This document shows, piece after piece, positions 1-64,000 of a stretch of DNA of 64,000 nucleotides (within the stretch, counting starts at the first letter, position 1; every line of letters begins with the position of its first letter). The stretch spans positions 1,603-65,602 of the forward strand of contig CANBES010000006.1 in the NCBI GenBank assembly GCA_947367845.1. The letters run 5' to 3'. Origin of the DNA: an uncultured Clostridium sp. Lineage in GTDB: Bacteria; Bacillota; Clostridia; TANB77; CAG-508. A model generated the notes under the pieces. It had not been told where the DNA came from. It saw nothing but the letters and a program-made list of their open reading frames with translations, and made no database searches. The position numbers and the translations under genes are program-made.

Positions 1-206
1 TTTAGCCTATCTCGATACATTCTATTAAAGTCATTTCTCTTTTTTAATGATGTTCCACTAATTCCTTCATCTGCATATATTTCAATTAGTTTCCAGTCCT
101 TATGTTGGCTTACATATTCTTCAAAATACAACCTTTGATTTTCCAAAGAATTTTTTTGATCTTCATGGTCAGTAGATACACGACAGTATGCAACAACTCG
201 CTTCAT
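1..206 (-). CDS. Large serine recombinase, N-terminal resolvase domain only (continues past the left edge)
   Basis: Minus-strand ATG at 206. Translation MKRVVAYCRVSTDHEDQKNSLENQRLYFEEYVSQHKDWKLIEIYADEGISGTS has the YxRVST catalytic-serine motif of resolvase-type recombinases. The ORF runs off the window. Confidence 0.8.
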   Translation of the reverse strand, partial: MKRVVAYCRVSTDHEDQKNSLENQRLYFEEYVSQHKDWKLIEIYADEGISGTSLKKRNDFNRMYRDRL

Positions 207-218
207 ACTCTCTTATAC

Positions 219-942
219 CTACCTTTCCCTTAATTTTTTCAATTTCTTTGCTATTTTAATTCTTTCAGCCATCTGTTTTTTATATTCTTCATTTTCCCAA
301 AGTGCTTTCATTTTTTCACTTCGTGATTTGTTTGCTTTTCTTCTTTTTTCTTCCTTTTTAGCTGTATCAACTTCTTTCTCTATTCTATTTCTTATATTAG
401 TAGCTTCTTTTTCATTGACTTGATATTTTCCATCAACAAAGTCATAACCATATATTTTTTCTCCAATGTTTCTATTGTTTTTTACTTTTTTCTGTATTTT
501 TTCAAATTCTTTTTTTCCTATTATAGCTCCGTGATAAATTTTCTCTTTTTGCTTTACTTCTCATTTCATTTTCGCTTTGAATCATAAAAACAATTATTTG
601 AATTTGTGTCCTTCCTACTGCATCTGCTGTACTAATTTTTTCGTCCAAGAAAATTACTTCTATTTGTTTTTGATTAAAAAATTTTATAAAAAAGTCTACC
701 TTATAATTAGTTGCTTGACAAAATTGCCTTACATTTTTTATTAAAATAATATCAATATTTTCTTCTAAAGCTTCATTTAATAATTTCTCAAAACTTATAC
801 ATTGTTTATTTTTTGTATAGTCTATAAATTTTTTTACTATTTTCCATTCTCCATAATCTTTAATATACTCTTGTATTTGCTTTTCAAAATCTTTTATACT
901 CTTTTCATTATTATATAATCCATAAGTTACTACTTTTTTCAT
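219..942 (-). pseudogene. Small resolvase-like recombinase homologue, frame interrupted by one extra C that creates an in-frame CGG
   Basis: ORF 502..942 (MKKVVTYGLYNNEKS.., degenerate Ser motif) stops 9 codons after TCA CGG. Skipping the C (fwd G531) reads ..ENLS-GAIIGKKEFEKIQ..GEKIYGYDFVDGKYQVNEKEATNIRNRIEKE.. to TAG at 219-221. The lengths are 411 + 1 + 312 nt. Confidence 0.55.
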
Positions 943-1047
943 CCTTGCTTGTCCTTTCCTACTTTCTGTGCTAAAATAGTAGCAGAAAGTATTTTAATAT
1001 TTTCCGAACTATCTATATTAGTTTCACGGCTATTGGATAGTTCTTTT

Positions 1048-1206
1048 TTATTTTTCAATATCATTATGTATTGCTGTTTTCTTTATAATTGTTGCTTTGT
1101 TATCTTTTGTTTTCCTTAAAAGTACCTCTTTTTGCTCATTTTCTGATAATTGTTCTGGATTACCTACTCTGCAATATGCAAAAACTCTCATTTCTGTTTT
1201 AGGCAT
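1048..1206 (-). CDS. 52-aa ORF resembling a resolvase N-terminus (possible remnant)
   Basis: MPKTEMRVFAYCRVGNPEQLSENEQ.. mimics the RVxxYxRVSTxxQ start of serine recombinases but has G in place of the catalytic S. The ATG overlaps the upstream stop (ATGA). Confidence 0.3.
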   Translation of the reverse strand: MPKTEMRVFAYCRVGNPEQLSENEQKEVLLRKTKDNKATIIKKTAIHNDIEK

Positions 1207-1340
1207 CAAGCTACCCTCCTTTCAAAATCTTTGTCTATCTCTATAATTGCTAATTTCATTTCTTCTTCTGTTAGTATTCCTTGTTCATATAGGTCTTTTA
1301 TAATTCCTATCTCTATGCACTTTTTAGCAATTTCTCGCAT
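1206..1340 (-). CDS. 44-aa helical protein upstream of the recombinase genes
   Basis: MREIAKKCIEIGIIKDLYEQGILTEEEMKLAIIEIDKDFERRVA. Its stop overlaps the next ATG. It is below the ORF-track size cutoff. Confidence 0.35.
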   Translation of the reverse strand: MREIAKKCIEIGIIKDLYEQGILTEEEMKLAIIEIDKDFERRVA

Positions 1341-1458
1341 ACAATTCCTCCAATTTAAAAAGGAAGTTTTGTATTGCCTATAAATAGCATACTCAACTTC
1401 CTAAATCTTTTCCAAGGTACAAAATTTACCTTGCCTATATTTTTATAGATTTGACACA

Positions 1459-2214
1459 TTATTTTCTATCTTTCACATTTTCTGCTTGTTTTTCAACTTC
1501 ATCTGGAGAATATAAATCAATAAGTGTTAAGATATATTTTCCAAATTCCTCGTTTGAAATTTCCAAGTTCCCTGTATGTTTTAGATATTCTCTTGCTACC
1601 ATTCCATAAGATGCAATTTGATTTCTCGTAACAAATTCTGTTTTTTCTTCTATTCCCTCTCTATGTGGCACTTCTTTTTTGATTTTCTCTAAATCTATTC
1701 CTAATGAAATAATAAGAGCTTTATCTACTTTTCTCAATTCTCCAATATCTAAAGCTCCTATATAATATTTTAATCTTGATTTGTCTATTGCTCTGATTTG
1801 TTCTGTCAAAACAAGTGAATTTTGTTTTAGTCTATCTTTATACCCTTTTATATACACATGAGTTGGTATAATCGATTTTGAATTTACTTTACTTGTTATT
1901 GGTGCAATTATAACAGTTGGACTATGCTCATTTCCTATATTGTTTTGCAATATTACTACTGGTCTTACTCCTGTTTGTTCACTTCCTACATAAGTTTCGT
2001 CTAAAGCTGCATAATATAAATCTCCTCTTTTAATTTCCATTTTATTTCTATTCTCCTTTTTTTCTTTATAATTTTTCAAATATTCCATTTGTTCTTGATC
2101 TTCCATTATTTTTTCTTCTTCTGTTTTACTCATACTCGCATATAGAATCATTAAATATGTAAATATTGTGATAAGTATAAGTAGTATTAAAAATATAATT
2201 AGTAAAATATTCAT
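1459..2214 (-). CDS. PemK/MazF-family endoribonuclease toxin domain with an N-terminal TM extension and a ~75-aa C-terminal extension
   Basis: Core RGDLYYAALDETYVGSEQTGVRPVVILQNNIGNEHSPTVIIAPITSKV..LVLTEQIRAIDKSRL matches the MazF/PemK pattern. An internal ATG at 2040 has a good SD (AAGGAGA). The upstream in-frame 58 aa contain a hydrophobic helix, MNILLIIFLILLILITIFTYLMILY. Confidence 0.65.
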   Translation of the reverse strand: MNILLIIFLILLILITIFTYLMILYASMSKTEEEKIMEDQEQMEYLKNYKEKKENRNKMEIKRGDLYYAALDETYVGSEQTGVRPVVILQNNIGNEHSPTVIIAPITSKVNSKSIIPTHVYIKGYKDRLKQNSLVLTEQIRAIDKSRLKYYIGALDIGELRKVDKALIISLGIDLEKIKKEVPHREGIEEKTEFVTRNQIASYGMVAREYLKHTGNLEISNEEFGKYILTLIDLYSPDEVEKQAENVKDRK

Positions 2215-2560
2215 TGTTTTATTTCTCCTTTTTTATTCAAAAAGGCTACCTTATAGATTAGATAGCCTTTTACAATTACTTTCTATCTTCTCCTAAAATT
2301 CATTAAACGGCAATTAGCTAAATTGCTCCACAGGACTTCCACCTACCTGCTTTCAACAGATTTGTTCTCAATGCGTGGGACGGTTTTATCTCGCTCGTGC
2401 TATGACTAAACAAGTGTATCATTATACCTACTACTTGTCCTCGCCTTATAAGTGGCTATCTTATATTTAAGTAAAGTGATTTGTGAGATTACTTTTTAAC
2501 TAGCTCGAATAGTAGGAATGTATTTAATGAATTGCTATTTAATTTTCAAAGTTCATGTGG

Positions 2561-2601
2561 AATAAAAATTCCTCTCATTTCTCCTGTGAAAAAATGAGAG
2601 G
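2561..2601 (-). terminator. Rho-independent terminator after the sigma-like gene
   Basis: Minus strand reads CCTCTCATT-loop-AATGAGAGG followed by AATTTTTATT. Confidence 0.55.
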
Positions 2602-2618
2602 TTTGTAGGATTAAATTT

Positions 2619-3128
2619 TTAAATTTTTATAAATTTTTTTAATTTTTCTAAAATTCTATCTCTTTTATCTTGAATTGTAGTGTAATGTTTGCCTACTATT
2701 GCAGCATATTCTCGCAATGTTTTATTTTCAAAAAATAATGCCTTTATTAGTTTATATTCTTCTTCAGTTAGTTGTAATAAAGCTATTCTTAATTTTTCTA
2801 TTTCAATTTTTCTTTCAAAAGTAGCTTCTATATTATCTATTGGATTTGAAATTATATTTTTTAATGCTACTCCATTTTCAGATTCATGATCATAAGAAAT
2901 TAAATTCATTTTTCTTGCAACTCGATCTAAATATTTTTGTCTTTGTTCTTCATACTCTATAATTTCATAATCTTTTTTTGATACTTCTAGTAAAATATCA
3001 TCTAACTTAATAAATTTCTTTTTCTTATATGTACTGTATTTTTTTCGTTTCTCTTTTAGTTCTTTATATGTAATTTCTTCATAAATTCCTTTTTTTAATT
3101 TTATAAAACATTTTGCATTATCTTGCAT
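2619..3128 (-). CDS. Sigma-70 region-4-like / HTH regulator
   Basis: The C-terminus LTEEEYKLIKALFFENKTLREYAAIVGKHYTTIQDKRDRILEKLKKF looks like a sigma r4 HTH. The likely start is ATG 3128 (SD GGAGG 8 nt upstream) rather than the TTG at 3143. Confidence 0.5.
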   Translation of the reverse strand: MQDNAKCFIKLKKGIYEEITYKELKEKRKKYSTYKKKKFIKLDDILLEVSKKDYEIIEYEEQRQKYLDRVARKMNLISYDHESENGVALKNIISNPIDNIEATFERKIEIEKLRIALLQLTEEEYKLIKALFFENKTLREYAAIVGKHYTTIQDKRDRILEKLKKFIKI

Positions 3129-3139
3129 TTCTCTTTCCT

Positions 3140-3169
3140 CCAATCAATTCGTTTTTGTGAATTGATTGG
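3140..3169. promoter_or_regulatory. Perfect 11-bp inverted repeat abutting the SD of the sigma-like gene
   Basis: CCAATCAATTC-gtttttgt-GAATTGATTGG. It could be an operator or a 5' UTR hairpin. Confidence 0.35.
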
Positions 3170-3611
3170 TAGGTGGGCTACGGCAATGTTTTTCTTTTAG
3201 AGCATAAAAAAAATCAAATATACAACGCATAATTGCACATTTGATTTGAAATAGGCACAAATATCTAATATTTACATTTTTTAATGTAAATACTTGTGAA
3301 ATTACTTTTACATTTTTACTTGTACCCCTCCCCATATAAAAAACTCCTTTATAGAATAGTGCCTAAACAAAATTCTTAAAGGAGTTTTGAATAATTAAAA
3401 AATAAATCAATACTATAATCAAAGTCTAAAATATGTACTTGTAATTATCTTGTGTTTTCTCTATATCTTTTGAATCGCCTCCCTTTTAAGACTTTGATTA
3501 AGTTGCTTGCATTATATAGAATTTTACTTTTCTAATGTCAAAAAAGGGGGAATATGGCGAAAAAGGGCGAAAAAAGGCTAAATTTTCTTTTACTATTTTT
3601 TCCATTTTGTA

Positions 3612-3640
3612 TTGTGTTTACATAATTTTTATGGTATAAT
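3612..3640 (+). promoter_or_regulatory. Sigma-A-type promoter for the Spo0A-like gene
   Basis: TTGTGT, 17 nt, TGg-TATAAT (extended -10), about 45 nt upstream of ATG 3684. Confidence 0.4.
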
Positions 3641-3683
3641 GTTATCGAATTTATAATATAGACATTTGTAGGAGGGTTTCCAG

Positions 3684-4403
3684 ATGCAGAAAGTCCTTAT
3701 TGCTAATCCTAATGTTGAGCAAAGAATAAGGCTTTGTCAACAGCTTGCAAATGATAAAAGGTTAGAAGTAATAGAAACAGCTGATGGAAAAACTGCTTTA
3801 GAAAAATATCTTGATATTAAACCTAATGTATTAGTTTTAGATTCTTGCCTAAAAGATATAAATTGTATTGAAATAATTGATAGATTATCTACAAATATTG
3901 CAGATAAGAAAAATAACAACATTATATTAACAGCTCAAAAAGAAGAAAATTTGAACTTGTCTAATGCTGCTAGAATATACAAGGTAATCTATGATGATGA
4001 AAATTTTAATGACTTTTATAGTACAATTAACGAAATGTATCTTTTTGGAGAATATGAAGAATTAACTAACGAGGAACTCGATTTATTATTTTTGACATTA
4101 AAAATTCCTTTAAATTCAAATGGAACTAATTACATAAGAGAAGCTATTTTTGAATGCTACTACTACCCTGACTTACAGAAAAAATTGAAAGATATTTTTA
4201 CTATAATTGGACAAAGACACAACAAGCCTAATTCGGCAATACGATCAAGTTTTAGAACTGCATTAGAACGATTAAATATGTATAGAGATACTATCAACTG
4301 CCCTATTATGCAATATTTTGATATTGAAGAAAATATAACCCCAAAAGATTTTTTAGAAATTGCAGTAATGTATTTACATCTACAAAAAGGAAAGAAGAAA
4401 TAA
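3684..4403 (+). CDS. Spo0A-like orphan regulator (atypical receiver plus Spo0A_C-like DNA-binding domain)
   Basis: The N-terminal receiver fold has D in VLVLDS, but the acidic pocket is replaced (LIANPNVEQ). The C-terminus LKIPLNSNGTNYIREAIFECYYYPDLQKKLKDIFTIIGQRHNKPNSAIRSSFRTALERL parallels the Spo0A effector domain. Confidence 0.65.
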   Translation: MQKVLIANPNVEQRIRLCQQLANDKRLEVIETADGKTALEKYLDIKPNVLVLDSCLKDINCIEIIDRLSTNIADKKNNNIILTAQKEENLNLSNAARIYKVIYDDENFNDFYSTINEMYLFGEYEELTNEELDLLFLTLKIPLNSNGTNYIREAIFECYYYPDLQKKLKDIFTIIGQRHNKPNSAIRSSFRTALERLNMYRDTINCPIMQYFDIEENITPKDFLEIAVMYLHLQKGKKK

Positions 4404-4436
4404 GTTTTGTAAAAAACCTATTCCTTCTTTTTTAGT

Positions 4437-5627
4437 TTATGCGTTTTCTTTTAATTCTTTATACCCTTGCATTATATTGTCTATTTCCATATTGTTTATT
4501 GGCTCTGATACAAATGTATTCAAATTTCTTCCCATTAGATTATATGCTGTTTTCATATATTCATCACTAACATTATCACTTGTAATTATATTGAATATTG
4601 GCACATTATCTTTTAAACTTTCTTTTGATTTCCTCATTATTTCCATACTGTCCATATTGTCTAAATTCATTTTTGCAAAAACCATTTCTGGCTTTGATTC
4701 TATAATTTTATTATATGTTTCTTTTCCGTCTGTTGCTGTGTCTACTAATTCAACATAGTCTAAGCCTTTTATTGTATCTGCTATTTTATTTCTTATTTCC
4801 TCGTTATTATGAGCAATTAGAATTTTTATCTTTTTCATTCTATTCTCCTCTAATTCATACATAAATTCTACTGGATTTTGGTATAGTGCATTTCCTTTTT
4901 TCACATCTACACCATGTTCCGTTTTTATTATATCTCCATTCGCTATTAGCAAAGTATATTTATCTTCCATGTCCTTTTCTTGTCTAAAGTCTGTTTCTCC
5001 TATATTTCCAAAATTTCTAAATACATTTTTAGTTTTCTCAAATTCTGCATCTGTTATTGCAAATTCGTCTTTATTTTTCTCTGCTGTTTCTCGAAGTGGC
5101 ATAAATTTAAAGAATTTCCATTTGCTAATATTATAATTGTTTAGGAATTCTCCTAGCTGCTCCATCTCATTTATGTTTTTCTTGCTAACTACTGTATTTA
5201 TATTGACTTTTAAACTTTTTCCTTTAACATAGTCTAATATAGTTTTAACTTCTTCAAAATGATTTTTGCCTCTTCCTAATTCTTCATTAGTATCATCATT
5301 TATCGTATCTAATGACAATGTCAAAGAATCTAAATAATCTAAAATCTCTCTCATATTTTCATTTTGTGCTAATACCATTCCATTTGTTATTAGCTTGTTT
5401 TTTATACCATTTTCTTGTGATATTTTCAATAGTTCTTTTAAATTTGGATATAGTAGTGCTTCTCCCCCTGTCCAAGTAATGTTGTTTACCCCATCTTTAA
5501 TCAAATTATTTAATATCTCTTTATTTTCTTCATAAGTAAGATCGTTAATACCTAAAAATCTGTGGCAATATTTACAATTTTGATTACATTTTGTTGTAAT
5601 ATTCCAACAAACTCTCTTTTTTTGCAT
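4437..5627 (-). CDS. Viperin-like radical SAM enzyme fused to a C-terminal degenerate receiver domain
   Basis: CNQNCKYC (CX3CX2C) lies near the N-terminus. GGEALLY, LGRGKNHFEEV, KVNINTVVSKKNINE, SKWKFFKFMP and MEDKYTLLIANGDII parallel viperin motifs (GRG..KNH, KINSVINRFN, RWKVFQ, MKDSYLILDEYM). The C-terminal ~120 aa have a REC fold in which DD, D and K are replaced (IAHNNEE, FAKMNLDNMD, VSEP). Start ATG 5627. Confidence 0.7.
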   Translation of the reverse strand: MQKKRVCWNITTKCNQNCKYCHRFLGINDLTYEENKEILNNLIKDGVNNITWTGGEALLYPNLKELLKISQENGIKNKLITNGMVLAQNENMREILDYLDSLTLSLDTINDDTNEELGRGKNHFEEVKTILDYVKGKSLKVNINTVVSKKNINEMEQLGEFLNNYNISKWKFFKFMPLRETAEKNKDEFAITDAEFEKTKNVFRNFGNIGETDFRQEKDMEDKYTLLIANGDIIKTEHGVDVKKGNALYQNPVEFMYELEENRMKKIKILIAHNNEEIRNKIADTIKGLDYVELVDTATDGKETYNKIIESKPEMVFAKMNLDNMDSMEIMRKSKESLKDNVPIFNIITSDNVSDEYMKTAYNLMGRNLNTFVSEPINNMEIDNIMQGYKELKENA

Positions 5628-5731
5628 TTTTAACATCTCTCTTTCTTTGAAATTGATACACAATTATTATATCTTGTAAGAATTTTCCTGTCTATTCTCA
5701 AATATTTAATCAGTATTAAATATTTTTTAAT

Positions 5732-5766
5732 ACAAAAAAAGAATACCCTTTGTTTTAAGGATATTC
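5732..5766 (-). terminator. Rho-independent terminator after lysR
   Basis: Minus strand reads GAATATCCTT-aaaaca-AAGGGTATTC followed by TTTTTTTGT. Confidence 0.55.
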
Positions 5767-5790
5767 TGCCTATTTGCTTATATTCATTTA

Positions 5791-6669
5791 TTACTTATTT
5801 TTTAAGTATTTTTTTATAAATTTCTTATCTACTTGTGTTAGCATATCTTTTATATACACTAAATTTATACTCAATTCTGGCAATTCTATTGGCAATTCAA
5901 CTTCGTATAATTCTCCATTCTCTAATTGTTTCTTGACAGCTTCTTTCATTACATAAGCTATTCCTAGTCCATTCATTACTGCTTCTACTCTTATTTCTGT
6001 TGTATCACATTTCATATTAGGTTTAATTTTTACTTTGTGTTCTTTTAGAATCTTGAATAGATTTTTAGTAGAAATTGTATTGTCAAAATTTAATATATAT
6101 CGTAAATCTTCTAATTCTTTTACATTTTCAATTTTCAATGGCTCTTTTGCAACAAATATATTGTTTACTTTTTTTAATTCTTCAATTACAAACTCATCTG
6201 TTTCTGTTGGTATAACATCTGTTATTACAAAACCAAGTTTGTGATTTTTTAACATCTCAAACATTTCACTTGGATTTGCACCACAAGTTAACTCAATATT
6301 TAAGTTTGGAAAATCATTTTTGGCTTTTTTGATATATTCCATTAAGTAATAATTAGTCAAGTGAGATTGACACCCTAAATTTATAGTACCATTAGCTAAA
6401 TCATTTTTTTCTTTTATTACTTTTTCGGCAAAATCAAAGGAAGAAATACTTTTATTAACCATTTCAAATAATTCTTTTCCCTTTTCTGTTAGCTTTACTC
6501 CATTTTTTTCTCTATAAAATAGTTTCACATCTAATTGATTTTCTAAATTGCTTATCTGTGTACTAATATTAGCTGGAGTCTGATCTAATTTATTTCCTGC
6601 ATCTGCATAGCTTTTAGAACTTGCAACTACACAAAATATCTTATACAAATTATAATTTACATTAGACAT
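5791..6669 (-). CDS. LysR-family transcriptional regulator
   Basis: N-terminal wHTH YKIFCVVASSKSYADAGNKLDQTPANISTQISNLENQLDVKLFYR plus a substrate-binding-type C-terminus. Start ATG 6669 with SD GAGAGGTG. Confidence 0.85.
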   Translation of the reverse strand: MSNVNYNLYKIFCVVASSKSYADAGNKLDQTPANISTQISNLENQLDVKLFYREKNGVKLTEKGKELFEMVNKSISSFDFAEKVIKEKNDLANGTINLGCQSHLTNYYLMEYIKKAKNDFPNLNIELTCGANPSEMFEMLKNHKLGFVITDVIPTETDEFVIEELKKVNNIFVAKEPLKIENVKELEDLRYILNFDNTISTKNLFKILKEHKVKIKPNMKCDTTEIRVEAVMNGLGIAYVMKEAVKKQLENGELYEVELPIELPELSINLVYIKDMLTQVDKKFIKKYLKNK

Positions 6670-6756
6670 AGTAGCACCTCTCAATCGCTATTATTATATC
6701 ATATTATGTAAATAAAGTAAAGAGTTTTGCCCTATTTCTAGGCAAAACTCCATGTA

Positions 6757-7836
6757 TTATTCGTTATTTTGTTTTGAATATAATAAATTTGCTTTTCTAA
6801 TATCAAACTTTGTTCCGATTTTTAGGTTAAGTGTTTTTACAAATTCTATTAGCTGCTCTATATTTTGTTCTGCATTTTCTACTTTCTTTGCTTCTAGCTC
6901 TATAAATATTCCTAAATCTTTAACATCTTGAATATATGCTATAAACTCATCATTTTCGTACATATAGTTTTTATCAATCATATTTAAAAATCTTGTATAA
7001 CCTAATATATTCAAATGTTTTTCTGCTTCTTCTATGCTCATAACTTTTAATACAGACTTTTCTGTACTTATCTCAAATCCATTGCTGTTATGATTTCTTC
7101 TTTTACAAACTATCTTTTTGTCATCTTCATTAACATATCTAATAATTAGTGTGTCTGTAATTCTTCCATTTTTAGGTGCAAATTCATTAGTTTTATCATT
7201 TTTCATATATATATCATCTAATGTAAATTCTTCTATGTATTTGAATCCTTTATCTTCTAAAACTTTAACAATAGTTGATATTTCTTCAAAGACTTCACAA
7301 GTTATTTCTACATCTTTTATAAACTTTGTTTCTCTTACTGCATCTCCAACATATTCTTTTAATTTTTGTTCTAGTAACTCAAAATCACATGAAATGCTAA
7401 TAAAAAATGGGATTTTTATATGTACTACATTTTTGTATATTTTCTTTGCTTTTGAATATATCACATTTTTATTATCATTTATAAAATTGCTTTCTGCTTG
7501 TAAGAGATCTCTATACTTGTCCCCTCTACTATTAAAATCTAATAATTTTATTGCTGTTTCTGGAACTGGTAGCATTTCAGAGAATCTTATAATAGATACA
7601 TTTTTTCCTTTTCTATCTTCTACTCTTATAAAACTAGGATTATCTTTGTACTTATCATAACCTACTTTGTATGAATATAAAGGTGCAAAATATAAATAAT
7701 TTTCTACCCTTAATACAATTCCTACATAAGGTCTTTTTTGCTCTTTATTCCAACTAACATGACTATCAAATTTGCTCAAATAGTCTATGTAATCTTCATT
7801 TACTGTATAAAATTTTAGTGTTTCATTTTCTCCCAT
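6757..7836 (-). CDS. ToxN/AbiQ-family type III toxin fused to a C-terminal CYTH (CyaB-like) domain
   Basis: N-terminus LKFYTVNEDYIDYLSKFDSHVSWNKEQKRPYVGIVLRVENYLYFAPLYSYK..IIRFSEMLPVP fits the ToxN/AbiQ pattern. C-terminus DVEITCEV..DDIYMKN..LIIRYV..IVCKRR..EISTEK..IDKNYMYENDEFIAYIQDVKDLGIFIELEA follows the CYTH strand pattern. The true start is ATG 7836 (SD AAGGAG). The ORF-track N-terminal extension reads into the RNA repeats. Confidence 0.75.
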   Translation of the reverse strand: MGENETLKFYTVNEDYIDYLSKFDSHVSWNKEQKRPYVGIVLRVENYLYFAPLYSYKVGYDKYKDNPSFIRVEDRKGKNVSIIRFSEMLPVPETAIKLLDFNSRGDKYRDLLQAESNFINDNKNVIYSKAKKIYKNVVHIKIPFFISISCDFELLEQKLKEYVGDAVRETKFIKDVEITCEVFEEISTIVKVLEDKGFKYIEEFTLDDIYMKNDKTNEFAPKNGRITDTLIIRYVNEDDKKIVCKRRNHNSNGFEISTEKSVLKVMSIEEAEKHLNILGYTRFLNMIDKNYMYENDEFIAYIQDVKDLGIFIELEAKKVENAEQNIEQLIEFVKTLNLKIGTKFDIRKANLLYSKQNNE

Positions 7837-7848
7837 TTTTGCTCCTTT

Positions 7849-7881
7849 ACAAACAAAACAGGATATATTACTATACCCTGT
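7849..7881 (-). terminator. Hairpin plus U-run between the RNA repeats and the toxin start
   Basis: Minus strand reads ACAGGGTATA-gtaa-TATATCCTGT followed by TTTGTTTGT. It sits where the toxI-toxN attenuating terminator sits. Confidence 0.5.
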
Positions 7882-7890
7882 TTGTATTTT

Positions 7891-8000
7891 AAATCTCCCT
7901 ACTTGAGGCAAGGGTTTTCCTAATGTATAACTCCCTACTTAAGGCAAGGGTTTTCCTAATGTAAATCTCCCCACTTTCGGCAGGGGTTTTTCCGATTAGT
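7891..8000 (-). ncRNA. ToxI-like antitoxin RNA: three tandem ~36-nt repeats
   Basis: Fwd units are 7891-7926 aaatctccctacttgaggcaagggttttcctaatgt, 7927-7962 ataactccctacttaaggcaagggttttcctaatgt, and 7963-8000 (38 nt, diverged). They are contiguous with no spacers and lie directly upstream of the toxN-like gene. Confidence 0.7.
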
Positions 8001-8029
8001 AATCATACGATTACTCTTTTAGTATATTC

Positions 8030-8058
8030 ATTATACACTATTTTTATAACATTGTCAA
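8030..8058 (-). promoter_or_regulatory. Consensus sigma-A promoter driving the repeat-toxin transcript
   Basis: Minus strand reads TTGACA, 17 nt, TATAAT, about 30 nt upstream of the first repeat. Confidence 0.6.
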
Positions 8059-8071
8059 ACAAATTTTTACA

Positions 8072-8449
8072 CTAATTTCTTTTTTCCTTTATTTTATTCA
8101 AATTAGGAAATGTAGCAACAACAATATCTTTTAAGATTTCTAATTCTTCTTCATCACACTTATCAATGATATTTTTCAATATTTCTTTATTGGTGTATTC
8201 TTTATTATTACTCATTCTTTCTCCATATAATAAATAATCAGAAGATTCTTTTAATTTTGAACATATTTGATGCAATGTATGTATGCTACAACTCTTGTCG
8301 CCTTTTTCTAAACTCAAAAGATAATTTTCAGTTCTATCTATCATTTCAGATGCTTTTTCTCTTGTTAATCCTATACTTTCCCTCGCATTTTTTGTTCTTT
8401 CTCCAAAGCCCTTCCAGTCTGTATATTCCTTTTTATCTGTTCTGCTCAT
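8072..8449 (-). CDS. XRE-family HTH protein
   Basis: FGERTKNARESIGLTREKASEMIDRTENYLLSLEKGDKSCSIHTLHQICSKLKESSDYLLYGE is a Cro/C1-type HTH. Confidence 0.7.
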   Translation of the reverse strand: MSRTDKKEYTDWKGFGERTKNARESIGLTREKASEMIDRTENYLLSLEKGDKSCSIHTLHQICSKLKESSDYLLYGERMSNNKEYTNKEILKNIIDKCDEEELEILKDIVVATFPNLNKIKEKRN

Positions 8450-8601
8450 TATTTCGCCCCCATACCAACAATAATTTTTATAATTTCTGTTAGTATTATC
8501 TCATTTTAGGCAAAATAATATTAGAAACCAATAATAATTTATATTATTATTATTAGTCATTTTATAAGCAAATAAAAATACGATTTTAAATCGCTTTGAG
8601 T

Positions 8602-9108
8602 TTACATTTTTTGTTTTATCAATTTCATATACTTATCATTTAATTTTTGTAAATATTCAAGGTTAGCATTAGTAATTTGAGTATTTTTTACTACCCCATC
8701 TTCTTGCATTTCGTCAAAGTATCTATTGTTTAAGTATAATAGTTGTTCAACTATTTCTTGCTCATCAATATTACAAGCTCTCAATGTTGCATATACATAA
8801 ACATTATTTGAAAAATGATTTAATTCTTCCTCTTGAGCATTAGGAAAAGATTTCCTCACTTCTTCCTTTATTTTTATTGTCATTTCTAATCTAAATGGCT
8901 TGTTCAATAATTCGCTATAATCTTTCACAATTTTCTTCTTTTCATTTTCTAAATATTGTTTTGCTTCTAAATATTTTGCAATTACTTTATCTGTTACTAC
9001 TGATTGTTCATATAGTTTATCATATTCAGTTGCATTATCAACAAGTCTATTTAGTTCATTTTCTGCATTAGTAATATCTTGATCTAGCTTTACAATGTCA
9101 TACTTCAT
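8602..9108 (-). CDS. Hypothetical coiled-coil protein
   Basis: Intact ORF. ATG 9108 is preceded by AGGAGG. I recognised no family. Confidence 0.45.
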   Translation of the reverse strand: MKYDIVKLDQDITNAENELNRLVDNATEYDKLYEQSVVTDKVIAKYLEAKQYLENEKKKIVKDYSELLNKPFRLEMTIKIKEEVRKSFPNAQEEELNHFSNNVYVYATLRACNIDEQEIVEQLLYLNNRYFDEMQEDGVVKNTQITNANLEYLQKLNDKYMKLIKQKM

Positions 9109-9206
9109 AAATTTCCTCCTTTCATTTTCAAGGTTGTGCCTTTCAAATTGTAGCATAAAAAAATGATAAAATCAACATACTTACAATAAAAGGAAGGAAT
9201 TTTTTT

Positions 9207-9491
9207 ATGAGCAATAATAGAAATCCATATAATGGGCTAAAAGGCAGATTAAATGTTACTGGCGAAAATATAAATCGTATTAGAGTACAGCAAAATTTAT
9301 CTGCACAAGCATTATCTGATAAACTAATTATGATTGGTTTAGATATTCATAGGCAAGCTATTTACGATATTGAATCTGGAAAAAGAACTGTAGCTGATTA
9401 TGAACTTTGTGCAATAGCAGAAATGTTAGATACAACTTCTGATGCACTACTAAAAGATTTTTCTAAATATGTAAAAAAAGAAAAAAATTAA
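9207..9491 (+). CDS. XRE-family HTH protein
   Basis: IRVQQNLSAQALSDKLIMIGLDIHRQAIYDIESGKRTVADYELCAIAEMLDTTSDALL. Confidence 0.75.
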   Translation: MSNNRNPYNGLKGRLNVTGENINRIRVQQNLSAQALSDKLIMIGLDIHRQAIYDIESGKRTVADYELCAIAEMLDTTSDALLKDFSKYVKKEKN

Positions 9492-9602
9492 AAGAGATTA
9501 CTAAAATTTGAAATAGTAATCTCTTTATTTATACAAATTGTAACTTATTTATAAAGTCTTTTTACTTGATATTCATAATGACTATCTGATTCTAAATTTG
9601 TT

Positions 9603-10493
9603 TTATGCAAATTTTATAGAATCAATAATAAATTTACTAATTTCTTTCCATTCATCTTCTAGTTCTTTGGTGCAATTAAAATTAACTAATCTTAATTTAC
9701 CATCAACTGAAAATGCTATTATATGATTATATATTTCTGTATCTGAAGCCTGTGTTGTAAATTCTATTTCTCCAATTTTATGATTATTTATTTCCCAAAA
9801 GTTTACTTTTACATCTTTTGAATAATTTTTATATGTAGATTCCATTGTTTTTATATATTCTTCTATTTGAGTATTTTTCATTGCTACATCATTCATAACT
9901 AATGCTACATTTATTGTTCCTCTTTCATTTGTATAAACTAATGATGGTGGATTTCCATTTGGATATTTTACATTTAACATTTCATCACTCATTATTTTAA
10001 ATTCGGTTGGTATCTTTAGTGAAAAGCCTCCAAAATCTTCATATTGTGTTTTAATTATATTTCCTTTATTACTTGTAATCTCCAATGTATTTTCTATTTC
10101 ACTAATATACGGATCTTTATTAACAGATATATTTGTTATTGTAATAATACCACTAATTAAGGCAGCTACTATACTTATAACTAATACTATTTTTAAAGAT
10201 TTTGTTTTATCTTTATATTCTGGTATTTTACTTTCCTTATTGTATATTTGATACATCTCTTTTATATCTTTATCATTTTTTACATCTATAAGAATTATTG
10301 GAATTGCAATTATCATAATTAAAATTGAATTGATTATAGTTATATTATTGAGAATTAAATTTTTGCTTGTTGCAAAAACATTTCCTACAACCATTATCAT
10401 TGTAAGCAATATAATAATTATTTCATAAACATAGTAGTCCTTAAATGCTTTGTTTTCTTTTTTCATCATTTTTTTAAATTCACTTTTTTTCAT
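9603..10493 (-). CDS. Membrane protein (3 TM helices plus a soluble C-terminal domain), unknown function
   Basis: Hydrophobic segments VYEIIIILLTMIMVVGNVF, ILIMIIAIPIILI and IVLVISIVAALISGIITI. ATG 10493 follows GGAGG. Confidence 0.5.
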   Translation of the reverse strand: MKKSEFKKMMKKENKAFKDYYVYEIIIILLTMIMVVGNVFATSKNLILNNITIINSILIMIIAIPIILIDVKNDKDIKEMYQIYNKESKIPEYKDKTKSLKIVLVISIVAALISGIITITNISVNKDPYISEIENTLEITSNKGNIIKTQYEDFGGFSLKIPTEFKIMSDEMLNVKYPNGNPPSLVYTNERGTINVALVMNDVAMKNTQIEEYIKTMESTYKNYSKDVKVNFWEINNHKIGEIEFTTQASDTEIYNHIIAFSVDGKLRLVNFNCTKELEDEWKEISKFIIDSIKFA

Positions 10494-10544
10494 ATTTTCC
10501 TCCAATTTACTATTTTTAATATACTACGAACTTGCAATTTTTAA

Positions 10545-10898
10545 TTATTTCAACACTTCATTTAATTCTTCTAGTGATAATCCTCTAATTAATATATTAT
10601 TATCTTTTTCATCAATAACAAATTTCATAAGTCTATTTATTGCTTCATAATAATCTATATCTCCTAAAACTCCATTATTTGTTGTACTTACAAGCATTAG
10701 TTTCCATTCATCAACCTCTGTATTATTTACTTTATACAATAATCTCGGATTTTTAGGAAAGGAAGTTAAAGTGCCTTCTGTTAGTGCAAATGCACCAAAT
10801 GGCTTACTATCTTTACCATTATAAAAATTTGGCTTTCCTATATAAGCATTTTCCCAATTATTATTTTCTTTTTTCTTAAATTTATCAAATAATCCCAT
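10545..10898 (-). CDS. Hypothetical 117-aa protein
   Basis: Intact ORF. It shares the N-terminal MGLFxKxKKK with the next gene and has its own promoter module. Confidence 0.45.
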   Translation of the reverse strand: MGLFDKFKKKENNNWENAYIGKPNFYNGKDSKPFGAFALTEGTLTSFPKNPRLLYKVNNTEVDEWKLMLVSTTNNGVLGDIDYYEAINRLMKFVIDEKDNNILIRGLSLEELNEVLK

Positions 10899-10941
10899 AA
10901 TTACATCTCCAATCTTTTTATAAATTACTATTCATGTTACG

Positions 10942-10970
10942 ATTATATAATAAAAGACAGATAATTTCAA
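10942..10970 (-). promoter_or_regulatory. Sigma-A promoter (TTGAAA-17-TATAAT) inside a repeated intergenic module
   Basis: Fwd tttcaa at 10965-10970 and attata at 10942-10947. The surrounding ~90 bp is homologous to 11800-11890. Confidence 0.5.
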
Positions 10971-11003
10971 CTTATTATCTTCTTCACGAATTGTAATTTG
11001 TAA

Positions 11004-11786
11004 TTATAATCCAAATAAATCTGGGTTTACTAATGGTACAATCAATTCACAAATATCGTTATTCGAATCATACCCCCAATAACTTTGATAAAAGCCATCA
11101 CCCAATCCACTAGCAACCATAACTAGCTTATTTTTTGTATTAGGATTTTCCCATTCTATGAAATCTCCACCTTTTCTTTGATATTGTGGAAATTTTTCAT
11201 AACTTTCTTTAAATAGTTTAGCAAAATAATCATCATAGTGGTTTCCGTCTGGATTATCTTCATACCACTCATTTATAAAATCTTTATACTCTTTTGCAAC
11301 TTGTTCATCACAAATAGAAATCATACCTGCATCAACTGGAAAGCCACTTAATACTCCGTCTGTTCCAATAAATGCTGCACTTTCTTCGGTAGGATTAGCC
11401 AACTTATATAATATTGCTACTGTTTTCTTTATTTTCAATCTAACAGTACACATACGAACTCCTACCTCGTTACTTCTACAAATAGAAATTTCAACTGGAT
11501 ATTCTCCAACTGGCACTTGAATATTAAGAACTGGACTGTATTTATTTGATGGTAAATATGCAAGAGGATCAGCAACAACTATTTTACCTGTTGGACAATC
11601 AACTTTTCCAATGGTTAAATAAAATCTTGTATCACTTTTTACAAATTGTCCTCTTATAACATCAACATCTTTTTCGGTACTTGAAATATATTTTAAATTA
11701 GCCTCAAATCCCTTTCTAATGTCTATTTGTGTATTTTGCTCTTTGTCTACATTTACATTTTTCTTCTTTTTATTAAATAATCCCAT
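11004..11786 (-). CDS. DUF4241-like protein
   Basis: GKIVVADPLAYL, FPVDAGMISICD and SGLGDGFYQSYWGYD resemble the DUF4241 pattern as I remember it. Not verified. Confidence 0.5.
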   Translation of the reverse strand: MGLFNKKKKNVNVDKEQNTQIDIRKGFEANLKYISSTEKDVDVIRGQFVKSDTRFYLTIGKVDCPTGKIVVADPLAYLPSNKYSPVLNIQVPVGEYPVEISICRSNEVGVRMCTVRLKIKKTVAILYKLANPTEESAAFIGTDGVLSGFPVDAGMISICDEQVAKEYKDFINEWYEDNPDGNHYDDYFAKLFKESYEKFPQYQRKGGDFIEWENPNTKNKLVMVASGLGDGFYQSYWGYDSNNDICELIVPLVNPDLFGL

Positions 11787-11823
11787 AATCAATCTCCTTC
11801 ACAACTTACTAATTGATGTTATC

Positions 11824-11852
11824 ATTATATAATAAAAGACTGATATTATCAA
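11824..11852 (-). promoter_or_regulatory. Sigma-A promoter (TTGATA-17-TATAAT), second copy of the repeated module
   Basis: Fwd tatcaa at 11847-11852 and attata at 11824-11829. Confidence 0.5.
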
Positions 11853-11972
11853 CTAATCATCTGCTCTATAACTTGTAATTTATGATTTACTTATTACTTT
11901 TTTCTGTCAACTTTTTTGTTTACACTATTGCTAATAATATAGAAATTTGAAATATAGCTACTGATAAAATTC

Positions 11973-12887
11973 TTATTTTCCATTTTCAAATTTTAATTTT
12001 TTTTGGCGCTTAGCTTCAAATTTCCAATAACCATGATTACGATTTCGATGTTTTTTTTGAATCTTGTTTTGATTGTTTTTCATGTCTTGTTCAGCATTTA
12101 ATATAATAGCTTTTTTTTCGTTGGAAACAAATTTAAGAAAAACATCATATAGGTACAGCCATCCATCGTATGAGATTTCAGTAAGCGTTGACTCTAATTT
12201 AATTTTTAAAAACTTGCAAATGCGTTTTTGTTGCTCATAAGTAAACAATTTTTTTGTTTTATCTTTGAAAGTATTTCCAGATGCTAAAAATATATATGAC
12301 AGAAAATTTCTATAGTCTATCGCATCCTCAACATCAGCAGATGTTTTTCTTTGAAAGTGAGCAAAACATATTCGTGCATTTGGCACAGGATAAAAATCTG
12401 ATGGTTTAAACTCATAAATCAATTCAGCGGAAAACCAAGGTTTGTATAAAAGAGACCTCAAACTTTCGTTATAAAAGGGCTGTCCAGAATACCTGAGAAA
12501 AGCCTCATACTGCATTATGAAATATATATCTTCAGGAGGATTATCGGCTTCAAATACCTTTTTCACAATATCAGCAGTTATGTTAAATGGAATATTTGCA
12601 CATACTTTATATGGTTCTTTTACTGATATTTTATATTTTAAAAAATCCATCTCTATTATTTGAACTTTTTTAGATTCTTTATACTTTTCAGATAAAGTTT
12701 TCGCTAATTTCGCATCAAACTCTATTGCTATAACTTGCTTGCTTTTTTTTGCAAGTTCAATGGTAATAATTCCTTTTCCAGGACCTATCTCAATTATAAT
12801 ATCGTCGTTACAAATATTACTCTTTGATAACAAAGTCGCTACAAGTTGTTTACTATGTAAATAATTTTGCGAATGTTCTATTCCCAT
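11973..12887 (-). CDS. Erm-family 23S rRNA adenine N6-methyltransferase homologue (304 aa, long basic tail)
   Basis: SQNYL, EIGPGKGIIT (SAM motif) and NIPFNIT (catalytic motif) are collinear with ErmB. There is an extra ~55-aa Lys/Arg-rich C-terminus. The allele is not identified. Confidence 0.75.
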   Translation of the reverse strand: MGIEHSQNYLHSKQLVATLLSKSNICNDDIIIEIGPGKGIITIELAKKSKQVIAIEFDAKLAKTLSEKYKESKKVQIIEMDFLKYKISVKEPYKVCANIPFNITADIVKKVFEADNPPEDIYFIMQYEAFLRYSGQPFYNESLRSLLYKPWFSAELIYEFKPSDFYPVPNARICFAHFQRKTSADVEDAIDYRNFLSYIFLASGNTFKDKTKKLFTYEQQKRICKFLKIKLESTLTEISYDGWLYLYDVFLKFVSNEKKAIILNAEQDMKNNQNKIQKKHRNRNHGYWKFEAKRQKKLKFENGK

Positions 12888-12924
12888 AAATACCTCCTTT
12901 ACAAATTACTATTAGTCTTTCAAC

Positions 12925-13107
12925 TTAACTATATAAAATATTGCTAAATTTCTTATTAAGATTACTTATATCTTTTGAACTCTGATTCATAATATAATCT
13001 GTTACTTTTATTTTTAAGTTTTCTCTTTCTTCTTTTGTATAATCTTTATCTTCAACATATATTCCTGCCTCATTAAATAATTGTTTTTCACTTTTTGAAT
13101 ATTTCAT
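12925..13107 (-). CDS. Hypothetical 60-aa protein
   Basis: ORF only. Confidence 0.3.
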   Translation of the reverse strand: MKYSKSEKQLFNEAGIYVEDKDYTKEERENLKIKVTDYIMNQSSKDISNLNKKFSNILYS

Positions 13108-13144
13108 TATTACATCCTCTTTTCCATATTTTAATTCATCTAAA

Positions 13145-13408
13145 TTATTCCCTTATTGCTACCATAAGTTCATTGTCTTGTACTGTTCTATTTGCATTTT
13201 GATATGTAAATTTTGCACCTGTGAAATAAACTTTATAATCTATACCTTCTAGTCTTGTTTTACATAGTGCTAAAAATTTGTCAACTTCCTCTTCTGATAA
13301 ATTATGCTTAACTCTTAATTCATAGAAAGTAAAGATAATTTCATTTTCATTTTTTATCATCTTTTCATTTATAAGATTCTCTACAAATTGCGTTGTCATT
13401 GTTTCCAC
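13145..13408 (-). CDS. Hypothetical 87-aa protein
   Basis: ORF only. It lies at the distal end of the transfer operon. Confidence 0.4.
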   Translation of the reverse strand: METMTTQFVENLINEKMIKNENEIIFTFYELRVKHNLSEEEVDKFLALCKTRLEGIDYKVYFTGAKFTYQNANRTVQDNELMVAIRE

Positions 13409-13517
13409 TCCATTCTGTATTGCATTATATCATTTATTTTTCATTTTGTCTTTAAAAAACAAAAAAATCGCAGAAGAAATACTTATTTTTTATAAGTAGC
13501 TCTTCTGCTTATTTTTA

Positions 13518-15122
13518 TTAGTACATTGGCGTTCCATACCCTAAAATATCTAAACTGTTTATATCATAATCTCTTCTGCAACAACTATCGCTCGAATTTC
13601 CCTCTATTGTATAAACTCTTCCATTTTCTGTTTTTTCTACTATACCTACATGATCTGCTTGTCCATTCCTTACTCCTGTTTCTTTATCTGCCCAGTCAAA
13701 GAAAATAATGTCCCCTGGTTTTGGAGAGAATCCTTTTTCTTTCCAAAGTCCACAAGTTCTAAACCAGTCTACACCTTCACTCTGACACCCAGCAAATTTG
13801 GGAATAATTCCTGCTTCAATGTAGCCACATTCATTAGCACACCACGAAACAAAGCAAGCACACCATTCCACACGAGAATCATATCCATACCAACTCCAAT
13901 ATGGTTGTCCTCCAACATTTCCTATTTGTGAAGCTGCAACTAGCACAATATCGTTACTTCCAACAGATGAGCCATATATTACTGATGACCACATATTAGC
14001 ATATTTATTATCTGTTAACTCTAGTAGTTGTTCTCTTTGTGCTTGAGTAAAGTTGTATTTGTCTGCCATTTCATTTGCTGTTTTTCCTGTTATTGTAATA
14101 TGCAACTTAACTTTTGTTACTGTTACTCTGTCAGTAGATGCAAAACCTATTCTTATTTCTTCATGACTTTCTTCATCTTTTGTAAATGATATTTCATTCA
14201 TTTCCCAAAAAATCTCTTTTAGAAGATTAACCTTTTCATCATTTAAGGTTATTACATCTGCTTCATTATTACCATTGCTTAATTTAACTGTGTATATTGC
14301 TAGTACATCTTTCCATTCTGCTCTATGCGAATTTATATCATACTCATCATAAGGATTATCTTTCTGTATTTGTGTTATCTTATTCATAAATTCTGTATTT
14401 AAGTCTGCTATTACTTGATTCATTGTTACTACTTGTTGTTGTCCATTTACAGTTATTGTACTACCTGTATCTTCACTTGAAAAGAAAATGCCAAAAATCG
14501 AACTAACTAGCATTGCTATTAAGCAAACTACAATTATAATTAGGACAACGATCCACCCACCTGCTACTAAAAATGCAATTAGTGCTTTTGTTGCAACTAT
14601 GATAGCCTTTATTGCTGCTATCGTTGCTTTTATTCCTACTTTTATTGCCTTTACTGTTGCTTTAGCTGTTGCCTTTGCCATTTGTATTGCTCTTTTAGTT
14701 GCTTTGGCTGTTGTTTTTGCTACCTGCTTTGTTGTTTTAACTGTTCTTTCTGCTGTTTTTATTTCTTTTTTTATAGTCTTTGTTGCATTTTTCATTTGTT
14801 TTACTACTTTTTTGGCATGATTTTTCTTTTTTATCGTTTTCATTTTTTGATTTACATTTTGAATATTTTGTACTGTCTTGTCAAAATTCTTTTTTCCATA
14901 TTTATTAAATCTATAAATATTATTAGGTAGATTACTTGCTGTTTTTGATATTTTATTTATTGCATACTCTGTTCCACTATCACTTGTTTCTTCTTGGTAT
15001 GTTTCTTTTGTTTTGTCCTTTGCTTGTACTAATCTGTCTTTCATTTTCTCTGTGCCAACTACTGCTTTGTTAATTGTTTTTACTGTTCCTTTTTTGCTTT
15101 CTTTAACTTTAATATCTGCCAA
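13518..15122 (-). CDS. Conjugative cell-wall hydrolase: Lys-rich N-terminus, TM helix, CHAP/NlpC-P60 domain
   Basis: C-terminus WCACFVSWCANECGY..GDIIFFDW..ADHVGIVE..TIEGNS has the CHAP Cys-His arrangement. TM segment LVAGGWIVVLIIIVVCLIAMLV. Confidence 0.8.
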   Translation of the reverse strand: MADIKVKESKKGTVKTINKAVVGTEKMKDRLVQAKDKTKETYQEETSDSGTEYAINKISKTASNLPNNIYRFNKYGKKNFDKTVQNIQNVNQKMKTIKKKNHAKKVVKQMKNATKTIKKEIKTAERTVKTTKQVAKTTAKATKRAIQMAKATAKATVKAIKVGIKATIAAIKAIIVATKALIAFLVAGGWIVVLIIIVVCLIAMLVSSIFGIFFSSEDTGSTITVNGQQQVVTMNQVIADLNTEFMNKITQIQKDNPYDEYDINSHRAEWKDVLAIYTVKLSNGNNEADVITLNDEKVNLLKEIFWEMNEISFTKDEESHEEIRIGFASTDRVTVTKVKLHITITGKTANEMADKYNFTQAQREQLLELTDNKYANMWSSVIYGSSVGSNDIVLVAASQIGNVGGQPYWSWYGYDSRVEWCACFVSWCANECGYIEAGIIPKFAGCQSEGVDWFRTCGLWKEKGFSPKPGDIIFFDWADKETGVRNGQADHVGIVEKTENGRVYTIEGNSSDSCCRRDYDINSLDILGYGTPMY

Positions 15123-15133
15123 ACAAATACCTC

Positions 15134-15877
15134 CTAATTGTTTATTTTTCTTGCAATAACTACTAATCTTCCGTTCTTATTGCTATATTCACAAGTAGAA
15201 AGTGTAATAAATTTATCTTGATATTGAGGGTTTATATTTGTTTCATAAAATGATAATTCTTTACACCTATTTATAAATATATTGAACTCATCTTCGCTAC
15301 TAAAATTTACAAAATTGTAATATTTAAAAGTATTTTTGCTATATACTACTGTTTTAAATACTGCAAAAATTTCATATTTTTGTTTTTCTTCTAATGTTGT
15401 AAACTCTATAACCTTATGATTTTCGTAAAATTCTTTTGATTTATAATCTTCTAATGCTCCAAATACCTTTTTATGATTCATGTGATGTCCATAAATTACA
15501 AGGTTATCGCTTGTATTTATACTACATTCTTCTGACATATAAGGTGTTCCATAAGATGAATACTTTTTATAAAAATCTCTATGCAAATAATAGTTAGGAT
15601 CACTTTTTGTCTGCATTATTGGGTAATTTATTGTTGTATCGTTTATTCTTAACCAACCTACAATATCACTATTGATAGCATATAAGTTATCTATATTTAT
15701 TACTGTTTCTTCTTGTTCTTTTTCTTCTGGATTTGTTTGTTCTACTATTTCAATTAGTTCTTCAAAATTGTTTTCTTGTTCTTTATTTTGTTTCAATTCT
15801 TTATAAATACAATAACTGCTAATAAGAATTGAACTTATTAGCAGCATAATGCAAAATACATACAATACTTTTTTCAC
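15134..15877 (-). CDS. srtB: Class B sortase
   Basis: NSDIVGWLRINDTTINYPIMQ..YYLHRDF..VIYGHHM..TLSTC..R. GTG start at 15877 with SD GGAGAAGG. It overlaps the restored VirB4 stop by 1 nt. The ORF-track N-terminal 108 aa belong to VirB4. Confidence 0.8.
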   Translation of the reverse strand: MKKVLYVFCIMLLISSILISSYCIYKELKQNKEQENNFEELIEIVEQTNPEEKEQEETVINIDNLYAINSDIVGWLRINDTTINYPIMQTKSDPNYYLHRDFYKKYSSYGTPYMSEECSINTSDNLVIYGHHMNHKKVFGALEDYKSKEFYENHKVIEFTTLEEKQKYEIFAVFKTVVYSKNTFKYYNFVNFSSEDEFNIFINRCKELSFYETNINPQYQDKFITLSTCEYSNKNGRLVVIARKINN

Positions 15878-18216
15878 TATGCAACACCTTCTCCGAGGTT
15901 TTGTTGTCATTAGTTTGTATAACTCTGTATTTCGTGGGAATCTGTTTACAAATGGAATTAGTGAACTTCCTATTTTTATTAGCCCTTCTCCTGCATTTAC
16001 ATTTGTAATATAGCTCATTTGTAAGTCTGATATATTTAATAGTTTTGCAAGTTCTACTCTGTCGGTGCTTGCTTGATTTAACATGATAATAAGCTCACTA
16101 TTTGCTAGCATTGTTCTTGCTGTATGGCTTTGCAACATATCTTCCACATTTTGCGTAATTCCGTGTGCAATATGCTCCGATATTTTCTCACTCTCTTCCA
16201 TAGTGTGAATAGGAAATTTGCTGAATACTCGTATTGGAATAACAAGTAAATTTCATCAATAAAAATAAAGGTATTTCTACCTTTTGACCTATTCATTGTT
16301 ATTCTATTCAAAATCGAATCTAGCACTACTAACATTCCAATAGGTAGTAGTTGCTTTCCCAAATCTAAAATGTCATAACACACTAAACGATTATGTGTAT
16401 CAACATTTGTAGATTTTGCAAATGTGTTCAAACTACCATTTACAAATAATTCAATAGCAAGTGCTATTTCTTTTGCTTCTGGCTCTTGTTGTCTTAACAA
16501 TTCCTCATAAAAGTCTTGTAGTGTAGGTGGTGTACCTTGATAATTACCTTGCTGATAATACCTATACACACTTGCTGTGCATCTGTCTATTATAGATTTC
16601 TGTTTTGCACCTAAATTATTACTTCCTACTAGCTGTTCGCATAGTGAAAGTATGAACTCTGATTTTAATATGATAGGATTTGCTCCATCTCCATAGTCTT
16701 TATTCATGTCCATAGCATTGATATGGTTTCCACTTGTTGCTGATATTTTTATTACTTCTCCACCTAGCGATTTTACAAGTGAACTTGCTTCCCTTTCTGG
16801 ATCTACAATTATCACATCTGCATTAGGATCTTTTAACATTATAGAAACAATTTCTTCTTTTGCTATGAAACTCTTTCCACTACCACTAACACCTAGAATA
16901 AAGCTATTTCCGTTCAATAATTGCTTTCTATCTGCAATAATCATATTTTTGCTAATGACATTTTGCCCATAGTATATTCCGTTTTCGTGTCTTATTTCTT
17001 GTACTCTAAATGGCATAAATACTGCAAGAGATTCTGTTGTAAGTGTTCTTAAAGTGTCAATTTTTCTTACTCCAAACGGCATAGCTGTATTTAAGCCATC
17101 AAGTTGCTGAAATTTTAGCACACCGAACTGACATAAATGTTTTCTTGCTATTGTTAGCAATGCTTCTGTATCATTGTCTAATTCTTCTTTGCTTTCTGCT
17201 GTATGCACCATTGTAAGAACTGATATAAACATTCTTTGATCACGAGTTATTAAGTCATCTAAAAACTCTTTGCTTTGTTCTCTTTGTTGCTCCATGTCAT
17301 AAGGAATAATTGCTGAAAAGTTATTATTTGCATTTTGTCGTCTTTGCCAATTCGTGATATTAGTTTCTATTCCTAATCTTCTATTCTCTGCTTCTCTAAC
17401 TGCCTCATCCATAGGTATTGGTATAACATCTATACTCATCATCATATTTTTATTTATATCTGTTAATTCTGCTACCATGCTGTCCTTAATATAGCTTGCA
17501 TACTCTTTCAAGAATATAACTCTACCATATCTGTTTCCAATTTTGAAATAATCACTTTCAAATTCCATAGAATCTGGACAAATAAAATCCTTAAAGCTAT
17601 GTCCTTTTCTCATATTAGTTATCATATCAAAATTAAATGAAGTTTCTTCTCCCACCCTATAAAAGTCATGAAATATTCTTAATCTTTCTACTGCATCTAA
17701 TTCAATACATATAGAGCCTAATTCTTTGAAATGATTTATCAAGTCTGTTCCAACTCTTGCAAAATAATTCTTTGCTTCCTCTATACTTTTTTTATCAACT
17801 GATATTGTTATAAATTTCTCTTGTACTATACCATTTGAAGCTGTTGCTTTATCTAGTAACATTTTATTATATTCTTTTCTAAATTTATCTAAATCATCAT
17901 TTTCCATAGGTAATAGCATAGTTTCTTCAAAGTCAATTTTATTTAATCTTCTATTGATTATAGTTATTTTAGTAGTAGCACCTGTATCAAATGAATTTAA
18001 TAACTCCGAATATTCTAAAAACATTGCTTCTTTATCATCTCTACTTGCTACTGCATAATTTATATCACTAAATTTATAACATTTTGAATACTTATTTTTC
18101 CCAATAAAAAAGATGCCGTCTTCCCATATTGCCTTAATAGGAATGGCATCTTGCACACTTCGTGGTATGACAAACTTCTCTTTGTCTTGTTTAAATAATT
18201 TATTTAATGTTTTCAA
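15877..18216 (-). pseudogene. virB4: VirB4/TcpF-type conjugation ATPase; continuous only if three single C residues are skipped
   Basis: Walker A GVSGSGKS and Walker B IFIDEIY. Skipping fwd G16179, G16163 and G15895 gives ..WKRVRKY-GAYCT-GITQNVEDML..LYKLMTTKP-GEGVA-stop(TAG 15877-15879). Segment lengths are 2037, 15, 267 and 18 nt, all multiples of 3. Confidence 0.85.
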
Positions 18217-18598
18217 TACTTTGCGAATCCTCCTTATTTTTATTTTTTCTCTCTTTTTTTACTTTTCTATTTTCTATGTTTTTCAAATCCTCGTAGTATA
18301 AGTTTATTGGCTTGAAAGTTAATCTTTTAGGTGTAAGTATCATTGATTTAATCCAAGCTGCAACAAACTTTTCTGCTGTCATTCCATTATATTTAATAAA
18401 CCCTAGTGCTGCGAATGGTGCTGCACCTAATATACAAACCCATGATAAAGTTTCAATTCCACAATAAGGTTTTAATATAAAATATAGGATAACAGCTACT
18501 ACACAAGCACATATAGAAAAAATGAACTGCCTTAATGACAGTCCAAAAAATATGCTTTCCGTATATTCTCTTATTTCTCTATTGATTTTTACTTCCAA
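18200..18598 (-). CDS. TcpE/PrgI-like small T4SS membrane protein
   Basis: REIREYTESIFFGLSLRQFIFS plus two TM helices. It sits directly upstream of VirB4, as in Tn916 orf17-orf16. Confidence 0.65.
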   Translation of the reverse strand: MEVKINREIREYTESIFFGLSLRQFIFSICACVVAVILYFILKPYCGIETLSWVCILGAAPFAALGFIKYNGMTAEKFVAAWIKSMILTPKRLTFKPINLYYEDLKNIENRKVKKERKNKNKEDSQSIENIK

Positions 18599-19066
18599 TT
18601 ATCGTGCCTCTCTTCCTTTTTTATTCTTATTAAAGTTCTCCATTACTTTTTTATAAATTTGTTCTGAAGTCATATTTGCATCTACATTCCCATCAAAAAT
18701 ATGTTGCCCATTTTTAGTTATCTCACACCAAGTACCCTCTTTATGAATTGAATAACCATTTATTACTTTATGGCTATTTTCATTTACTTTTTCTTTTTGT
18801 TTGTCTTGTAATTGTTCTATTGTATATACTTCTGTATTTCTAGCTGAAAATTCCTCAAAATCTATAAAATTATTGTAGTATTTATTGCCAAATTTTAATT
18901 CCTTATCTGTAATAATAGAGCCTATTCTATTTACTAAAACACTTTTCTCAATAGTTGCAATTTCTCCACCCTCATCACTATGTCTTAAATCATAACAATA
19001 TAAGCCTTTGCTTTCTATTTCCTGTTTTTCTGCATTATCTTTGTAATTTGTAACTAAATATTTCAT
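18599..19066 (-). CDS. Hypothetical ICE protein
   Basis: ORF. The likely start is MKYLVTNYKD at 19066. Confidence 0.4.
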   Translation of the reverse strand: MKYLVTNYKDNAEKQEIESKGLYCYDLRHSDEGGEIATIEKSVLVNRIGSIITDKELKFGNKYYNNFIDFEEFSARNTEVYTIEQLQDKQKEKVNENSHKVINGYSIHKEGTWCEITKNGQHIFDGNVDANMTSEQIYKKVMENFNKNKKGREAR

Positions 19067-19070
19067 TTTC

Positions 19071-19946
19071 CTACCTTTCCATACTCTTTTCTGGTACAAG
19101 TTTCATTTTCCTTTTAAAACTCTCTTTATATTCTTCTTGTATCTTTTGATAAATTTGCTCTAAATAAATCCCCATTTTTGTGCTACATCTCTTATTTTCA
19201 TCTGTTATTTTATAAAAGCAATCTCTTGTTTTGAAATTATAACTTTTTAACCTATTGTTTATAAATCCTTGTGTTGCTAATGGTATTTTTATTCCATATA
19301 GTTTTGCTAAATATAGAATATTATTTTGTATTGTTCTACCACTGCATTTATCATCTTTATAAAACTCAAAGTCCTCAACTGAAATCATTTCTCCAATAAA
19401 GATTTTATATTTCATTTCTTTTAACGCTTTTTTGAATCTGTCATTTACAGCTTTTATTTTCTCTTGTTCTTTCTGTTCCTGTTCTTGCCTTTTTTGTTCT
19501 TGTTCCCTATCTCTATTTTCTTCAAATGTTCTTCTACTTTCTCTTGCTTGTTCATAAATCTCTGGAAAGTACCTATTGATATATTCTAATTCACATTTAT
19601 TGAAATACCTATTTTCATTTATTTTCTTTTTCCAGAATGCTTTTAGATCTAATTTCTTATATGCTTCTGTTATATCTTCTCTATATTTTTCTACTACTGA
19701 TGGCTCTGATAAATATGAATCTATACTTCCTATAAACATATTTAATCTTATTGGAGCAATTCCTAATTTCCAATATTCATTATTTTTGTCTTTAATTAAA
19801 AACTCTTGCACATCATAATATCTTTCTTCTTTTAAAGTAGCTATCTCAACATCATTATATGTTGATAATACTACTTTCTTATTTTTACAAGTTAATTCAT
19901 TGTTCTCAATATGCCATACTTTTGCAATTTTTATCTGTTCTTGCAT
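19071..19946 (-). CDS. Hypothetical ICE protein (291 aa, central Glu/Gln/Lys-rich linker)
   Basis: ORF with AGGAGG upstream of ATG 19946. Confidence 0.45.
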   Translation of the reverse strand: MQEQIKIAKVWHIENNELTCKNKKVVLSTYNDVEIATLKEERYYDVQEFLIKDKNNEYWKLGIAPIRLNMFIGSIDSYLSEPSVVEKYREDITEAYKKLDLKAFWKKKINENRYFNKCELEYINRYFPEIYEQARESRRTFEENRDREQEQKRQEQEQKEQEKIKAVNDRFKKALKEMKYKIFIGEMISVEDFEFYKDDKCSGRTIQNNILYLAKLYGIKIPLATQGFINNRLKSYNFKTRDCFYKITDENKRCSTKMGIYLEQIYQKIQEEYKESFKRKMKLVPEKSMER

Positions 19947-19959
19947 TCTATTGTTCCTC

Positions 19960-20794
19960 CTATAAACCTAACATTTCTCTTACTAATCTATCTGATATTT
20001 TAACTGTACCTACTAACACCAACATATTGAATATCAATTCTCCGTATATATTTCCATACCATTGTTACTGCTGCTGCATTTGTATCTACTACTGGTGGGC
20101 TTGTTGCAAACAGTGAGAAAATAACACATGATAGCATTATAATTACACCCTCTAGGCATACTGCACTATAACCTTTTATAAAGCTCTTTCCTATATTTTG
20201 TGTTGGCTCTCCACCAAAACTTGCAAATGCTATTGGAGATATTGCTGTATATAGATAGATTTTGAAAAATCTTCCGATAAACTGTAAGAATCATTACAAA
20301 TGACAATACTGTTATAAATAGTCCTCCGTATCAATGTTACTGCCCACAATGGTATGCTTTCAAAGAAATTACAGGCTTCTACTGCTGATATAATTTCATT
20401 TGGCAGAACTGTATTTGTTGCTCCACCTAATCCTGCTGCACTCATTACTGTACTTGCTAAACCTTGCACAATCTTAAAAATTGCCATCATTAGCTCTAAA
20501 CCATAAGTTACTAAAACTTTTGCAACTGCAAATCGTATAAAAAGTTTGAGGGCATGCTCTGGCTTTTTTACTTCTGCAAAACTTCCGACAAGTTTTCATT
20601 ACTCCTACAACAAAAAACAATACAAGTAATGCTAATGCAATGGCTTGTACTGCTCCATGTATATTTGTTATTACATTCCAGATAGTTCCACCTTTAAAAT
20701 CAACTGGCGATTGTGATACAAGTGTCCATATTTCACTTAATTTTGAGTTCCATGTTTCTATTGCATTTTGTAGGTTTCCTACTACCCAATTCAA
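19960..20794 (-). pseudogene. VirB6/TrbL-like polytopic membrane protein; continuous only if four single C residues are skipped
   Basis: Skipping fwd G20587, G20328, G20276 and G20044 joins MNWVVGNLQ..VMKTC-GSFAEVKKPEHALKLFIRFAVAKVLVTYGLELMMAIFKIV..TLI-GGLFITVLSFVMILTVY-GRFFKIYLYTAISPIAFASFGG..WKYI-GELIFNMLVLVGTVKISDRLVREMLGL-stop. Segments are 207, 258, 51, 231 and 84 nt. Confidence 0.6.
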
Positions 20795-20807
20795 TATCTA
20801 CCACCTC

Positions 20808-21107
20808 CTAACTTTGTTTTGAATACTTGATATACTCTTTTTGTTTTTTATTTCTCATTTTTGCTGTTTCTTCATCTCTTAATTCTGGATTTTTCTCTTG
20901 TAATTTTCTTCGACATCTCGTAATGCTTTCAAAACTTATTCCTTTATTCTTTGCATTAAACATTACTGTTGCAAATTGTTTTCCTACTTCATAAGGATAT
21001 AATTTGCTTATTACTTGTAATATTAAGTAACAGTCATCTTCTCTTGCAAGTTTATCTTTTCGTAGTATTTCTTCTACTACTGTTTCTAATTTTTTTAATT
21101 CTGCTAT
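20808..21107 (-). CDS. Small conserved-looking ICE protein without a canonical start (ATA at 21105-21107)
   Basis: Open frame (I)AELKKLETVVEEILRKDKLAREDDCYLILQVISKLYPYEVGKQFATVMFNAKNKGISFESITRCRRKLQEKNPELRDEE.. begins right after two in-frame TGA codons. The only SD-spaced candidate start is ATA. Confidence 0.35.
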   Translation of the reverse strand: MAELKKLETVVEEILRKDKLAREDDCYLILQVISKLYPYEVGKQFATVMFNAKNKGISFESITRCRRKLQEKNPELRDEETAKMRNKKQKEYIKYSKQS

Positions 21108-21679
21108 TTCTCATCATCTCCATATTCCATTAAATCAATATCGCATTTTACTTCATTTCCCCACGAATCCCAACCATTTACTTTTTGTCTTGCAAATAGT
21201 TCTACTCTTGGTATATCTCCTAACAATTCCACAATTCTTTTTCTTGTTTCATCTGGCTTTTTACTATGTTCTTCAACTGGAGATATAATTACTTGATGCA
21301 CTTTTGCAGATATTCTTTTAGGCTTGCCTTTTGTTGCTAATATACATATCTCTGCATTAGCTCTAGTCCAAAAACCTAATCCCCAAAACAATGATGGTGT
21401 TTTCTTATTTTGCTTAATCCATACAAAAGCAACCGTTTTATATTTAAAACCCCAATTCTCCAAAACTTTTAGTCCTTCTACTAATGTTGGAAAAGTCATC
21501 CACATAAAAAGGACACAGTCTTTGTCAGCTATTTTCTCTACTGGTAATTTGCATATATCTTCTATGCTCATTGTAGAATAATGATTTTCTGCTGAACGAC
21601 CTTTGCCTTTATCTGAATATACTTTGTATTGCCATGGTGGATCTGCATATATGATTTTATATTTTTTATTTTCTTCTAT
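21104..21679 (-). CDS. MT-A70-family N6-adenine DNA methyltransferase, apparent ATA start
   Basis: The YADPPWQY motif lies upstream of the ORF-track ATG. The frame is open back to a TAA. AAGGAGG, then 7 nt, then ATA GAA GAA (21677-21679) is the only plausible start. Confidence 0.7.
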   Translation of the reverse strand: MEENKKYKIIYADPPWQYKVYSDKGKGRSAENHYSTMSIEDICKLPVEKIADKDCVLFMWMTFPTLVEGLKVLENWGFKYKTVAFVWIKQNKKTPSLFWGLGFWTRANAEICILATKGKPKRISAKVHQVIISPVEEHSKKPDETRKRIVELLGDIPRVELFARQKVNGWDSWGNEVKCDIDLMEYGDDEK

Positions 21680-21746
21680 AAAATTACCTCCTTAAAGTTT
21701 TTTAGGAGTAGATTATTTTTTCTTAATAACCTACTCCTTTTACTTT

Positions 21747-22068
21747 TTAACCACCTGTTATAATATTTAGGATTTCCTTTGCGAAAGTAATAACTACTCC
21801 TCCGTGCCAATGTCATGAAACCATTAGCTCGCTGTGATGGATCGTGTGATTTTAATGACATACCAACTTGTACTACTCCGAATCCTAAAATAATCATTCC
21901 AACTGCTCTTATAAGTCCAAAAATAAAGTCTGACAAATTATTTATTACTGTTAATGGCTCATCTGCTGCAAATACATGAGATGCTTGTGCTACAAATAAT
22001 GCAACAATATACAAAATAATTATGCAAGACCTTTTTAATATTTTTAATAAAGTTTTTTTCTTTTTCAA
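21747..22068 (-). pseudogene. TrbC/VirB2-like pilin-type small membrane protein; one C must be skipped
   Basis: Signal peptide plus GMIILGFGVVQVGMSLKSHDPSQRANGFMTLA. Skipping fwd G21804 gives -GGVVITFAKEILNIITGG-stop in place of a basic nonsense tail. Confidence 0.5.
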
Positions 22069-22069
22069 T

Positions 22070-23855
22070 TTATGATACCTCCCTAATAAATTCTTCTAAT
22101 TCTTCTTCTGATAGGAGTTCATAATTTTCTAGTAATTGTTCTTTTTCAAATGTATCTATCTCATTTTCTTCAATATCTTCATCTAGCACAATAATAGAAG
22201 CTGTTGCTTTATCTGTTTTTCCATGAATATAAGGCTCTCCTTTGCCATCAGTAGTCAAAGCTACATTAGGGTGTTTTAATATATCATATTTTAGGTCTTT
22301 AACTGGTCTTTCTCCACGAATAAAAAGAAGTGCATATTTATTATCAAGTAAACGCACTTCATCTGGAGTCATAAGTTCTCTTCCTGCAAGTTGATAATTT
22401 GTCGAATAATTGCCGCTTCTACCAGAGCTTTTTCCATGTGTGTCTAAATCTATTGTTTCTTTTCCGTAGGAGTTCTGAAACATATTTATGGGTACTTTGC
22501 TCGTTTCCACCTAAATACAAAAAAGTATCGCAATTTCCGTACAATACTTTCCCATTGTTTTTCAAATAGTGCTTTAAGCTGTGCTAAATTTTGGAGAATG
22601 ATAGATACTGATACTGACCTTGATCTCATGACACTTAAAATTTTGTCAAAATCATCTGGCAGACTTACATTTGCGAACTCATCCATTACAAAATGGACAT
22701 GGATTGGCAAACTTCCACCATACTTATGGTCAGCAATATAGAATAATTGTTGAAATAATTGTGTGTATAATATACTTACTAGAAAATTAAAACTCGTGTC
22801 ATTGTCTGGAATTAGAGCAAACAATGCCACCTTTTTTTCACCTAAACTAGGCAAATCTAACTCGTCAATTTTTACTATGTTTGCAAGACTCTCTAAATTA
22901 AATTTTTCTAATCTTGCAGCAAGTGTAATTTGAATTGATTTTAATGTTTTTGCAGAGCCTGACCTATAATTTCTATAATACTTTAGAGCAATATGCTCTG
23001 GGTTATTATATTCTAATTTATCAAATAGAATATCTAATGCACTTATAGGATTTTCTTGTTCTTCATTTACATCTCCTGCTCTTAACATTTCCATTACCAT
23101 TGGAAAGTTTTGTTCATCTTCTGGAGCTTCATATTTGAGATAAAATATAAGTGCTAGCAATAACATACTAGCTGCCGTGTCCCAAAACGGATCTTGGCTC
23201 TGACTTCCGTTTAGGTGTTGTGCTTTTGAAAAGGTTTGTTACCAACCTTTGAACATCATTATCTGTCTTTAAATATTTAAAAGGGTTATAGCAATGACTT
23301 TTTTCCATATTGATTAAGTCAAGCACTCTTACCTCATACCCTTTTTTCTCTAATAAATTCCCCGTATCTCGCAAAATTTCGCCGTTTAGGATCTAGGATT
23401 ACATACGAACTTGAGCCACATTGCATTACATTTGGCTTACCGATAGAATCTTGTTTTACCTGCACCGACTACCGACCACAAATTAAAACATTAAGATTTC
23501 TTCTATGTTGTTTTCCATTTAGACCTATTGCTACATTTTGCGTTAATATTTTATTATCATTAAATGGCTTTTGCCTATATTTTTTATTAAGTACACTTGC
23601 TATACCCCACTTGGCAGAGCCGTGTTCTTCTCTTCTTCTATAATTCTTTTTTGTAGATTCATATATACTTATTCCTAATACATAAAAGCATATAAAAATA
23701 AGAATAGTTTTTATGCTATTCTCACACCATATCAAATTAAATGGATTTTCCATTATTTTTGAAAAATTATTTATTATTCCTACGATTCCATTATTTATAT
23801 ATGGTGCAATTAGAATAGCTACCCATACTACTGGAATTATACCTAATATATACAA
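22070..23855 (-). pseudogene. virD4: TraG/VirD4-type coupling protein; continuous only if seven single C residues are skipped
   Basis: Four ORF-track fragments join when fwd G23474, 23467, 23442, 23384, 23209, 22539 and 22466 are skipped: LICG-GS-GAGKTRFY-GKPNVMQCGSSSYVILDPK-GEILRDTG..TTPK-GSQSQDPFWDTAASM..VHFVMDEFAN..SIV-GNCDTFLYLGGNEQSTHKYVSELL-GKETID. All spacings are multiples of 3. The start is uncertain: TTG 23855, or ATG 23875, which is out of frame by one. Confidence 0.85.
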
Positions 23856-23874
23856 AAGCTCATTTGTTTTTTCA

Positions 23875-24072
23875 TTATCTCTCGTTACTTACTCTTTCTC
23901 TTTGAAATATTGTTCTTTTTCTAATGGGGATATTTAATAGTCTTAATAATAATTCATTTACAAATTCTGTTGATTTGTTTTCTCTTATTAACTTTGTACG
24001 AAGTTCGTTAAGGGAATTTATTATCATTCCATATTCGTACTTATTTAATATTACTACTCTTTGTTCTTCCAA
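23875..24072 (-). CDS. Hypothetical 65-aa protein
   Basis: ORF. Its stop overlaps an ATG (TAATG). Confidence 0.35.
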   Translation of the reverse strand: MEEQRVVILNKYEYGMIINSLNELRTKLIRENKSTEFVNELLLRLLNIPIRKRTIFQRERVSNER

Positions 24073-24084
24073 TATATTTTTCTC

Positions 24085-24969
24085 CTATCTTGCTTGTTCT
24101 TTTTCTCTACTTTGTTTTGCAAGTAGTTCTATACAATGACTTGTTCTTCCACTTATGTTTTCCATTGCATCATGAATTGGCTCTAGTTCTTCTCTTATTT
24201 CCTTTGCTGATAACTCCTTTAGTTCATAAGGAATATCAGTTACATTATAATTTGAAACATCTATGCCATATTTTTTGCAAACCATATAAGATACACAATT
24301 AGCTTTGAAAGTATCTAATTCTGTATTTTCTCCTATTTCTTGTTTTGCAAGTTCTTGTGTTACTTCATGGAAAATTTGTGGTGCTTCTGCACCTCTTGCA
24401 ATATATAATACATCTTTTTCTGAATCATACAATGCACTTCTATCTGTATTTGGTATTTCATTTACTACTTCTACCTTTGCTTGGCTACTATTTAAAAATA
24501 CTCTTAATAATAATTTATTATCATATCTCATTATAGGATTTGGTTTCTTTCTTATACTAACTTGTGATATATCAGTTAAGTATTTTACATTATAATTTGT
24601 TGCCTTTGTGCCATCTTCTCTCATATAAGAATCTGCTGGCTCTAATATTTTTATATCATTTTTACGATTTTTCTTTGGAAAGCCACCTACATTTGTCCAA
24701 CTATCATAATCTCTTAAAACTGTTGCTTCTGGCATTTGTGCTGTTATTAGTAAACTATTTCCTACTGAATATTGCTCAAACTTACTTTGAGTATCTAAAT
24801 ATTTCTTAAATTCTTGCCCATCTTGTACGATCTTTTCTGCTGTTGTATCAATTAGTGCATATACTTCTTGTTTTTCTTGTTTTTTATATTCAATCCATTC
24901 TTCTTTATTATATTGCCTATTTTTTCTGCTATAATTATCAAATACTTGGTCTAATTCTCCCATGTTCAT
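24085..24969 (-). CDS. ICE protein with an ArdC-N-like (ssDNA-binding) region
   Basis: SVGNSLLITAQMPEATVLRDYDSWTNVGGFPKKNRKNDIKILEP resembles the ArdC N-terminal pattern. This is a weak call. Confidence 0.4.
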   Translation of the reverse strand: MNMGELDQVFDNYSRKNRQYNKEEWIEYKKQEKQEVYALIDTTAEKIVQDGQEFKKYLDTQSKFEQYSVGNSLLITAQMPEATVLRDYDSWTNVGGFPKKNRKNDIKILEPADSYMREDGTKATNYNVKYLTDISQVSIRKKPNPIMRYDNKLLLRVFLNSSQAKVEVVNEIPNTDRSALYDSEKDVLYIARGAEAPQIFHEVTQELAKQEIGENTELDTFKANCVSYMVCKKYGIDVSNYNVTDIPYELKELSAKEIREELEPIHDAMENISGRTSHCIELLAKQSREKEQAR

Positions 24970-25757
24970 TTACCTCTTTCCTTATTTGCTATTTCTAATT
25001 TTGGTGTCTGTACTTGTGGCATTTCTACCATAATACTTTCTTTAGATTTTTGAGCTTTCTTCAATTCCGTTTCAACCTTTAACTCTGCTTCTGCTTCTTT
25101 TAACTTTTTCTTAACAGATTCTTTTTGTGCAGGTTTAGTAACCCCCTCGGAATTGTTTTTGCTCTTCAAGGAAGGCTCTGACGGAGGGTTTTTTTCCGTT
25201 TTTGCTACTTCGGGGTTTTGATTTTCATTTTCCTTTGGTTTAGAAAAAATATCATCTACCATAGCTTCGTTTACTTCTGTTCTTTCCTCTCCTATATCTG
25301 GTGCATTATCTGACAAGTCTTTTTCATTTTTATTAGTAACTTTCTCATTTTCAATTTCTGTTTGAATTGATGCCTTATCATAAGTGCATAAATTATATCT
25401 TTCTACAATTCTATTTACTTGTGGTGCATCTTTTGCTCTTACCATTATATCTACCATACCATCAATATTTTTGTTTTTTCTATTTACCAAAGCACAATAT
25501 AATATTCCATAGCTTCTAGCTTCATGGCAAAAAGTTTTCATATCTTCTTTTTTAATAGAAAAGATTTTTAATTCGTTATCACTTTTTATCATATTATTTA
25601 GTCTAGTCTTGCCTTTTGTCTGCTTTTGGTCTTGTGATATAGTATATAATGCTACAGCAATATTTTTTACAGCTAGTCCACTTATTTTTGCTACTACTAC
25701 TGTTCCATCTAATAGCAATTTAACAGTTTGTTCTGCCGAATCACTTGATATACTCAC
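24966..25757 (-). CDS. PcfB/DUF3801-like protein
   Basis: AEQTVKLLLDGTVVVAKISGLAVKNIAVAL..KGKTRLNNMI..ELKIFSI..FCHEARSYGILYCAL. Its position between the relaxase and the coupling protein is typical. Confidence 0.6.
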   Translation of the reverse strand: MSISSDSAEQTVKLLLDGTVVVAKISGLAVKNIAVALYTISQDQKQTKGKTRLNNMIKSDNELKIFSIKKEDMKTFCHEARSYGILYCALVNRKNKNIDGMVDIMVRAKDAPQVNRIVERYNLCTYDKASIQTEIENEKVTNKNEKDLSDNAPDIGEERTEVNEAMVDDIFSKPKENENQNPEVAKTEKNPPSEPSLKSKNNSEGVTKPAQKESVKKKLKEAEAELKVETELKKAQKSKESIMVEMPQVQTPKLEIANKERGK

Positions 25758-27096
25758 TATTTTCTTTCTCCTTTTCTTTATCTTGATTTCTATTTTCTAC
25801 TTCATCAATAATCTCTTTTATCTTTGGTGTTCTTGTTTCAATACCTTCTATTAACTCAATTTCTTGGTTTAGTTTTTTTATTTCACTCTGAAGCATTTTT
25901 ATTTCTTCATAATTTTTCTGTTTATCACTTTCATTAGCTGCTTTCCTATTTTTCTTCCATAAGCTCTCTACCTTTGCCTTATTTTCTTTTCTATCAAGTA
26001 TAAGTGATTTTTTATATGCTGAAAGCTCTTGAGCAGATTGAATATTTTTTCTACACAAGAGCTTTGCTTCTTTTGAAATTTTATCCATCTTTTTTATTTC
26101 TTCTCTCATTTCTTTTGAATATTGTTTTTTCATCTTCTTATTTTTGGGATACACTTTTAATAAAAAGCAATAATGCAAATATAATGCTTTTATTCCTTTA
26201 GCCTTTTTTCTAGTTTTTAGATTTTGCTTTTTTACCATTCTATATCTTTTAGGTTTTGCTCTTGCTTCTGGAAATGGCTCTCTAATTGCTTGTGTTTCAT
26301 AAATTCTTTTTTCAATATTTTCAATTTTGTAGTCATCTCCAAAGGCTCTTTCTATTCTTATATTCTTTTTGTATGGCTTTTTTCTAACACTTAATTTTCC
26401 ATAACGATTTTCTACTGTGTAATTCATTTTATTTAATATAGATAAAAAGTCTTTATATGAATATGCTTGTCCTATTGCATAGTCAATATCTTCTTTTGCA
26501 ATAGTATGATGATTAGATTTATTTACTTCTGATTTATAAAAATTTCTGTAATCTATTTTACTTTTTGGACACTTCTTTTCTTCTATTACACTCAATTTAT
26601 ATTCTTCACAAAGTCTATCTGATGTTTCTCTCATTAGAGCATAAGTTCTATGATCATCATAATATTTTTTTCCATCTTTAAATGAAACAGAATTCAAACA
26701 GAAGTGATTGTGTATATGTTCTGTATTCAAATGTGTTGTTACAACAACTTCAAATCTATCTCCCCATAATTCATTTGCCAATTTTACACCAATTTCGTGT
26801 GCAATTTCTGGAGTTACTTCGCCTTTTGCAAAAGACTGAAAAGCATGAAAACCTAAAATTCCATTTGTTTTACTATATCTTCTTTTTGTTCTCAACATAT
26901 CTTCATGTATAGAATCTTTATCACAATTTATTGCTGTAACATATAATTGTTCTTCTGTTTTATATGATGCCTTTGCATATTCAATAACATTATGAAGTTC
27001 ACTATATGCTTCCTTACTTGTTTTGCTTGGATTAGTTGTATAATCAATTACATGGTCAAGTCTTTTCTTTATTGCTTTTATTTTTGTTGTAGCCAT
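25741..27096 (-). CDS. Relaxase (MobA/VirD2 family)
   Basis: MATTKIKAIK..HAFQSF..THLNTEHIHNHFCLNSV (HxxxxHxHxH metal motif). Start ATG 27096. Confidence 0.85.
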   Translation of the reverse strand: MATTKIKAIKKRLDHVIDYTTNPSKTSKEAYSELHNVIEYAKASYKTEEQLYVTAINCDKDSIHEDMLRTKRRYSKTNGILGFHAFQSFAKGEVTPEIAHEIGVKLANELWGDRFEVVVTTHLNTEHIHNHFCLNSVSFKDGKKYYDDHRTYALMRETSDRLCEEYKLSVIEEKKCPKSKIDYRNFYKSEVNKSNHHTIAKEDIDYAIGQAYSYKDFLSILNKMNYTVENRYGKLSVRKKPYKKNIRIERAFGDDYKIENIEKRIYETQAIREPFPEARAKPKRYRMVKKQNLKTRKKAKGIKALYLHYCFLLKVYPKNKKMKKQYSKEMREEIKKMDKISKEAKLLCRKNIQSAQELSAYKKSLILDRKENKAKVESLWKKNRKAANESDKQKNYEEIKMLQSEIKKLNQEIELIEGIETRTPKIKEIIDEVENRNQDKEKEKENSEYIK

Positions 27097-27097
27097 T

Positions 27098-27436
27098 CTA
27101 TTTTTCCATATCAAGAAATTCTTTTTTTATATCTTGTGCTAGCTTATTCCATTTTTCATAAACCTTTTTATAAAATGGTGCATCAACTATATCTAAAGCA
27201 TTTGCTTTCCTTGCAATTTGATTTAAGTTTATTCCAACAAGTTTTAATTGTTTTATTATTTCATACATATTTTCTGTTGGTTGCTCTTTTGGTTTGTATC
27301 CCATAATAAGATTTCTTATATACGCACTTTCATTTAATCCTGCTCTCTTCGAATTTTGTTTTAGTGCTTTTAGTTCATCTTCATTTAGCCATACTTGTTT
27401 TTTTATATCTCTTGTTCTCAAATAAAAATTATACAC
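27098..27436 (-). CDS. mobC: MobC-like relaxosome accessory protein
   Basis: RHH-like N-terminus VWLNEDELKALKQNSKRAGLNESAYIRNLIMGY and NLNQIARKAN. Confidence 0.65.
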   Translation of the reverse strand: MYNFYLRTRDIKKQVWLNEDELKALKQNSKRAGLNESAYIRNLIMGYKPKEQPTENMYEIIKQLKLVGINLNQIARKANALDIVDAPFYKKVYEKWNKLAQDIKKEFLDMEK

Positions 27437-27466
27437 CTCTTTCTAAAATCATTTTTTATGGGGTTT

Positions 27467-27509
27467 GGGGTTTCCCCACATTTTGAATTTGTGCGGGAGT
27501 ACAAATTCA
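27467..27509. promoter_or_regulatory. Candidate oriT: GGGGTTTCCCC palindrome plus TGAATTTGT-gcgggagt-ACAAATTCA hairpin
   Basis: It lies immediately upstream of mobC and contains GTGCG. A similarly organised region sits upstream of the second mobC (58974-59029). Confidence 0.35.
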
Positions 27510-27615
27510 GTGCTTGCTAGGACATCATTTTTACATTTCTAAAATAGGCTAAAATAAAACTATATATTTTTTTGTTGTATTTTTTCTATTTTTTAAGCTG
27601 ATTTTTGTTCAAAAT

Positions 27616-28002
27616 TTATTCAATTTCTCTTACAACTTCTTTTAAATCTTCAATATTATCTTCCAAATTTTCAATTAACATATCAATATATACAATGTCA
27701 TCTTCTACCAAAGCATTATCCATTTCTTTAAGATTTTCATACATTTGGTCAATAGTTCCTTTAATATTTTCTCTACTTTCTTTATCAATAATGTTTTCCT
27801 CTTCCATTTCGCCGTAGTTATTTTCTTCTCTTTTTCCAATAACTTTTGTTTCAACTGCTGCTAAATCCTTATAAGAATGGTCTAACATATTTGTTCTTAA
27901 ATATGCCTTTTCTACAATGTCTGTTGCTTCTTTTTCACTTTCTGCACATACTAAAATTTCTTTTCTAAATATTTCTTTCATTTCAATTTTATATTGATTC
28001 AT
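27616..28002 (-). CDS. Acidic 128-aa protein (possible anti-restriction/DNA mimic; speculative)
   Basis: Very Glu/Asp-rich ORF in the leading region. Confidence 0.4.
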   Translation of the reverse strand: MNQYKIEMKEIFRKEILVCAESEKEATDIVEKAYLRTNMLDHSYKDLAAVETKVIGKREENNYGEMEEENIIDKESRENIKGTIDQMYENLKEMDNALVEDDIVYIDMLIENLEDNIEDLKEVVREIE

Positions 28003-28026
28003 AATTTATTTTCCTCCATTTTTGTT

Positions 28027-29010
28027 TTATCTTGCTACTTCGCATACCTTTTCTTTTGCTGTTTTATTCAACTTTTTTATACCTAACATATATCGTAAGT
28101 AATCATTACAGTCCTTTCCTAATGGTGCAGGTCTATCTAAAACTTTATAGCTTTTTGATAGTGTTTCTTGCAAAGCTATGCTTGCATTTCTTCCAACTTC
28201 ATCATTATCTAAATGCAAATGTATTTCGTTTATGTTAGGATTCTTCTCTAAAAATTCTTTTATTGCTATTGGTATTTTATTATTTTCACTTGTCTTTGAT
28301 GGGCTATTTACTCCTGCAAGTGAAATCATATTTTCTCTATGCCAGTCTATATTTTTCATTTTTAATAATGTTGCATAAGATAATAAATCAATAGCACTTT
28401 CAAATAAATGTACTCTATTGCTTTCTGTTTTTGCCTTTAATCTAAAGGTATATGCTTTATCACTTCCTTTCGATTCTCCCATAAATCTTGTATCGTTTGT
28501 ACCTCTATAAAAAGCATACTTTGGACATTTTTCATCATCTACACCTATAAAAACAACATTGTGATTAGGCTCACTTTCATAAATCAAATCGTTTTCTATG
28601 CACTCTTTTATTATCTCTGGGGCAATTCCCCTACTCATTAAATATCTTTTTGCACGATCACAATTATTTGATTTTGTTGGTAAAACTAACACAATGTTTT
28701 CTTGTTTTTCTTCTTTATAAATTACAGGCTGCTTAACATTTATATTGCCTATAATTGTTTGTATAGCTTCTAAAAAGGAATATTTTTTTACTTTCATTAG
28801 ATAAGAAACAGCATTTTTTCCACCTATACCCTCTGAAAACCAATTCCATAATCCATTACTTATTCTCATACTATCGTGTGTTTTTGTGGTATATGTTCCG
28901 TTTCCTATCTTCACTAACTCATCTGGCTCATAGTTTTGCAAGTAAGTTAATAAGTCCATTTCTTCTGCTTTTTTTACTATTTCTGGTGGTATATAAGGCA
29001 TATTTTTCAC
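28027..29010 (-). CDS. DUF3991 + Toprim domain protein (primase-like)
   Basis: LLTYLQNYEPDELVKIGNGTYTTKTHDSMRISNGLWNWFSEGIGGKNAVSYL and Toprim-like HLFESAIDLLSY..LHLDNDEVGR. Confidence 0.75.
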   Translation of the reverse strand: MKNMPYIPPEIVKKAEEMDLLTYLQNYEPDELVKIGNGTYTTKTHDSMRISNGLWNWFSEGIGGKNAVSYLMKVKKYSFLEAIQTIIGNINVKQPVIYKEEKQENIVLVLPTKSNNCDRAKRYLMSRGIAPEIIKECIENDLIYESEPNHNVVFIGVDDEKCPKYAFYRGTNDTRFMGESKGSDKAYTFRLKAKTESNRVHLFESAIDLLSYATLLKMKNIDWHRENMISLAGVNSPSKTSENNKIPIAIKEFLEKNPNINEIHLHLDNDEVGRNASIALQETLSKSYKVLDRPAPLGKDCNDYLRYMLGIKKLNKTAKEKVCEVAR

Positions 29011-29021
29011 TACCTTTCCAA

Positions 29022-29054
29022 CAAAAAAAGAGATACTAATTTCTTAATATCTCT
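29022..29054 (-). terminator. Rho-independent terminator
   Basis: Minus strand reads AGAGATA-ttaagaaattag-TATCTCT followed by TTTTTTT. The 26-nt hairpin is identical to the one at 50090-50115. Confidence 0.6.
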
Positions 29055-29085
29055 CAAATTGCTTATTATTTTTTGTATTTGCTTT

Positions 29086-29283
29086 TTACTCGCCTTTTTC
29101 AATTTTATCAATGCTATTAGATAAAGATGTCATAAATTGTTCTTTAGTTATTCCTACTTCCTGCATATATCTATGTGATAATAAACTAATAAAAATTCCT
29201 AATTCTGTTGGCTGTGTTTGTTTCACTAATTTCTCAATTACTTTATCAGCTTCCTCTGAATTTATAGTAAGATTTTCTTCCAT
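29086..29283 (-). CDS. Hypothetical 65-aa protein
   Basis: ORF only. Confidence 0.35.
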   Translation of the reverse strand: MEENLTINSEEADKVIEKLVKQTQPTELGIFISLLSHRYMQEVGITKEQFMTSLSNSIDKIEKGE

Positions 29284-29371
29284 TCAATGTCCTCCTTTTG
29301 GTATTTTCATATTTAATATGCTATCATATCCTAGAAAAAAATGTCAACTAATTATCACTATATATCGTAAT

Positions 29372-29776
29372 TTATCTTTTGATATATTTTTCTTTTAGAT
29401 AATCTATAAAATCAATTATTTTTTTATCTGATTCACATTTCATTAGAGGCAATACAAAATTAAATACCTTTATAATTTCTTCTACCCAGAAAGCATTTTT
29501 TTCTTCTAGTGATAAAGTTTGATATGAAGAAAAATCAAAAGGCATTGTAATTACTGAATAACCATCGGAATTTCTCTCCCTTACTGCAATCTCTTTTGCA
29601 TTTTCATCACAACTGACATTTAATTGTTTTATAAATTCGTTATTACAAAATCTAACCACATTGTAATATTCAAGATATAAAAAATCTGATTCTTTTCGTA
29701 TCAATGCTGTTCGTTCCTTTGTTTTTTCTAAATCTCCCAAAAAAGCAGAATATATATTTATTGCTCTTAATCTCAT
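29372..29776 (-). CDS. Hypothetical 134-aa protein
   Basis: ORF with an SD. I recognised no family. Confidence 0.4.
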   Translation of the reverse strand: MRLRAINIYSAFLGDLEKTKERTALIRKESDFLYLEYYNVVRFCNNEFIKQLNVSCDENAKEIAVRERNSDGYSVITMPFDFSSYQTLSLEEKNAFWVEEIIKVFNFVLPLMKCESDKKIIDFIDYLKEKYIKR

Positions 29777-29862
29777 TTTATTTCTCCTTCATAAATTGTA
29801 ATTTGTTGCCCTCTTTATAATTTTGATATCCAATTATTTTATCCTCAAATGTTAGAAATGTT

Positions 29863-30720
29863 TTATCTTTGATATTTTTCTTTTTGTCTTATAACATAAT
29901 TACTAATATTTTTATCATAATCTGGATATAAATAATTTAAACATTGTGCCACTTCTTTTGATACCATTCTAAAAATTCCCATACATAATTCTAAAGATTT
30001 CCACATTTCTGTATATGACCCCATATTATATGTAGCAAGAATTTTCTTCCATAATTCAGGTGAAATATATCGTTCTAAAAATTTATAGTTTTTTCCTAGA
30101 CTAAAACTATAACCTTGCTCTATTCCAACCTTCCATGAAATCATTCGCAGTAATTCCATACGCACAATATTATTTAAATGGTCGATTGCAAATAAAATTT
30201 CCTTTCGACATAATCCTTTCACTACATATGTTACAGTATTCCAAAATTCATTACAGCAATCATCAAAAGAACGTGCTGTCGGATGTTCTATATAATAATC
30301 TTCATCTGTAGGTACTGGTATATTAGTAACACGATTATCCTTATCTAATAATAATTTTACTAATTTATCCCAAGTAAAATATTCATCTAAAACTTCTAAT
30401 GGCAATAATGTCAAATCTATTTTAACTCCGTCCCAAAATAACATAAGATATGAATACCCTTTTTCTTCTTTTGGAAACAATTCCATATCCTCGGGTTTTT
30501 GCATAATAAGTCTCTCTCCAAAAACATTAAGCCACTCATCACTATTAATAAAACTCTGCATGTCTGTGACAAAAAAAGTAATATCATAATCTTGAAAATC
30601 ATCTGGTATAATATTAATATTTGTTCTTGAACCTTCTAAAGTAACCACCCTAATTCTATCATCTGCTTTAGCAAAATTAAGTATAGTATCATATATTTGT
30701 TTCTCTGTTCTCATTTTCAT
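29863..30720 (-). CDS. ant(6): Aminoglycoside 6-nucleotidyltransferase ANT(6) (streptomycin resistance)
   Basis: 285 aa, collinear with AadE/ANT(6): IRVVTLEGSRTNINIIPDDFQDYDITFFV..MQKPEDMELFP..DDCCNEFWN..KGLCRKEILFAIDH..MISWKVGIE. The 285-aa length and the pairing with a tet(44)-like gene suggest the ant(6)-Ib type. Confidence 0.9.
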   Translation of the reverse strand: MKMRTEKQIYDTILNFAKADDRIRVVTLEGSRTNINIIPDDFQDYDITFFVTDMQSFINSDEWLNVFGERLIMQKPEDMELFPKEEKGYSYLMLFWDGVKIDLTLLPLEVLDEYFTWDKLVKLLLDKDNRVTNIPVPTDEDYYIEHPTARSFDDCCNEFWNTVTYVVKGLCRKEILFAIDHLNNIVRMELLRMISWKVGIEQGYSFSLGKNYKFLERYISPELWKKILATYNMGSYTEMWKSLELCMGIFRMVSKEVAQCLNYLYPDYDKNISNYVIRQKEKYQR

Positions 30721-31034
30721 ATCAACTCACTTTTAAAATTATTATTACTTATATTATAACAGAAAAAAGTAAATTTTCTATTGCCTTAGATTTACCTTAA
30801 ACATAAAATTATTCTTTAAATTTAACCTTGTATCTATTTTATATTTTTTCCTTTTTGGATTTCCATCAATCCTATAAATGCTATTATTTTTAATATCATA
30901 GCTTACAGACCAAATTGTATTAGCATCCTTTCTCTATCATAATCACATCTAAACAGTACAAAAATCTTTTTGATTTCTAAATACTTATCCATATCATCAA
31001 CTACTTAACAAATTGTAATTTAGCGAATAGTAAC

Positions 31035-32957
31035 TTAATTTTCTTTTTTATTAAACATATGGCGTACTTTATCTATTCGATTATTTGGTCTGCGTGATTG
31101 AATAACTGGTTCACAAGTAGCAATTTGATAATCTTTTAATTCTGTCAAAAAAACTGCTTGCCCATTTGTATATAGAGTTAAAGTATTACGATATTCATTA
31201 ATACAACGTGCAGGAATATGTCCTGTAAAAATAACTTCATCATTTTTTGATTGACTTGTTTCAATTATTGCACAATGTTTTTGTGCATCATTATATGCAC
31301 GAGAAAAGTATTCCTGTGGTGTAAAAAGTATAAACGAAAGATATGGCTCTAATAATTGCGTTCCCGCTTTTTTCAATGTTTGTTCAAGTACAATTGGGGC
31401 AAGAAAGCGAAAATCCGAGGGAGTACTAACAGGGCTATAATAAACACCATATTCAAAACATATTTTACAATCTGTCACTTTCCAACCATACAATCCTTGC
31501 TCCAGTCCATAATTAATACCTTCTCTTACTGCATTTTGGAAACTTTGATTTAAATAACCGAGTGAAACTTTGCTTTCGTACTGTATTCCACTGCCAATTG
31601 GAAGTGGAGTTATTGATAATCCAATTGATGCCCAAAATGGATTTGGTGGTACTTCAATATGAATAGTATAATCTGCCTTTTGTAATGGCTTTTCCAAATA
31701 AATTACGGTTGGATCTTCGATTCTTACGTTTATGTGATATTTTTCAATCAACAGAGAACAGATAACTTCTAACTGCACTGTTCCTAAAAAAGAAATGATG
31801 ATTTCATGTGTTATCGTATCAACATAATAACGTAAAAGAGGATCAGTATCTGCAATTTCTGTAAGAGCATCCAATAATTTTTCTCTCTCTTCTATTTTTA
31901 TTGGTTCAATTCTTGTTCGTAGTATTGGTACAGTCTTGTCATTCCATACATTGCATGGCAAAAGCTTTTCATTTCCTATAATATCGTTCAATCTTAATGT
32001 ATTGTTAGGTATAATAAAAATATCTCCAGAACAAACTGTTTTTGTCTGTATCATTTCTCCATTTGAAGGAATATATATTTCTGTAAGTTTCACTTTCTTT
32101 TTTTCTGGCAATATAATTGTATCTCGTAAGTGTAATGTTCCACTGTAAAGACGCAAATAAACTAACCTTTGCTTATGGTCTGTATATTCAATTTTAAAAA
32201 CTCTTCCACATAGTTCTGAATCATTCTCATTCATTTCAGAACAAAAAAGATTTGAAATAGCTTCGATGAGTTGTTGAGTCCCTATATTATTTCTAGCACT
32301 TCCATGGTATATAGGAAACAACGAACCTTTTTTAACACACCTATATTCTTCATACATTAATTCTTGTATAGTCAATTTTTCTCCTACAATATATTTTTCT
32401 AAAAGTTTATCATTTTTGGAAATTACAGGATCCCAATCATCTAAATCAATGATATTTTTAATTGATATTTCTGGAGTTAATGTTACATTTTGCATAACAA
32501 TAATATCATTTGAAAGTTTTTCTTTGATATTTTGATAAATATTATTTAAGTTAATTCCATCCTGATCTATTTTATTTATAAAAATAATTGTTGGTATATT
32601 CATTTTTTGAAGTGCATGGAATAGTATTCTGGTTTGTGCTTGTACACCATCTTTAGCAGAAATTACTAAAATAGCTCCATCAAGAACTGATAAAGAACGA
32701 TACACTTCTGTTATAAAATCTGTATGTCCAGGAGTATCTACAATATTGATTTTGTAGTCATTCCAATTAAAAGAAGTAACTGCTGCCTGAATTGTGATTC
32801 CACGCTGACGTTCTAAAAACATAGTATCTGTCCTTGTTGTTCCCTTATCTACACTGCCTAATTCTAAAATCGCTCCACTTGTATAAAGCAGACTTTCCGT
32901 TAAAGTCGTCTTTCCTGCATCTACATGAGCAAGAATACCAATGTTGATTATTTTCAT
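31035..32957 (-). CDS. tet(44): Tetracycline ribosomal protection protein, tet(44)-like
   Basis: 640 aa. [34 protein letters not shown].. is full-length collinear with Tet(M)/Tet(O) but clearly diverged and low in GC. The allele call rests on length and the ant(6) neighbour and needs BLAST. Confidence 0.85.
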
Positions 32958-33006
32958 GGAATTTCCCTCCCTACAAATTTATCTTTTAACTTAAAATCAA
33001 TATTTG

Positions 33007-33534
33007 CTAATTTTGTTCTTTTAAACTATTCTCAAAATCAATTATCCACTTTTCTAATGTTTCTACTAATGCTAATTGTTGTTTGAACATTTGTTTTCCA
33101 ACATTAGGAATATGTTGTCTATGAGATTGTCTTTCATTTAGTAATTCTTTTAATTCTAATATCTTTGATTTTATATTAGAAACAAGAATCTTTTTTTGTT
33201 CATCATCTACTAAATCTAAATTCGTGATAATAATATTAAAATCCAAATATAGACTAACATCAGAATTTGAAATATCATTCATAAGTTTATTAAAATAATC
33301 ATTACCTTTGTTAGTAATAGTATATATTGCTTTATCTGGCATATTTCCCTCTTTCTCTTTATTGCTAACAATATATTCTTTTGATTCTAATTGTAATACT
33401 TTCTTATAAATAGACTGTTCACTAATTTTTACCCATCTTGGTATATTACGATATTCTATATTTTTTTTAATATCATAAGCACTTTGTGATTTTTGTTTAA
33501 TAAGTCCTAATAATGCCAAATCTATATTTGACAT
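33007..33534 (-). CDS. PadR-family transcriptional regulator
   Basis: LALLGLIKQKSQSAYDIKKNIE..IYKKVLQLESKEYIVS..KAIYTITNKGNDYF. Confidence 0.7.
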   Translation of the reverse strand: MSNIDLALLGLIKQKSQSAYDIKKNIEYRNIPRWVKISEQSIYKKVLQLESKEYIVSNKEKEGNMPDKAIYTITNKGNDYFNKLMNDISNSDVSLYLDFNIIITNLDLVDDEQKKILVSNIKSKILELKELLNERQSHRQHIPNVGKQMFKQQLALVETLEKWIIDFENSLKEQN

Positions 33535-33546
33535 AATCTCTACTCC

Positions 33547-33897
33547 TTACTTAATATAATCTGTAACGCCAAGTCTATTTCCAAATGGATCTTCAAACTC
33601 GACTGCATTACCAGTTCCAATTTTAAAAGGCTCACTCAAAAATTTTATACCATTATTCAACATTTCTTTATAGAAGATTGCAACATCTTCTACTTCAAAC
33701 CATATTGTAGGCTTTAAATTCTCAAATTTATTTTTGTCTTTTAAAATTATTGCAGGTTCTTCATTTCCAATATTATAAGCAACCATTCCCTTATCAGAGA
33801 AATCAAATTTCTTTTTTAACCCCAATATTTCCTCATAATATCTTTTTGCTTCTTCCATATTATCTACAGGAAGAAAATAGTTGTCATAATTTTTCAT
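33547..33897 (-). CDS. VOC/glyoxalase/bleomycin-resistance-fold protein
   Basis: 116 aa. VDNMEEAKRYYEEILGLKKKF..FEVEDV..FEDPFGNRLGV. Confidence 0.7.
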   Translation of the reverse strand: MKNYDNYFLPVDNMEEAKRYYEEILGLKKKFDFSDKGMVAYNIGNEEPAIILKDKNKFENLKPTIWFEVEDVAIFYKEMLNNGIKFLSEPFKIGTGNAVEFEDPFGNRLGVTDYIK

Positions 33898-34088
33898 ATA
33901 TTTAATGTCCTCCTCACTACTATAAACTGCACCACTATATTTTATAGTAGTTATCGTTAAAAGTCAATATATAATAAAAAAATAGATTAGTTGCACTGAA
34001 CTAATCTATTTGTATAACTGCCTGTCGTACAAAAAAGACTGTCATTACTGACAATCTTTTCGGTAAATTACTATTTGTTAAATCTAAA

Positions 34089-34289
34089 CTAGCGATTTTT
34101 TATCTCATTTTCTATTAAGTAATTTGCTATTTCAAAAGCTTTTACTCGTCTTTTTGCCAAGGTGATTTGTGATTTATATCTTTTTGGATTTTCTTTTGAT
34201 TCAAGAGTTTTTATTGCTTCTCGTAACTTATGTAGCGTTGAATTAATTTGTCTTTTTGCTTCAATTAAATCTTCTTTAATATATTTCAT
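34089..34289 (-). CDS. Hypothetical 66-aa helical protein
   Basis: ORF with an extended -10 promoter (TGgTATAAT) and the shared TAGTAATTTGTAGAGGAGG leader. Confidence 0.35.
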   Translation of the reverse strand: MKYIKEDLIEAKRQINSTLHKLREAIKTLESKENPKRYKSQITLAKRRVKAFEIANYLIENEIKNR

Positions 34290-34395
34290 TATTTCCTCCT
34301 CTACAAATTACTATCTGTCGAGATGATTATACCATATCTTTTTATAAAAAGATACAAGAAGATACTAATTTTTTAATATCTTCTTTGCATATAGA

Positions 34396-37300
34396 TTACC
34401 TTTCATGGTCTTTGTTTTTATCTTTTTCATTTTCTTCTATTTCATCATTTGATGTATCTAATACTTGCTTTTCTTTTTCATCTAGCTTTAATAAAATATT
34501 TAATTCTTCAAGTTTTTTCATTTTTTCTTTTAATTCTTCTTCTTTTGGAAATGGCTTTTGAACTTCTATTTTTGCTGTTTCAAGTTGCTTTTCAATATCT
34601 TCTATTCTCAACTTTGCATCTGGAATCTTATCTTTTATTGCTTCTAGTGCATTATTTATTCTTGTAATATTACCAAAAGTATCACTACCTAAAAAAATAC
34701 TATAACTATATTTATTTCTCATAGTCATAGTAAATTTCTTTTCTACTGAATTAAAACCAAGTTCTAATCTAAATCCCCTATATTCTCCTATATCTTCAAT
34801 ATCTGGATTTGATTTTGATTTGCAAACTTCTAGTATTGCTTTTCCTGCTTGCTCTTTATCAGTATATTCAATTCCTTTAAGTGTCATTTTAGAAAAGCCA
34901 TCTTCATTTGGTATTGTGTTATCTTCTAGCTGCTTGACATCAGCTTCTAGTGCATCGACCTTTTCTTGTATCTCTTTTATTTGATTTGGATATGATCTTG
35001 CAATTTTATCTTCTAAATCATAAATCTGGCTTTGATAACTTTGTCTTACTATTTTTAATTTTGCAACTTCTGAATCTAACTGTGTCTTTTCTAGTATATA
35101 TTTATTTCCTGTTGCTAAAGCCTTAATTTCTCCATAGCTCAATGCCGTTTCATCTATATCATCTGCTGTTCTATCTGGAGTCTTTGAAGTCATTATTTGT
35201 GATATAAAGCCTTGCTTTCTCTCTAACATTTGGAATAAATAAGCATCAAATGTTTTCTCTGTTACATAGGTGTATATATGCACTTGCTTATTTTGATTTC
35301 CTTGTCGTACTCCTCTACCATTTCTTTGTGTTAAATCTGCTGGTCTATATGGTGTGTCTAAATGATGCAAGGCAATTATTTTATCTTGCACATTTGTACC
35401 TGCTCCCATTTTGCTTGTACTTCCCATTAACACTCTAATTTCGCCTTTTCTTACTTTAGCAAATAGTTCTTTCTTTTTAGTTTCATTATCTGCTTCATGT
35501 ATAAAGGCAATTTCTTCTCGTGGAATACCTTTTAATACTAGCTTTCTTCTTAAATCGTTATAAACATCAGTAAATACATAATTTCCCTCGTCATCAAATT
35601 TTTCTTCAAATTGCTTTGGTGTAGACAAATCACAGAATACTAATTGTGTTAGTTTTTGTTCTTTATTTTCTTCCCATATTTTATAGATGTTATTTGCACA
35701 AGTTCCAACTTTTCCATTTTCATTATCTTCTAACATTTCATTCATAAGTCTTTGGTCTAGTGCAAGTTTTCTACCCTCATTAGTAATTTTTAGCATATTA
35801 TCTTCGCTAGGATCTACACTACCTTTTCTAATAGCTTCTGCTCTTTCTCCTAACTCTGCTACCATATCTTGCTGCATTTGACTAGGTTTTACTATTTCAT
35901 CATGCCTTACTACTTCTGGTGTTGGTAAATTTAAAGTATCAGCAGTTTGAATATCTGCAACTTCTTTGAATAAACTCATTAACTCTGGTAAATTATGAAA
36001 TTTTGAGAATCTTGTTTTACTCCTATAACTTGTTCCGTTCTGGCGAAAGTTCCATTGCAGTTACTGTTTCCCCAAAAATAGATGCCCAATTATCAAAATG
36101 TTCAAGTCCCATTTTTCTTAAATCATTATATTGTAAATATCGTTGCATAGTATATAATTCTACCATTGAGTTACTTACAGGTGTACCTGTTGCAAATACT
36201 ACCCCTCTGCCCTCTGTTATCTCATCCATATAACGACATTTCATATATAAATCACTACTCTTTTGTGCATCTGTCTGTGAAATTCCACCTACATTGTTCA
36301 TTTTAGTATATAAAAATAAATTCTTGTAGTTATGTGCTTCATCTACAAATATTTTATCTATTCCTAACTGTTCAAAGTTGATTACATCATCTTTTCTTGT
36401 TTGTGAATTTAATTTCTCAAGTTTGCTTTCTAACCCTCGTCTTGTTTTTTCCATTTGTTTTATAGTAAAATTCTCTGCCTTATCTCTTTTAGCTTGTGCT
36501 ATTCCTGCTATAATATCTGCAATTTGCTTTTCAATTAGCTGCTGTTGTCTTTCTATTGACATAGGAATCTTTTCAAATTGTGAATGTCCGTATAATTACT
36601 GCATCAAAATCTCCAGTAGCAATACGAGAGCAAAACTTTTTTCTGTTAGCTGTTGCAAAGTCTTTTTTAGTTGCTACCATAATGTTTGCACTTGGATATA
36701 ACTGTAAGAACTCTGCTGCGAATTGTTCAATGATGTGATTAGGCACAACAAAAATAGACTTGTTACAAAGTCCAAGCCTTTTACTTTCCATAGCACCGAG
36801 CAACCATTTCAAAGGTCTTTCCTGCTCCGTACCTCATGTGCTAGCAGTGTATTTCTTCCATACAAAATATGAGCAATGGCATTTTGTTGATGCTTCCTTA
36901 ATTTTATCTCTGGATTCATACCTACAAAATTCAAATGACTTCCGTCATATTCACGAGGACGAATGCTATTGAATTTATCATTATATAACCTTACTAATCG
37001 TTCTCTTCTTTCTACATCATTAAAAATCCAATCTTCAAATGCTTGCTTAATTTGGTCTTGCTTTGCTTGTGCAATAGCTGTTTCTTTTGCATTAAATTCT
37101 CTCTTCTTGTTTCCGTCAATATCTGTTACAGTATCAAATACTTTCACATCTTTTAAATTTAATGTTTTTTCAATAATTTCATAGGCATTTACTCTATTTG
37201 TCCCATAAGTTTTATTCGCTTTTACATTTGAATAATCATAATTTTTACTTGTTATATACCATTGTGAATTATACTCACTAAATTTTACTTTCATATTCCA

Positions 37301-40300
37301 TTGTGCATGATTTGGAGTTTCTAACAATTCATACATAAAACTATCAATAATCTCTGTTGGTATCCATGTTGCCCCTAACTTTATTCCAATTTCATTAGCT
37401 GTTAAATCTTTTGGCATTACTTGTTTTAATGCTTCTATATTAGTTGCAAATTCTGGGTGCATTCCAACTGATGCTTCTGCCATTTTTAGTTTTTCTCTTA
37501 TATTTCCTGAAAGGTATTCATCACTTGTTACATATTTATTATTTTCCATAGGAAGTTTATAAATAATACCATCTAGTTCTTTTACTAACTCTTCTTGTGT
37601 TTTGTTTGTAAGTTTTGACATATATTCTAAATCAACACTTGCTTTCTCTGATAATGATACAATTAGTGCTTCATTTGCAGTATCAACACTTGTTATCTCT
37701 TTATATGCTTTGATAGTTCTTTTTGAGAACATATCTGCTTTTCTCACAAATCTGCCCTCGCTGTCCATTACTTCTAATGAACATAGTAAATAATAACTAC
37801 TGTCAGCTTCAAAAGCTAAACGATTTCCTCTACTGTTGATAATTCCATATTTCTTAACATAGTTGTCATACATTCTATTTAATTTTGCTTGTGCTACTTT
37901 TATGTTTTCTTCTGGATAATCTTCTGTTTGTAAATCTATTAAATCTCTTACACAATCACGAAGTTCTATCATTCCTTTTATTCTGCTTATTGTAGTAATT
38001 GGCAGGTCTTGTTCTGCCATTACACTATTTTCTCTAAAATATACTTTTCCATCAATAATAGTATAAGAAAAGTTTTTTACAGAAGGATCTGCTGGGAGCA
38101 TTGTTTCTTCTCTTTCTTCAATATCTCCTATTTCGTATTCTGTAATTTCTCCTTCTATCTTCTCTTTTGCTTCATCTAATAAAGTCTTTAATTCTATTCC
38201 CTCATAAGGTTTACAAGTCGAATCTGGTCTACCATATTGTGTAGGCTCCATTTCCATTGTTCCTAGTATCATGTCTGGATTATCGACAAAATATTTATTC
38301 ATTGTAATACCATTTTTATCAGTATCTAAATAAACCCAGTCTGGCATAATGTCTGTCATATTCTCTCTTTTTTTCAAAAATAGTATATCTGAAGTTACTT
38401 TTGTTCCTGCGTTTTTTGTAAATGTGTTATTAGGTAGCCTTATCGCTCCCAATAGCTCTGCTCTTTGTGCAATATACTTTCTAACTTCTGAATTCTTTTT
38501 GTCCATTGTTCCTTTTGAGGTAATAAAAGCAATAACCCCACCGTGGTCTAACCTTATCTAGTGTTTTTGCAAAAAAGTAATCATGTGTTAGAAACTTATT
38601 CTTATTGTATCTTTTATCGTTTGGCTTATATTCATCAAATGGTACATTGCCGAACTGCTACATCAAAAAAGCTATCTGGTAATTCTACTTTTTCATAGGC
38701 ATTTACTGCTATTGTAGACTTTTGATATAATTGTTGTGCTATTCTTCCAGATATAGAATCAATCTCAACACCATACATTTTGCATTCTTTTAATTGTGTT
38801 GGTAACATTCCAAAGAAATTTCCAACACCACATGATGGCTCTAATATATTTGCTTCTTTTAATCCCATATTTTGTAGTATTTCATACATTGAATTGATTA
38901 CAATAGGTGGTGTGTAAAATGCTGTCAGTACAGAACTTCTAGCATTTTTATATTCCTCATCATTTAATAATTCTTTTAATATTTTATATTCATTTGACCA
39001 ACTACTATCATCTTCTTTAAATGCTTGTTGTAGTCCACCCCATCCAACATATTTCGACATAATTTCTTGTTCTTCTGGAGTCGCATACCTATTTTCCTCT
39101 TCACACTTTTTCAATACTTTAATTGCAGCAATATTTCGTTCAAATTTTTCTCTAGGTGTTCCTATTCCTAAATCATTATCTGTAATTTTATAGTTATTTC
39201 TATTTTCTAGTGCTATTTCTGGGTGTAATACGAAGTCCTGAATTTTGTTTTTAGTTCTTACAAAATTAGGCTTAATATCTTGTTTAGGGAAGTTTCTTTC
39301 ATTTTGATTATATAGACTTTCAAAGGTTAAAATACTTTCTTCTCTAAAAATAGGTATAGGCATTTGTAAGTCTTGCAGTTCTATTTTATCTTTTTCTAGG
39401 TCTATACTGTATATATTATATGCTCTGTCAGATTCTAAATAAACTTTTTGCCCTACCTTATATGGCTTTTCTTGTTCAACTTGTTGCTTATTTTCTCCTT
39501 GTTGTTCTTCTGTTTCTTGCTGTACTATCTCTTCTTTTTGAGTTTCTTGTTTTTCTACTTTTCTTTCATATTCTACTTCTAATTTTTTTATGATTTCTTT
39601 TAAATCATTTGTAAAATCATTTACTTCATTTTCTTGTTTTAATATTTCTTTTAGATATTGTATTGTTTGTTGTATAGATTCCGAATTTTTTAAATCATCT
39701 CTAATTTGTTCTATTGGTACTTCATTAAGATCATATATATCATAAGTATTGTAAAAGTCATACAAATCTTGTTCTAGTGTTTGACCTTTATCATTATCTA
39801 CTTCTGCTGAATTTTCTTTTTGTTCTTTTACAATTAAATGGTCATTTGAATAATTATCTTTGACTTTTCTTTCAAATTCATCAAAGCTCATTTGTTTATT
39901 AAGTATTGGAAATTTTGTATCAATTAAGGTAACTACATTGTCCTTTATACCTGCAATTTCATACTTATCTGCACCAATATAGACAGTATCTCCTAAATGA
40001 TATTCATAATGTGGAACTCTTTTCTCTAATATTGATATTATCACATCTAGTTCATGTTTTTGTGAGTCTGTATCTGCAATATTTTCTCTTATTTTATTTA
40101 AAGCATTTACATAGTCATTTACATTTCTCGTATCACTTATATCTGATTTTACTATTTCAATATTTTCTTCATCTGTGTTTAAAGCTGCTGTATCATCTGG
40201 ATAATTATATAAATCTGATGGCTTAACAAATGAATATACTCTTTTGGCAAGCTCATACTCTTGTTGTTCTGCTTGATTTTCTAATTTTTCTTCTGCTTCT

Positions 40301-42288
40301 CTTAATTCTTTTGCTTGTTCTTGCTCTTTTAGCCAATTAGGGTATTCTGCAAGTTCCTTTTCATTCAAATATCTTTCTACCTTAATAAGTTCTGTTATTC
40401 TTTTTGCTACATCATTCCAACTTATTGTTGTTGTAATTTCATCTTTGAAATAACCTCTATTTAATGTCATACCTTTAGGAGAACATTGCAAACCTATTCC
40501 TGATCCAGATACAGTTCCAGTTGTTCCATAATAGCCTAATCCATACATTTTCTTTAGATAGTCTGCATTATCTTTTAATGACAAATGTGTTTCAAATTGT
40601 TGATATATAGAATATTTGCTGAATGTTCCTCTTTCTTGTAATACTCTATCTATAAACTCTTGTGTAAATTCTAGCTCTGGCTTTTTTTCCACTTCATTGA
40701 TTAAAGACATTTGGTCTGTAACAGATGAGATTCTTGTTTTCACATCTTTTAATTGATTAAGCATAATCATAGCTTCATAATTATCAATTAAATTTTCCCA
40801 TGAAATAAAACTTTCTGTATCTCTTGATAAAAAACTACCTTTCCATACTAAAAGTCCATTTTCAAATGCTTTATAGCCATATCTTTCATCATTTATTATA
40901 ATTTCTGTATAATCAATATTAAAGCTACCTTTTAGAAATTCTGCTCGTTTACTTTTGCCTTTTTCATTTTCAAAGTATTGTCTGATTTCACTATTAGAAA
41001 CTCTTAAATGTGGTGCATTAGTTAGTATTTGATTAACTTTTGCATCTGTAACAACATAAGGACAGTCCTTACTACTGTCCCTACTATAAATACCTAAATG
41101 TAAATTATTTCGTTCGCTGCTATCTCCTCTGCTGTCGCTTTGATGTTGTTCATGAATCCTACCCATGTCATTTGGTCTTTGGCTTTCAATTCTTCTGTTA
41201 TCCCTTGTTGTTTCTTCATCATCTCTACCAATTCTTCCACTCTCTGGCTCACTTGTTCCTGTACTTGTGTCAAGTGTTGTGCTAGTTTCTTGTTCATTAC
41301 TAATATTGTCAACTCGTGGTTTTTGTGATTCTTTAGATAATTGTATCTCATCAGAGCGTATTTTCCTGCTGGTATCTTCTCTTTCTCCATTACTAGGTTG
41401 GGCATGTAATAATCCCCTTGTTTCGTGTACTCTATTTTCTCTACCATCTTCTTTTCCTCCTTTGATTTTTTCATTATCATTAGAATACATCTCTTTATCA
41501 AATTTTTCTATTGTACGATTTTTTAATTTTTCACTTTTTTGTAGATTTGCAACTGTCCTTGCAATTTCTCTCAAACCCATTTCTGCTATATCACTTACAC
41601 TTGCACCTAATGTTGTTATAACTTCTTGGTTATTAAAGTATTTTATATATGATAACTCTTGCTCTTGTATTTGATCTTTTGCATTTATTCCACATCTAGT
41701 CATCATCATATAGCTTACACTTGCCCATGTAGTTGTAATAAGCATAGTTTTTATTTCATCATCTGATATAGTTTCAAGCATTGAGTTTTTCTTGTTTTTT
41801 ATAATTGATGTAAAATAATCTTCTATATTATCTACTACCATATTATAACTTGCTGAAATTATAGCTTGTGATAGATTTTCTTTTGAGCTTATATCTCCAA
41901 AATTGGCTTCTAAACTTTCGATTATATCTTCTTCATAATTTTGTTTTATAGTCCATAATTTATACTCTGTATTATTATAATTGTTGGTATCTGATAAGTC
42001 AAACACTAACTTAAATGGATATTCACTATATGGATTTTTATCGAATACATATATTGGTTTTGCCCCACTATTTACCCATCTATGTGGTACTACTTTTTTA
42101 TTCCATTCTTGCATAGTTGCACAAGCTCTTGCATCTGGTCGCTGTGCATATATAAGAATTTGGTCATCAAAATCATATTTGAAATTCCATGAACTGCTAT
42201 CTAAAAACTTTCTCCAATTTTCTGCACTTTGTGAAAGTTCATTTATAACTTCTTTATAGAGTTGTCTTGTTTCTGTTATTTTTCCCAA
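34396..42288 (-). pseudogene. Giant ICE protein (ArdC-N-like N-terminus, N6-adenine MTase, SNF2/DEAD helicase), 2,628 codons if six single C residues are skipped
   Basis: Five ORF-track fragments join when fwd G38652, 38543, 36829, 36798, 36590 and 36037 are skipped: FFDVAV-GNVPFDEY (MTase motif IV), KVRP-GGVIAFITSKG, LLAHEV-GAGKTFEMVA-GAMESKR (helicase motif I), DAVII-GHSQFEKIP, LSPE-GTSYRSKTRF. Also LEPSCGVGNFFG, FVDEAHNYKN and QRNGRGVRQGN. Segments are 3636, 108, 1713, 30, 207, 552 and 1641 nt. Confidence 0.8.
41094..41447 (-). CDS. TnpV-like ORF nested out of frame inside the giant ORF
   Basis: AAGGAGG, then 8 nt, then ATG 41447. MVEKIEYTKQGDYYMPNL..GKYALMRYNYLKNHK..GITEELKAKDQMTWVGFMNNIKATAEEIAANEIIY aligns with the bona fide TnpV at 60840..61223 (ITYTKQGDYYFPNL..NVTEELKANHQLEWVARMNNIKNRAEEIVYNEYVY). 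Confidence 0.45.
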   Translation of the reverse strand: MVEKIEYTKQGDYYMPNLVMEKEKIPAGKYALMRYNYLKNHKNHELTILVMNKKLAQHLTQVQEQVSQRVEELVEMMKKQQGITEELKAKDQMTWVGFMNNIKATAEEIAANEIIYI

Positions 42289-42305
42289 ACTATTCCTCCT
42301 CTACA

Positions 42306-42617
42306 TTATTGTCTTTTCATTTTCCTTGTATAATCTTCATCTACTTTTAATACATTATCAAATGCAGAAAGTAATAAAACTATTAGTTCTGCTGCTTCTT
42401 TTTGGAATAGTCCAATGTCTATTATAGATATTTCTCCCTCTTCATCTTTTTGTGGTATAGAATATCTTAATAATAGATCTTGTAAGTTTTTAGCTTTTTC
42501 TTTCCATTCTTCTGTTACAATATTTTCTTCTTGAAATGCAAGTAATGCCATTAGTTTATTAAAGTTTCCTTTATTTACAATGAATTTTACTGATGGCTTT
42601 TTATAATGTTCTATCAT
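42306..42617 (-). CDS. Hypothetical 103-aa protein
   Basis: ORF only. Confidence 0.4.
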   Translation of the reverse strand: MIEHYKKPSVKFIVNKGNFNKLMALLAFQEENIVTEEWKEKAKNLQDLLLRYSIPQKDEEGEISIIDIGLFQKEAAELIVLLLSAFDNVLKVDEDYTRKMKRQ

Positions 42618-42619
42618 AG

Positions 42620-42835
42620 TTATCTCCTTTCTGTTTCCTCTTTTCCTGCTAAAAATCCTATTACATTTTTCTTTGCTACTGCTTCTTTTAAATCCATAAT
42701 AAAACTTTTTTCAACAGGGCTAAACTGTTTCAAATCTTCCCATTTTAAGGCTTTTATTTTTTGTTCTGAATCTATATTGTTTTCAAATAATTTTTCCAAT
42801 GTCTTTACACTTTGTGTTAGTGTATATTGTGGCAT
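42620..42835 (-). CDS. Hypothetical 71-aa protein
   Basis: ORF only. Confidence 0.4.
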   Translation of the reverse strand: MPQYTLTQSVKTLEKLFENNIDSEQKIKALKWEDLKQFSPVEKSFIMDLKEAVAKKNVIGFLAGKEETERR

Positions 42836-42892
42836 GATAATTCCTCCTTAAATTGAATTAAGGTGGCTAATTAAAGCCACCTTGTTATTGGT

Positions 42893-45800
42893 CTATTTTT
42901 TATTTACTGATTTTCTCTTTTTATATTCGTGTACTCCCACACTAGCTAATGCAAGTATAGATAAGCCTAATAAACCTGCATATAGTTTTAAGTTACTATT
43001 ATCTCCAGTTTTTGGTGTATCTACTGGTACATTTTCAAATTCAAAAGTATATGTTGAATCTTCACTTTCTACTTTCTCATTATCAATAAATATTCCTTTG
43101 TCATTCATTTCAACTTTGATTACTTTATCTGATAATACATAACCCTTTGGTGCAGCAATTTCCTTAATATAATAAGTTCCATATCGTAAATCTTCAAATA
43201 AAACTGTTCCATTTTCTTTATCTGATTTTACTTCTTTTATAAGTTTTGTGCATTCTGCATCTTCATATATTCCAAAAGTAAATTTATCTTTGATAACTTC
43301 TTTTGTATTACTATCAATTTTTACTAATTTAATATTTTGAAGAATAGGCATATCTTTCATTTCTACTCTTTGTGTTTCTTTATCTTCACTCACAGTAAAC
43401 TCGATTTCTTCTGTAATCTCATAGCCATAAGGTGCAGTAATTTCAACTAATTTGTATTTTTTGTTTTCTTCTAATCCAACTACTTTATGTGGCTCTTTTG
43501 TAGATGTCCATTCATCTATTACATTGCCATCTTCGTCAATTACTTTCAATTCTGCTCCTTCAATTTCTTCGCCTGTTACTAGATCTGTTTTTACAACTTC
43601 TAATATTTTGTCAATCATTATTACTTTTTGAGTTTCTTTATCACTTGTTACTGTAAATTTTACATCAGTAGCTTTTACATAGCCATCTACCACGATTTCT
43701 TCGTGTAATATATATTCTTCGTTTTCAATAAGTCCATTTACTTTGTGTGGCTCTTTACCAGAAACCCATTTATCTACAATGTTCTTTGTTTTAGTGCTTG
43801 TAACAACTAAAGTAGCTCCCTCTAGTTCATTTCCACTAATATCTTGTTTTGATATTTCAACTACTTTATCTATCATTTTCACTTCTTGTGTTTCTTTATC
43901 AGTAGTTACAGTAAATTTAACTTCATTTGATATAACAAATCCATCTGGTGCATATTGTTCAATAAGTGTATATGTTTTTCCCTCTACTAAATTGTTAATT
44001 CTATGTGGCTCTTTTGTAGATGTCCACTCATCAACTACATTATTATCTTCATCAATAACTTGAAGTTCTGCTCCTTCAATCTCATTTCCACCAATGTCTT
44101 GTTTTGTCATTGTTACTACTTTATCTATCATTGTTACTTTTTGAATCTCTGCTGTATTTTCTACTTTGAATTTGATTTCTGTTGCTACCACAAATCCATT
44201 TGGTGCTGTTTCTTCTTTTAGTGTATATTCTTTTCCTACAACTAAACCTTCTATTTTGTGAGTTTTTTCAGTAGATACCCAACTATCAATAACTTCGTTA
44301 TTTTCGTCTGTAATAGTTAGTTTTGCACCAACTAACTCTTTTTCTCCTGTTATATCTGTTTTGCTAACTTCTATTGCTGTTGTTCTATTTTCAATATCTT
44401 TCTCTACAACATATTCTTTTGTTACTGTATCTTTTTGTTCAAATATTACTTCGTATTCTGTTTTATCTAATACTGCTCCATCTATTGTTGTTAGTTCTTT
44501 TAAGTGATATTTGCCCATTGGTAAATTTGAAACTGTTAATGTTCCATCAGCTTTTAAATTATATTTTCCTACTACTTTTCCTTTTTCATATATAGTAGAT
44601 CCGTCAGCATAATCAATTATTTTTTCATCTGCTACTAATTCAAAAGATATTTTTGTAAAGTCAATATCTTTTATCATTGTTTTGTCCATATCTTCTCTTA
44701 ATGCTACTTTTTTATTTAATTTTAGTGTTCCTGTTGGTTGCTCATTTTTTACTGTTACTGTAATCCAAGCATCCCAGTCTTTATCATAATTTAGTGTAGA
44801 GTTTCTGTTATCTACTTTAAAAGTTAATTCTTCATCTAATTGTATAAATCCTGTTGGAATTTTTATTTCAGTTAATTTATACTTTCCTGCTTCTAACTTT
44901 GTTTCTGTTTTTGCAACTCCCTCGCTGTTTGTAGTCCAAGTTTTATAATATTTATCGCTAATTTTACATTGTACTTGTTCCCATTTGTTTGTATCTTCAT
45001 TTAATCTATATAATTCAAATGTTGCATTAGAATAAGTTACAAATTTTCCTGTCTTTTTATCTTGTTTTTGCATTTTTATATATGCCTCAAATGGCAAATC
45101 ATTTTCAACAAGTTCTTTAACTGGTGTTTTACTGTCTTTATCTATTGTTACATAGAATTGTTCAACTGTTGTTATCTCTGGAGATGGTGTATAAGTTTCA
45201 TTTACTGTATATTCTCCATAAGCTAAAAGTCCAGAAATTCCGTGTCCATTAGTTCCTGTTCTAAATATTGAATATTCATCTGTTGCAAACTCGCTTAAAT
45301 GTTTCTTTGCTTCATCAAAACTTCCGTAATAGTCAACATATTTTGAAAGTATTGCTGTAAATTCTGCATTTGCTACTGTTTCTGCTGTTGCATTTTCATT
45401 TGTGCTAACCTTGATTACTTCAAAAGGTGCTTTTTCTACTGTATTTGTAACTGTTCCTGCTACTTCTATAACCTTTGTATTCATATCTCTGTATGAAAAT
45501 GTATAATCATACACTTTTGTATCTGGCATATAACCTGTTGGTACTATGGTTTCTTTTGCATAATATTTTCCCATTGGTAGTCCTGTTAATTTTGTTCCCT
45601 CTACACTTATTTTTGCAGGTGTATTATTATTTGTTATTTTTATACTAGCTACTCCATACTCATTGAAAGTAAATGTTGCAATTTGTTCATCTTTATCAAA
45701 ATATTTTATTGTTCCTGCAACATTTGTTATTCTTTCTTTTGCATATAAAGTATATTCAGTTCCTTTAAGTGTTGCATCTCCGTGATGTGACTTTTTATCT

Positions 45801-47338
45801 ACTCTATTTTTATTTCCTGTTTCTTTATCTGTCTTTTCAATAATTAAATTTCCTGTTGGCTCTGTATTTTCTACTGTAACACTTCCAAATATAACATTTG
45901 TGTTTTGGTCTTTATATCTTAAAGTAACTTCCTTTTGTTCAGTATTTAATAAGTAACCTGTTGGCACTTCAATTTCCTTAATTTTATATTTTCCAAGTGG
46001 CAAATTTGATTTGCTTGCAACTCCTACACTATTGGTTGTAATAGTTGCTACTACATCTCCTTTTGAGTGGTGTTTTACTGTTCTGGCAACATTGTATATA
46101 TCTTCATTAGCAATTATTTGAAATTTTGCTCCTTGTACTTTATCTCCATTTGTATTTGTCTTTGTTACTGTAATTTCTGCTGTTGGCTCTGTGTTTACTA
46201 TTGCTTGCTCTGTTGTTTGATTAGGTTTTACTTCTGCTGTATAAGTTTCTGTATTTAGTAAATAACCTGTTGGGCTTGATTTTTCTTTTATATAGTAAGT
46301 TCCTTTTCTTAATTTTTCTAACTTGATTTTTCCATTTGTTACTGTTACATCACGATTAAATCCATTTTCTCCTGTTACATTAAATATTGCTCCGTCAACT
46401 AAATCTCCATTTGTGTTTAGTTTACTTAACTCTAAATTTCCTAAAAGATTTATTTTGAAACTTAAAGACATAGTTACAGGATCATTGTAATTCAAAGAGT
46501 ATAATTGATTTTGTACTCCATCTCTAAAAGTGAAATATACTGTTGAATGTTGGTTATGTGTTTCTTCTTTGATAACACCCCAATCAAACATTGTATTTTC
46601 TGATATTCTTATTGCTTCCTTTGTGCAATCTTCATTTGCTGTAACATTTAATGTATTTTCTCCTTTGTTATGTGTTATTCTTATCCCATCTACTGTTTTA
46701 TCAAAACTAACATATTGTCCTAACACATTATTAGAATCTGTAAGTGTTTTTGTTTGTCCTACTTCAACTGTTATTGTTTCGCTGCAAAAACTTGGTTTTC
46801 TTTCCATATTATCAATTTTTGCATTTATATCTGCTTTAAATGCTTCATATTGGCTTTGAATACTTGCATTTCTAAAAGTAGCATTACTTTGTCCTAATGT
46901 TGACCATACCATTTGTTGTGTGAATACATAGTCCATTTTTCTTGAGTTCATATCTGCTGCCATTATTCCACCATCAATGCAATAATTACCATATTTTTGA
47001 TACCACCCAAAGAAAGCTACTTTACAAGCTCTTTTTACTTTAGGATCTGTTGGTGTATTATGTGTTCCTGTTTCTACTGTTCCTGTTTGTGAATTTACAC
47101 CATGTTCTGCACAAAATACTGTGATTTTTTCTCCTGTTGTGGTATTTACTAATCTTCTCATAAGCATTCCTAAATCTGACTTATTATCTGTTGTGTAAAT
47201 ATTAGAATCCCATTGTCCTGCTGTCCATTTTCCACTACCACTATCTGTTACTGCAAAAATAGGTTGTGCTGTGCTTAACAATGTGATTGCTATAAACATT
47301 AAAGCTATAACTTTCTTTAACTTCTTTGCTTTTAACAT
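42893..47338 (-). CDS. Sortase-anchored surface adhesin: signal peptide, thioester-like domain, many Cna-B/SpaA-type repeats, TPKTG sorting signal
   Basis: The N-terminal signal peptide ends at ..AQPIFA. VFCAEHGV and FTQQMVW fit a Cys-Gln thioester domain. There are repeated xTNxxGxxLxGAxF / PxGY modules. The C-terminus is PVDTPKTGD plus a hydrophobic helix plus KKRKSVNKK. Confidence 0.85.
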   Translation of the reverse strand: MLKAKKLKKVIALMFIAITLLSTAQPIFAVTDSGSGKWTAGQWDSNIYTTDNKSDLGMLMRRLVNTTTGEKITVFCAEHGVNSQTGTVETGTHNTPTDPKVKRACKVAFFGWYQKYGNYCIDGGIMAADMNSRKMDYVFTQQMVWSTLGQSNATFRNASIQSQYEAFKADINAKIDNMERKPSFCSETITVEVGQTKTLTDSNNVLGQYVSFDKTVDGIRITHNKGENTLNVTANEDCTKEAIRISENTMFDWGVIKEETHNQHSTVYFTFRDGVQNQLYSLNYNDPVTMSLSFKINLLGNLELSKLNTNGDLVDGAIFNVTGENGFNRDVTVTNGKIKLEKLRKGTYYIKEKSSPTGYLLNTETYTAEVKPNQTTEQAIVNTEPTAEITVTKTNTNGDKVQGAKFQIIANEDIYNVARTVKHHSKGDVVATITTNSVGVASKSNLPLGKYKIKEIEVPTGYLLNTEQKEVTLRYKDQNTNVIFGSVTVENTEPTGNLIIEKTDKETGNKNRVDKKSHHGDATLKGTEYTLYAKERITNVAGTIKYFDKDEQIATFTFNEYGVASIKITNNNTPAKISVEGTKLTGLPMGKYYAKETIVPTGYMPDTKVYDYTFSYRDMNTKVIEVAGTVTNTVEKAPFEVIKVSTNENATAETVANAEFTAILSKYVDYYGSFDEAKKHLSEFATDEYSIFRTGTNGHGISGLLAYGEYTVNETYTPSPEITTVEQFYVTIDKDSKTPVKELVENDLPFEAYIKMQKQDKKTGKFVTYSNATFELYRLNEDTNKWEQVQCKISDKYYKTWTTNSEGVAKTETKLEAGKYKLTEIKIPTGFIQLDEELTFKVDNRNSTLNYDKDWDAWITVTVKNEQPTGTLKLNKKVALREDMDKTMIKDIDFTKISFELVADEKIIDYADGSTIYEKGKVVGKYNLKADGTLTVSNLPMGKYHLKELTTIDGAVLDKTEYEVIFEQKDTVTKEYVVEKDIENRTTAIEVSKTDITGEKELVGAKLTITDENNEVIDSWVSTEKTHKIEGLVVGKEYTLKEETAPNGFVVATEIKFKVENTAEIQKVTMIDKVVTMTKQDIGGNEIEGAELQVIDEDNNVVDEWTSTKEPHRINNLVEGKTYTLIEQYAPDGFVISNEVKFTVTTDKETQEVKMIDKVVEISKQDISGNELEGATLVVTSTKTKNIVDKWVSGKEPHKVNGLIENEEYILHEEIVVDGYVKATDVKFTVTSDKETQKVIMIDKILEVVKTDLVTGEEIEGAELKVIDEDGNVIDEWTSTKEPHKVVGLEENKKYKLVEITAPYGYEITEEIEFTVSEDKETQRVEMKDMPILQNIKLVKIDSNTKEVIKDKFTFGIYEDAECTKLIKEVKSDKENGTVLFEDLRYGTYYIKEIAAPKGYVLSDKVIKVEMNDKGIFIDNEKVESEDSTYTFEFENVPVDTPKTGDNSNLKLYAGLLGLSILALASVGVHEYKKRKSVNKK
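43081..44371 (-). repeat. Five tandem ~86-aa coding repeats within the adhesin (approximate bounds)
   Basis: Units resemble KQDIGGNEIEGAELQVIDEDNNVVDEWTSTKEPHRINNLVEGKTYTLIEQYAPDGFVISNEVKFTVTTDKETQEVKMIDKVV. The coordinates are estimated from residue numbering. Confidence 0.5.
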
Positions 47339-47412
47339 TAAATTTTCCTCCTTTTAACGAAAAAAAGAACAAGTCTTTATAACCTGTTCTTAAATCAAAT
47401 ATTATTATTTTG

Positions 47413-48138
47413 TTATTTATTATAATAGAAGTTTACTGTCCATTTTTGACACTGAGGACAAGTCCAAACTTCGTACCCGTAAGGGCAATTTTTATGATAT
47501 TCTTCATCTGTTATTTCAAAATTCTCCCATTGCTTTCCCCACTTTGCTATTTCTGTTTTGAAATATGCAGCTGCTTGTTCTTGTGTTTCAAACCATTTGC
47601 CAGTATTTCCTGCACCTACTTTATGATTATTCCCTTTGCATTCTGTCTTTGGTGCAATTTGAACTTCTTGCTCTTTATAACTACTATCATTATTTTTTAC
47701 TGGTGTTGTTGTTTGTTCACTTTTAGAACTTTGCTCACTTTTTTGAGGTTGTGATGGTGTTTTTTCTTGTGTTGTTTGCTGTTTACTTGTTGTTGTAGTT
47801 TTATTATTTTCTTTTTTAGCTGATGTCTTTACATTTTTTTCTTGAACTGGCTGTGTAGTTTCTACTGTTTTACTTTCTTCTACTGCTTGATTTTGTGATG
47901 TTGTATTATCTTCAACAGTATTACTTTGCTCTACATTGTTTTCTACTGTATTCTCAATAATATTTTCATTATTTATTATATTTGCTGACTCATTATTCTC
48001 TTGCATTTGATTTTTATTGTTTTCCCCAATAACAATATTATCAACTTTCCTATTCTTATATATGAATATTCCTGCAATTCCTAATACTATTATAACTAAT
48101 ATTGTAATTAAAATAACAATTTTCTTATTTTTACTCAT
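47413..48138 (-). CDS. Membrane-anchored protein with a Thr/Gln/Asn-rich linker and a Cys-containing C-terminal domain
   Basis: TM segment IVILITILVIIVLGIAGIFIY. The C-terminus is ..CPYGYEVWTCPQCQKW. Confidence 0.45.
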   Translation of the reverse strand: MSKNKKIVILITILVIIVLGIAGIFIYKNRKVDNIVIGENNKNQMQENNESANIINNENIIENTVENNVEQSNTVEDNTTSQNQAVEESKTVETTQPVQEKNVKTSAKKENNKTTTTSKQQTTQEKTPSQPQKSEQSSKSEQTTTPVKNNDSSYKEQEVQIAPKTECKGNNHKVGAGNTGKWFETQEQAAAYFKTEIAKWGKQWENFEITDEEYHKNCPYGYEVWTCPQCQKWTVNFYYNK

Positions 48139-48236
48139 AACCAAACATCTCCTTTTTTCTTTATTTTACTACAATGTTTAGTTACTTTCAAATATACAAA
48201 TTAAAATATTATTATTATTTTGTACTCCCACACAAA

Positions 48237-49163
48237 TTATCTAGCCATTTGTCTTTGTTTTAATCTTCTGTGATGTTCTTCTACACATTTAAAAAGGAAA
48301 TCTTCCACTTCTTTCTCTGTTACTACATCTCTAGGCAGGTATTTTTCAAACCTATCATAATGTATATTATATTTTGGCTTTTGATTTGGTTTTTCTGCTG
48401 ACATTATTTCTTCCAATTTATCTGTTGTAAGTTTTCCCTCTTGACTTAACTTTTTTAAATATATTGCTTGTGATTGTGAGGGTGTTGCATCATATTTTTT
48501 TATATAGCATAATAATAGATTTTGTTCTTCTTTAGACAAATAGGAAATTTCAACAGCTGGGCTAAAAGATATTTTACCTATATCCACCATGTCTAATAAT
48601 TCTTGTATCAGTTCTGTTAGCCTTATATATCTTTGAACTTGTCTGCCACTTTCTCCATTGTCTTTGCCAACTAAATCTGCACTTTCATAATTTCCGACAA
48701 CTTGTCGGGAATTTTCCTTTTTTGGTCTTCCTGCTTGTCTTTTTATAGCTTCTAGCTTCATTTTATAAGCAAATGCCTTTTCTGATGGTAATACTTTTTC
48801 TCTTTGTATGTTGCTATCTACCATTATAATAGTAGCTTCTTCATCTGTCATTTCTCTAACAATAGCAGGTATTCCATCTAATCCTGCCTTTTTTGTTGCA
48901 TAATTTCTTCTGTGTCCTGCTACCATTTCATAGCCACCATTTTGTTTTGGTCTTACTAAAATTGGCACTTTTACACCTATTTCTTTTATGCTTTCTACCA
49001 TATTGTCCATTTCTTCATTGTCTGTTATTTTAAATGGATGATCTGGAAAATCTGTAATATCGTATGGATTTAATATTACTACTGTTTCAGCTTTTCCTTT
49101 ATTTGTGCTAAATTTTAGTAACTCATCTACACTGGGTAGTTCTATCTCTGGTCTTTTCGCTAT
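48237..49163 (-). CDS. parB: ParB-like nuclease-domain protein, apparent ATA start
   Basis: VAGHRRNYA (ParB-N). The frame is open 51 codons upstream of the ORF-track ATG, back to a TGA: (I)AKRPEIELPSVDELLKFSTNKGKAETVVILNPYDITDFPDHPFKITDNEE-MDNM. GGAGGAGG, then 9 nt, then ATA (49161-49163). Confidence 0.65.
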   Translation of the reverse strand: MAKRPEIELPSVDELLKFSTNKGKAETVVILNPYDITDFPDHPFKITDNEEMDNMVESIKEIGVKVPILVRPKQNGGYEMVAGHRRNYATKKAGLDGIPAIVREMTDEEATIIMVDSNIQREKVLPSEKAFAYKMKLEAIKRQAGRPKKENSRQVVGNYESADLVGKDNGESGRQVQRYIRLTELIQELLDMVDIGKISFSPAVEISYLSKEEQNLLLCYIKKYDATPSQSQAIYLKKLSQEGKLTTDKLEEIMSAEKPNQKPKYNIHYDRFEKYLPRDVVTEKEVEDFLFKCVEEHHRRLKQRQMAR

Positions 49164-49818
49164 TTTTCAACACCTCCTCCGTAAAATTTTCATAAGCTAC
49201 TGCTGGCTTACTTTTCTTGTCATAAGCATATATACTCTTGCCCTCTATCGTACTTTCGGCTGCTTTTACTCCCATAGGAATTACTGTGTTGTATATCTTT
49301 ATTCTGCTTCCATAACTATTTCTTAATGTTTCTATTGTTGTCTTTGCTAAATTTGTTTTCATATCTGCAATGGTCAATAATATTCCATCTATTTTTAGTC
49401 TTGGATTTATCTGTACTCTCGTTTTATCTATTGTTTGTATTAACTGTGTCATTCCTTTAAGAGGTAAGTATTGAGCTTGAACTGGAATAATTACACTATC
49501 AGCTGTTGCAAGTGCGTTTATTGTAAGAAGTCCTAATGAAGGTCTACAATCAATTAAGATATAATCATAATCTTCTTTAACATTATCAATGTATTGTTTC
49601 AATATATTTTCTTTGTTTATATATTTAACTAGCGATATATCTAGTGCTTCTAATTCAATATTAGCAGGCATTAAATTTACACCTTCTGCATTTTGTAGTA
49701 TTCCTTCATTCTTGCTTATAGGCTTTTCCTGTATTACTTTCTCCATAATATTTTTTATTGTTATCTCCATGTTGTCTTGATTTTTGTACCCCAATGATGT
49801 TGTCAAATCTCCTTGTGG
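49123..49818 (-). pseudogene. parA: ICE parA, 3' part (split by the inserted element)
   Basis: It begins PQGDLTTSLG.. and lacks Walker A. ILIDCRPSLG and the rest of a ParA/Soj fold are present. The 5' part is at 63454..63585. Confidence 0.8.
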
Positions 49819-49876
49819 CAATACTTATTTACAATATTTTTTAATTTTTTTCAAAAATTTAATAACTGTGTCCTTT

Positions 49877-50050
49877 TTATGCAACATTTTCAACTTTAAT
49901 TTTCAATGTTTCATCTGTAATAATCTTCTTAATCAATTCTTCATAAGTCAATTTTGCTCCGTTAGATTGAATTAAATTGACAGTATAGATTGTTCCATTT
50001 ATCTCTAACTTGAATTTACATTCATTATTATTCTTCTGTTCTTTAGACAT
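49877..50050 (-). CDS. TnpW-like small protein
   Basis: MSKEQKNNNECKFKLEINGTIYTVNLIQSNGAKLTYEELIKKII.. with SD GGAGGAG. The call rests on my recollection of TnpW-type proteins and its position at the element end. Confidence 0.45.
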   Translation of the reverse strand: MSKEQKNNNECKFKLEINGTIYTVNLIQSNGAKLTYEELIKKIITDETLKIKVENVA

Positions 50051-50081
50051 CTTTTTTCTCCTCCTTTCCATTTTTAAGCAT

Positions 50082-50115
50082 AAAAAAATAGAGATACTAA
50101 TTTCTTAATATCTCT
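50082..50115 (-). terminator. Rho-independent terminator (identical hairpin to 29029-29054)
   Basis: agagatactaatttcttaatatctct with a flanking A/T run. Confidence 0.6.
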
Positions 50116-50272
50116 GTGCTTATTATATTTAATTTTTTTAATTACATTTATCAAATTTTCTTTTAAATTTTACTTAAAAATCCACAGTATAAACCTGTGG
50201 ACTCTTAATTTGTATTATATATAAAATCTTTCATTTTCAAGTGTTTTACTTTTATTTAATTAAATTTTTCAT

Positions 50273-50515
50273 TTATAAAATGCCTTTATCTATCACATCC
50301 TTTCCAAAAATCTCTAAGTCTTTTATATTATTTAAGTCAGATAAATCTTTTCCATCATATTTTTCTAAAAAATTTAGTAATGAAGTTCGTCTGACTTTTA
50401 GACTTCCTAAATTTAATGCTGGTAAATAACCTTTTCTTATCAAATTATAAACATATCCTACATTTGTTTTTATTAAGAGTGATACTTCTTTAACTGTATA
50501 TAAAACATCTTCCAA
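50273..50515 (-). CDS. Excisionase-type (MerR-like HTH_17) DNA-binding protein
   Basis: LYTVKEVSLLIKTNVGYVYNLIRKGYLPALNLGSLKVRRTSLLNFLEKY. Confidence 0.6.
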   Translation of the reverse strand: MEDVLYTVKEVSLLIKTNVGYVYNLIRKGYLPALNLGSLKVRRTSLLNFLEKYDGKDLSDLNNIKDLEIFGKDVIDKGIL

Positions 50516-50651
50516 AATTTATCCCTCCTCATTATTCTTTGGAGTCTTATTAACAAAGCCACCTATATTTAAGGGTTTCATTTTAGCAATTGCCTCATCA
50601 AGTTCTTTCTCATTAGTTATTCCACACTTTTTTAATTCTTTCCATAAATTC

Positions 50652-50909
50652 TCAATATTCACTTTCTTTCCTTTCAGTATCTAATAATATTTTCTTTATC
50701 ATTTCTAATTTTGTTTCAGCTATTGTTGCTCTTTCTATTGCTTTTTCATACATTTGAATATTAACTGTATCTGAACCAACTTTTATTCTATATCTGCCTG
50801 TTTCAGTAATCTGGTATTCTACTTGATTTGTTGCAATTAACTTCAATACATTCTTATGTCCTATTTTAAATCTTCTCATATATTCATTAACACTTATATA
50901 TTCTTCCAT
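50652..50909 (-). CDS. Small HTH protein (Xis-like)
   Basis: ISVNEYMRRFKIGHKNVLKLIATNQVEYQITETGRYRIKV. Confidence 0.5.
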   Translation of the reverse strand: MEEYISVNEYMRRFKIGHKNVLKLIATNQVEYQITETGRYRIKVGSDTVNIQMYEKAIERATIAETKLEMIKKILLDTERKESEY

Positions 50910-50925
50910 TATAGTTCCACCTATT

Positions 50926-51207
50926 TTATTGTCCTTTTAATGTTAGTTTTTTGTTTATTTCTACTAATTCTAAATATATCAAATTTAATAAATTGTCTTG
51001 TTTTTCATCTTTAATATTTACATATTCAAGAAATTTACTTCTTATGATGTTATAATTCCATCGCCCTCTTTTGCTTTCTACTGCTGTCCCCCAATTTACT
51101 TTACCTTGTCGTAGTAAAGCTCTAATATATTCAGGATTCTTGCCAATTATCTTTCCTGCTTGTTCAGGAGTTAATGTTTCCACTCTTTTTATATCTTCTT
51201 CCATCAA
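50926..51207 (-). CDS. Small HTH protein (Xis-like)
   Basis: LTPEQAGKIIGKNPEYIRALLRQGKVNWGTAVESKRGRWNYNI. Confidence 0.5.
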   Translation of the reverse strand: MMEEDIKRVETLTPEQAGKIIGKNPEYIRALLRQGKVNWGTAVESKRGRWNYNIIRSKFLEYVNIKDEKQDNLLNLIYLELVEINKKLTLKGQ

Positions 51208-51233
51208 AATTGCCCCTTTATAAACTTAAATTA

Positions 51234-51470
51234 TTATTCTTCTTTATTTCTCTTTACCTTATACCAATCTCTAATAGCACTTCCTAAAGCTACTTTTTCT
51301 TTTCCGTAATTTTCACTTGGAAAATCCTTGCTATTATAAATGCATAATGCTGTTGGTACACTGCATTTTCTTAATTTTGCAAATTCTGTTGGAGTATAAA
51401 AATAATTATCTTGTAACTCTCTTATTTCATATTCTTTTGTTTCATTTTTTTCTTTTTCCAATAATACCAC
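51234..51470 (-). CDS. Small HTH protein (Xis-like)
   Basis: YTPTEFAKLRKCSVPTALCIYNSKDFPSENYGKEKVALGSAIRDWY. Confidence 0.5.
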   Translation of the reverse strand: MVLLEKEKNETKEYEIRELQDNYFYTPTEFAKLRKCSVPTALCIYNSKDFPSENYGKEKVALGSAIRDWYKVKRNKEE

Positions 51471-51643
51471 CTCTTATTATTTTTTTAATTTATTACCCTC
51501 AATATACATCGCCACCATTCTTTTTTTATTTGTGTGTCGTGCCGCAAAACTATTTTTATTATACAATAGTTATATTCTAAAATCAAAACTACAAAAAAAG
51601 AAACATTAGCACTTTTATTAAATGTTAATGTTTGCTTTTATAT

Positions 51644-52279
51644 CTATTGATTATTTTTTACCATATTGAATATTTTTACAAATTCTGTATGTGTGTTTAA
51701 TATTATTGAATAAGAAGTTGAACCAATTTGCAAAATTATTCCATCATTCACTTCTGTTACTGATGTTATCTTATCAAATGTTTTATCAAAACATTCATTA
51801 GTTGAAGAATAAATCACTCTTTTATTTGTAATATATAATGTACCAGCATATGTTGTTCGTTGATTTTCTCTTATTGCTTTTCCCCCAGAGCCACCTGTTC
51901 TATATGTTAAGCCTTTCATTAGTCTAATACTAATTCCACTACTTTTACCTGTATATCCTGTAGTTATTGTTTTATCCTTAAAGGTATATCCTATATCTGC
52001 ATAATGGCATACCTCATCATTTGCTAAATTTATATTTGTTCCTATTATGGTAGGTAGTTGACCATTTTTTATCATATTTAATGTTTCTGTACTCATTAAT
52101 GATTTACTATTAGTATTTTTTCCAGTAAGTTCTTTAATAATATCTATAATCCAACCAATTCCACAAAGTCCTCCTGTAAATAAATATATTAGTCCCATTT
52201 TGTAATCTTTATCTATAAACTTATGAACTCCAAATACACCTAAAAATATTACAATTAATAATCTTGTTTTTTTGTTCAT
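51644..52279 (-). CDS. TM2-domain membrane protein with a C-terminal PH-like (YokE-type) domain
   Basis: LLIVIFLGVFGVHKFIDKDYKMGLIYLFTGGLCGIGWIIDI is a TM2 motif. The C-terminus has YAGTLYITNKRVIYSS..ITSVTEVNDGIILQ. Start ATG 52279 follows GGAGG. Confidence 0.55.
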   Translation of the reverse strand: MNKKTRLLIVIFLGVFGVHKFIDKDYKMGLIYLFTGGLCGIGWIIDIIKELTGKNTNSKSLMSTETLNMIKNGQLPTIIGTNINLANDEVCHYADIGYTFKDKTITTGYTGKSSGISIRLMKGLTYRTGGSGGKAIRENQRTTYAGTLYITNKRVIYSSTNECFDKTFDKITSVTEVNDGIILQIGSTSYSIILNTHTEFVKIFNMVKNNQ

Positions 52280-52315
52280 TCTAATTTCCTCCATAGTGTA
52301 AGTAAATTGCATATA

Positions 52316-53236
52316 TTATGCTCTCGGTCCTACGAATTTATCTCCGTTTAAATGTATCATATGATCTGGCATTTCACTTAACCATACTTCTGTTTCCCAA
52401 GCTAAATCTTCTGCAAACTTTTTAAAAGTTTTCATATCTATAAATGCTGTAACAAATATTTTTCCTAAATCACACTTTTTTGTCATTTCATTTATTTCTA
52501 ATATTCTCTTTGGACTTATCGGACCAACACTTGTAACTGCTTCAATGAAATAAACCCATTTCTTATCATCTTGATATAAAATAACATCTGGCAATTTTTC
52601 GTGTTTTCCCATTGATATTTTCAGTTTTTTTAACAGTTCGTTGTCCTTATATAAGTCTTTATCTTTAGTATCTCCAACATATAGTACAATACTATTCTGT
52701 GCAAATCTTGGAGCAAATTCTTCTATTATAGCTTTTTGTAATTCATTATGCTTTCCTGTGCTAAATTCAAATTTTTCTCCATTTATTATTACAGGCATCT
52801 TTGTCAGTTTCCTTTTGTTTTCATAAATGCTTATTAGTTTTTCGTGATTTTTTAAATATTTTTCTTTTTCACTTTCCCACTTTGCTGTTTTATATTTTTT
52901 AATTAAATCTAAAGCTTCTATCGTTAATCTGTATCTATAATTAGGACTGTTTGTTGGTTTAGCATTGTCTTCAACTATAGCTGCAATCCTAAAATGGTGT
53001 AATGCTTGTTTTCTAAATGTTTCTCTACTGTTTTCAGCATATACAATATTATACTTTTCTTTTATAAATTCCATAATATCGTGTATTCTAATATATTTAT
53101 TAGTTGCTTTTTCCCATTCTTGATTTTCTTCTAATTGTAATAAAGCTAATAGAGTATATGCACATAAATCTGATTGTTGTGATTTTGGCATTCCTATTTC
53201 TTTTAATATCTCTTTTGCCTCGTCTAATTTATTCAT
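52316..53236 (-). CDS. Type II restriction endonuclease, BsuBI/PstI-like
   Basis: LPDVILYQDDKKWVYFIEAVTSVGPISPKRILEI matches my recollection of the BsuBI/PstI C-terminal domain. ATG 53236 overlaps the methylase stop (ATGAATAA). Confidence 0.55.
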   Translation of the reverse strand: MNKLDEAKEILKEIGMPKSQQSDLCAYTLLALLQLEENQEWEKATNKYIRIHDIMEFIKEKYNIVYAENSRETFRKQALHHFRIAAIVEDNAKPTNSPNYRYRLTIEALDLIKKYKTAKWESEKEKYLKNHEKLISIYENKRKLTKMPVIINGEKFEFSTGKHNELQKAIIEEFAPRFAQNSIVLYVGDTKDKDLYKDNELLKKLKISMGKHEKLPDVILYQDDKKWVYFIEAVTSVGPISPKRILEINEMTKKCDLGKIFVTAFIDMKTFKKFAEDLAWETEVWLSEMPDHMIHLNGDKFVGPRA

Positions 53237-54692
53237 TACTAATCGCCTCCAATAATACATTATCACATATTTCAGTTGTTATATTTACTTTTTTTTGTAA
53301 TCTCTTTCCTATGTTTTTTATAATATTTTCATTTGGTATAGGTATATTATTTATCTCTGTTGCATTTACTTGAGTTGAGCCATTTAAGATTCTATAATAC
53401 TTATCATATAATGTACTATTATAAATTCCATATAATCCATATATAACATCTTCATTTATATCTTTTTTATCTATACTGCCAATAAAGTTAATATGATTTT
53501 CAGTAGATATATACTCATAGTTTGCAAAATCTTTTTTGAAAAACATAACAGGTTGTATTCTTCTGTTTTCCTCTTTACTGCTAAATCGTTTTATGAATAA
53601 TGAATTAGTATTTTTTTGTAGTAAAGCTGTATTATCTTTACTCACATACTGCAGTTCATCTTCATTGCTTGGAAATTTTATAAATCCTTTATTAAAATGA
53701 ATAGATGAAAAAAGAGGAACACTATTATTTGATGCCTTATTTGTTAAATATTCTTCATTTCTGAAATCAACAGTTAATCCTGTTTTCAATTTCAATCCTA
53801 TATCTTCTAATTTAGTATGAAAAGATTTTATTGTTTCCAGCACCTCAATATCAGTATTATCTATTGGCAAATATACATATCTTTCATTATCTTTTTCTAC
53901 GCATACATTATAATCAATATTGTAAGATTTTAATTCTTCAAAATCTTCATTACTATATGATTGCGTTATATGAATTGTGTTCTTTATTTCTTTAGTCTTT
54001 ATAGCTTTTAAAATCATAGTTTCTTGTAATACATTTTCCTTATTAAATACTTTATCTCTACTAATAAATAAATGTATATCAGTAAGCCTAACATTATCTA
54101 AAAATACTTGTCTAAACTTTTTAAAATATGCCCCTGATGTCCACGATCTAGGAACTATAAATATCATTTCTCCATTATTAGTTAGTAATCTCATAGCTTT
54201 CGTCATAAACAGAAAATATAAGTTAGGCTGTCCATATATCACTTCGCTCATTTCTTTTGCTTCAATGTCATTCTTTCCTATTTTTTTATATGGTGGATTA
54301 CTTATTATAATATCATAACTTGTTTCTTTATTGCTTAGTATAAAGTTTTCTTTAATAATATTATATTTCGTTAATTTACTTACTTTTTCTTTTGTTTCTG
54401 CCATATTCTTTTCTAATATTGGTATAATTTCTAAATCATTTTCATATAAATCTATTTCTATATTTTGTATATCTTCTTCTTTATTCAACTTTTCTAATAA
54501 TGCTATACTTAAAATTCCTGTTCCAGCTCCTGCATCTAATATTTTTATATTATCTTTTTTATAGTTACTTAATTCTGCCATATATATAGCCGTTTCTTTT
54601 GATGTGAAAAATTGCCCTATTTTTTTTCTATCACTTTTACTTTTAGAATTAAGATACTCATCTGTACTATTTAAAACCTTTTCTAATAACAT
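53229..54692 (-). CDS. N6-adenine DNA methyltransferase (gamma class), PstI/BsuBI-type partner
   Basis: GQFFTSKETAIYM, ILDAGAGTGILS (motif I) and IISNPPYKKI (motif IV). Confidence 0.8.
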   Translation of the reverse strand: MLLEKVLNSTDEYLNSKSKSDRKKIGQFFTSKETAIYMAELSNYKKDNIKILDAGAGTGILSIALLEKLNKEEDIQNIEIDLYENDLEIIPILEKNMAETKEKVSKLTKYNIIKENFILSNKETSYDIIISNPPYKKIGKNDIEAKEMSEVIYGQPNLYFLFMTKAMRLLTNNGEMIFIVPRSWTSGAYFKKFRQVFLDNVRLTDIHLFISRDKVFNKENVLQETMILKAIKTKEIKNTIHITQSYSNEDFEELKSYNIDYNVCVEKDNERYVYLPIDNTDIEVLETIKSFHTKLEDIGLKLKTGLTVDFRNEEYLTNKASNNSVPLFSSIHFNKGFIKFPSNEDELQYVSKDNTALLQKNTNSLFIKRFSSKEENRRIQPVMFFKKDFANYEYISTENHINFIGSIDKKDINEDVIYGLYGIYNSTLYDKYYRILNGSTQVNATEINNIPIPNENIIKNIGKRLQKKVNITTEICDNVLLEAISNE

Positions 54693-54785
54693 CTTTACTC
54701 CTTCATTTTTTCACATTATACCACAAATTTTAAGAAAAAACATAAATAAGAGATATATTTTTTCAATATCTCTTATTTTTTTATC

Positions 54786-55427
54786 TTATAATAAACTGCT
54801 ATCTTTAAGTCCTAATTTAAAGGTTTCCACTAATTCAATGTCTTGTATATCATCAGCTAACTTTAGATATTCGCTTAATGCTTTTATTTCATTTTTATTA
54901 AGTTCTACTATCTCACTTCGTTCTATAAAATTCATTACATTTGGGTAATCTTCTTTTAGTTTGCTCATTTTGTGTACTATATCTTTATAGTCTTTTCTAT
55001 TCCAGATACTACCTCCTAGCATTTCTTTTATACAATGCATATTTCTATAAATAAAAGTATTTTGTAAATCTTCAACATTACTATTTACAAACTTTTGGCT
55101 ATTGTCTGCTATTTCTTTTTTTAAATATATTCTATCTAAAAAACCTAATTTGTAATACTGTTTATTCCAAAAACTACTTTCTCCAGACATAGCTCCCTCA
55201 AACCTGTCTAATTTTAGCCATAGCTGTTTTTGTTTTTCCTTATCTTTTACTAACTCATACATTAAGTTCTCTAATTCTTCTTTAGCTTGTCTTGTTTCTT
55301 TTATTTCTTCTGGCTCTCCATACATTCTAATATATAACCCATCTAGTCCATCTCCTCTTGTTTCGTATATATCATTTAAAACTTGATTTTCAAATAATTC
55401 ATTAACTGTATATTCTCTTTTTTCCAT
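54786..55427 (-). CDS. Hypothetical protein, paralogue of 55439..56047
   Basis: Shared pattern with its neighbour: NDIYETR/DNLYEIR, EELxNxM, KLxxFE, FWxKxYYKxGFxD, then a second helical half. Confidence 0.45.
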   Translation of the reverse strand: MEKREYTVNELFENQVLNDIYETRGDGLDGLYIRMYGEPEEIKETRQAKEELENLMYELVKDKEKQKQLWLKLDRFEGAMSGESSFWNKQYYKLGFLDRIYLKKEIADNSQKFVNSNVEDLQNTFIYRNMHCIKEMLGGSIWNRKDYKDIVHKMSKLKEDYPNVMNFIERSEIVELNKNEIKALSEYLKLADDIQDIELVETFKLGLKDSSLL

Positions 55428-55438
55428 TTTCTCCCCTC

Positions 55439-56047
55439 CTACAATGATTTTCCTGTTTTCACACCAATTTTAAACATTTCTTCTGCCTCTATTGTAAATC
55501 TATCATTATATAAACTTATTACTTTTAAAATTGCTTTCATTTCTTCTGGTGTAAATTCTTCAATTTTTTCATCGTAAATAAATTTCTCAACTCTAGGGTA
55601 TTTACTATATATGTCAATAAGTTCTTTTTTAATGTTATTATAATATTCATTTGATTTTAAATTATTGTGCTTTGTTTTATCTACATAGTCCCATATATCA
55701 TCAAATTTATCATAAATACTATCTTCATTAGAAATATTGTCTGCGTTTTTTTCTTCCTTTATTTGCTTATTTAAAGATATTGCATCTATAAATCCTGTTT
55801 TATAATATGGCTTATACCAAAAACATAATTCGTCCATTGCACATAATTCAAACTTATTTAATTTTCCATACAAGTTCTTTATTTCCTTTTCATCTTTTAT
55901 AAATTTCTTCATAAAATTTACTAATTCTTCTTCTGCTTTTTCCGTTTTTTTACTTTTTGGTGGCTTGCCATATTTTGATATATAGCGTTTTTCCACTTCT
56001 CCCTCTCTTATTTCATATAAGTTATCAAGTATCTTATTTTCACACAT
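55439..56047 (-). CDS. Hypothetical protein, paralogue of 54786..55427
   Basis: See the paralogue. It is divergent from the XRE gene at 56169. Confidence 0.45.
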   Translation of the reverse strand: MCENKILDNLYEIREGEVEKRYISKYGKPPKSKKTEKAEEELVNFMKKFIKDEKEIKNLYGKLNKFELCAMDELCFWYKPYYKTGFIDAISLNKQIKEEKNADNISNEDSIYDKFDDIWDYVDKTKHNNLKSNEYYNNIKKELIDIYSKYPRVEKFIYDEKIEEFTPEEMKAILKVISLYNDRFTIEAEEMFKIGVKTGKSL

Positions 56048-56168
56048 TTTTATTTTTCCCTCCTAATTATCGTTATAGCGTTATTTTATTGTATGTTTTT
56101 TAATTAGTCAACGCTGTGGCGATAATATTTATTTTTGATTTTGTTATACTAATAAAAAGGAGAAAACT

Positions 56169-56405
56169 ATGGATTTACAAGAAGCTATTCGATTAAGAAT
56201 TTTAAATTTATGCAAAGAAAATAATATCAATATAAACAAACTTTCTACTTTGGCTGGAGTCCGTCAGTCTACTATCAATAGCATAATTAACGGACATAGT
56301 AAAAAAGTACAAGTTTTAACAATACTTCGTATTTGTTTAGGCTTAAATATGCAACTTGATGAATTTTTTAATGATAAATTATTTAAAGACTTAGATGATG
56401 AATAA
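56169..56405 (+). CDS. XRE-family HTH protein
   Basis: IRLRILNLCKENNININKLSTLAGVRQSTINSIINGHSKKVQVLTILRICLGLNMQLDEFF. Confidence 0.75.
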   Translation: MDLQEAIRLRILNLCKENNININKLSTLAGVRQSTINSIINGHSKKVQVLTILRICLGLNMQLDEFFNDKLFKDLDDE

Positions 56406-56442
56406 TACAAAACATTATTTATAATCTAAGTCTTTTATTTTT

Positions 56443-57267
56443 TTATCTTCCTAACTCTCTACTTTTCCACTTTTGCTTATATTGTTTCAATAAATTTTCA
56501 ATAACATCTTCCATTTGTTTTGTGCTATAACCTTTTGGAAAATAGCCTTTTAAATTTTCTACCTTAAATTTTATTTGTTCCTTTTGATTTGGTTTTTGTT
56601 CCGTCATTATAGCGAAAATCGTGTCCATATCTAGTTTGTTTTGTCTGCTTAATTCTTTCATTCTTATTGCTTGTGGGTATGATGGTGTGCAATCTTCACT
56701 TTCTATTGTTTCTAATAAGTCCTTTTGTTCCTGTTCTCTTAAATATGATATTTCTACTGCTGGGTTCATTGCCATTTTATTATCATCAACTAATTGTAAT
56801 AAAGGTTTTATAAGTTCTGTTAGTCTTACATACCTTTGTACTTGTCTGCCACTTATTCCCTCTGCAATTTTATCTCTGGACTTGTGGACATTGTGTCCAT
56901 AAGTTTTTTTACTCTGGTTTTTCTCTGCCTCTAACTTCATTTTATAAGCATAGGCTTTTTCACTTGGTAGTATATCACTTCTTTGTAGGTTACTATCAAC
57001 AAGAGTAATTATTGCCATATCTTTATCCATATCACGAACTAAAACAGGAATTTCGGTTTTTCCTGCTTTTTCACAAGCATATTTTCTTCTATGTCCACTC
57101 ACGATTTCGTATCCCCCTTTTTCTCTATTTCTTACTATTAACGGCTCTATAACTCCATATTCTTTTATACTTTCGATTAAATCTTCCATATCTTCATTAT
57201 CTTTTACTTGGTATGGGTTATCTTTAAATTCGTGTAATTCATTTATATTTACAATTTTTTCACTCAT
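56443..57267 (-). CDS. ParB-like nuclease-domain protein (paralogue of 48237..49163)
   Basis: FKDNPYQVKDNEDMEDLIESIKEYGVIEPLIVR..VSGHRRKYA. Confidence 0.7.
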   Translation of the reverse strand: MSEKIVNINELHEFKDNPYQVKDNEDMEDLIESIKEYGVIEPLIVRNREKGGYEIVSGHRRKYACEKAGKTEIPVLVRDMDKDMAIITLVDSNLQRSDILPSEKAYAYKMKLEAEKNQSKKTYGHNVHKSRDKIAEGISGRQVQRYVRLTELIKPLLQLVDDNKMAMNPAVEISYLREQEQKDLLETIESEDCTPSYPQAIRMKELSRQNKLDMDTIFAIMTEQKPNQKEQIKFKVENLKGYFPKGYSTKQMEDVIENLLKQYKQKWKSRELGR

Positions 57268-57268
57268 T

Positions 57269-64000: not shown

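Follow-up and report, generated by a model that had tools for sequence, protein, structure and literature searches.

Viperins are textbook components of an immunity that is common to bacteria and animals, and their prokaryotic members (pVips) were reportedly described by Bernheim et al. in 2021. In eukaryotes, a covalent viperin fusion has been presented in a preprint, and we tentatively equate the linked enzyme with the CYTH type. Ophion, a validated anti-jumbo-phage defence system of Gammaproteobacteria, comprises the radical SAM enzyme OpnA together with PHP and PRTase components (bioRxiv 10.1101/2025.09.30.679545). On the side of transcriptional regulation, PMC2731898 gives TGTCGAA as the consensus of the 0A box, which is often paired at a distance of 3 bp, and places 0A boxes between the divergent early and late promoters of the phages phi29 and Nf.

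Here we analyse a gene pair of gut Clostridia that is mostly located on mobile elements and apparently undescribed, consisting of a viperin-fold radical SAM enzyme fused to a receiver-like domain and a convergently oriented Spo0A paralog. The window, i.e. the whole stretch of DNA analysed, covers 64,000 nt (contig CANBES010000006.1, positions 1,603 to 65,602 of the forward strand, assembly GCA_947367845.1) of an uncultured Clostridium sp. (GTDB Bacteria; Bacillota; Clostridia; TANB77; CAG-508). Like pVips, the enzyme has the CX3CX2C and GGE motifs, the viperin fold and equivalents of N222 and K247, as well as of Y302 in the window protein, and the nearest stand-alone relatives are linked to nucleotide kinases. 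Unlike pVips, the module is always paired with a Spo0A paralog and usually with a LysR-type regulator, and cysteine-less pseudoenzyme lineages exist. With Ophion it shares a radical SAM enzyme that is related to viperins but does not belong to the pVip clade, nucleotide-handling partners and a multi-gene organisation, whereas Ophion has PHP and PRTase partners, no receiver fusion and no transcription factors. As in the eukaryotic fusion, a viperin-type enzyme is linked to what may be a CYTH-type enzyme; here, however, CYTH is encoded by a separate gene, is fused to AbiQ in the window, carries an ExTxK motif and is dispensable in some lineages. The paralog has the two-domain architecture of Spo0A and lies adjacent to TGNCGAA-like 7-mer direct repeats with 3-bp spacers, but it lacks the acid pocket, its recognition helix and boxes have diverged, and it is encoded by mobile elements in addition to the genuine spo0A of the host. 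Similar to phi29 and Nf, Spo0A-type boxes are located between divergent promoters of a mobile element; while phi29 reads the Spo0A~P of its host, the element studied here encodes its own phosphorylation-independent paralog together with a partner enzyme.

The radical SAM-receiver fusion

Open reading frame and domain searches placed the fusion gene at 4437..5627 on the minus strand, encoding 396 amino acids. The longest reading frame (4437..5663, minus strand, 408 aa) begins with TTG, but the MQKKRV start of the 396-aa form agrees with the starts of the orthologs and with database gene calls. The protein consists of a viperin-fold radical SAM domain (approximately residues 1-262, nt 4842-5627) and a Spo0A-type pseudo-receiver (approximately residues 266-396, nt 4440-4832). 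In Pfam, residues 21-174 matched Radical_SAM (E 2.8e-24) and residues 281-394 matched Response_reg with 26.7 bits, under the gathering cut-off of 30.2.

A previous sequence-only reading had described a CX3CX2C cluster and a series of motifs collinear with viperin, all of which are present in the 396-aa protein: the cluster motif is formed by C14/C18/C21, and GRGKNH (118-123), KVNINTVV (140-147), KWKFFKF (169-175) and DKYTLL (222-227) follow in order. The SAM-binding GGE motif corresponds to G54-G55-E56. Cluster and SAM motifs are thus preserved in the fusion, and purifying selection acts on them, with dN/dS values of 0.05-0.2 for close pairs and 0.05-0.12 for the catalytic domain. All orthologs keep CX3CX2C and GGE except P0137 and P0168, two distant fusions that have lost the cluster cysteines. 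Both are still full length and retain a Spo0A_C partner gene, which speaks for a role that is independent of catalysis.

The same reading had assigned a CheY-like domain without acidic pocket, phospho-Asp and conserved Lys to the C-terminus, and it is borne out residue by residue. H273-N274 occupy the place of the DD pair, K319 that of the phospho-Asp and E375 that of the conserved Lys, so that no phosphorylation residue is present, and all orthologs have either K or E at the acceptor position. Judged by these residues, the domain fails as a two-component response regulator and is a pseudo-receiver. It shows 30% identity to genuine Spo0A (E 7e-12). In the split loci the receiver is encoded by a separate gene, which suggests that it can act in trans.

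Relation to viperins

The top-ranked profiles for the fusion were those of the viperin family (NCBIfam, PADLOC). The PADLOC pVip model matched with 147.6 bits across nearly its full length, and the final 14-18 positions of the pVip profiles were unmatched. Among sequences of solved structures, several of the best matches are named viperin or viperin-like. An AF2 model of the fusion (pLDDT 95.6) was compared with the PDB using Foldseek; the top 18 matches were all viperins (E ~1e-15, ~270 aligned columns), with TM-scores normalised to the target of 0.76-0.82 for viperins versus 0.57 for MoaA and at most 0.56 for SPASM enzymes.

Membership in the curated pVip family did not follow from this similarity. 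The fusion reached 134 bits against NF038283 (pVip; curated cut-off 180) and 58.8 bits against TIGR04278 (cut-off 450), and thus passed neither. None of its 90 nearest relatives passed the pVip cut-off (none at E 1e-52), and ten relatives scored under ~166 bits. Alignment to the viperin of T. virens and to an internally consistent human sequence revealed that, in mouse numbering, N77 is replaced by C, H79 by N, K120 by N, K220 by N and R245 by K, while R194, N222 and K247 are retained; we take these positions, which animal and fungal viperins have in common, to be NTP-binding residues. The C-terminal tail, which would carry R347, is missing, and its place is taken by the immediately adjoining receiver. 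Y302, presumably the catalytic residue of viperin, corresponds to Y224 in the window protein and is kept in stand-alone relatives but absent from the subclades L017-L030.

The family is therefore viperin-shaped, yet not a canonical antiviral pVip. The viperin type named in the sequence-only reading holds good over MoaA, QueE or SPASM enzymes, since profiles and Foldseek both put viperins first; its viperin claim stands for the fold and the best profiles but not for curated pVip membership, and canonical pVip features are contradicted by the replaced NTP-site positions, the receiver in place of the tail and the tyrosine missing from sister subclades. Together, the scores below cut-off, the pocket substitutions and the cysteine-less lineages leave the formation of 3'-deoxy-3',4'-didehydro-NTP (ddhNTP) and antiphage defence as only one of several live options.

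The stand-alone relatives are located in operons with nucleotide kinases (NMP or dNK kinases). One such operon encodes PfkB, an NMP kinase, U32, a methyltransferase, the radical SAM enzyme and a deaminase, another a methyltransferase, dNK, the radical SAM enzyme and NUDIX.

The Spo0A paralog

The gene convergent with the fusion gene (3684..4403, plus strand, 239 aa) was characterised with Pfam, NCBIfam and a profile of its orthologs. As the sequence-only reading had proposed, it joins a receiver without DD pocket, N8-P9 standing where DD is expected, to a Spo0A_C-like domain, which with 25.2 bits lies just above its Pfam gathering cut-off (25). When 17 orthologs of the paralog were combined into a profile, it matched the PDB entries 1LQ1 (Spo0A C-domain/DNA structure; 4.9e-9), 9phz (Spo0A receiver; 6.2e-9) and 1FC3 (1.7e-8). 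Against TIGR02875, the Spo0A equivalog, the paralog reached 32.1 bits and did not pass the cut-off of 200. Moreover, its recognition helix differs from that of canonical Spo0A (NSAIRSSFRTALE versus SRVERAIRHAIE) and varies by lineage, and in locus L026 it coexists with the genuine host spo0A (152 bits). Based on its sequence, we regard the gene as encoding a full-length Spo0A paralog and not the Spo0A of the host. The acid pocket is lost; D53 is kept in the window and replaced by N or H elsewhere, the phospho-Asp being lost in half of the lineages. These residues indicate a receiver that cannot be phosphorylated in the normal way and a regulator that is phosphorylation-independent.

Promoters, boxes and terminators

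Five direct 0A-like boxes in a ~10-bp phase (3536..3581, plus strand; TRF period 10) lie between the promoter of the Spo0A paralog and the divergent sigma-like gene described below. Their sequences are TGTCAAA, GGGGGAA, TGGCGAA, GGGCGAA and AGGCTAA, each 7 bp long with 3-bp spacers between them, and the reverse complement of box 1 forms the leftward -35 hexamer TTGACA. GGCGAAA occurs 8 times versus 1.8 expected. In 11 of 15 loci, a tandem box cluster lies upstream of the Spo0A-like gene, only once per locus, with a background of 0.56 matches per shuffled 64 kb. The box sequence varies by lineage; genuine Spo0A and its box stay constant. Canonical TGTCGAA was not found in the module of the window, whereas perfect canonical 0A boxes are present in L045 (two) and L024 (one). 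We propose that the five boxes are the binding site of the Spo0A paralog.

The predicted promoter of the paralog (3612..3640, plus strand) consists of an extended -10 element TGgTATAAT (3632-3640) and a conserved ATTGTGTTTACATAAT element, which is kept in loci down to ~30% protein identity, also in those without LysR. Between the convergent stop codons, an 18-bp hairpin with T-runs on both sides (4391..4430) is likely a bidirectional terminator. The fusion gene has its own predicted promoter on the minus strand (TAGACA-17-TATAAT, 5694-5666, region 5666..5723; 11 of 12 matches), where no box cluster was found. It is preceded on the same strand by a 22-bp palindrome, ATATTTAAT-ACTG-ATTAAATAT (5723-5702), which is a candidate LysR site; a related dyad is present upstream of orthologous genes. 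An intrinsic terminator after the LysR gene (5740..5767, minus strand) points to separate transcription units for LysR and the radical SAM gene. The leftward transcript begins with a leader (3335..3500, minus strand; folding z-score -3.2) that contains a long hairpin (arms 3416-3431 and 3485-3500), followed by a terminator-like hairpin (3335-3393) before the sigma-like gene. The arm sequence is shared with L040, a lineage at 47% identity.

Neighbouring genes and mobile-element setting

In agreement with the sequence-only reading, a LysR-type regulator is encoded directly upstream of the fusion gene in the same orientation (5791..6684, minus strand; HTH_1 54.2 bits, LysR_substrate 73.8 bits), an arrangement found in almost all loci that retain the catalytic cysteines. 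Next to it, 6757..7836 on the minus strand encodes a fusion of an N-terminal AbiQ/ToxN toxin (ToxN_toxin 1.1e-42, 146 bits; AbiQ 4e-45, 152 bits) with a CYTH domain (~nt 6760-7335; CyaB-like 2.2e-8). A profile of CYTH orthologs matched 2een (4.7e-7), Saci_0718, triphosphate tunnel metalloenzymes and class IV cyclases in the PDB, and the CYTH ortholog of L013 exceeds the Pfam gathering cut-off. Instead of ExExK the motif reads ExTxK (EITVKL), and the window has EITCEV at this place. In most lineages the module is accompanied by a CYTH gene upstream of LysR, which is separate, fused or absent among the relatives. Upstream of the toxin part, 2.8 copies of a 36-nt repeat (7890..7990, minus strand) resemble an antiQ/ToxI-type RNA antitoxin, with a consensus promoter (8058-8030) and a terminator (7883-7856) predicted on the same strand. 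AbiQ toxin, tandem repeats and intervening terminator together have the predicted make-up of a type III ToxIN-like toxin-antitoxin system.

Nucleotide kinase genes were absent from the window, just as had been noted before. In L020, L021 and L031, a PfkB kinase gene separates the radical SAM gene from the receiver gene. L057-L059 and L063 are split in the same way, and their gap matches that of the PfkB loci in size. CYTH, AbiQ or a PfkB kinase are frequent module partners among the loci.

On the other side, a small sigma-70 region-4-like regulator is encoded divergently from the Spo0A paralog (2619..3143, minus strand; weak Sigma70_r4 match, phage sigma-type PHROGs). It is the first substantial gene of a leftward unit that reaches MazF and recombinases. 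A sigma-r4-like or ArpU-like gene occupies this position in nearly all loci, including the conjugative elements, whether their recombinases are of the serine or the tyrosine type, as well as L013 and L016, which are tailocin-like, and the cysteine-less loci. The divergent sigma-like gene, the tandem boxes, the CYTH partner and the PfkB kinase variants had all been overlooked in the sequence-only reading.

The gene pair is conserved in at least 20 lineages at 29-100% identity, and a reciprocal search from one partner recovered the other in 8 of 9 loci; the pairing, whose absence elsewhere would have counted against the sequence-only reading by its own test, is thus strongly conserved. The settings of the pair are conjugative elements whose recombinases are of the serine or tyrosine type, a tailocin-like locus and one chromosomal site. 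At the chromosomal site, in L026, the unit lies among housekeeping genes without a sigma-like gene and 3 kb from the genuine spo0A. The element in the window carries genes for a VirB4-like protein, two relaxases, serine recombinases, and tet(M)-like and erm-like proteins, with AbiQ, MazF and restriction-modification genes near the module, which supports the earlier view of conjugative-element cargo beside defence-like genes. Identical copies of the element are inserted at at least five chromosomal sites, and GPR, YtxC and SCIFF genes flank it. The mobile elements with the module come from MAGs and metagenomes of the mouse gut, and relatives occur in gut samples of rabbits and humans. No relatives of the fusion were found in viral contigs or phage records, an absence that is neutral with regard to a role in defence.

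One end of Tn916 carries tet(M), the convergent Xre-type orf9, the sigma-like orf7/orf8 and xis-int. The module likewise presents a cargo gene, a convergent regulator, a sigma-like gene and recombination genes in order at the element end, although its proteins are unrelated to tet(M) and Orf9 and the analogy would be positional only.

Possible functions of the module

With somewhat less than even confidence, we favour the reading that the module is a transcription switch of mobile elements with a nucleotide-acting viperin-like enzyme as its input. Its invariant core is the convergent pair of viperin-fold radical SAM-receiver enzyme and full-length Spo0A paralog. The paralog would bind the five tandem boxes, which are flanked by its own promoter on one side and by the promoter and leader of the divergent sigma-like gene on the other. 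This gene, which encodes a putative sigma-70-region-4-like activator, heads the regulation and recombination genes of the element and, in a tailocin-like relative, the tail genes. The paralog would therefore act as a phosphorylation-independent element switch. The radical SAM-receiver protein, expressed from its own promoter beside LysR and the palindromic putative operator, would provide the input; its enzyme part may act on a nucleoside or nucleotide-type substrate, which the cysteine-less relatives would only bind, and its receiver could pair with that of the paralog or that of host Spo0A and alter DNA binding. CYTH, AbiQ and the PfkB kinase would be lineage-specific accessories that point to nucleotide chemistry. 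We prefer this reading because Spo0A is the closest match for the DNA-binding domain and for both receivers, because the boxes are unique per locus, lineage-specific and upstream of the paralog, with a 7+3-bp geometry that matches known Spo0A sites between divergent phage promoters (PMC2731898), and because the paralog has a divergent neighbour of the sigma-r4-like or ArpU-like type. The viperin fold and family, the conservation of the pair, the purifying selection, the cysteine-less fusions that keep their partner and the separately encoded receiver of the split loci also speak for it. Against it, L026 indicates that the unit can exist without a mobile-element regulator to control, the low dN/dS of the catalytic domain suggests that the product itself and not regulation alone is the point, neighbours such as AbiQ, MazF, MmeI and HinfI would suit a defence island just as well, and the radical SAM promoter has no box cluster. 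The adjacency to the sigma-like gene may also reflect no more than the usual cargo slot of Tn916-type elements, and no earlier example of a mobile-element switch fed by a radical SAM enzyme is known to us. Rather unlikely, in our estimate, is the further step that viperin-type chemistry was recruited for signalling and not for killing, with the enzyme making or sensing a modified nucleotide and flipping, through its Spo0A-derived pseudo-receiver, the paralog that controls the sigma-like late activator of the conjugative element or tailocin.

A regulated defence of the pVip type, as favoured in the sequence-only reading, is a strong rival, though less probable: the enzyme would convert NTPs to ddh-nucleotide chain terminators, CYTH or the PfkB kinase would process or supply the nucleotide, and LysR, pseudo-receiver and paralog would silence a costly effector until infection. 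Viperins as best match by profile and structure, including the long PADLOC alignment, the 'pVip with kinase' layout of the closest stand-alone relatives, the cargo slot beside CYTH-fused AbiQ and near MazF and restriction-modification genes, and the strong purifying selection on the catalytic domain all speak for such a system, and precedents exist in Ophion for defence by a viperin-related radical SAM enzyme that is no member of the pVip clade and in Ambrosia for receiver-type transcription factors inside a defence system (bioRxiv 10.1101/2025.09.30.679545). However, the fusion and its 90 nearest relatives all stay under the curated cut-off, five pocket positions (N77, H79, K120, K220, R245) are substituted and the tail is replaced, the equivalent of Tyr302 is missing in sister subclades, cysteine-less lineages persist with their partner gene, and two or three transcription factors per effector would be unusual for defence. 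The multi-enzyme nucleoside-modification operons of the relatives and the company of CYTH or PfkB in the fusion clade could instead reflect nucleoside-analogue biosynthesis, in which the radical SAM enzyme, with CYTH or a PfkB kinase, would make an antimetabolite or a diffusible signal for competition or communication between elements, with LysR and the Spo0A paralog sensing and controlling the product. LysR regulators typically sense a pathway metabolite, which would fit; this route is nevertheless improbable, as the module lacks a transporter and additional tailoring enzymes, several lineages do without CYTH and PfkB, and the deviant ExTxK motif (EITCEV in the window) may render the CYTH domain non-catalytic. 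We give a slim chance to a manipulation of host sporulation, by which a Spo0A mimic and a decoy receiver would disturb the phosphorelay or regulon of the host, for instance holding it vegetative for transfer or forcing dormancy. The Spo0A origin of both receivers and the DNA-binding domain, hosts that are spore formers according to the flanking GPR, YtxC and SCIFF genes, the canonical boxes in L045 and L024, the short distance to genuine spo0A in L026 and phages that read host Spo0A via 0A boxes (PMC2731898) are all compatible with this, but the recognition helix and boxes are non-canonical and lineage-variable, TGTCGAA is missing from the module of the window, and the conserved catalytic radical SAM domain and LysR would be left unexplained. 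Assignment to another radical SAM family (MoaA, QueE or a SPASM peptide maturase) with only incidental Spo0A-like adjacency would draw on generic similarity to MoaA, NirJ and sactipeptide maturase models (60-86 bits); viperin models score ~50-60 bits higher, the TM-scores differ accordingly, neither a SPASM or twitch cysteine domain nor a gene for a precursor peptide is present, and the adjacency is kept in the lineages counted above, so that this assignment is effectively refuted.

Significance

The gene pair represents a family widespread in gut microbiomes, in which an enzyme with a viperin fold and an altered substrate pocket is fused to a pseudo-receiver and has a Spo0A-like partner of its own. 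If the enzyme is active on nucleotides, it would extend viperin-type chemistry past the curated pVips into regulated multi-component systems. Should the proposed switch hold true, it would be the first case known to us of a radical SAM enzyme and a Spo0A paralog controlling a mobile element, and its signalling variant would amount to a circuit through which mobile elements of spore-forming gut bacteria take decisions by means of a small molecule. Since the module rides on highly mobile elements with tet(M)-like and erm-like genes, any effect on transfer or phage resistance would bear on the spread of resistance.

Gene organisation of the locus

The G+C content of the window is low (25-32%), and its minus strand carries nearly all genes. 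The radical SAM-receiver gene occupies an open reading frame at 4437-5663 (-), which reads as 408 aa from a TTG start; the 396-aa form (4437-5627, start MQKKRV) agrees with ortholog starts and with database gene calls. Pfam places a Radical_SAM domain at residues 21-174 of this fusion (2.8e-24) and a Response_reg domain at residues 281-394, the latter sub-threshold with 26.7 bits versus 30.2. An 18-bp hairpin lies between the gene and its convergent neighbour at 3684-4403 (+), which encodes a receiver and a Spo0A_C domain (25.2 bits; cut-off 25). A LysR gene (5791-6684) is located directly upstream of the radical SAM gene, and next to it a gene for an AbiQ/ToxN toxin fused to a CYTH domain (6757-7836), itself preceded by a classic antiQ-like type III antitoxin array in which a 36-nt repeat occurs 2.8 times. 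Separate promoters and terminators serve the antiQ-AbiQ-CYTH unit, LysR and the radical SAM gene of the window, and LysR may bind a 22-bp palindrome that immediately precedes the -35 hexamer of the radical SAM promoter. An Rfam search for riboswitches or leaders in window 1-10000 returned only a sub-threshold chance match, on the hairpin between the convergent genes.

Within the AbiQ-CYTH unit (6757-7990, -), the CYTH domain forms the C-terminus of the toxin, a perfect consensus promoter is found at 8058-8030, and a terminator separates the 36-nt repeats from the toxin. AbiQ and CYTH are separate adjacent genes in three other loci (L017, L018 and L030), and CYTH occurs alone elsewhere; we know of no earlier description of the fusion.

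A sigma-70-region-4-like gene (2619-3143) is carried on a leftward transcript, followed by MazF and recombinase genes. In the protein encoded at 1459-2214 (-), a hydrophobic N-terminal segment precedes a PemK/MazF toxin domain (aa 62-171), and ~80 further residues extend the C-terminus. Its gene is kept between the sigma-like gene and a recombinase in many related elements; no antitoxin was identified for the protein in the window.

A composite conjugative element makes up the remainder of the window, with a VirB4-like protein, a CHAP-domain protein, two MobA/VirD2-type relaxases (25741-27114 and 57269-58654) and serine recombinases, including a large one (61295-63376). It also carries genes for an erm-like rRNA methylase (11973-12887) and a tet(M)-like ribosomal protection protein (31035-32957), so that the window looks like two conjugative elements, nested or in tandem, with resistance genes. 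A nucleotide search of plasmid and phage collections with window 3000-7000 gave no match, and no relatives were found among IMG/VR viral contigs.

A viperin-type enzyme that departs from canonical pVip

The sequence-only reading had described the catalytic domain as viperin-like, and all motifs quoted for it were found in the fusion. Viperin was the top assignment by NCBIfam (viperin_w_prok, 134 bits; second best MoaA, 86), by PADLOC (pVip models, 147.6 and 140.8 bits over almost the full model length) and by comparison with PDB structures. Among the nine best chains of a PDB sequence search, several bear viperin or viperin-like names, followed by BlsE and MoaA. An AlphaFold2 model built from 90 relatives reached a mean pLDDT of 95.6, and its 18 best Foldseek matches in the PDB were all viperins (E ~1e-15, ~270 aligned columns). 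Target-normalised TM-scores were 0.76-0.82 for viperins, 0.57 for MoaA and at most 0.56 for SPASM maturases; hence, the best match is not a non-viperin family. Membership in the MoaA, NirJ or SPASM maturase families was rejected based on profile scores and TM-scores.

By the features that could be tested, however, the fusion is not a pVip proper. It scores 134 bits against the NCBI curated pVip cut-off of 180; ten relatives remained below ~166 bits with the pVip profile, and none of the 90 nearest cluster representatives reached ~180 bits. By these scores, the protein is a member of a broad viperin-like sister family. In mouse numbering, N77 is replaced by C, H79, K120 and K220 by N, and R245 by K in the fusion, and R194, N222 and K247 are retained. 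We take these positions to line the CTP site; the substituted ones are common to the aligned Trichoderma virens viperin chain and human viperin, whose sequence was examined for internal consistency only. The pVip profiles find no match for their last 14-18 positions, where the fusion passes straight into the receiver. The Tyr302 equivalent is present as Y224 and is missing from sister subclades. With basic residues changed and the tail missing, it is uncertain whether the enzyme carries out the canonical conversion of NTP to ddhNTP.

The three cysteines and the GGE motif are gone from two distant full-length fusions, P0137 (32% identity) and P0168 (30%). Close pairs gave dN/dS values of 0.05-0.12 in the radical SAM domain and 0.07-0.20 in the receiver, and both domains are therefore functional in the main clade.

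The genomic context of relatives supports a nucleoside or nucleotide as substrate. The closest stand-alone relatives (41-46% identity) reside in nucleotide-centred operons, one of them with a HAD hydrolase gene before the radical SAM gene; the CYTH partner gives a profile match to triphosphate tunnel metalloenzymes and class IV cyclases, and a PfkB kinase is present in some fusion loci. In L047-L049, the loci of stand-alone relative P0285, we observed genes for a PfkB kinase, an NMP kinase, a Peptidase_U32 protein, a methyltransferase, the radical SAM enzyme and a dCMP-deaminase-like protein, adjoined by an Apyc1-like MBL hydrolase and HsdR. The locus of P0139 (L051) comprises a methyltransferase, a dNK/TMK kinase, the radical SAM enzyme, a NUDIX protein and an MBL hydrolase.

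Spo0A-like receivers that have lost phosphorylation residues

In the fusion receiver, H273-N274 stand where the acidic pair is expected, K319 replaces the phospho-acceptor and E375 the conserved Lys. As all of these are replaced, it is a pseudo-receiver; across all orthologs the acceptor position is K or E and never D. Judged by its sequence, the domain is Spo0A-like and closer to the genuine Spo0A receiver (30% identity, E 7e-12) than to that of its partner (E 9e-7). The partner's receiver contains N8-P9 instead of DD, and half of the lineages have N or H in place of its acceptor Asp.

When 17 orthologs of the convergent gene product were combined into a profile, it matched the Spo0A C-domain/DNA complex 1LQ1 (4.9e-9), 1FC3 (1.7e-8) and the Spo0A receiver 9phz (6.2e-9). 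Both domains of the product thus descend from Spo0A, and its fold is taken from these profile matches. That the product of 3684-4403 is a paralog, well separated from genuine Spo0A, is evident from the changed acceptor Asp, from 32 bits for TIGR02875 (cut-off 200) and from a recognition helix that reads NSAIRSSFRTALE as opposed to SRVERAIRHAIE.

A lineage-specific box array upstream of the paralog gene

The paralog gene is preceded by five direct repeats with a 10-bp period: TGTCAAA (3536), GGGGGAA (3546), TGGCGAA (3555), GGGCGAA (3565) and AGGCTAA (3575). The published 0A box reads TGTCGAA, two copies of which, 3 bp apart, often make up a Spo0A site (PMC2731898); this canonical heptamer does not occur in the module of the window. 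A regular-expression scan detected the tandem cluster once per 10-17-kb locus, 5' of the Spo0A-like gene, in 11 of the 15 divergent loci, compared to 0.56 matches in a shuffled 64-kb window. No such cluster was found at radical SAM or LysR promoters. Depending on the lineage, the box reads GGCGAA, GGTCAA, GGCTAT, TGTCAA, GGGCTAA or GTGTGTA, and the recognition helix of the paralog varies too, whereas genuine Spo0A and its box are constant. This suggests that each paralog recognises its own boxes.

The first box is the reverse complement of a left-facing TTGACA hexamer, and a sigma-r4-like or ArpU-like gene occupies the divergent position in almost all loci, including those of the cysteine-less fusions. 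In phages phi29 and Nf, Spo0A sites are located between divergent promoters (PMC2731898); likewise, the 0A-type boxes of the window lie between the paralog gene and the leftward sigma-like transcript. The leader of this transcript (3335-3500, -) contains a long, conserved hairpin with arms at 3416-3431 and 3485-3500, then a terminator-like hairpin at 3335-3393. This leader, with a folding z-score of -3.2, may act as an attenuator, and the lineage L040 (47% identity) has the arm sequence AATCAAAGTCTAAAA too.

Several further sequence features were observed. Ahead of its Spo0A-like gene (L045:6139-6468), the cysteine-less fusion locus L045 has ~8 GTG(T/C)GTA boxes that recur every 10-11 bp and, in the same region, two perfect canonical 0A boxes 3 bp apart (TTCGACA-AAT-TTCGACA). 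The element ATTGTGTTTACATAAT (window 3610-3626) is almost invariant in or beside the Spo0A-like core promoter in loci down to ~30% protein identity; L040 and L045 carry it in inverted orientation, and loci without LysR have it as well. GGCGAAA occurs eight times in the window (1.8 expected), with further copies at 8452, 9261, 23377, 27807, 35439 and 36042.

Conservation of the gene pair

A scan of species-representative genomes yielded 34 loci, all from uncultured Clostridia MAGs, with isolate names that point to mouse and rabbit gut samples. Their common layout, kept down to 46% enzyme identity, is CYTH with or without AbiQ, LysR, the radical SAM-receiver gene and the convergent Spo0A-like gene. 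Elements that encode the identical fusion protein are inserted in the chromosomes of spore-forming hosts at no fewer than five distinct sites. The lineage at 47-48% identity is carried by tyrosine integrase elements and has LysR and the Spo0A_C gene but no CYTH. Cysteine-less fusions keep the Spo0A_C neighbour, lack LysR and adjoin MmeI or HinfI restriction-modification genes and MazF. Split loci encode the receiver as a separate gene, with a PfkB-family kinase between the two genes in L020, L021 and L031; L057-L059 and L063 are split in a like manner, and the gap between their two genes matches in size.

In a reciprocal metagenome search with six sequences of the Spo0A-like protein as bait, the radical SAM gene was convergent in eight of nine loci, several of them human-gut contigs. 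Exceptions to the pairing are L061, a short contig, and L019, which is truncated on its upstream side and has no Spo0A-like gene downstream. The sequence-only pairing of the two genes is thus borne out: the pair forms the invariant core, which LysR accompanies nearly always and CYTH, AbiQ and PfkB only in part of the loci.

In L013 (L013:10170-17158) and L016, the module lies directly upstream of an ArpU-like regulator (phrog_36), after which come major tail, tail chaperone, tape-measure and further tail genes; no head genes intervene. By gene content, this context is a tailocin-like cluster or a prophage late operon. In L026, the unit is situated among chromosomal housekeeping genes, 3 kb from the genuine spo0A of the host, and could be an ancestral or decaying copy. 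Genes for RadA, cyclophilin, an HI0933-like protein and YigZ surround this module (L026:5725-13208), and its CYTH gene is in two fragments.

Possible functions of the module

We tentatively favour the view that the pair is a switch module, mostly borne on mobile elements. The Spo0A paralog would act as a phosphorylation-independent switch at the divergent promoter region, and the radical SAM-receiver protein would provide a nucleotide-handling input that reaches it through receiver-receiver pairing. Such a switch would account for the Spo0A origin of both receivers, the boxes, the constant sigma-like neighbour in unrelated elements and the persistence of cysteine-less fusions alongside their partner. 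Against it stand a chromosomal locus without the sigma-like gene, the lack of a precedent and the chance that the position is no more than a cargo slot. A narrower version, in which the module serves only to regulate its own element, is weakened by the chromosomal locus L026.

The main rival is a regulated viperin-like defence, the anti-phage role proposed from sequence alone, which we regard as somewhat unlikely. It would fit the viperin fold, the strong constraint on the catalytic domain, the link of relatives to kinases and the neighbouring AbiQ (fused to its CYTH partner), MazF and restriction-modification genes. It also has precedents in Ophion, a viperin-related radical SAM defence effector, and in the receiver-type regulators of Ambrosia (bioRxiv 10.1101/2025.09.30.679545). 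A cassette for a nucleoside analogue appears improbable, and manipulation of host sporulation slightly more so. That the enzyme is not a viperin relative and stands beside a Spo0A-like gene by chance is effectively refuted; the structural matches and the conserved pairing both speak against it.

In the literature library that was searched, viperin with Spo0A yielded no papers and viperin with bacterial CYTH nothing relevant, no description of the pair turned up, and databases gave no names for the relatives. What is new here is that a viperin-family fold is joined to a receiver, has an obligate partner and comes with a predicted cis-element.

Follow-up and report, generated by a model that had tools for sequence, protein, structure and literature searches.

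A predicted type III toxin-antitoxin locus in an uncultured gut Clostridium with a ToxN/AbiQ toxin fused to a divergent CYTH-like domain

Among type III toxin-antitoxin systems, AbiQ has 2.8 copies of a 35-nt repeat followed by a terminator, and ToxIN has 5.5 copies of a 36-nt repeat followed by a terminator (PMC7781912). Toxins of the ToxIN/AbiQ type are single-domain proteins of ~160 to 195 amino acids (aa), whereas the toxin reported here has 359 aa and carries an extra ~185-aa domain with a predicted CYTH fold. For that second domain, the closest CYTH/triphosphate tunnel metalloenzyme is SaTTM of Sulfolobus acidocaldarius (PDB 7NS8-7NSF), and PH1819 (2EEN) is a further relative. A literature search returned no paper joining ToxN with CYTH and nothing relevant on CYTH domains against phage or on ToxN fusions. 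One fused protein (MCI8273317.1, in the cluster of P0027, 66% identical to the protein studied here) is named "ToxN/AbiQ family toxin" by NCBI, with ToxN/AbiQ alone mentioned. Both results agree with a preliminary description of this DNA, according to which the ToxN-CYTH architecture is not known to have been described.

The window (64,000 nucleotides of contig CANBES010000006.1) contains the locus on its minus strand (Table 1). Like ToxIN and AbiQ, it has a promoter, tandem 34- to 36-nt repeats (2.8 to 2.9 copies), a terminator, and a toxin gene in the same order, with A-rich junctions between repeat units; all elements of the ToxIN/AbiQ-type layout proposed in the preliminary description were found in that order. 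Unlike ToxIN/AbiQ systems on plasmids, the locus is chromosomal and sits at a fixed site. Judged by its sequence organization, it is a type III (RNA-antitoxin) module of the ToxIN/AbiQ type from an uncultured gut Clostridium.

The promoter is the sole perfect consensus match in the scanned region, and comparison of upstream sequences showed it to be kept almost base for base in relatives with different repeat families. A leader hairpin occupies the same position in all relatives but differs in sequence (GAGCAATC..GGTTGCT, GAAAATAT..ATATTTTC, and GAAGTA..TACTTC). Ahead of the toxin gene, the terminator that follows the repeats formed a stable hairpin in the MFE structure and in the centroid structure alike. 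With a single promoter ahead of the repeats and a terminator before the toxin gene, the predicted arrangement is that of a type III system. The promoter, the hairpin with its U-run, the Shine-Dalgarno sequence, and the start codon of the 359-aa protein were all found, as the preliminary description had reported.

Tandem Repeats Finder (TRF) gave a period of 36 with 2.8 copies and 86% matches at 7890-7990, and by eye the units run from 7993 to 7957, from 7956 to 7921, and, partially, from 7920 to ~7890. The chance expectation for a 36-nt unit with ≤3 mismatches in the window was 0.00. The array first described at 7891-8000 therefore stands as a 36-nt tandem array but was drawn slightly too long, since its stretch 8000-7994 is part of the leader hairpin (8015-7998). 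Each unit consists of an A-rich junction (GGAAAAC) and a 4- to 5-bp hairpin with the loop RCCNNAAG. Relatives carry three repeat families of 33 to 36 nt in ~3 copies at the same position. Among 27 distinct repeat units out of 21 loci, the stem covaries beneath the constant RCCNNAAG loop (85% paired; score 0.673 versus 0.249 in shuffles, 0/500). Compensatory changes were found in four of the five stem pairs, with slid controls at ≤0.29; the pair counts are slightly lowered, since MAFFT put two repeat units one column off. The same stem, with a GCCATAAG loop, is present in the ToxI of a Bacillus mycoides plasmid. A search of Rfam with region 6500-8500 gave no match at E ≤ 1, which places the repeats outside every curated RNA family.

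The N-terminal half is homologous to ToxN/AbiQ, as had been proposed from its sequence pattern. Pfam ToxN_toxin (PF13958) matched over model positions 1 to 159 of 159 (146.6 bits, cut-off 25; E = 9e-43), and the PADLOC AbiQ model matched at E = 3e-45. PDB ToxN/AbiQ chains were matched at E = 3e-21 to 6e-16, with the toxins of Bacillus thuringiensis ToxIN (4ATO) and Lactococcus lactis AbiQ/antiQ (4GLK) at 3e-21 and 3e-18, respectively. In the fused toxin, the segment YFAPLYSYK corresponds by alignment to YFVPLTSR in B. thuringiensis ToxN and to YFIPLLSYK in AbiQ. Unfused ToxN proteins of the same clade are 163 to 170 aa long and end three residues beyond ...KEY. The linker that follows in the fused protein varies among alleles in sequence and length, by in-frame indels only, and the AlphaFold model gives no confident relative orientation of the two domains (pTM 0.55).

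Table 1. Coordinates of the features of the fused toxin locus in the window
Feature	Position	Strand	Details
Promoter TTGACA-17-TATAAT	8030..8058	-	sigma-70/SigA-type; 12/12 match; TTGACA 8058-8053, 17 nt, TATAAT 8035-8030
5' leader hairpin	7998..8015	-	7 bp, loop GUAU; between transcription start and repeats (fold)
Putative ToxI-like antitoxin RNA array, 2.8 tandem 36-nt units	7890..7993	-	TRF, relatives, and covariation
Predicted intrinsic terminator between repeats and toxin gene	7846..7883	-	12-bp stem (7883-7856), 4-nt loop, then U-rich tail TGTTTGTAAA
Shine-Dalgarno GGAG	7842..7845	-	5 nt ahead of ATG 7836
Fused toxin ORF, 359 aa and stop codon	6757..7836	-	complete, from ATG 7836
ToxN/AbiQ endoribonuclease domain, aa 7-162	7351..7818	-	Pfam, PADLOC, PDB, and fold match
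Linker VGDAVRETKFIK, aa 163-174	7315..7350	-	low model confidence (pLDDT <50)
Divergent CYTH/triphosphate-tunnel-fold domain, aa 175-359	6760..7314	-	structure model, profiles, and motifs
Predicted intrinsic terminator downstream of fused gene	6721..6751	-	precedes LysR-family gene (6684-5791)

The C-terminal half is predicted to fold as an eight-stranded CYTH/triphosphate-tunnel barrel. The AlphaFold model has a pLDDT of 85 to 98 across the domain, and Foldseek matched the predicted structure to SaTTM (E = 2e-11; TM[target] 0.83) and to many other CYTH structures. Because neither the whole protein nor the C-terminal half alone directly matched Pfam CYTH (PF01928) at E ≤ 10, homology was established by structure, by profile search of the PDB, and by transitive matches. 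The domain profile matched SaTTM and PH1819 at ~1e-7 and also reached three proteins (P0094, P0200, and P0236) that pass the Pfam CYTH cut-off. The CYTH assignment of the preliminary description is thus supported by the structure prediction, the profile match to SaTTM, and a below-cut-off match to NCBIfam cyaB, and not by the direct Pfam search.

Conserved residues of the C-terminal domain are E177, T179, D208, Y210, R233, K245, R247, E313, E315, K317, and K348. In the profile alignment, D175-V-E177-I-T179 lies on E-R-E-I-K of SaTTM (E177 on the strand-1 Glu of SaTTM, E7), and the ExExK hallmark is therefore altered to DVEIT. The fused clade and its close relatives invariably have threonine in place of the lysine, and distant relatives have Cys or Leu; the first acidic position varies (D/N/E), and the signature of the wider family is xEIT[VC]. 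An alternative mapping of ExExK onto E177/T179/E181 was dropped, as the SaTTM profile alignment sets D175/E177/T179 on E/E/K. The ExE motif is kept, with E313-L-E315 aligned to E135-I-E137 of SaTTM and nearly invariant in the family. Also retained are the arginine of IIRY, the basic residues of CKRR, and the acidic strand FIELEA, and this alignment agrees with what had been read from the sequence at the outset. The DxY motif and several basic tunnel residues are shared with SaTTM (alignment read with PMC8233210). Unlike SaTTM, the domain has D-V-E-I-T, one Arg of the RxR motif, and a fusion to an RNase. Two alignments conflict on the RxR counterpart of R233, and we therefore draw no conclusion from RxR as to cyclase versus phosphatase. 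Owing to the lost ExExK lysine, the domain could be catalytically dead. It keeps the first metal site of triphosphate-tunnel enzymes (E177 and E313), E315, DxY, and a partial basic patch (R233 and K245/R247), and our best guess is that it may still bind a metal-(poly)phosphate or nucleotide ligand.

The locus as a whole is probably best explained as a type III toxin-antitoxin module with an accessory CYTH-fold part that is not a cyclase. In the proposed mechanism, the strong single promoter would produce a short RNA consisting of the 5' hairpin and the 2.8 repeats; the terminator would stop most transcripts, and a minority reading through would yield the toxin. By analogy to ToxIN and AbiQ, the ToxN domain would cut the repeat transcript at the A-rich junctions into 36-nt units, and these would bind the toxin and keep it inactive. 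Upon transcription shut-off, for example during phage infection, the labile RNA would decay and ToxN would be freed to cleave cellular and phage RNA, resulting in growth arrest and aborted infection. The toxin runs on through the flexible linker into the predicted CYTH-fold domain, which derives from a resident, normally standalone gene, and our best guess is that this domain serves as an accessory regulatory or oligomerizing module of the toxin.

The fusion was recovered in ~40 protein clusters (49 to 99% identity), including one cluster of 128 members at 99%, and in ~20 species-level genomes, every carrier being a metagenome-assembled genome. This breadth indicates that the fusion does not come from a stop codon missing in one assembly, a concern left by the preliminary description. 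Alleles with as little as 49 to 53% identity, two ToxN subtypes, and three repeat families all preserve the reading frame. Purifying selection acts on both halves of the fused toxin, with dN/dS well below 1 in each (0.11 to 0.34 for the C-terminal half between fused alleles). Of the records containing ToxN homologues (210 from plasmids and 4 from phages), none gave a match covering ≥80% of the fused protein; the matches are to the ToxN part and, among those listed, end by residue ~191. IMG/VR viral contigs contained no relative of the fused protein.

CYTH-like proteins of ~190 aa form a large, almost entirely standalone family in Clostridia and Bacilli; for the standalone state, loci with full context (L028 and L038) were relied upon. 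Members such as P0088 to P0092 and MCI8310568.1 (NCBI "hypothetical protein") share the xEIT[VC] N-terminal signature of the window domain and its LysR, radical-SAM/receiver, and Spo0A_C-type regulator neighbors, and the nearest members are 53 to 70% identical to it. They have their own start codon, whereas the window domain occurs only as the C terminus of ToxN. In related genomes, standalone genes sit directly upstream of the LysR/radical-SAM cluster, as the fused gene does here. This synteny marks the CYTH-like part as a chromosomal gene resident at the locus. The locus also draws attention to a large and so far unstudied subfamily of CYTH proteins in Firmicutes, with xEIT in place of ExExK and syntenic with a LysR/radical-SAM-receiver cluster. 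Some seemingly standalone proteins are probably not so; P0052, for example, is encoded on a 960-nt contig and starts with MQEKTKIY, which matches the ToxN C terminus; it is probably a 5'-truncated fused gene rather than a standalone one.

Allele comparison supports the exchange of a mobile portion at this site. Compared with locus L009, the C-terminal domain has 97 to 98% DNA identity and thus acts as chromosomal backbone, whereas the ToxN part has ~57 to 65%. The exchanged portion, repeats plus ToxN, is bounded by the promoter and the domain junction. On this comparison, the repeats-plus-ToxN cassette is swapped between alleles as a unit, which makes the locus a clear example from nature of a cognate RNA and protein exchanged together. 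ToxN proteins of the same clade are mostly unfused. In one locus the same cassette lies, unfused, 3 nt upstream of an ORF resembling the GTPase gene obg (judged by sequence); elsewhere it is fused to a CN_hydrolase gene, exactly at the start Met of that gene, or to an ATP-grasp gene. A clade that is mostly unfused and only occasionally joined to unrelated enzymes suggests that read-through fusions can arise without a dedicated function. A PAS fusion (P0040), on a 1058-nt contig, could be a chimeric assembly and was not relied upon.

Such events raise an alternative that we consider unlikely but worth taking seriously: that the fusion is incidental. A ToxIN cassette would have landed just upstream of a CYTH-like gene already resident there, and the stop codon of the cassette would have been lost, leaving two independent domains and a fusion that is merely tolerated. 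ToxN would then act like any type III toxin, with the CYTH-like domain keeping its resident LysR/radical-SAM-linked job; the locus would be no more than a usual ToxIN system that carries a passenger domain. The synteny of the standalone genes, the cassette boundaries, the backbone identity with L009, the unfused and otherwise fused cassettes, and the flexible linker all favor this possibility. The maintenance of the reading frame through such divergent alleles argues against it, as does the C-terminal part having no internal start codon or ribosome-binding site for separate expression. Furthermore, the fused gene and its repeats occur in at least two further contexts that lack LysR/radical-SAM genes; the CYTH part therefore moves together with the toxin, and the fused gene is also mobile as a unit. 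Purifying selection on the C-terminal domain while fused fits an accessory module but is also expected if the fusion is incidental.

A more specific form of the accessory-module reading, which we regard as speculative and rather improbable, is that the CYTH-like domain is a ligand sensor (e.g., for NTP, polyphosphate, an alarmone, or 5'-triphosphate RNA) controlling ToxN release or activity, and that a mobile ToxI-ToxN cassette, on losing its stop codon, recruits host genes as C-terminal regulatory modules. The gating of RNase activity suggested in the preliminary description may thus still apply. To our knowledge, type III systems are triggered only passively, the labile RNA antitoxin decaying once transcription stops. 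A toxin with a phosphate- or nucleotide-binding fold would, if coupled in this way, give a first indication that type III systems have a second input that depends on a ligand, and the CYTH fold would join the domains recruited to phage defense.

It is highly improbable that the C-terminal domain works as a class IV (CyaB-like) nucleotidyl cyclase and makes a second messenger upon infection, a possibility raised in the preliminary description. Class IV cyclases have an HF motif ahead of ExExK (HFxxxxExExK) and Ala as the second ExE residue (PMC8233210). In the window protein, positions 169-170 are E-T, E315 is kept as the second Glu where cyclases strictly have Ala, and the ExExK lysine is lost to the invariant threonine. 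The C-terminal half did match NCBIfam cyaB (TIGR00318) weakly (34 to 36 bits, E = 6e-9), but below the cut-off of 57.95. Class IV cyclase structures are present among the fold matches, but the top matches are triphosphatases (SaTTM). An Ile at the first Arg of RxR is cyclase-like in one of the two conflicting alignments (SaTTM alignment read with PMC8233210). The CyaB-like label and the second-messenger idea accordingly find no support.

That the long ORF is an artefact, with adjacent genes merged by an error in sequencing or assembly, or a pseudogene in decay, has practically no probability: broken relatives exist (L026, split into 130-aa and 222-aa ORFs, and L022/P0037, truncated within the C-terminal domain), but this reading is already refuted by the breadth of intact copies in independent assemblies and species-level genomes and by the low dN/dS of both halves.

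The promoter, repeats, terminator, Shine-Dalgarno sequence with ATG, and 359-aa open reading frame (ORF) reported in the preliminary description are all present on the minus strand between positions 8058 and 6757. Its repeat array stands as a feature, but with 2.8 copies starting at ~7993 instead of three repeats at 7891 to 8000; positions 8000 to 7994 are part of the leader hairpin and lie outside the array. Chance occurrences of the 36-nt unit expected in the window number 0.00. Residues 7 to 162 of the protein cover the entire Pfam ToxN_toxin model (E = 9e-43), confirming the ToxN/AbiQ identity proposed for the first ~170 aa, and match the PADLOC AbiQ model (3e-45) and the solved ToxN/AbiQ proteins 4ATO, 4GLK, 7D8O, and 2XD0 (3e-21 to 6e-16). 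The layout of repeats, terminator, and toxin equals those of AbiQ, with 2.8 copies of a 35-nt repeat and a terminator, and of ToxIN, which likewise has repeats and a terminator (PMC7781912). On sequence grounds, assignment of the locus as a type III toxin-antitoxin system is well supported.

Features of the locus, motifs of the C-terminal domain aligned with SaTTM (the triphosphate tunnel metalloenzyme of Sulfolobus acidocaldarius, paper numbering), and DNA identity of the window to L009 or L013 in 100-nt blocks
Feature	Position	Strand	Remark
Sigma-70-type promoter	TTGACA 8058-8053, 17-nt spacer, TATAAT 8035-8030	-	Sole perfect match in promoter scan
Leader hairpin, 7 bp	8015-7998	-	Downstream of promoter; fold prediction
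Tandem repeat array, period 36, 2.8 copies, 86% matches	7890-7990	-	TRF
Terminator between repeats and toxin gene	Stem 7883-7856 + U-rich tail	-	Sequence prediction
Translation start	GGAG 7845-7842, ATG 7836	-	Sequence
Fused toxin ORF, 359 aa	7836-6757	-	Sequence
Second terminator, closing unit ahead of LysR-family gene	6751-6721	-	Sequence prediction
SaTTM E-R-E-I-K (E5, E7, K9)	D175-V-E177-I-T179		Lysine lost
ExE motif (SaTTM E135, E137)	E313-L-E315		Kept
DxY motif	D208-I-Y210		Kept
SaTTM LRLR	IIRY		One arginine kept (R233)
SaTTM TYK lysine	CKRR		Basic residue kept
Downstream flank (for L013 also upstream flank)			83-100% per 100-nt block
C-terminal domain	~7350-6760		97-98% (L009), 88-97% (L013)
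Leader, repeats, terminator, ToxN domain	~8050 to ~7350		55-65%

The upstream design was constant at every fused locus, with three repeat families (36 nt, 34 to 35 nt, and 33 to 35 nt) of ~3 copies each. In all 27 distinct units, the 8-nt loop RCCNNAAG was constant and the stems closing it differed in sequence (CCCC/GGGG, CCCT/AGGG, CTCC/GGAG, GCTTA/TAAGC, GTCAA/TTGAC, TCCAA/TTGGA, and TTTCAA/TTGAAA). In a 16-unit alignment, 85% of cells paired and four of the five pairs showed compensatory changes; the covariation score was 0.673, versus 0.249 in shuffles (0/500) and ≤0.29 in slid controls. No Rfam family matched the repeats. Because a Bacillus mycoides plasmid ToxI array (35 nt by 10) shares its stem and GCCATAAG loop with the window units, the antitoxin RNA is related to the Firmicute ToxI type. 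That array, on plasmid p15 (L057, positions 200 to 548), holds at least 10 copies of the 35-nt unit and may reach past the scanned stretch; Bacillus thuringiensis ToxI has 2.9 copies, far fewer. The position of the leader hairpin is conserved in six further loci (L009, L016, and L020 to L023), its sequence differing between repeat families; situated where the antitoxin transcript begins, the hairpin may act as a 5′-end stabilizer.

For the C-terminal half, the earlier CYTH assignment held in fold and homology but not as a direct hit to the Pfam CYTH model, which gave zero matches even at E ≤ 10; the NCBIfam cyaB model matched below threshold (34 to 36 bits; cut-off, 57.95). An AlphaFold2 model of the window protein, from an alignment of 33 homologues, was confident for both domains (pLDDT 85 to 98 for residues 175 to 359), with pLDDT <50 in the linker (residues 155 to 173) and a pTM of 0.55. 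Foldseek against the PDB ranked CYTH/triphosphate-tunnel enzymes highest, with SaTTM (7NSD) first (E = 2e-11; target TM, 0.83), followed by PH1819, Pfu-838710, and the Yersinia class IV cyclase; below these ranked the ToxN/AbiQ structures, matched by the N-terminal half. A viral structure library search likewise yielded CYTH proteins. Profiles of the domain matched SaTTM and PH1819 by sequence (~1e-7), and a profile search across 1.84 billion representatives extended to proteins including P0094, P0200, and P0236, each of which exceeds the Pfam CYTH threshold by itself. Given the predicted fold, the PDB sequence-profile matches, and these transitive Pfam CYTH members, the C-terminal domain belongs to the CYTH superfamily as a divergent member.

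A survey of 5.8 billion proteins returned ~40 clusters of the same architecture (352 to 372 aa, 49 to 99% identity), one of which, 99% identical, had 128 members. In the species-representative genome collection, ~20 loci carried the fused gene, all in metagenome-assembled Clostridia from the guts of humans, mice, rabbits, and other hosts. Linkers varied in sequence among alleles, with in-frame indels. Between fused alleles, dN/dS was 0.11 to 0.34 in the C-terminal half, and values in the ToxN half were 0.11 to 0.24 within one subtype (six comparisons) and 0.33 to 0.60 between subtypes (six comparisons, with substitutions near saturation). These cluster and locus counts, the in-frame indels, and dN/dS well below 1 exclude an artefactual fusion, including one from a stop codon missing in the assembly. 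Broken copies were few (L026 and L022), as expected for any gene family.

Compared with L009, L013, and L019, allelic relatives with the fused gene at the corresponding chromosomal site, the window region ~8050 to 7350 is only 55 to 65% identical, set in nearly identical flanks (83 to 100% per 100-nt block), with sharp boundaries at the promoter and the domain junction. This pattern shows one cassette allele replacing another at a fixed chromosomal site. Among homologous proteins, P0022, P0025, and P0027 to P0030 had 46 to 48% identity in ToxN and 85 to 92% in the C-terminal domain; the corresponding values for P0017 to P0020 were 79 to 84% and 62 to 67%. The RNA-toxin pair is swapped as one unit, with a conserved promoter on one side and a conserved downstream domain on the other. 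Just upstream of this promoter lie two XRE-family helix-turn-helix genes (8072 to 8449, minus; 9207 to 9491, plus) and a gene for a 184-aa protein without a family match. All three are 86 to 99% conserved in L013, but L005 and L015 have other genes there, so the flank on this side varies as well.

Separate genes encode ~190- to 200-aa proteins 53 to 70% identical to the C-terminal half. The domain family comprised 797 clusters (50% identity; profile search, E ≤ 1e-3), and among the best 150 of the 797 nearly all were standalone (~185 to 200 aa), the fused form being one representative. Ten relatives (L027, L028, L034, and L036 to L042) have the standalone gene immediately upstream of the same set that comes after the fused gene in the window: genes for a LysR regulator, a protein fusing radical-SAM and receiver domains, and a Spo0A_C-type response regulator. 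Just 4 nt separate the standalone gene from LysR in L028. Because the standalone homologue occupies the same position, the CYTH-like gene is the resident of the locus, and the ToxIN cassette joined its 5′ end. The conserved cluster (window positions 3684 to 6684, the ten relatives, and L045, L046, and L048) consists of the CYTH-like gene, standalone or ToxN-fused, the LysR-family regulator, a 408-aa radical-SAM protein with a C-terminal receiver, and a divergent response regulator with Spo0A_C-type output. The CYTH-like/LysR/radical-SAM association spans Clostridia to Bacilli; in more distant Bacilli, radical-SAM and LysR homologues lie ≤2.5 kb from the CYTH-like gene.

Elsewhere, members of the same ToxN clade are mostly canonical, with 163 to 170 aa ending three residues past ...KEY. 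One relative (L054, 3238 to 3851) has the same repeats and an unfused 165-aa ToxN, with its stop codon 3 nt before an ORF that, judged from sequence, resembles the GTPase gene obg. In L050 (78 to 1349), this repeat family and ToxN clade form an in-frame fusion with CN_hydrolase, joined exactly at its start Met; in L051 (143 to 1102), the partner is an ATP-grasp/RimK-like gene, which then looks split. Both contigs break within the repeat array. The contig bearing a PAS fusion with ToxN (P0040) is very short, and the fusion may be chimeric. These cassettes seem to abut the 5′ ends of host genes directly and to lack a downstream terminator of their own. The ToxN-CYTH gene and its repeats were also found in two contexts without LysR or radical-SAM genes (labels by reading of translations): between a short-chain-dehydrogenase-like ORF and an Mfd-resembling ORF (L023), and flanked on one side by a large multi-pass membrane-protein ORF and two small ORFs and on the other by an ORF with an XRE-like helix-turn-helix N terminus (L035). 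The BRZ_BD bin46 genome carries two fused loci of different ToxN subtypes. Because of these two contexts and this double occurrence, the fusion, too, is taken to move as a unit.

We consider it probable that this is a ToxIN-type system whose toxin has a functional accessory CYTH-like domain binding a metal-phosphate ligand. A fusion that is incidental and merely tolerated would fit a C-terminal domain that is local chromosomal backbone, a flexible linker, and a cassette with an evident tendency to read into the genes downstream. The long-maintained frame, purifying selection on the domain, its lack of a separate start, and the spread of the fused gene to other sites all favor a functional role. 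We consider an incidental fusion unlikely.

Alignment with SaTTM agreed with the previous reading of the motifs, in which ExExK is altered to DVEIT and the arginine, the basic CKRR residue, and the acidic strand are kept. T179 is invariant across the fused clade and close standalone relatives, and across the wider family xEIT[VC] takes the place of ExExK. SaTTM binds metal 1 through E7 and E135 and metal 2 through E5, E7, and E137 (PMC8233210); by this mapping (E177, E313, and E315 kept), the first metal site is intact and the second only partly so. The CyaB-like label did not survive: by the published class IV cyclase signature (PMC8233210), which calls for HF placed four residues ahead of ExExK and for Ala instead of the second ExE glutamate, the domain is not a CyaB-type cyclase, since positions 169 and 170 are E-T and E315 is retained. 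A cyclase role for the domain is very improbable.

Type III toxin-antitoxin systems are known; the joining of ToxN to a CYTH-like domain appears to be new. A literature search found no paper joining ToxN or AbiQ to CYTH and none on multi-domain ToxN proteins. Of the matches in 210 plasmid and 4 phage records containing ToxN homologues, none covered ≥80% of the fused protein; the matches listed end by residue ~191, and therefore none takes in the CYTH-like domain. As far as seen, the fusion is restricted to uncultured gut Clostridia. NCBI names a fused protein 66% identical to that of the window (MCI8273317.1, P0027 cluster) simply "ToxN/AbiQ family toxin" and calls one of the standalone relatives "hypothetical protein."
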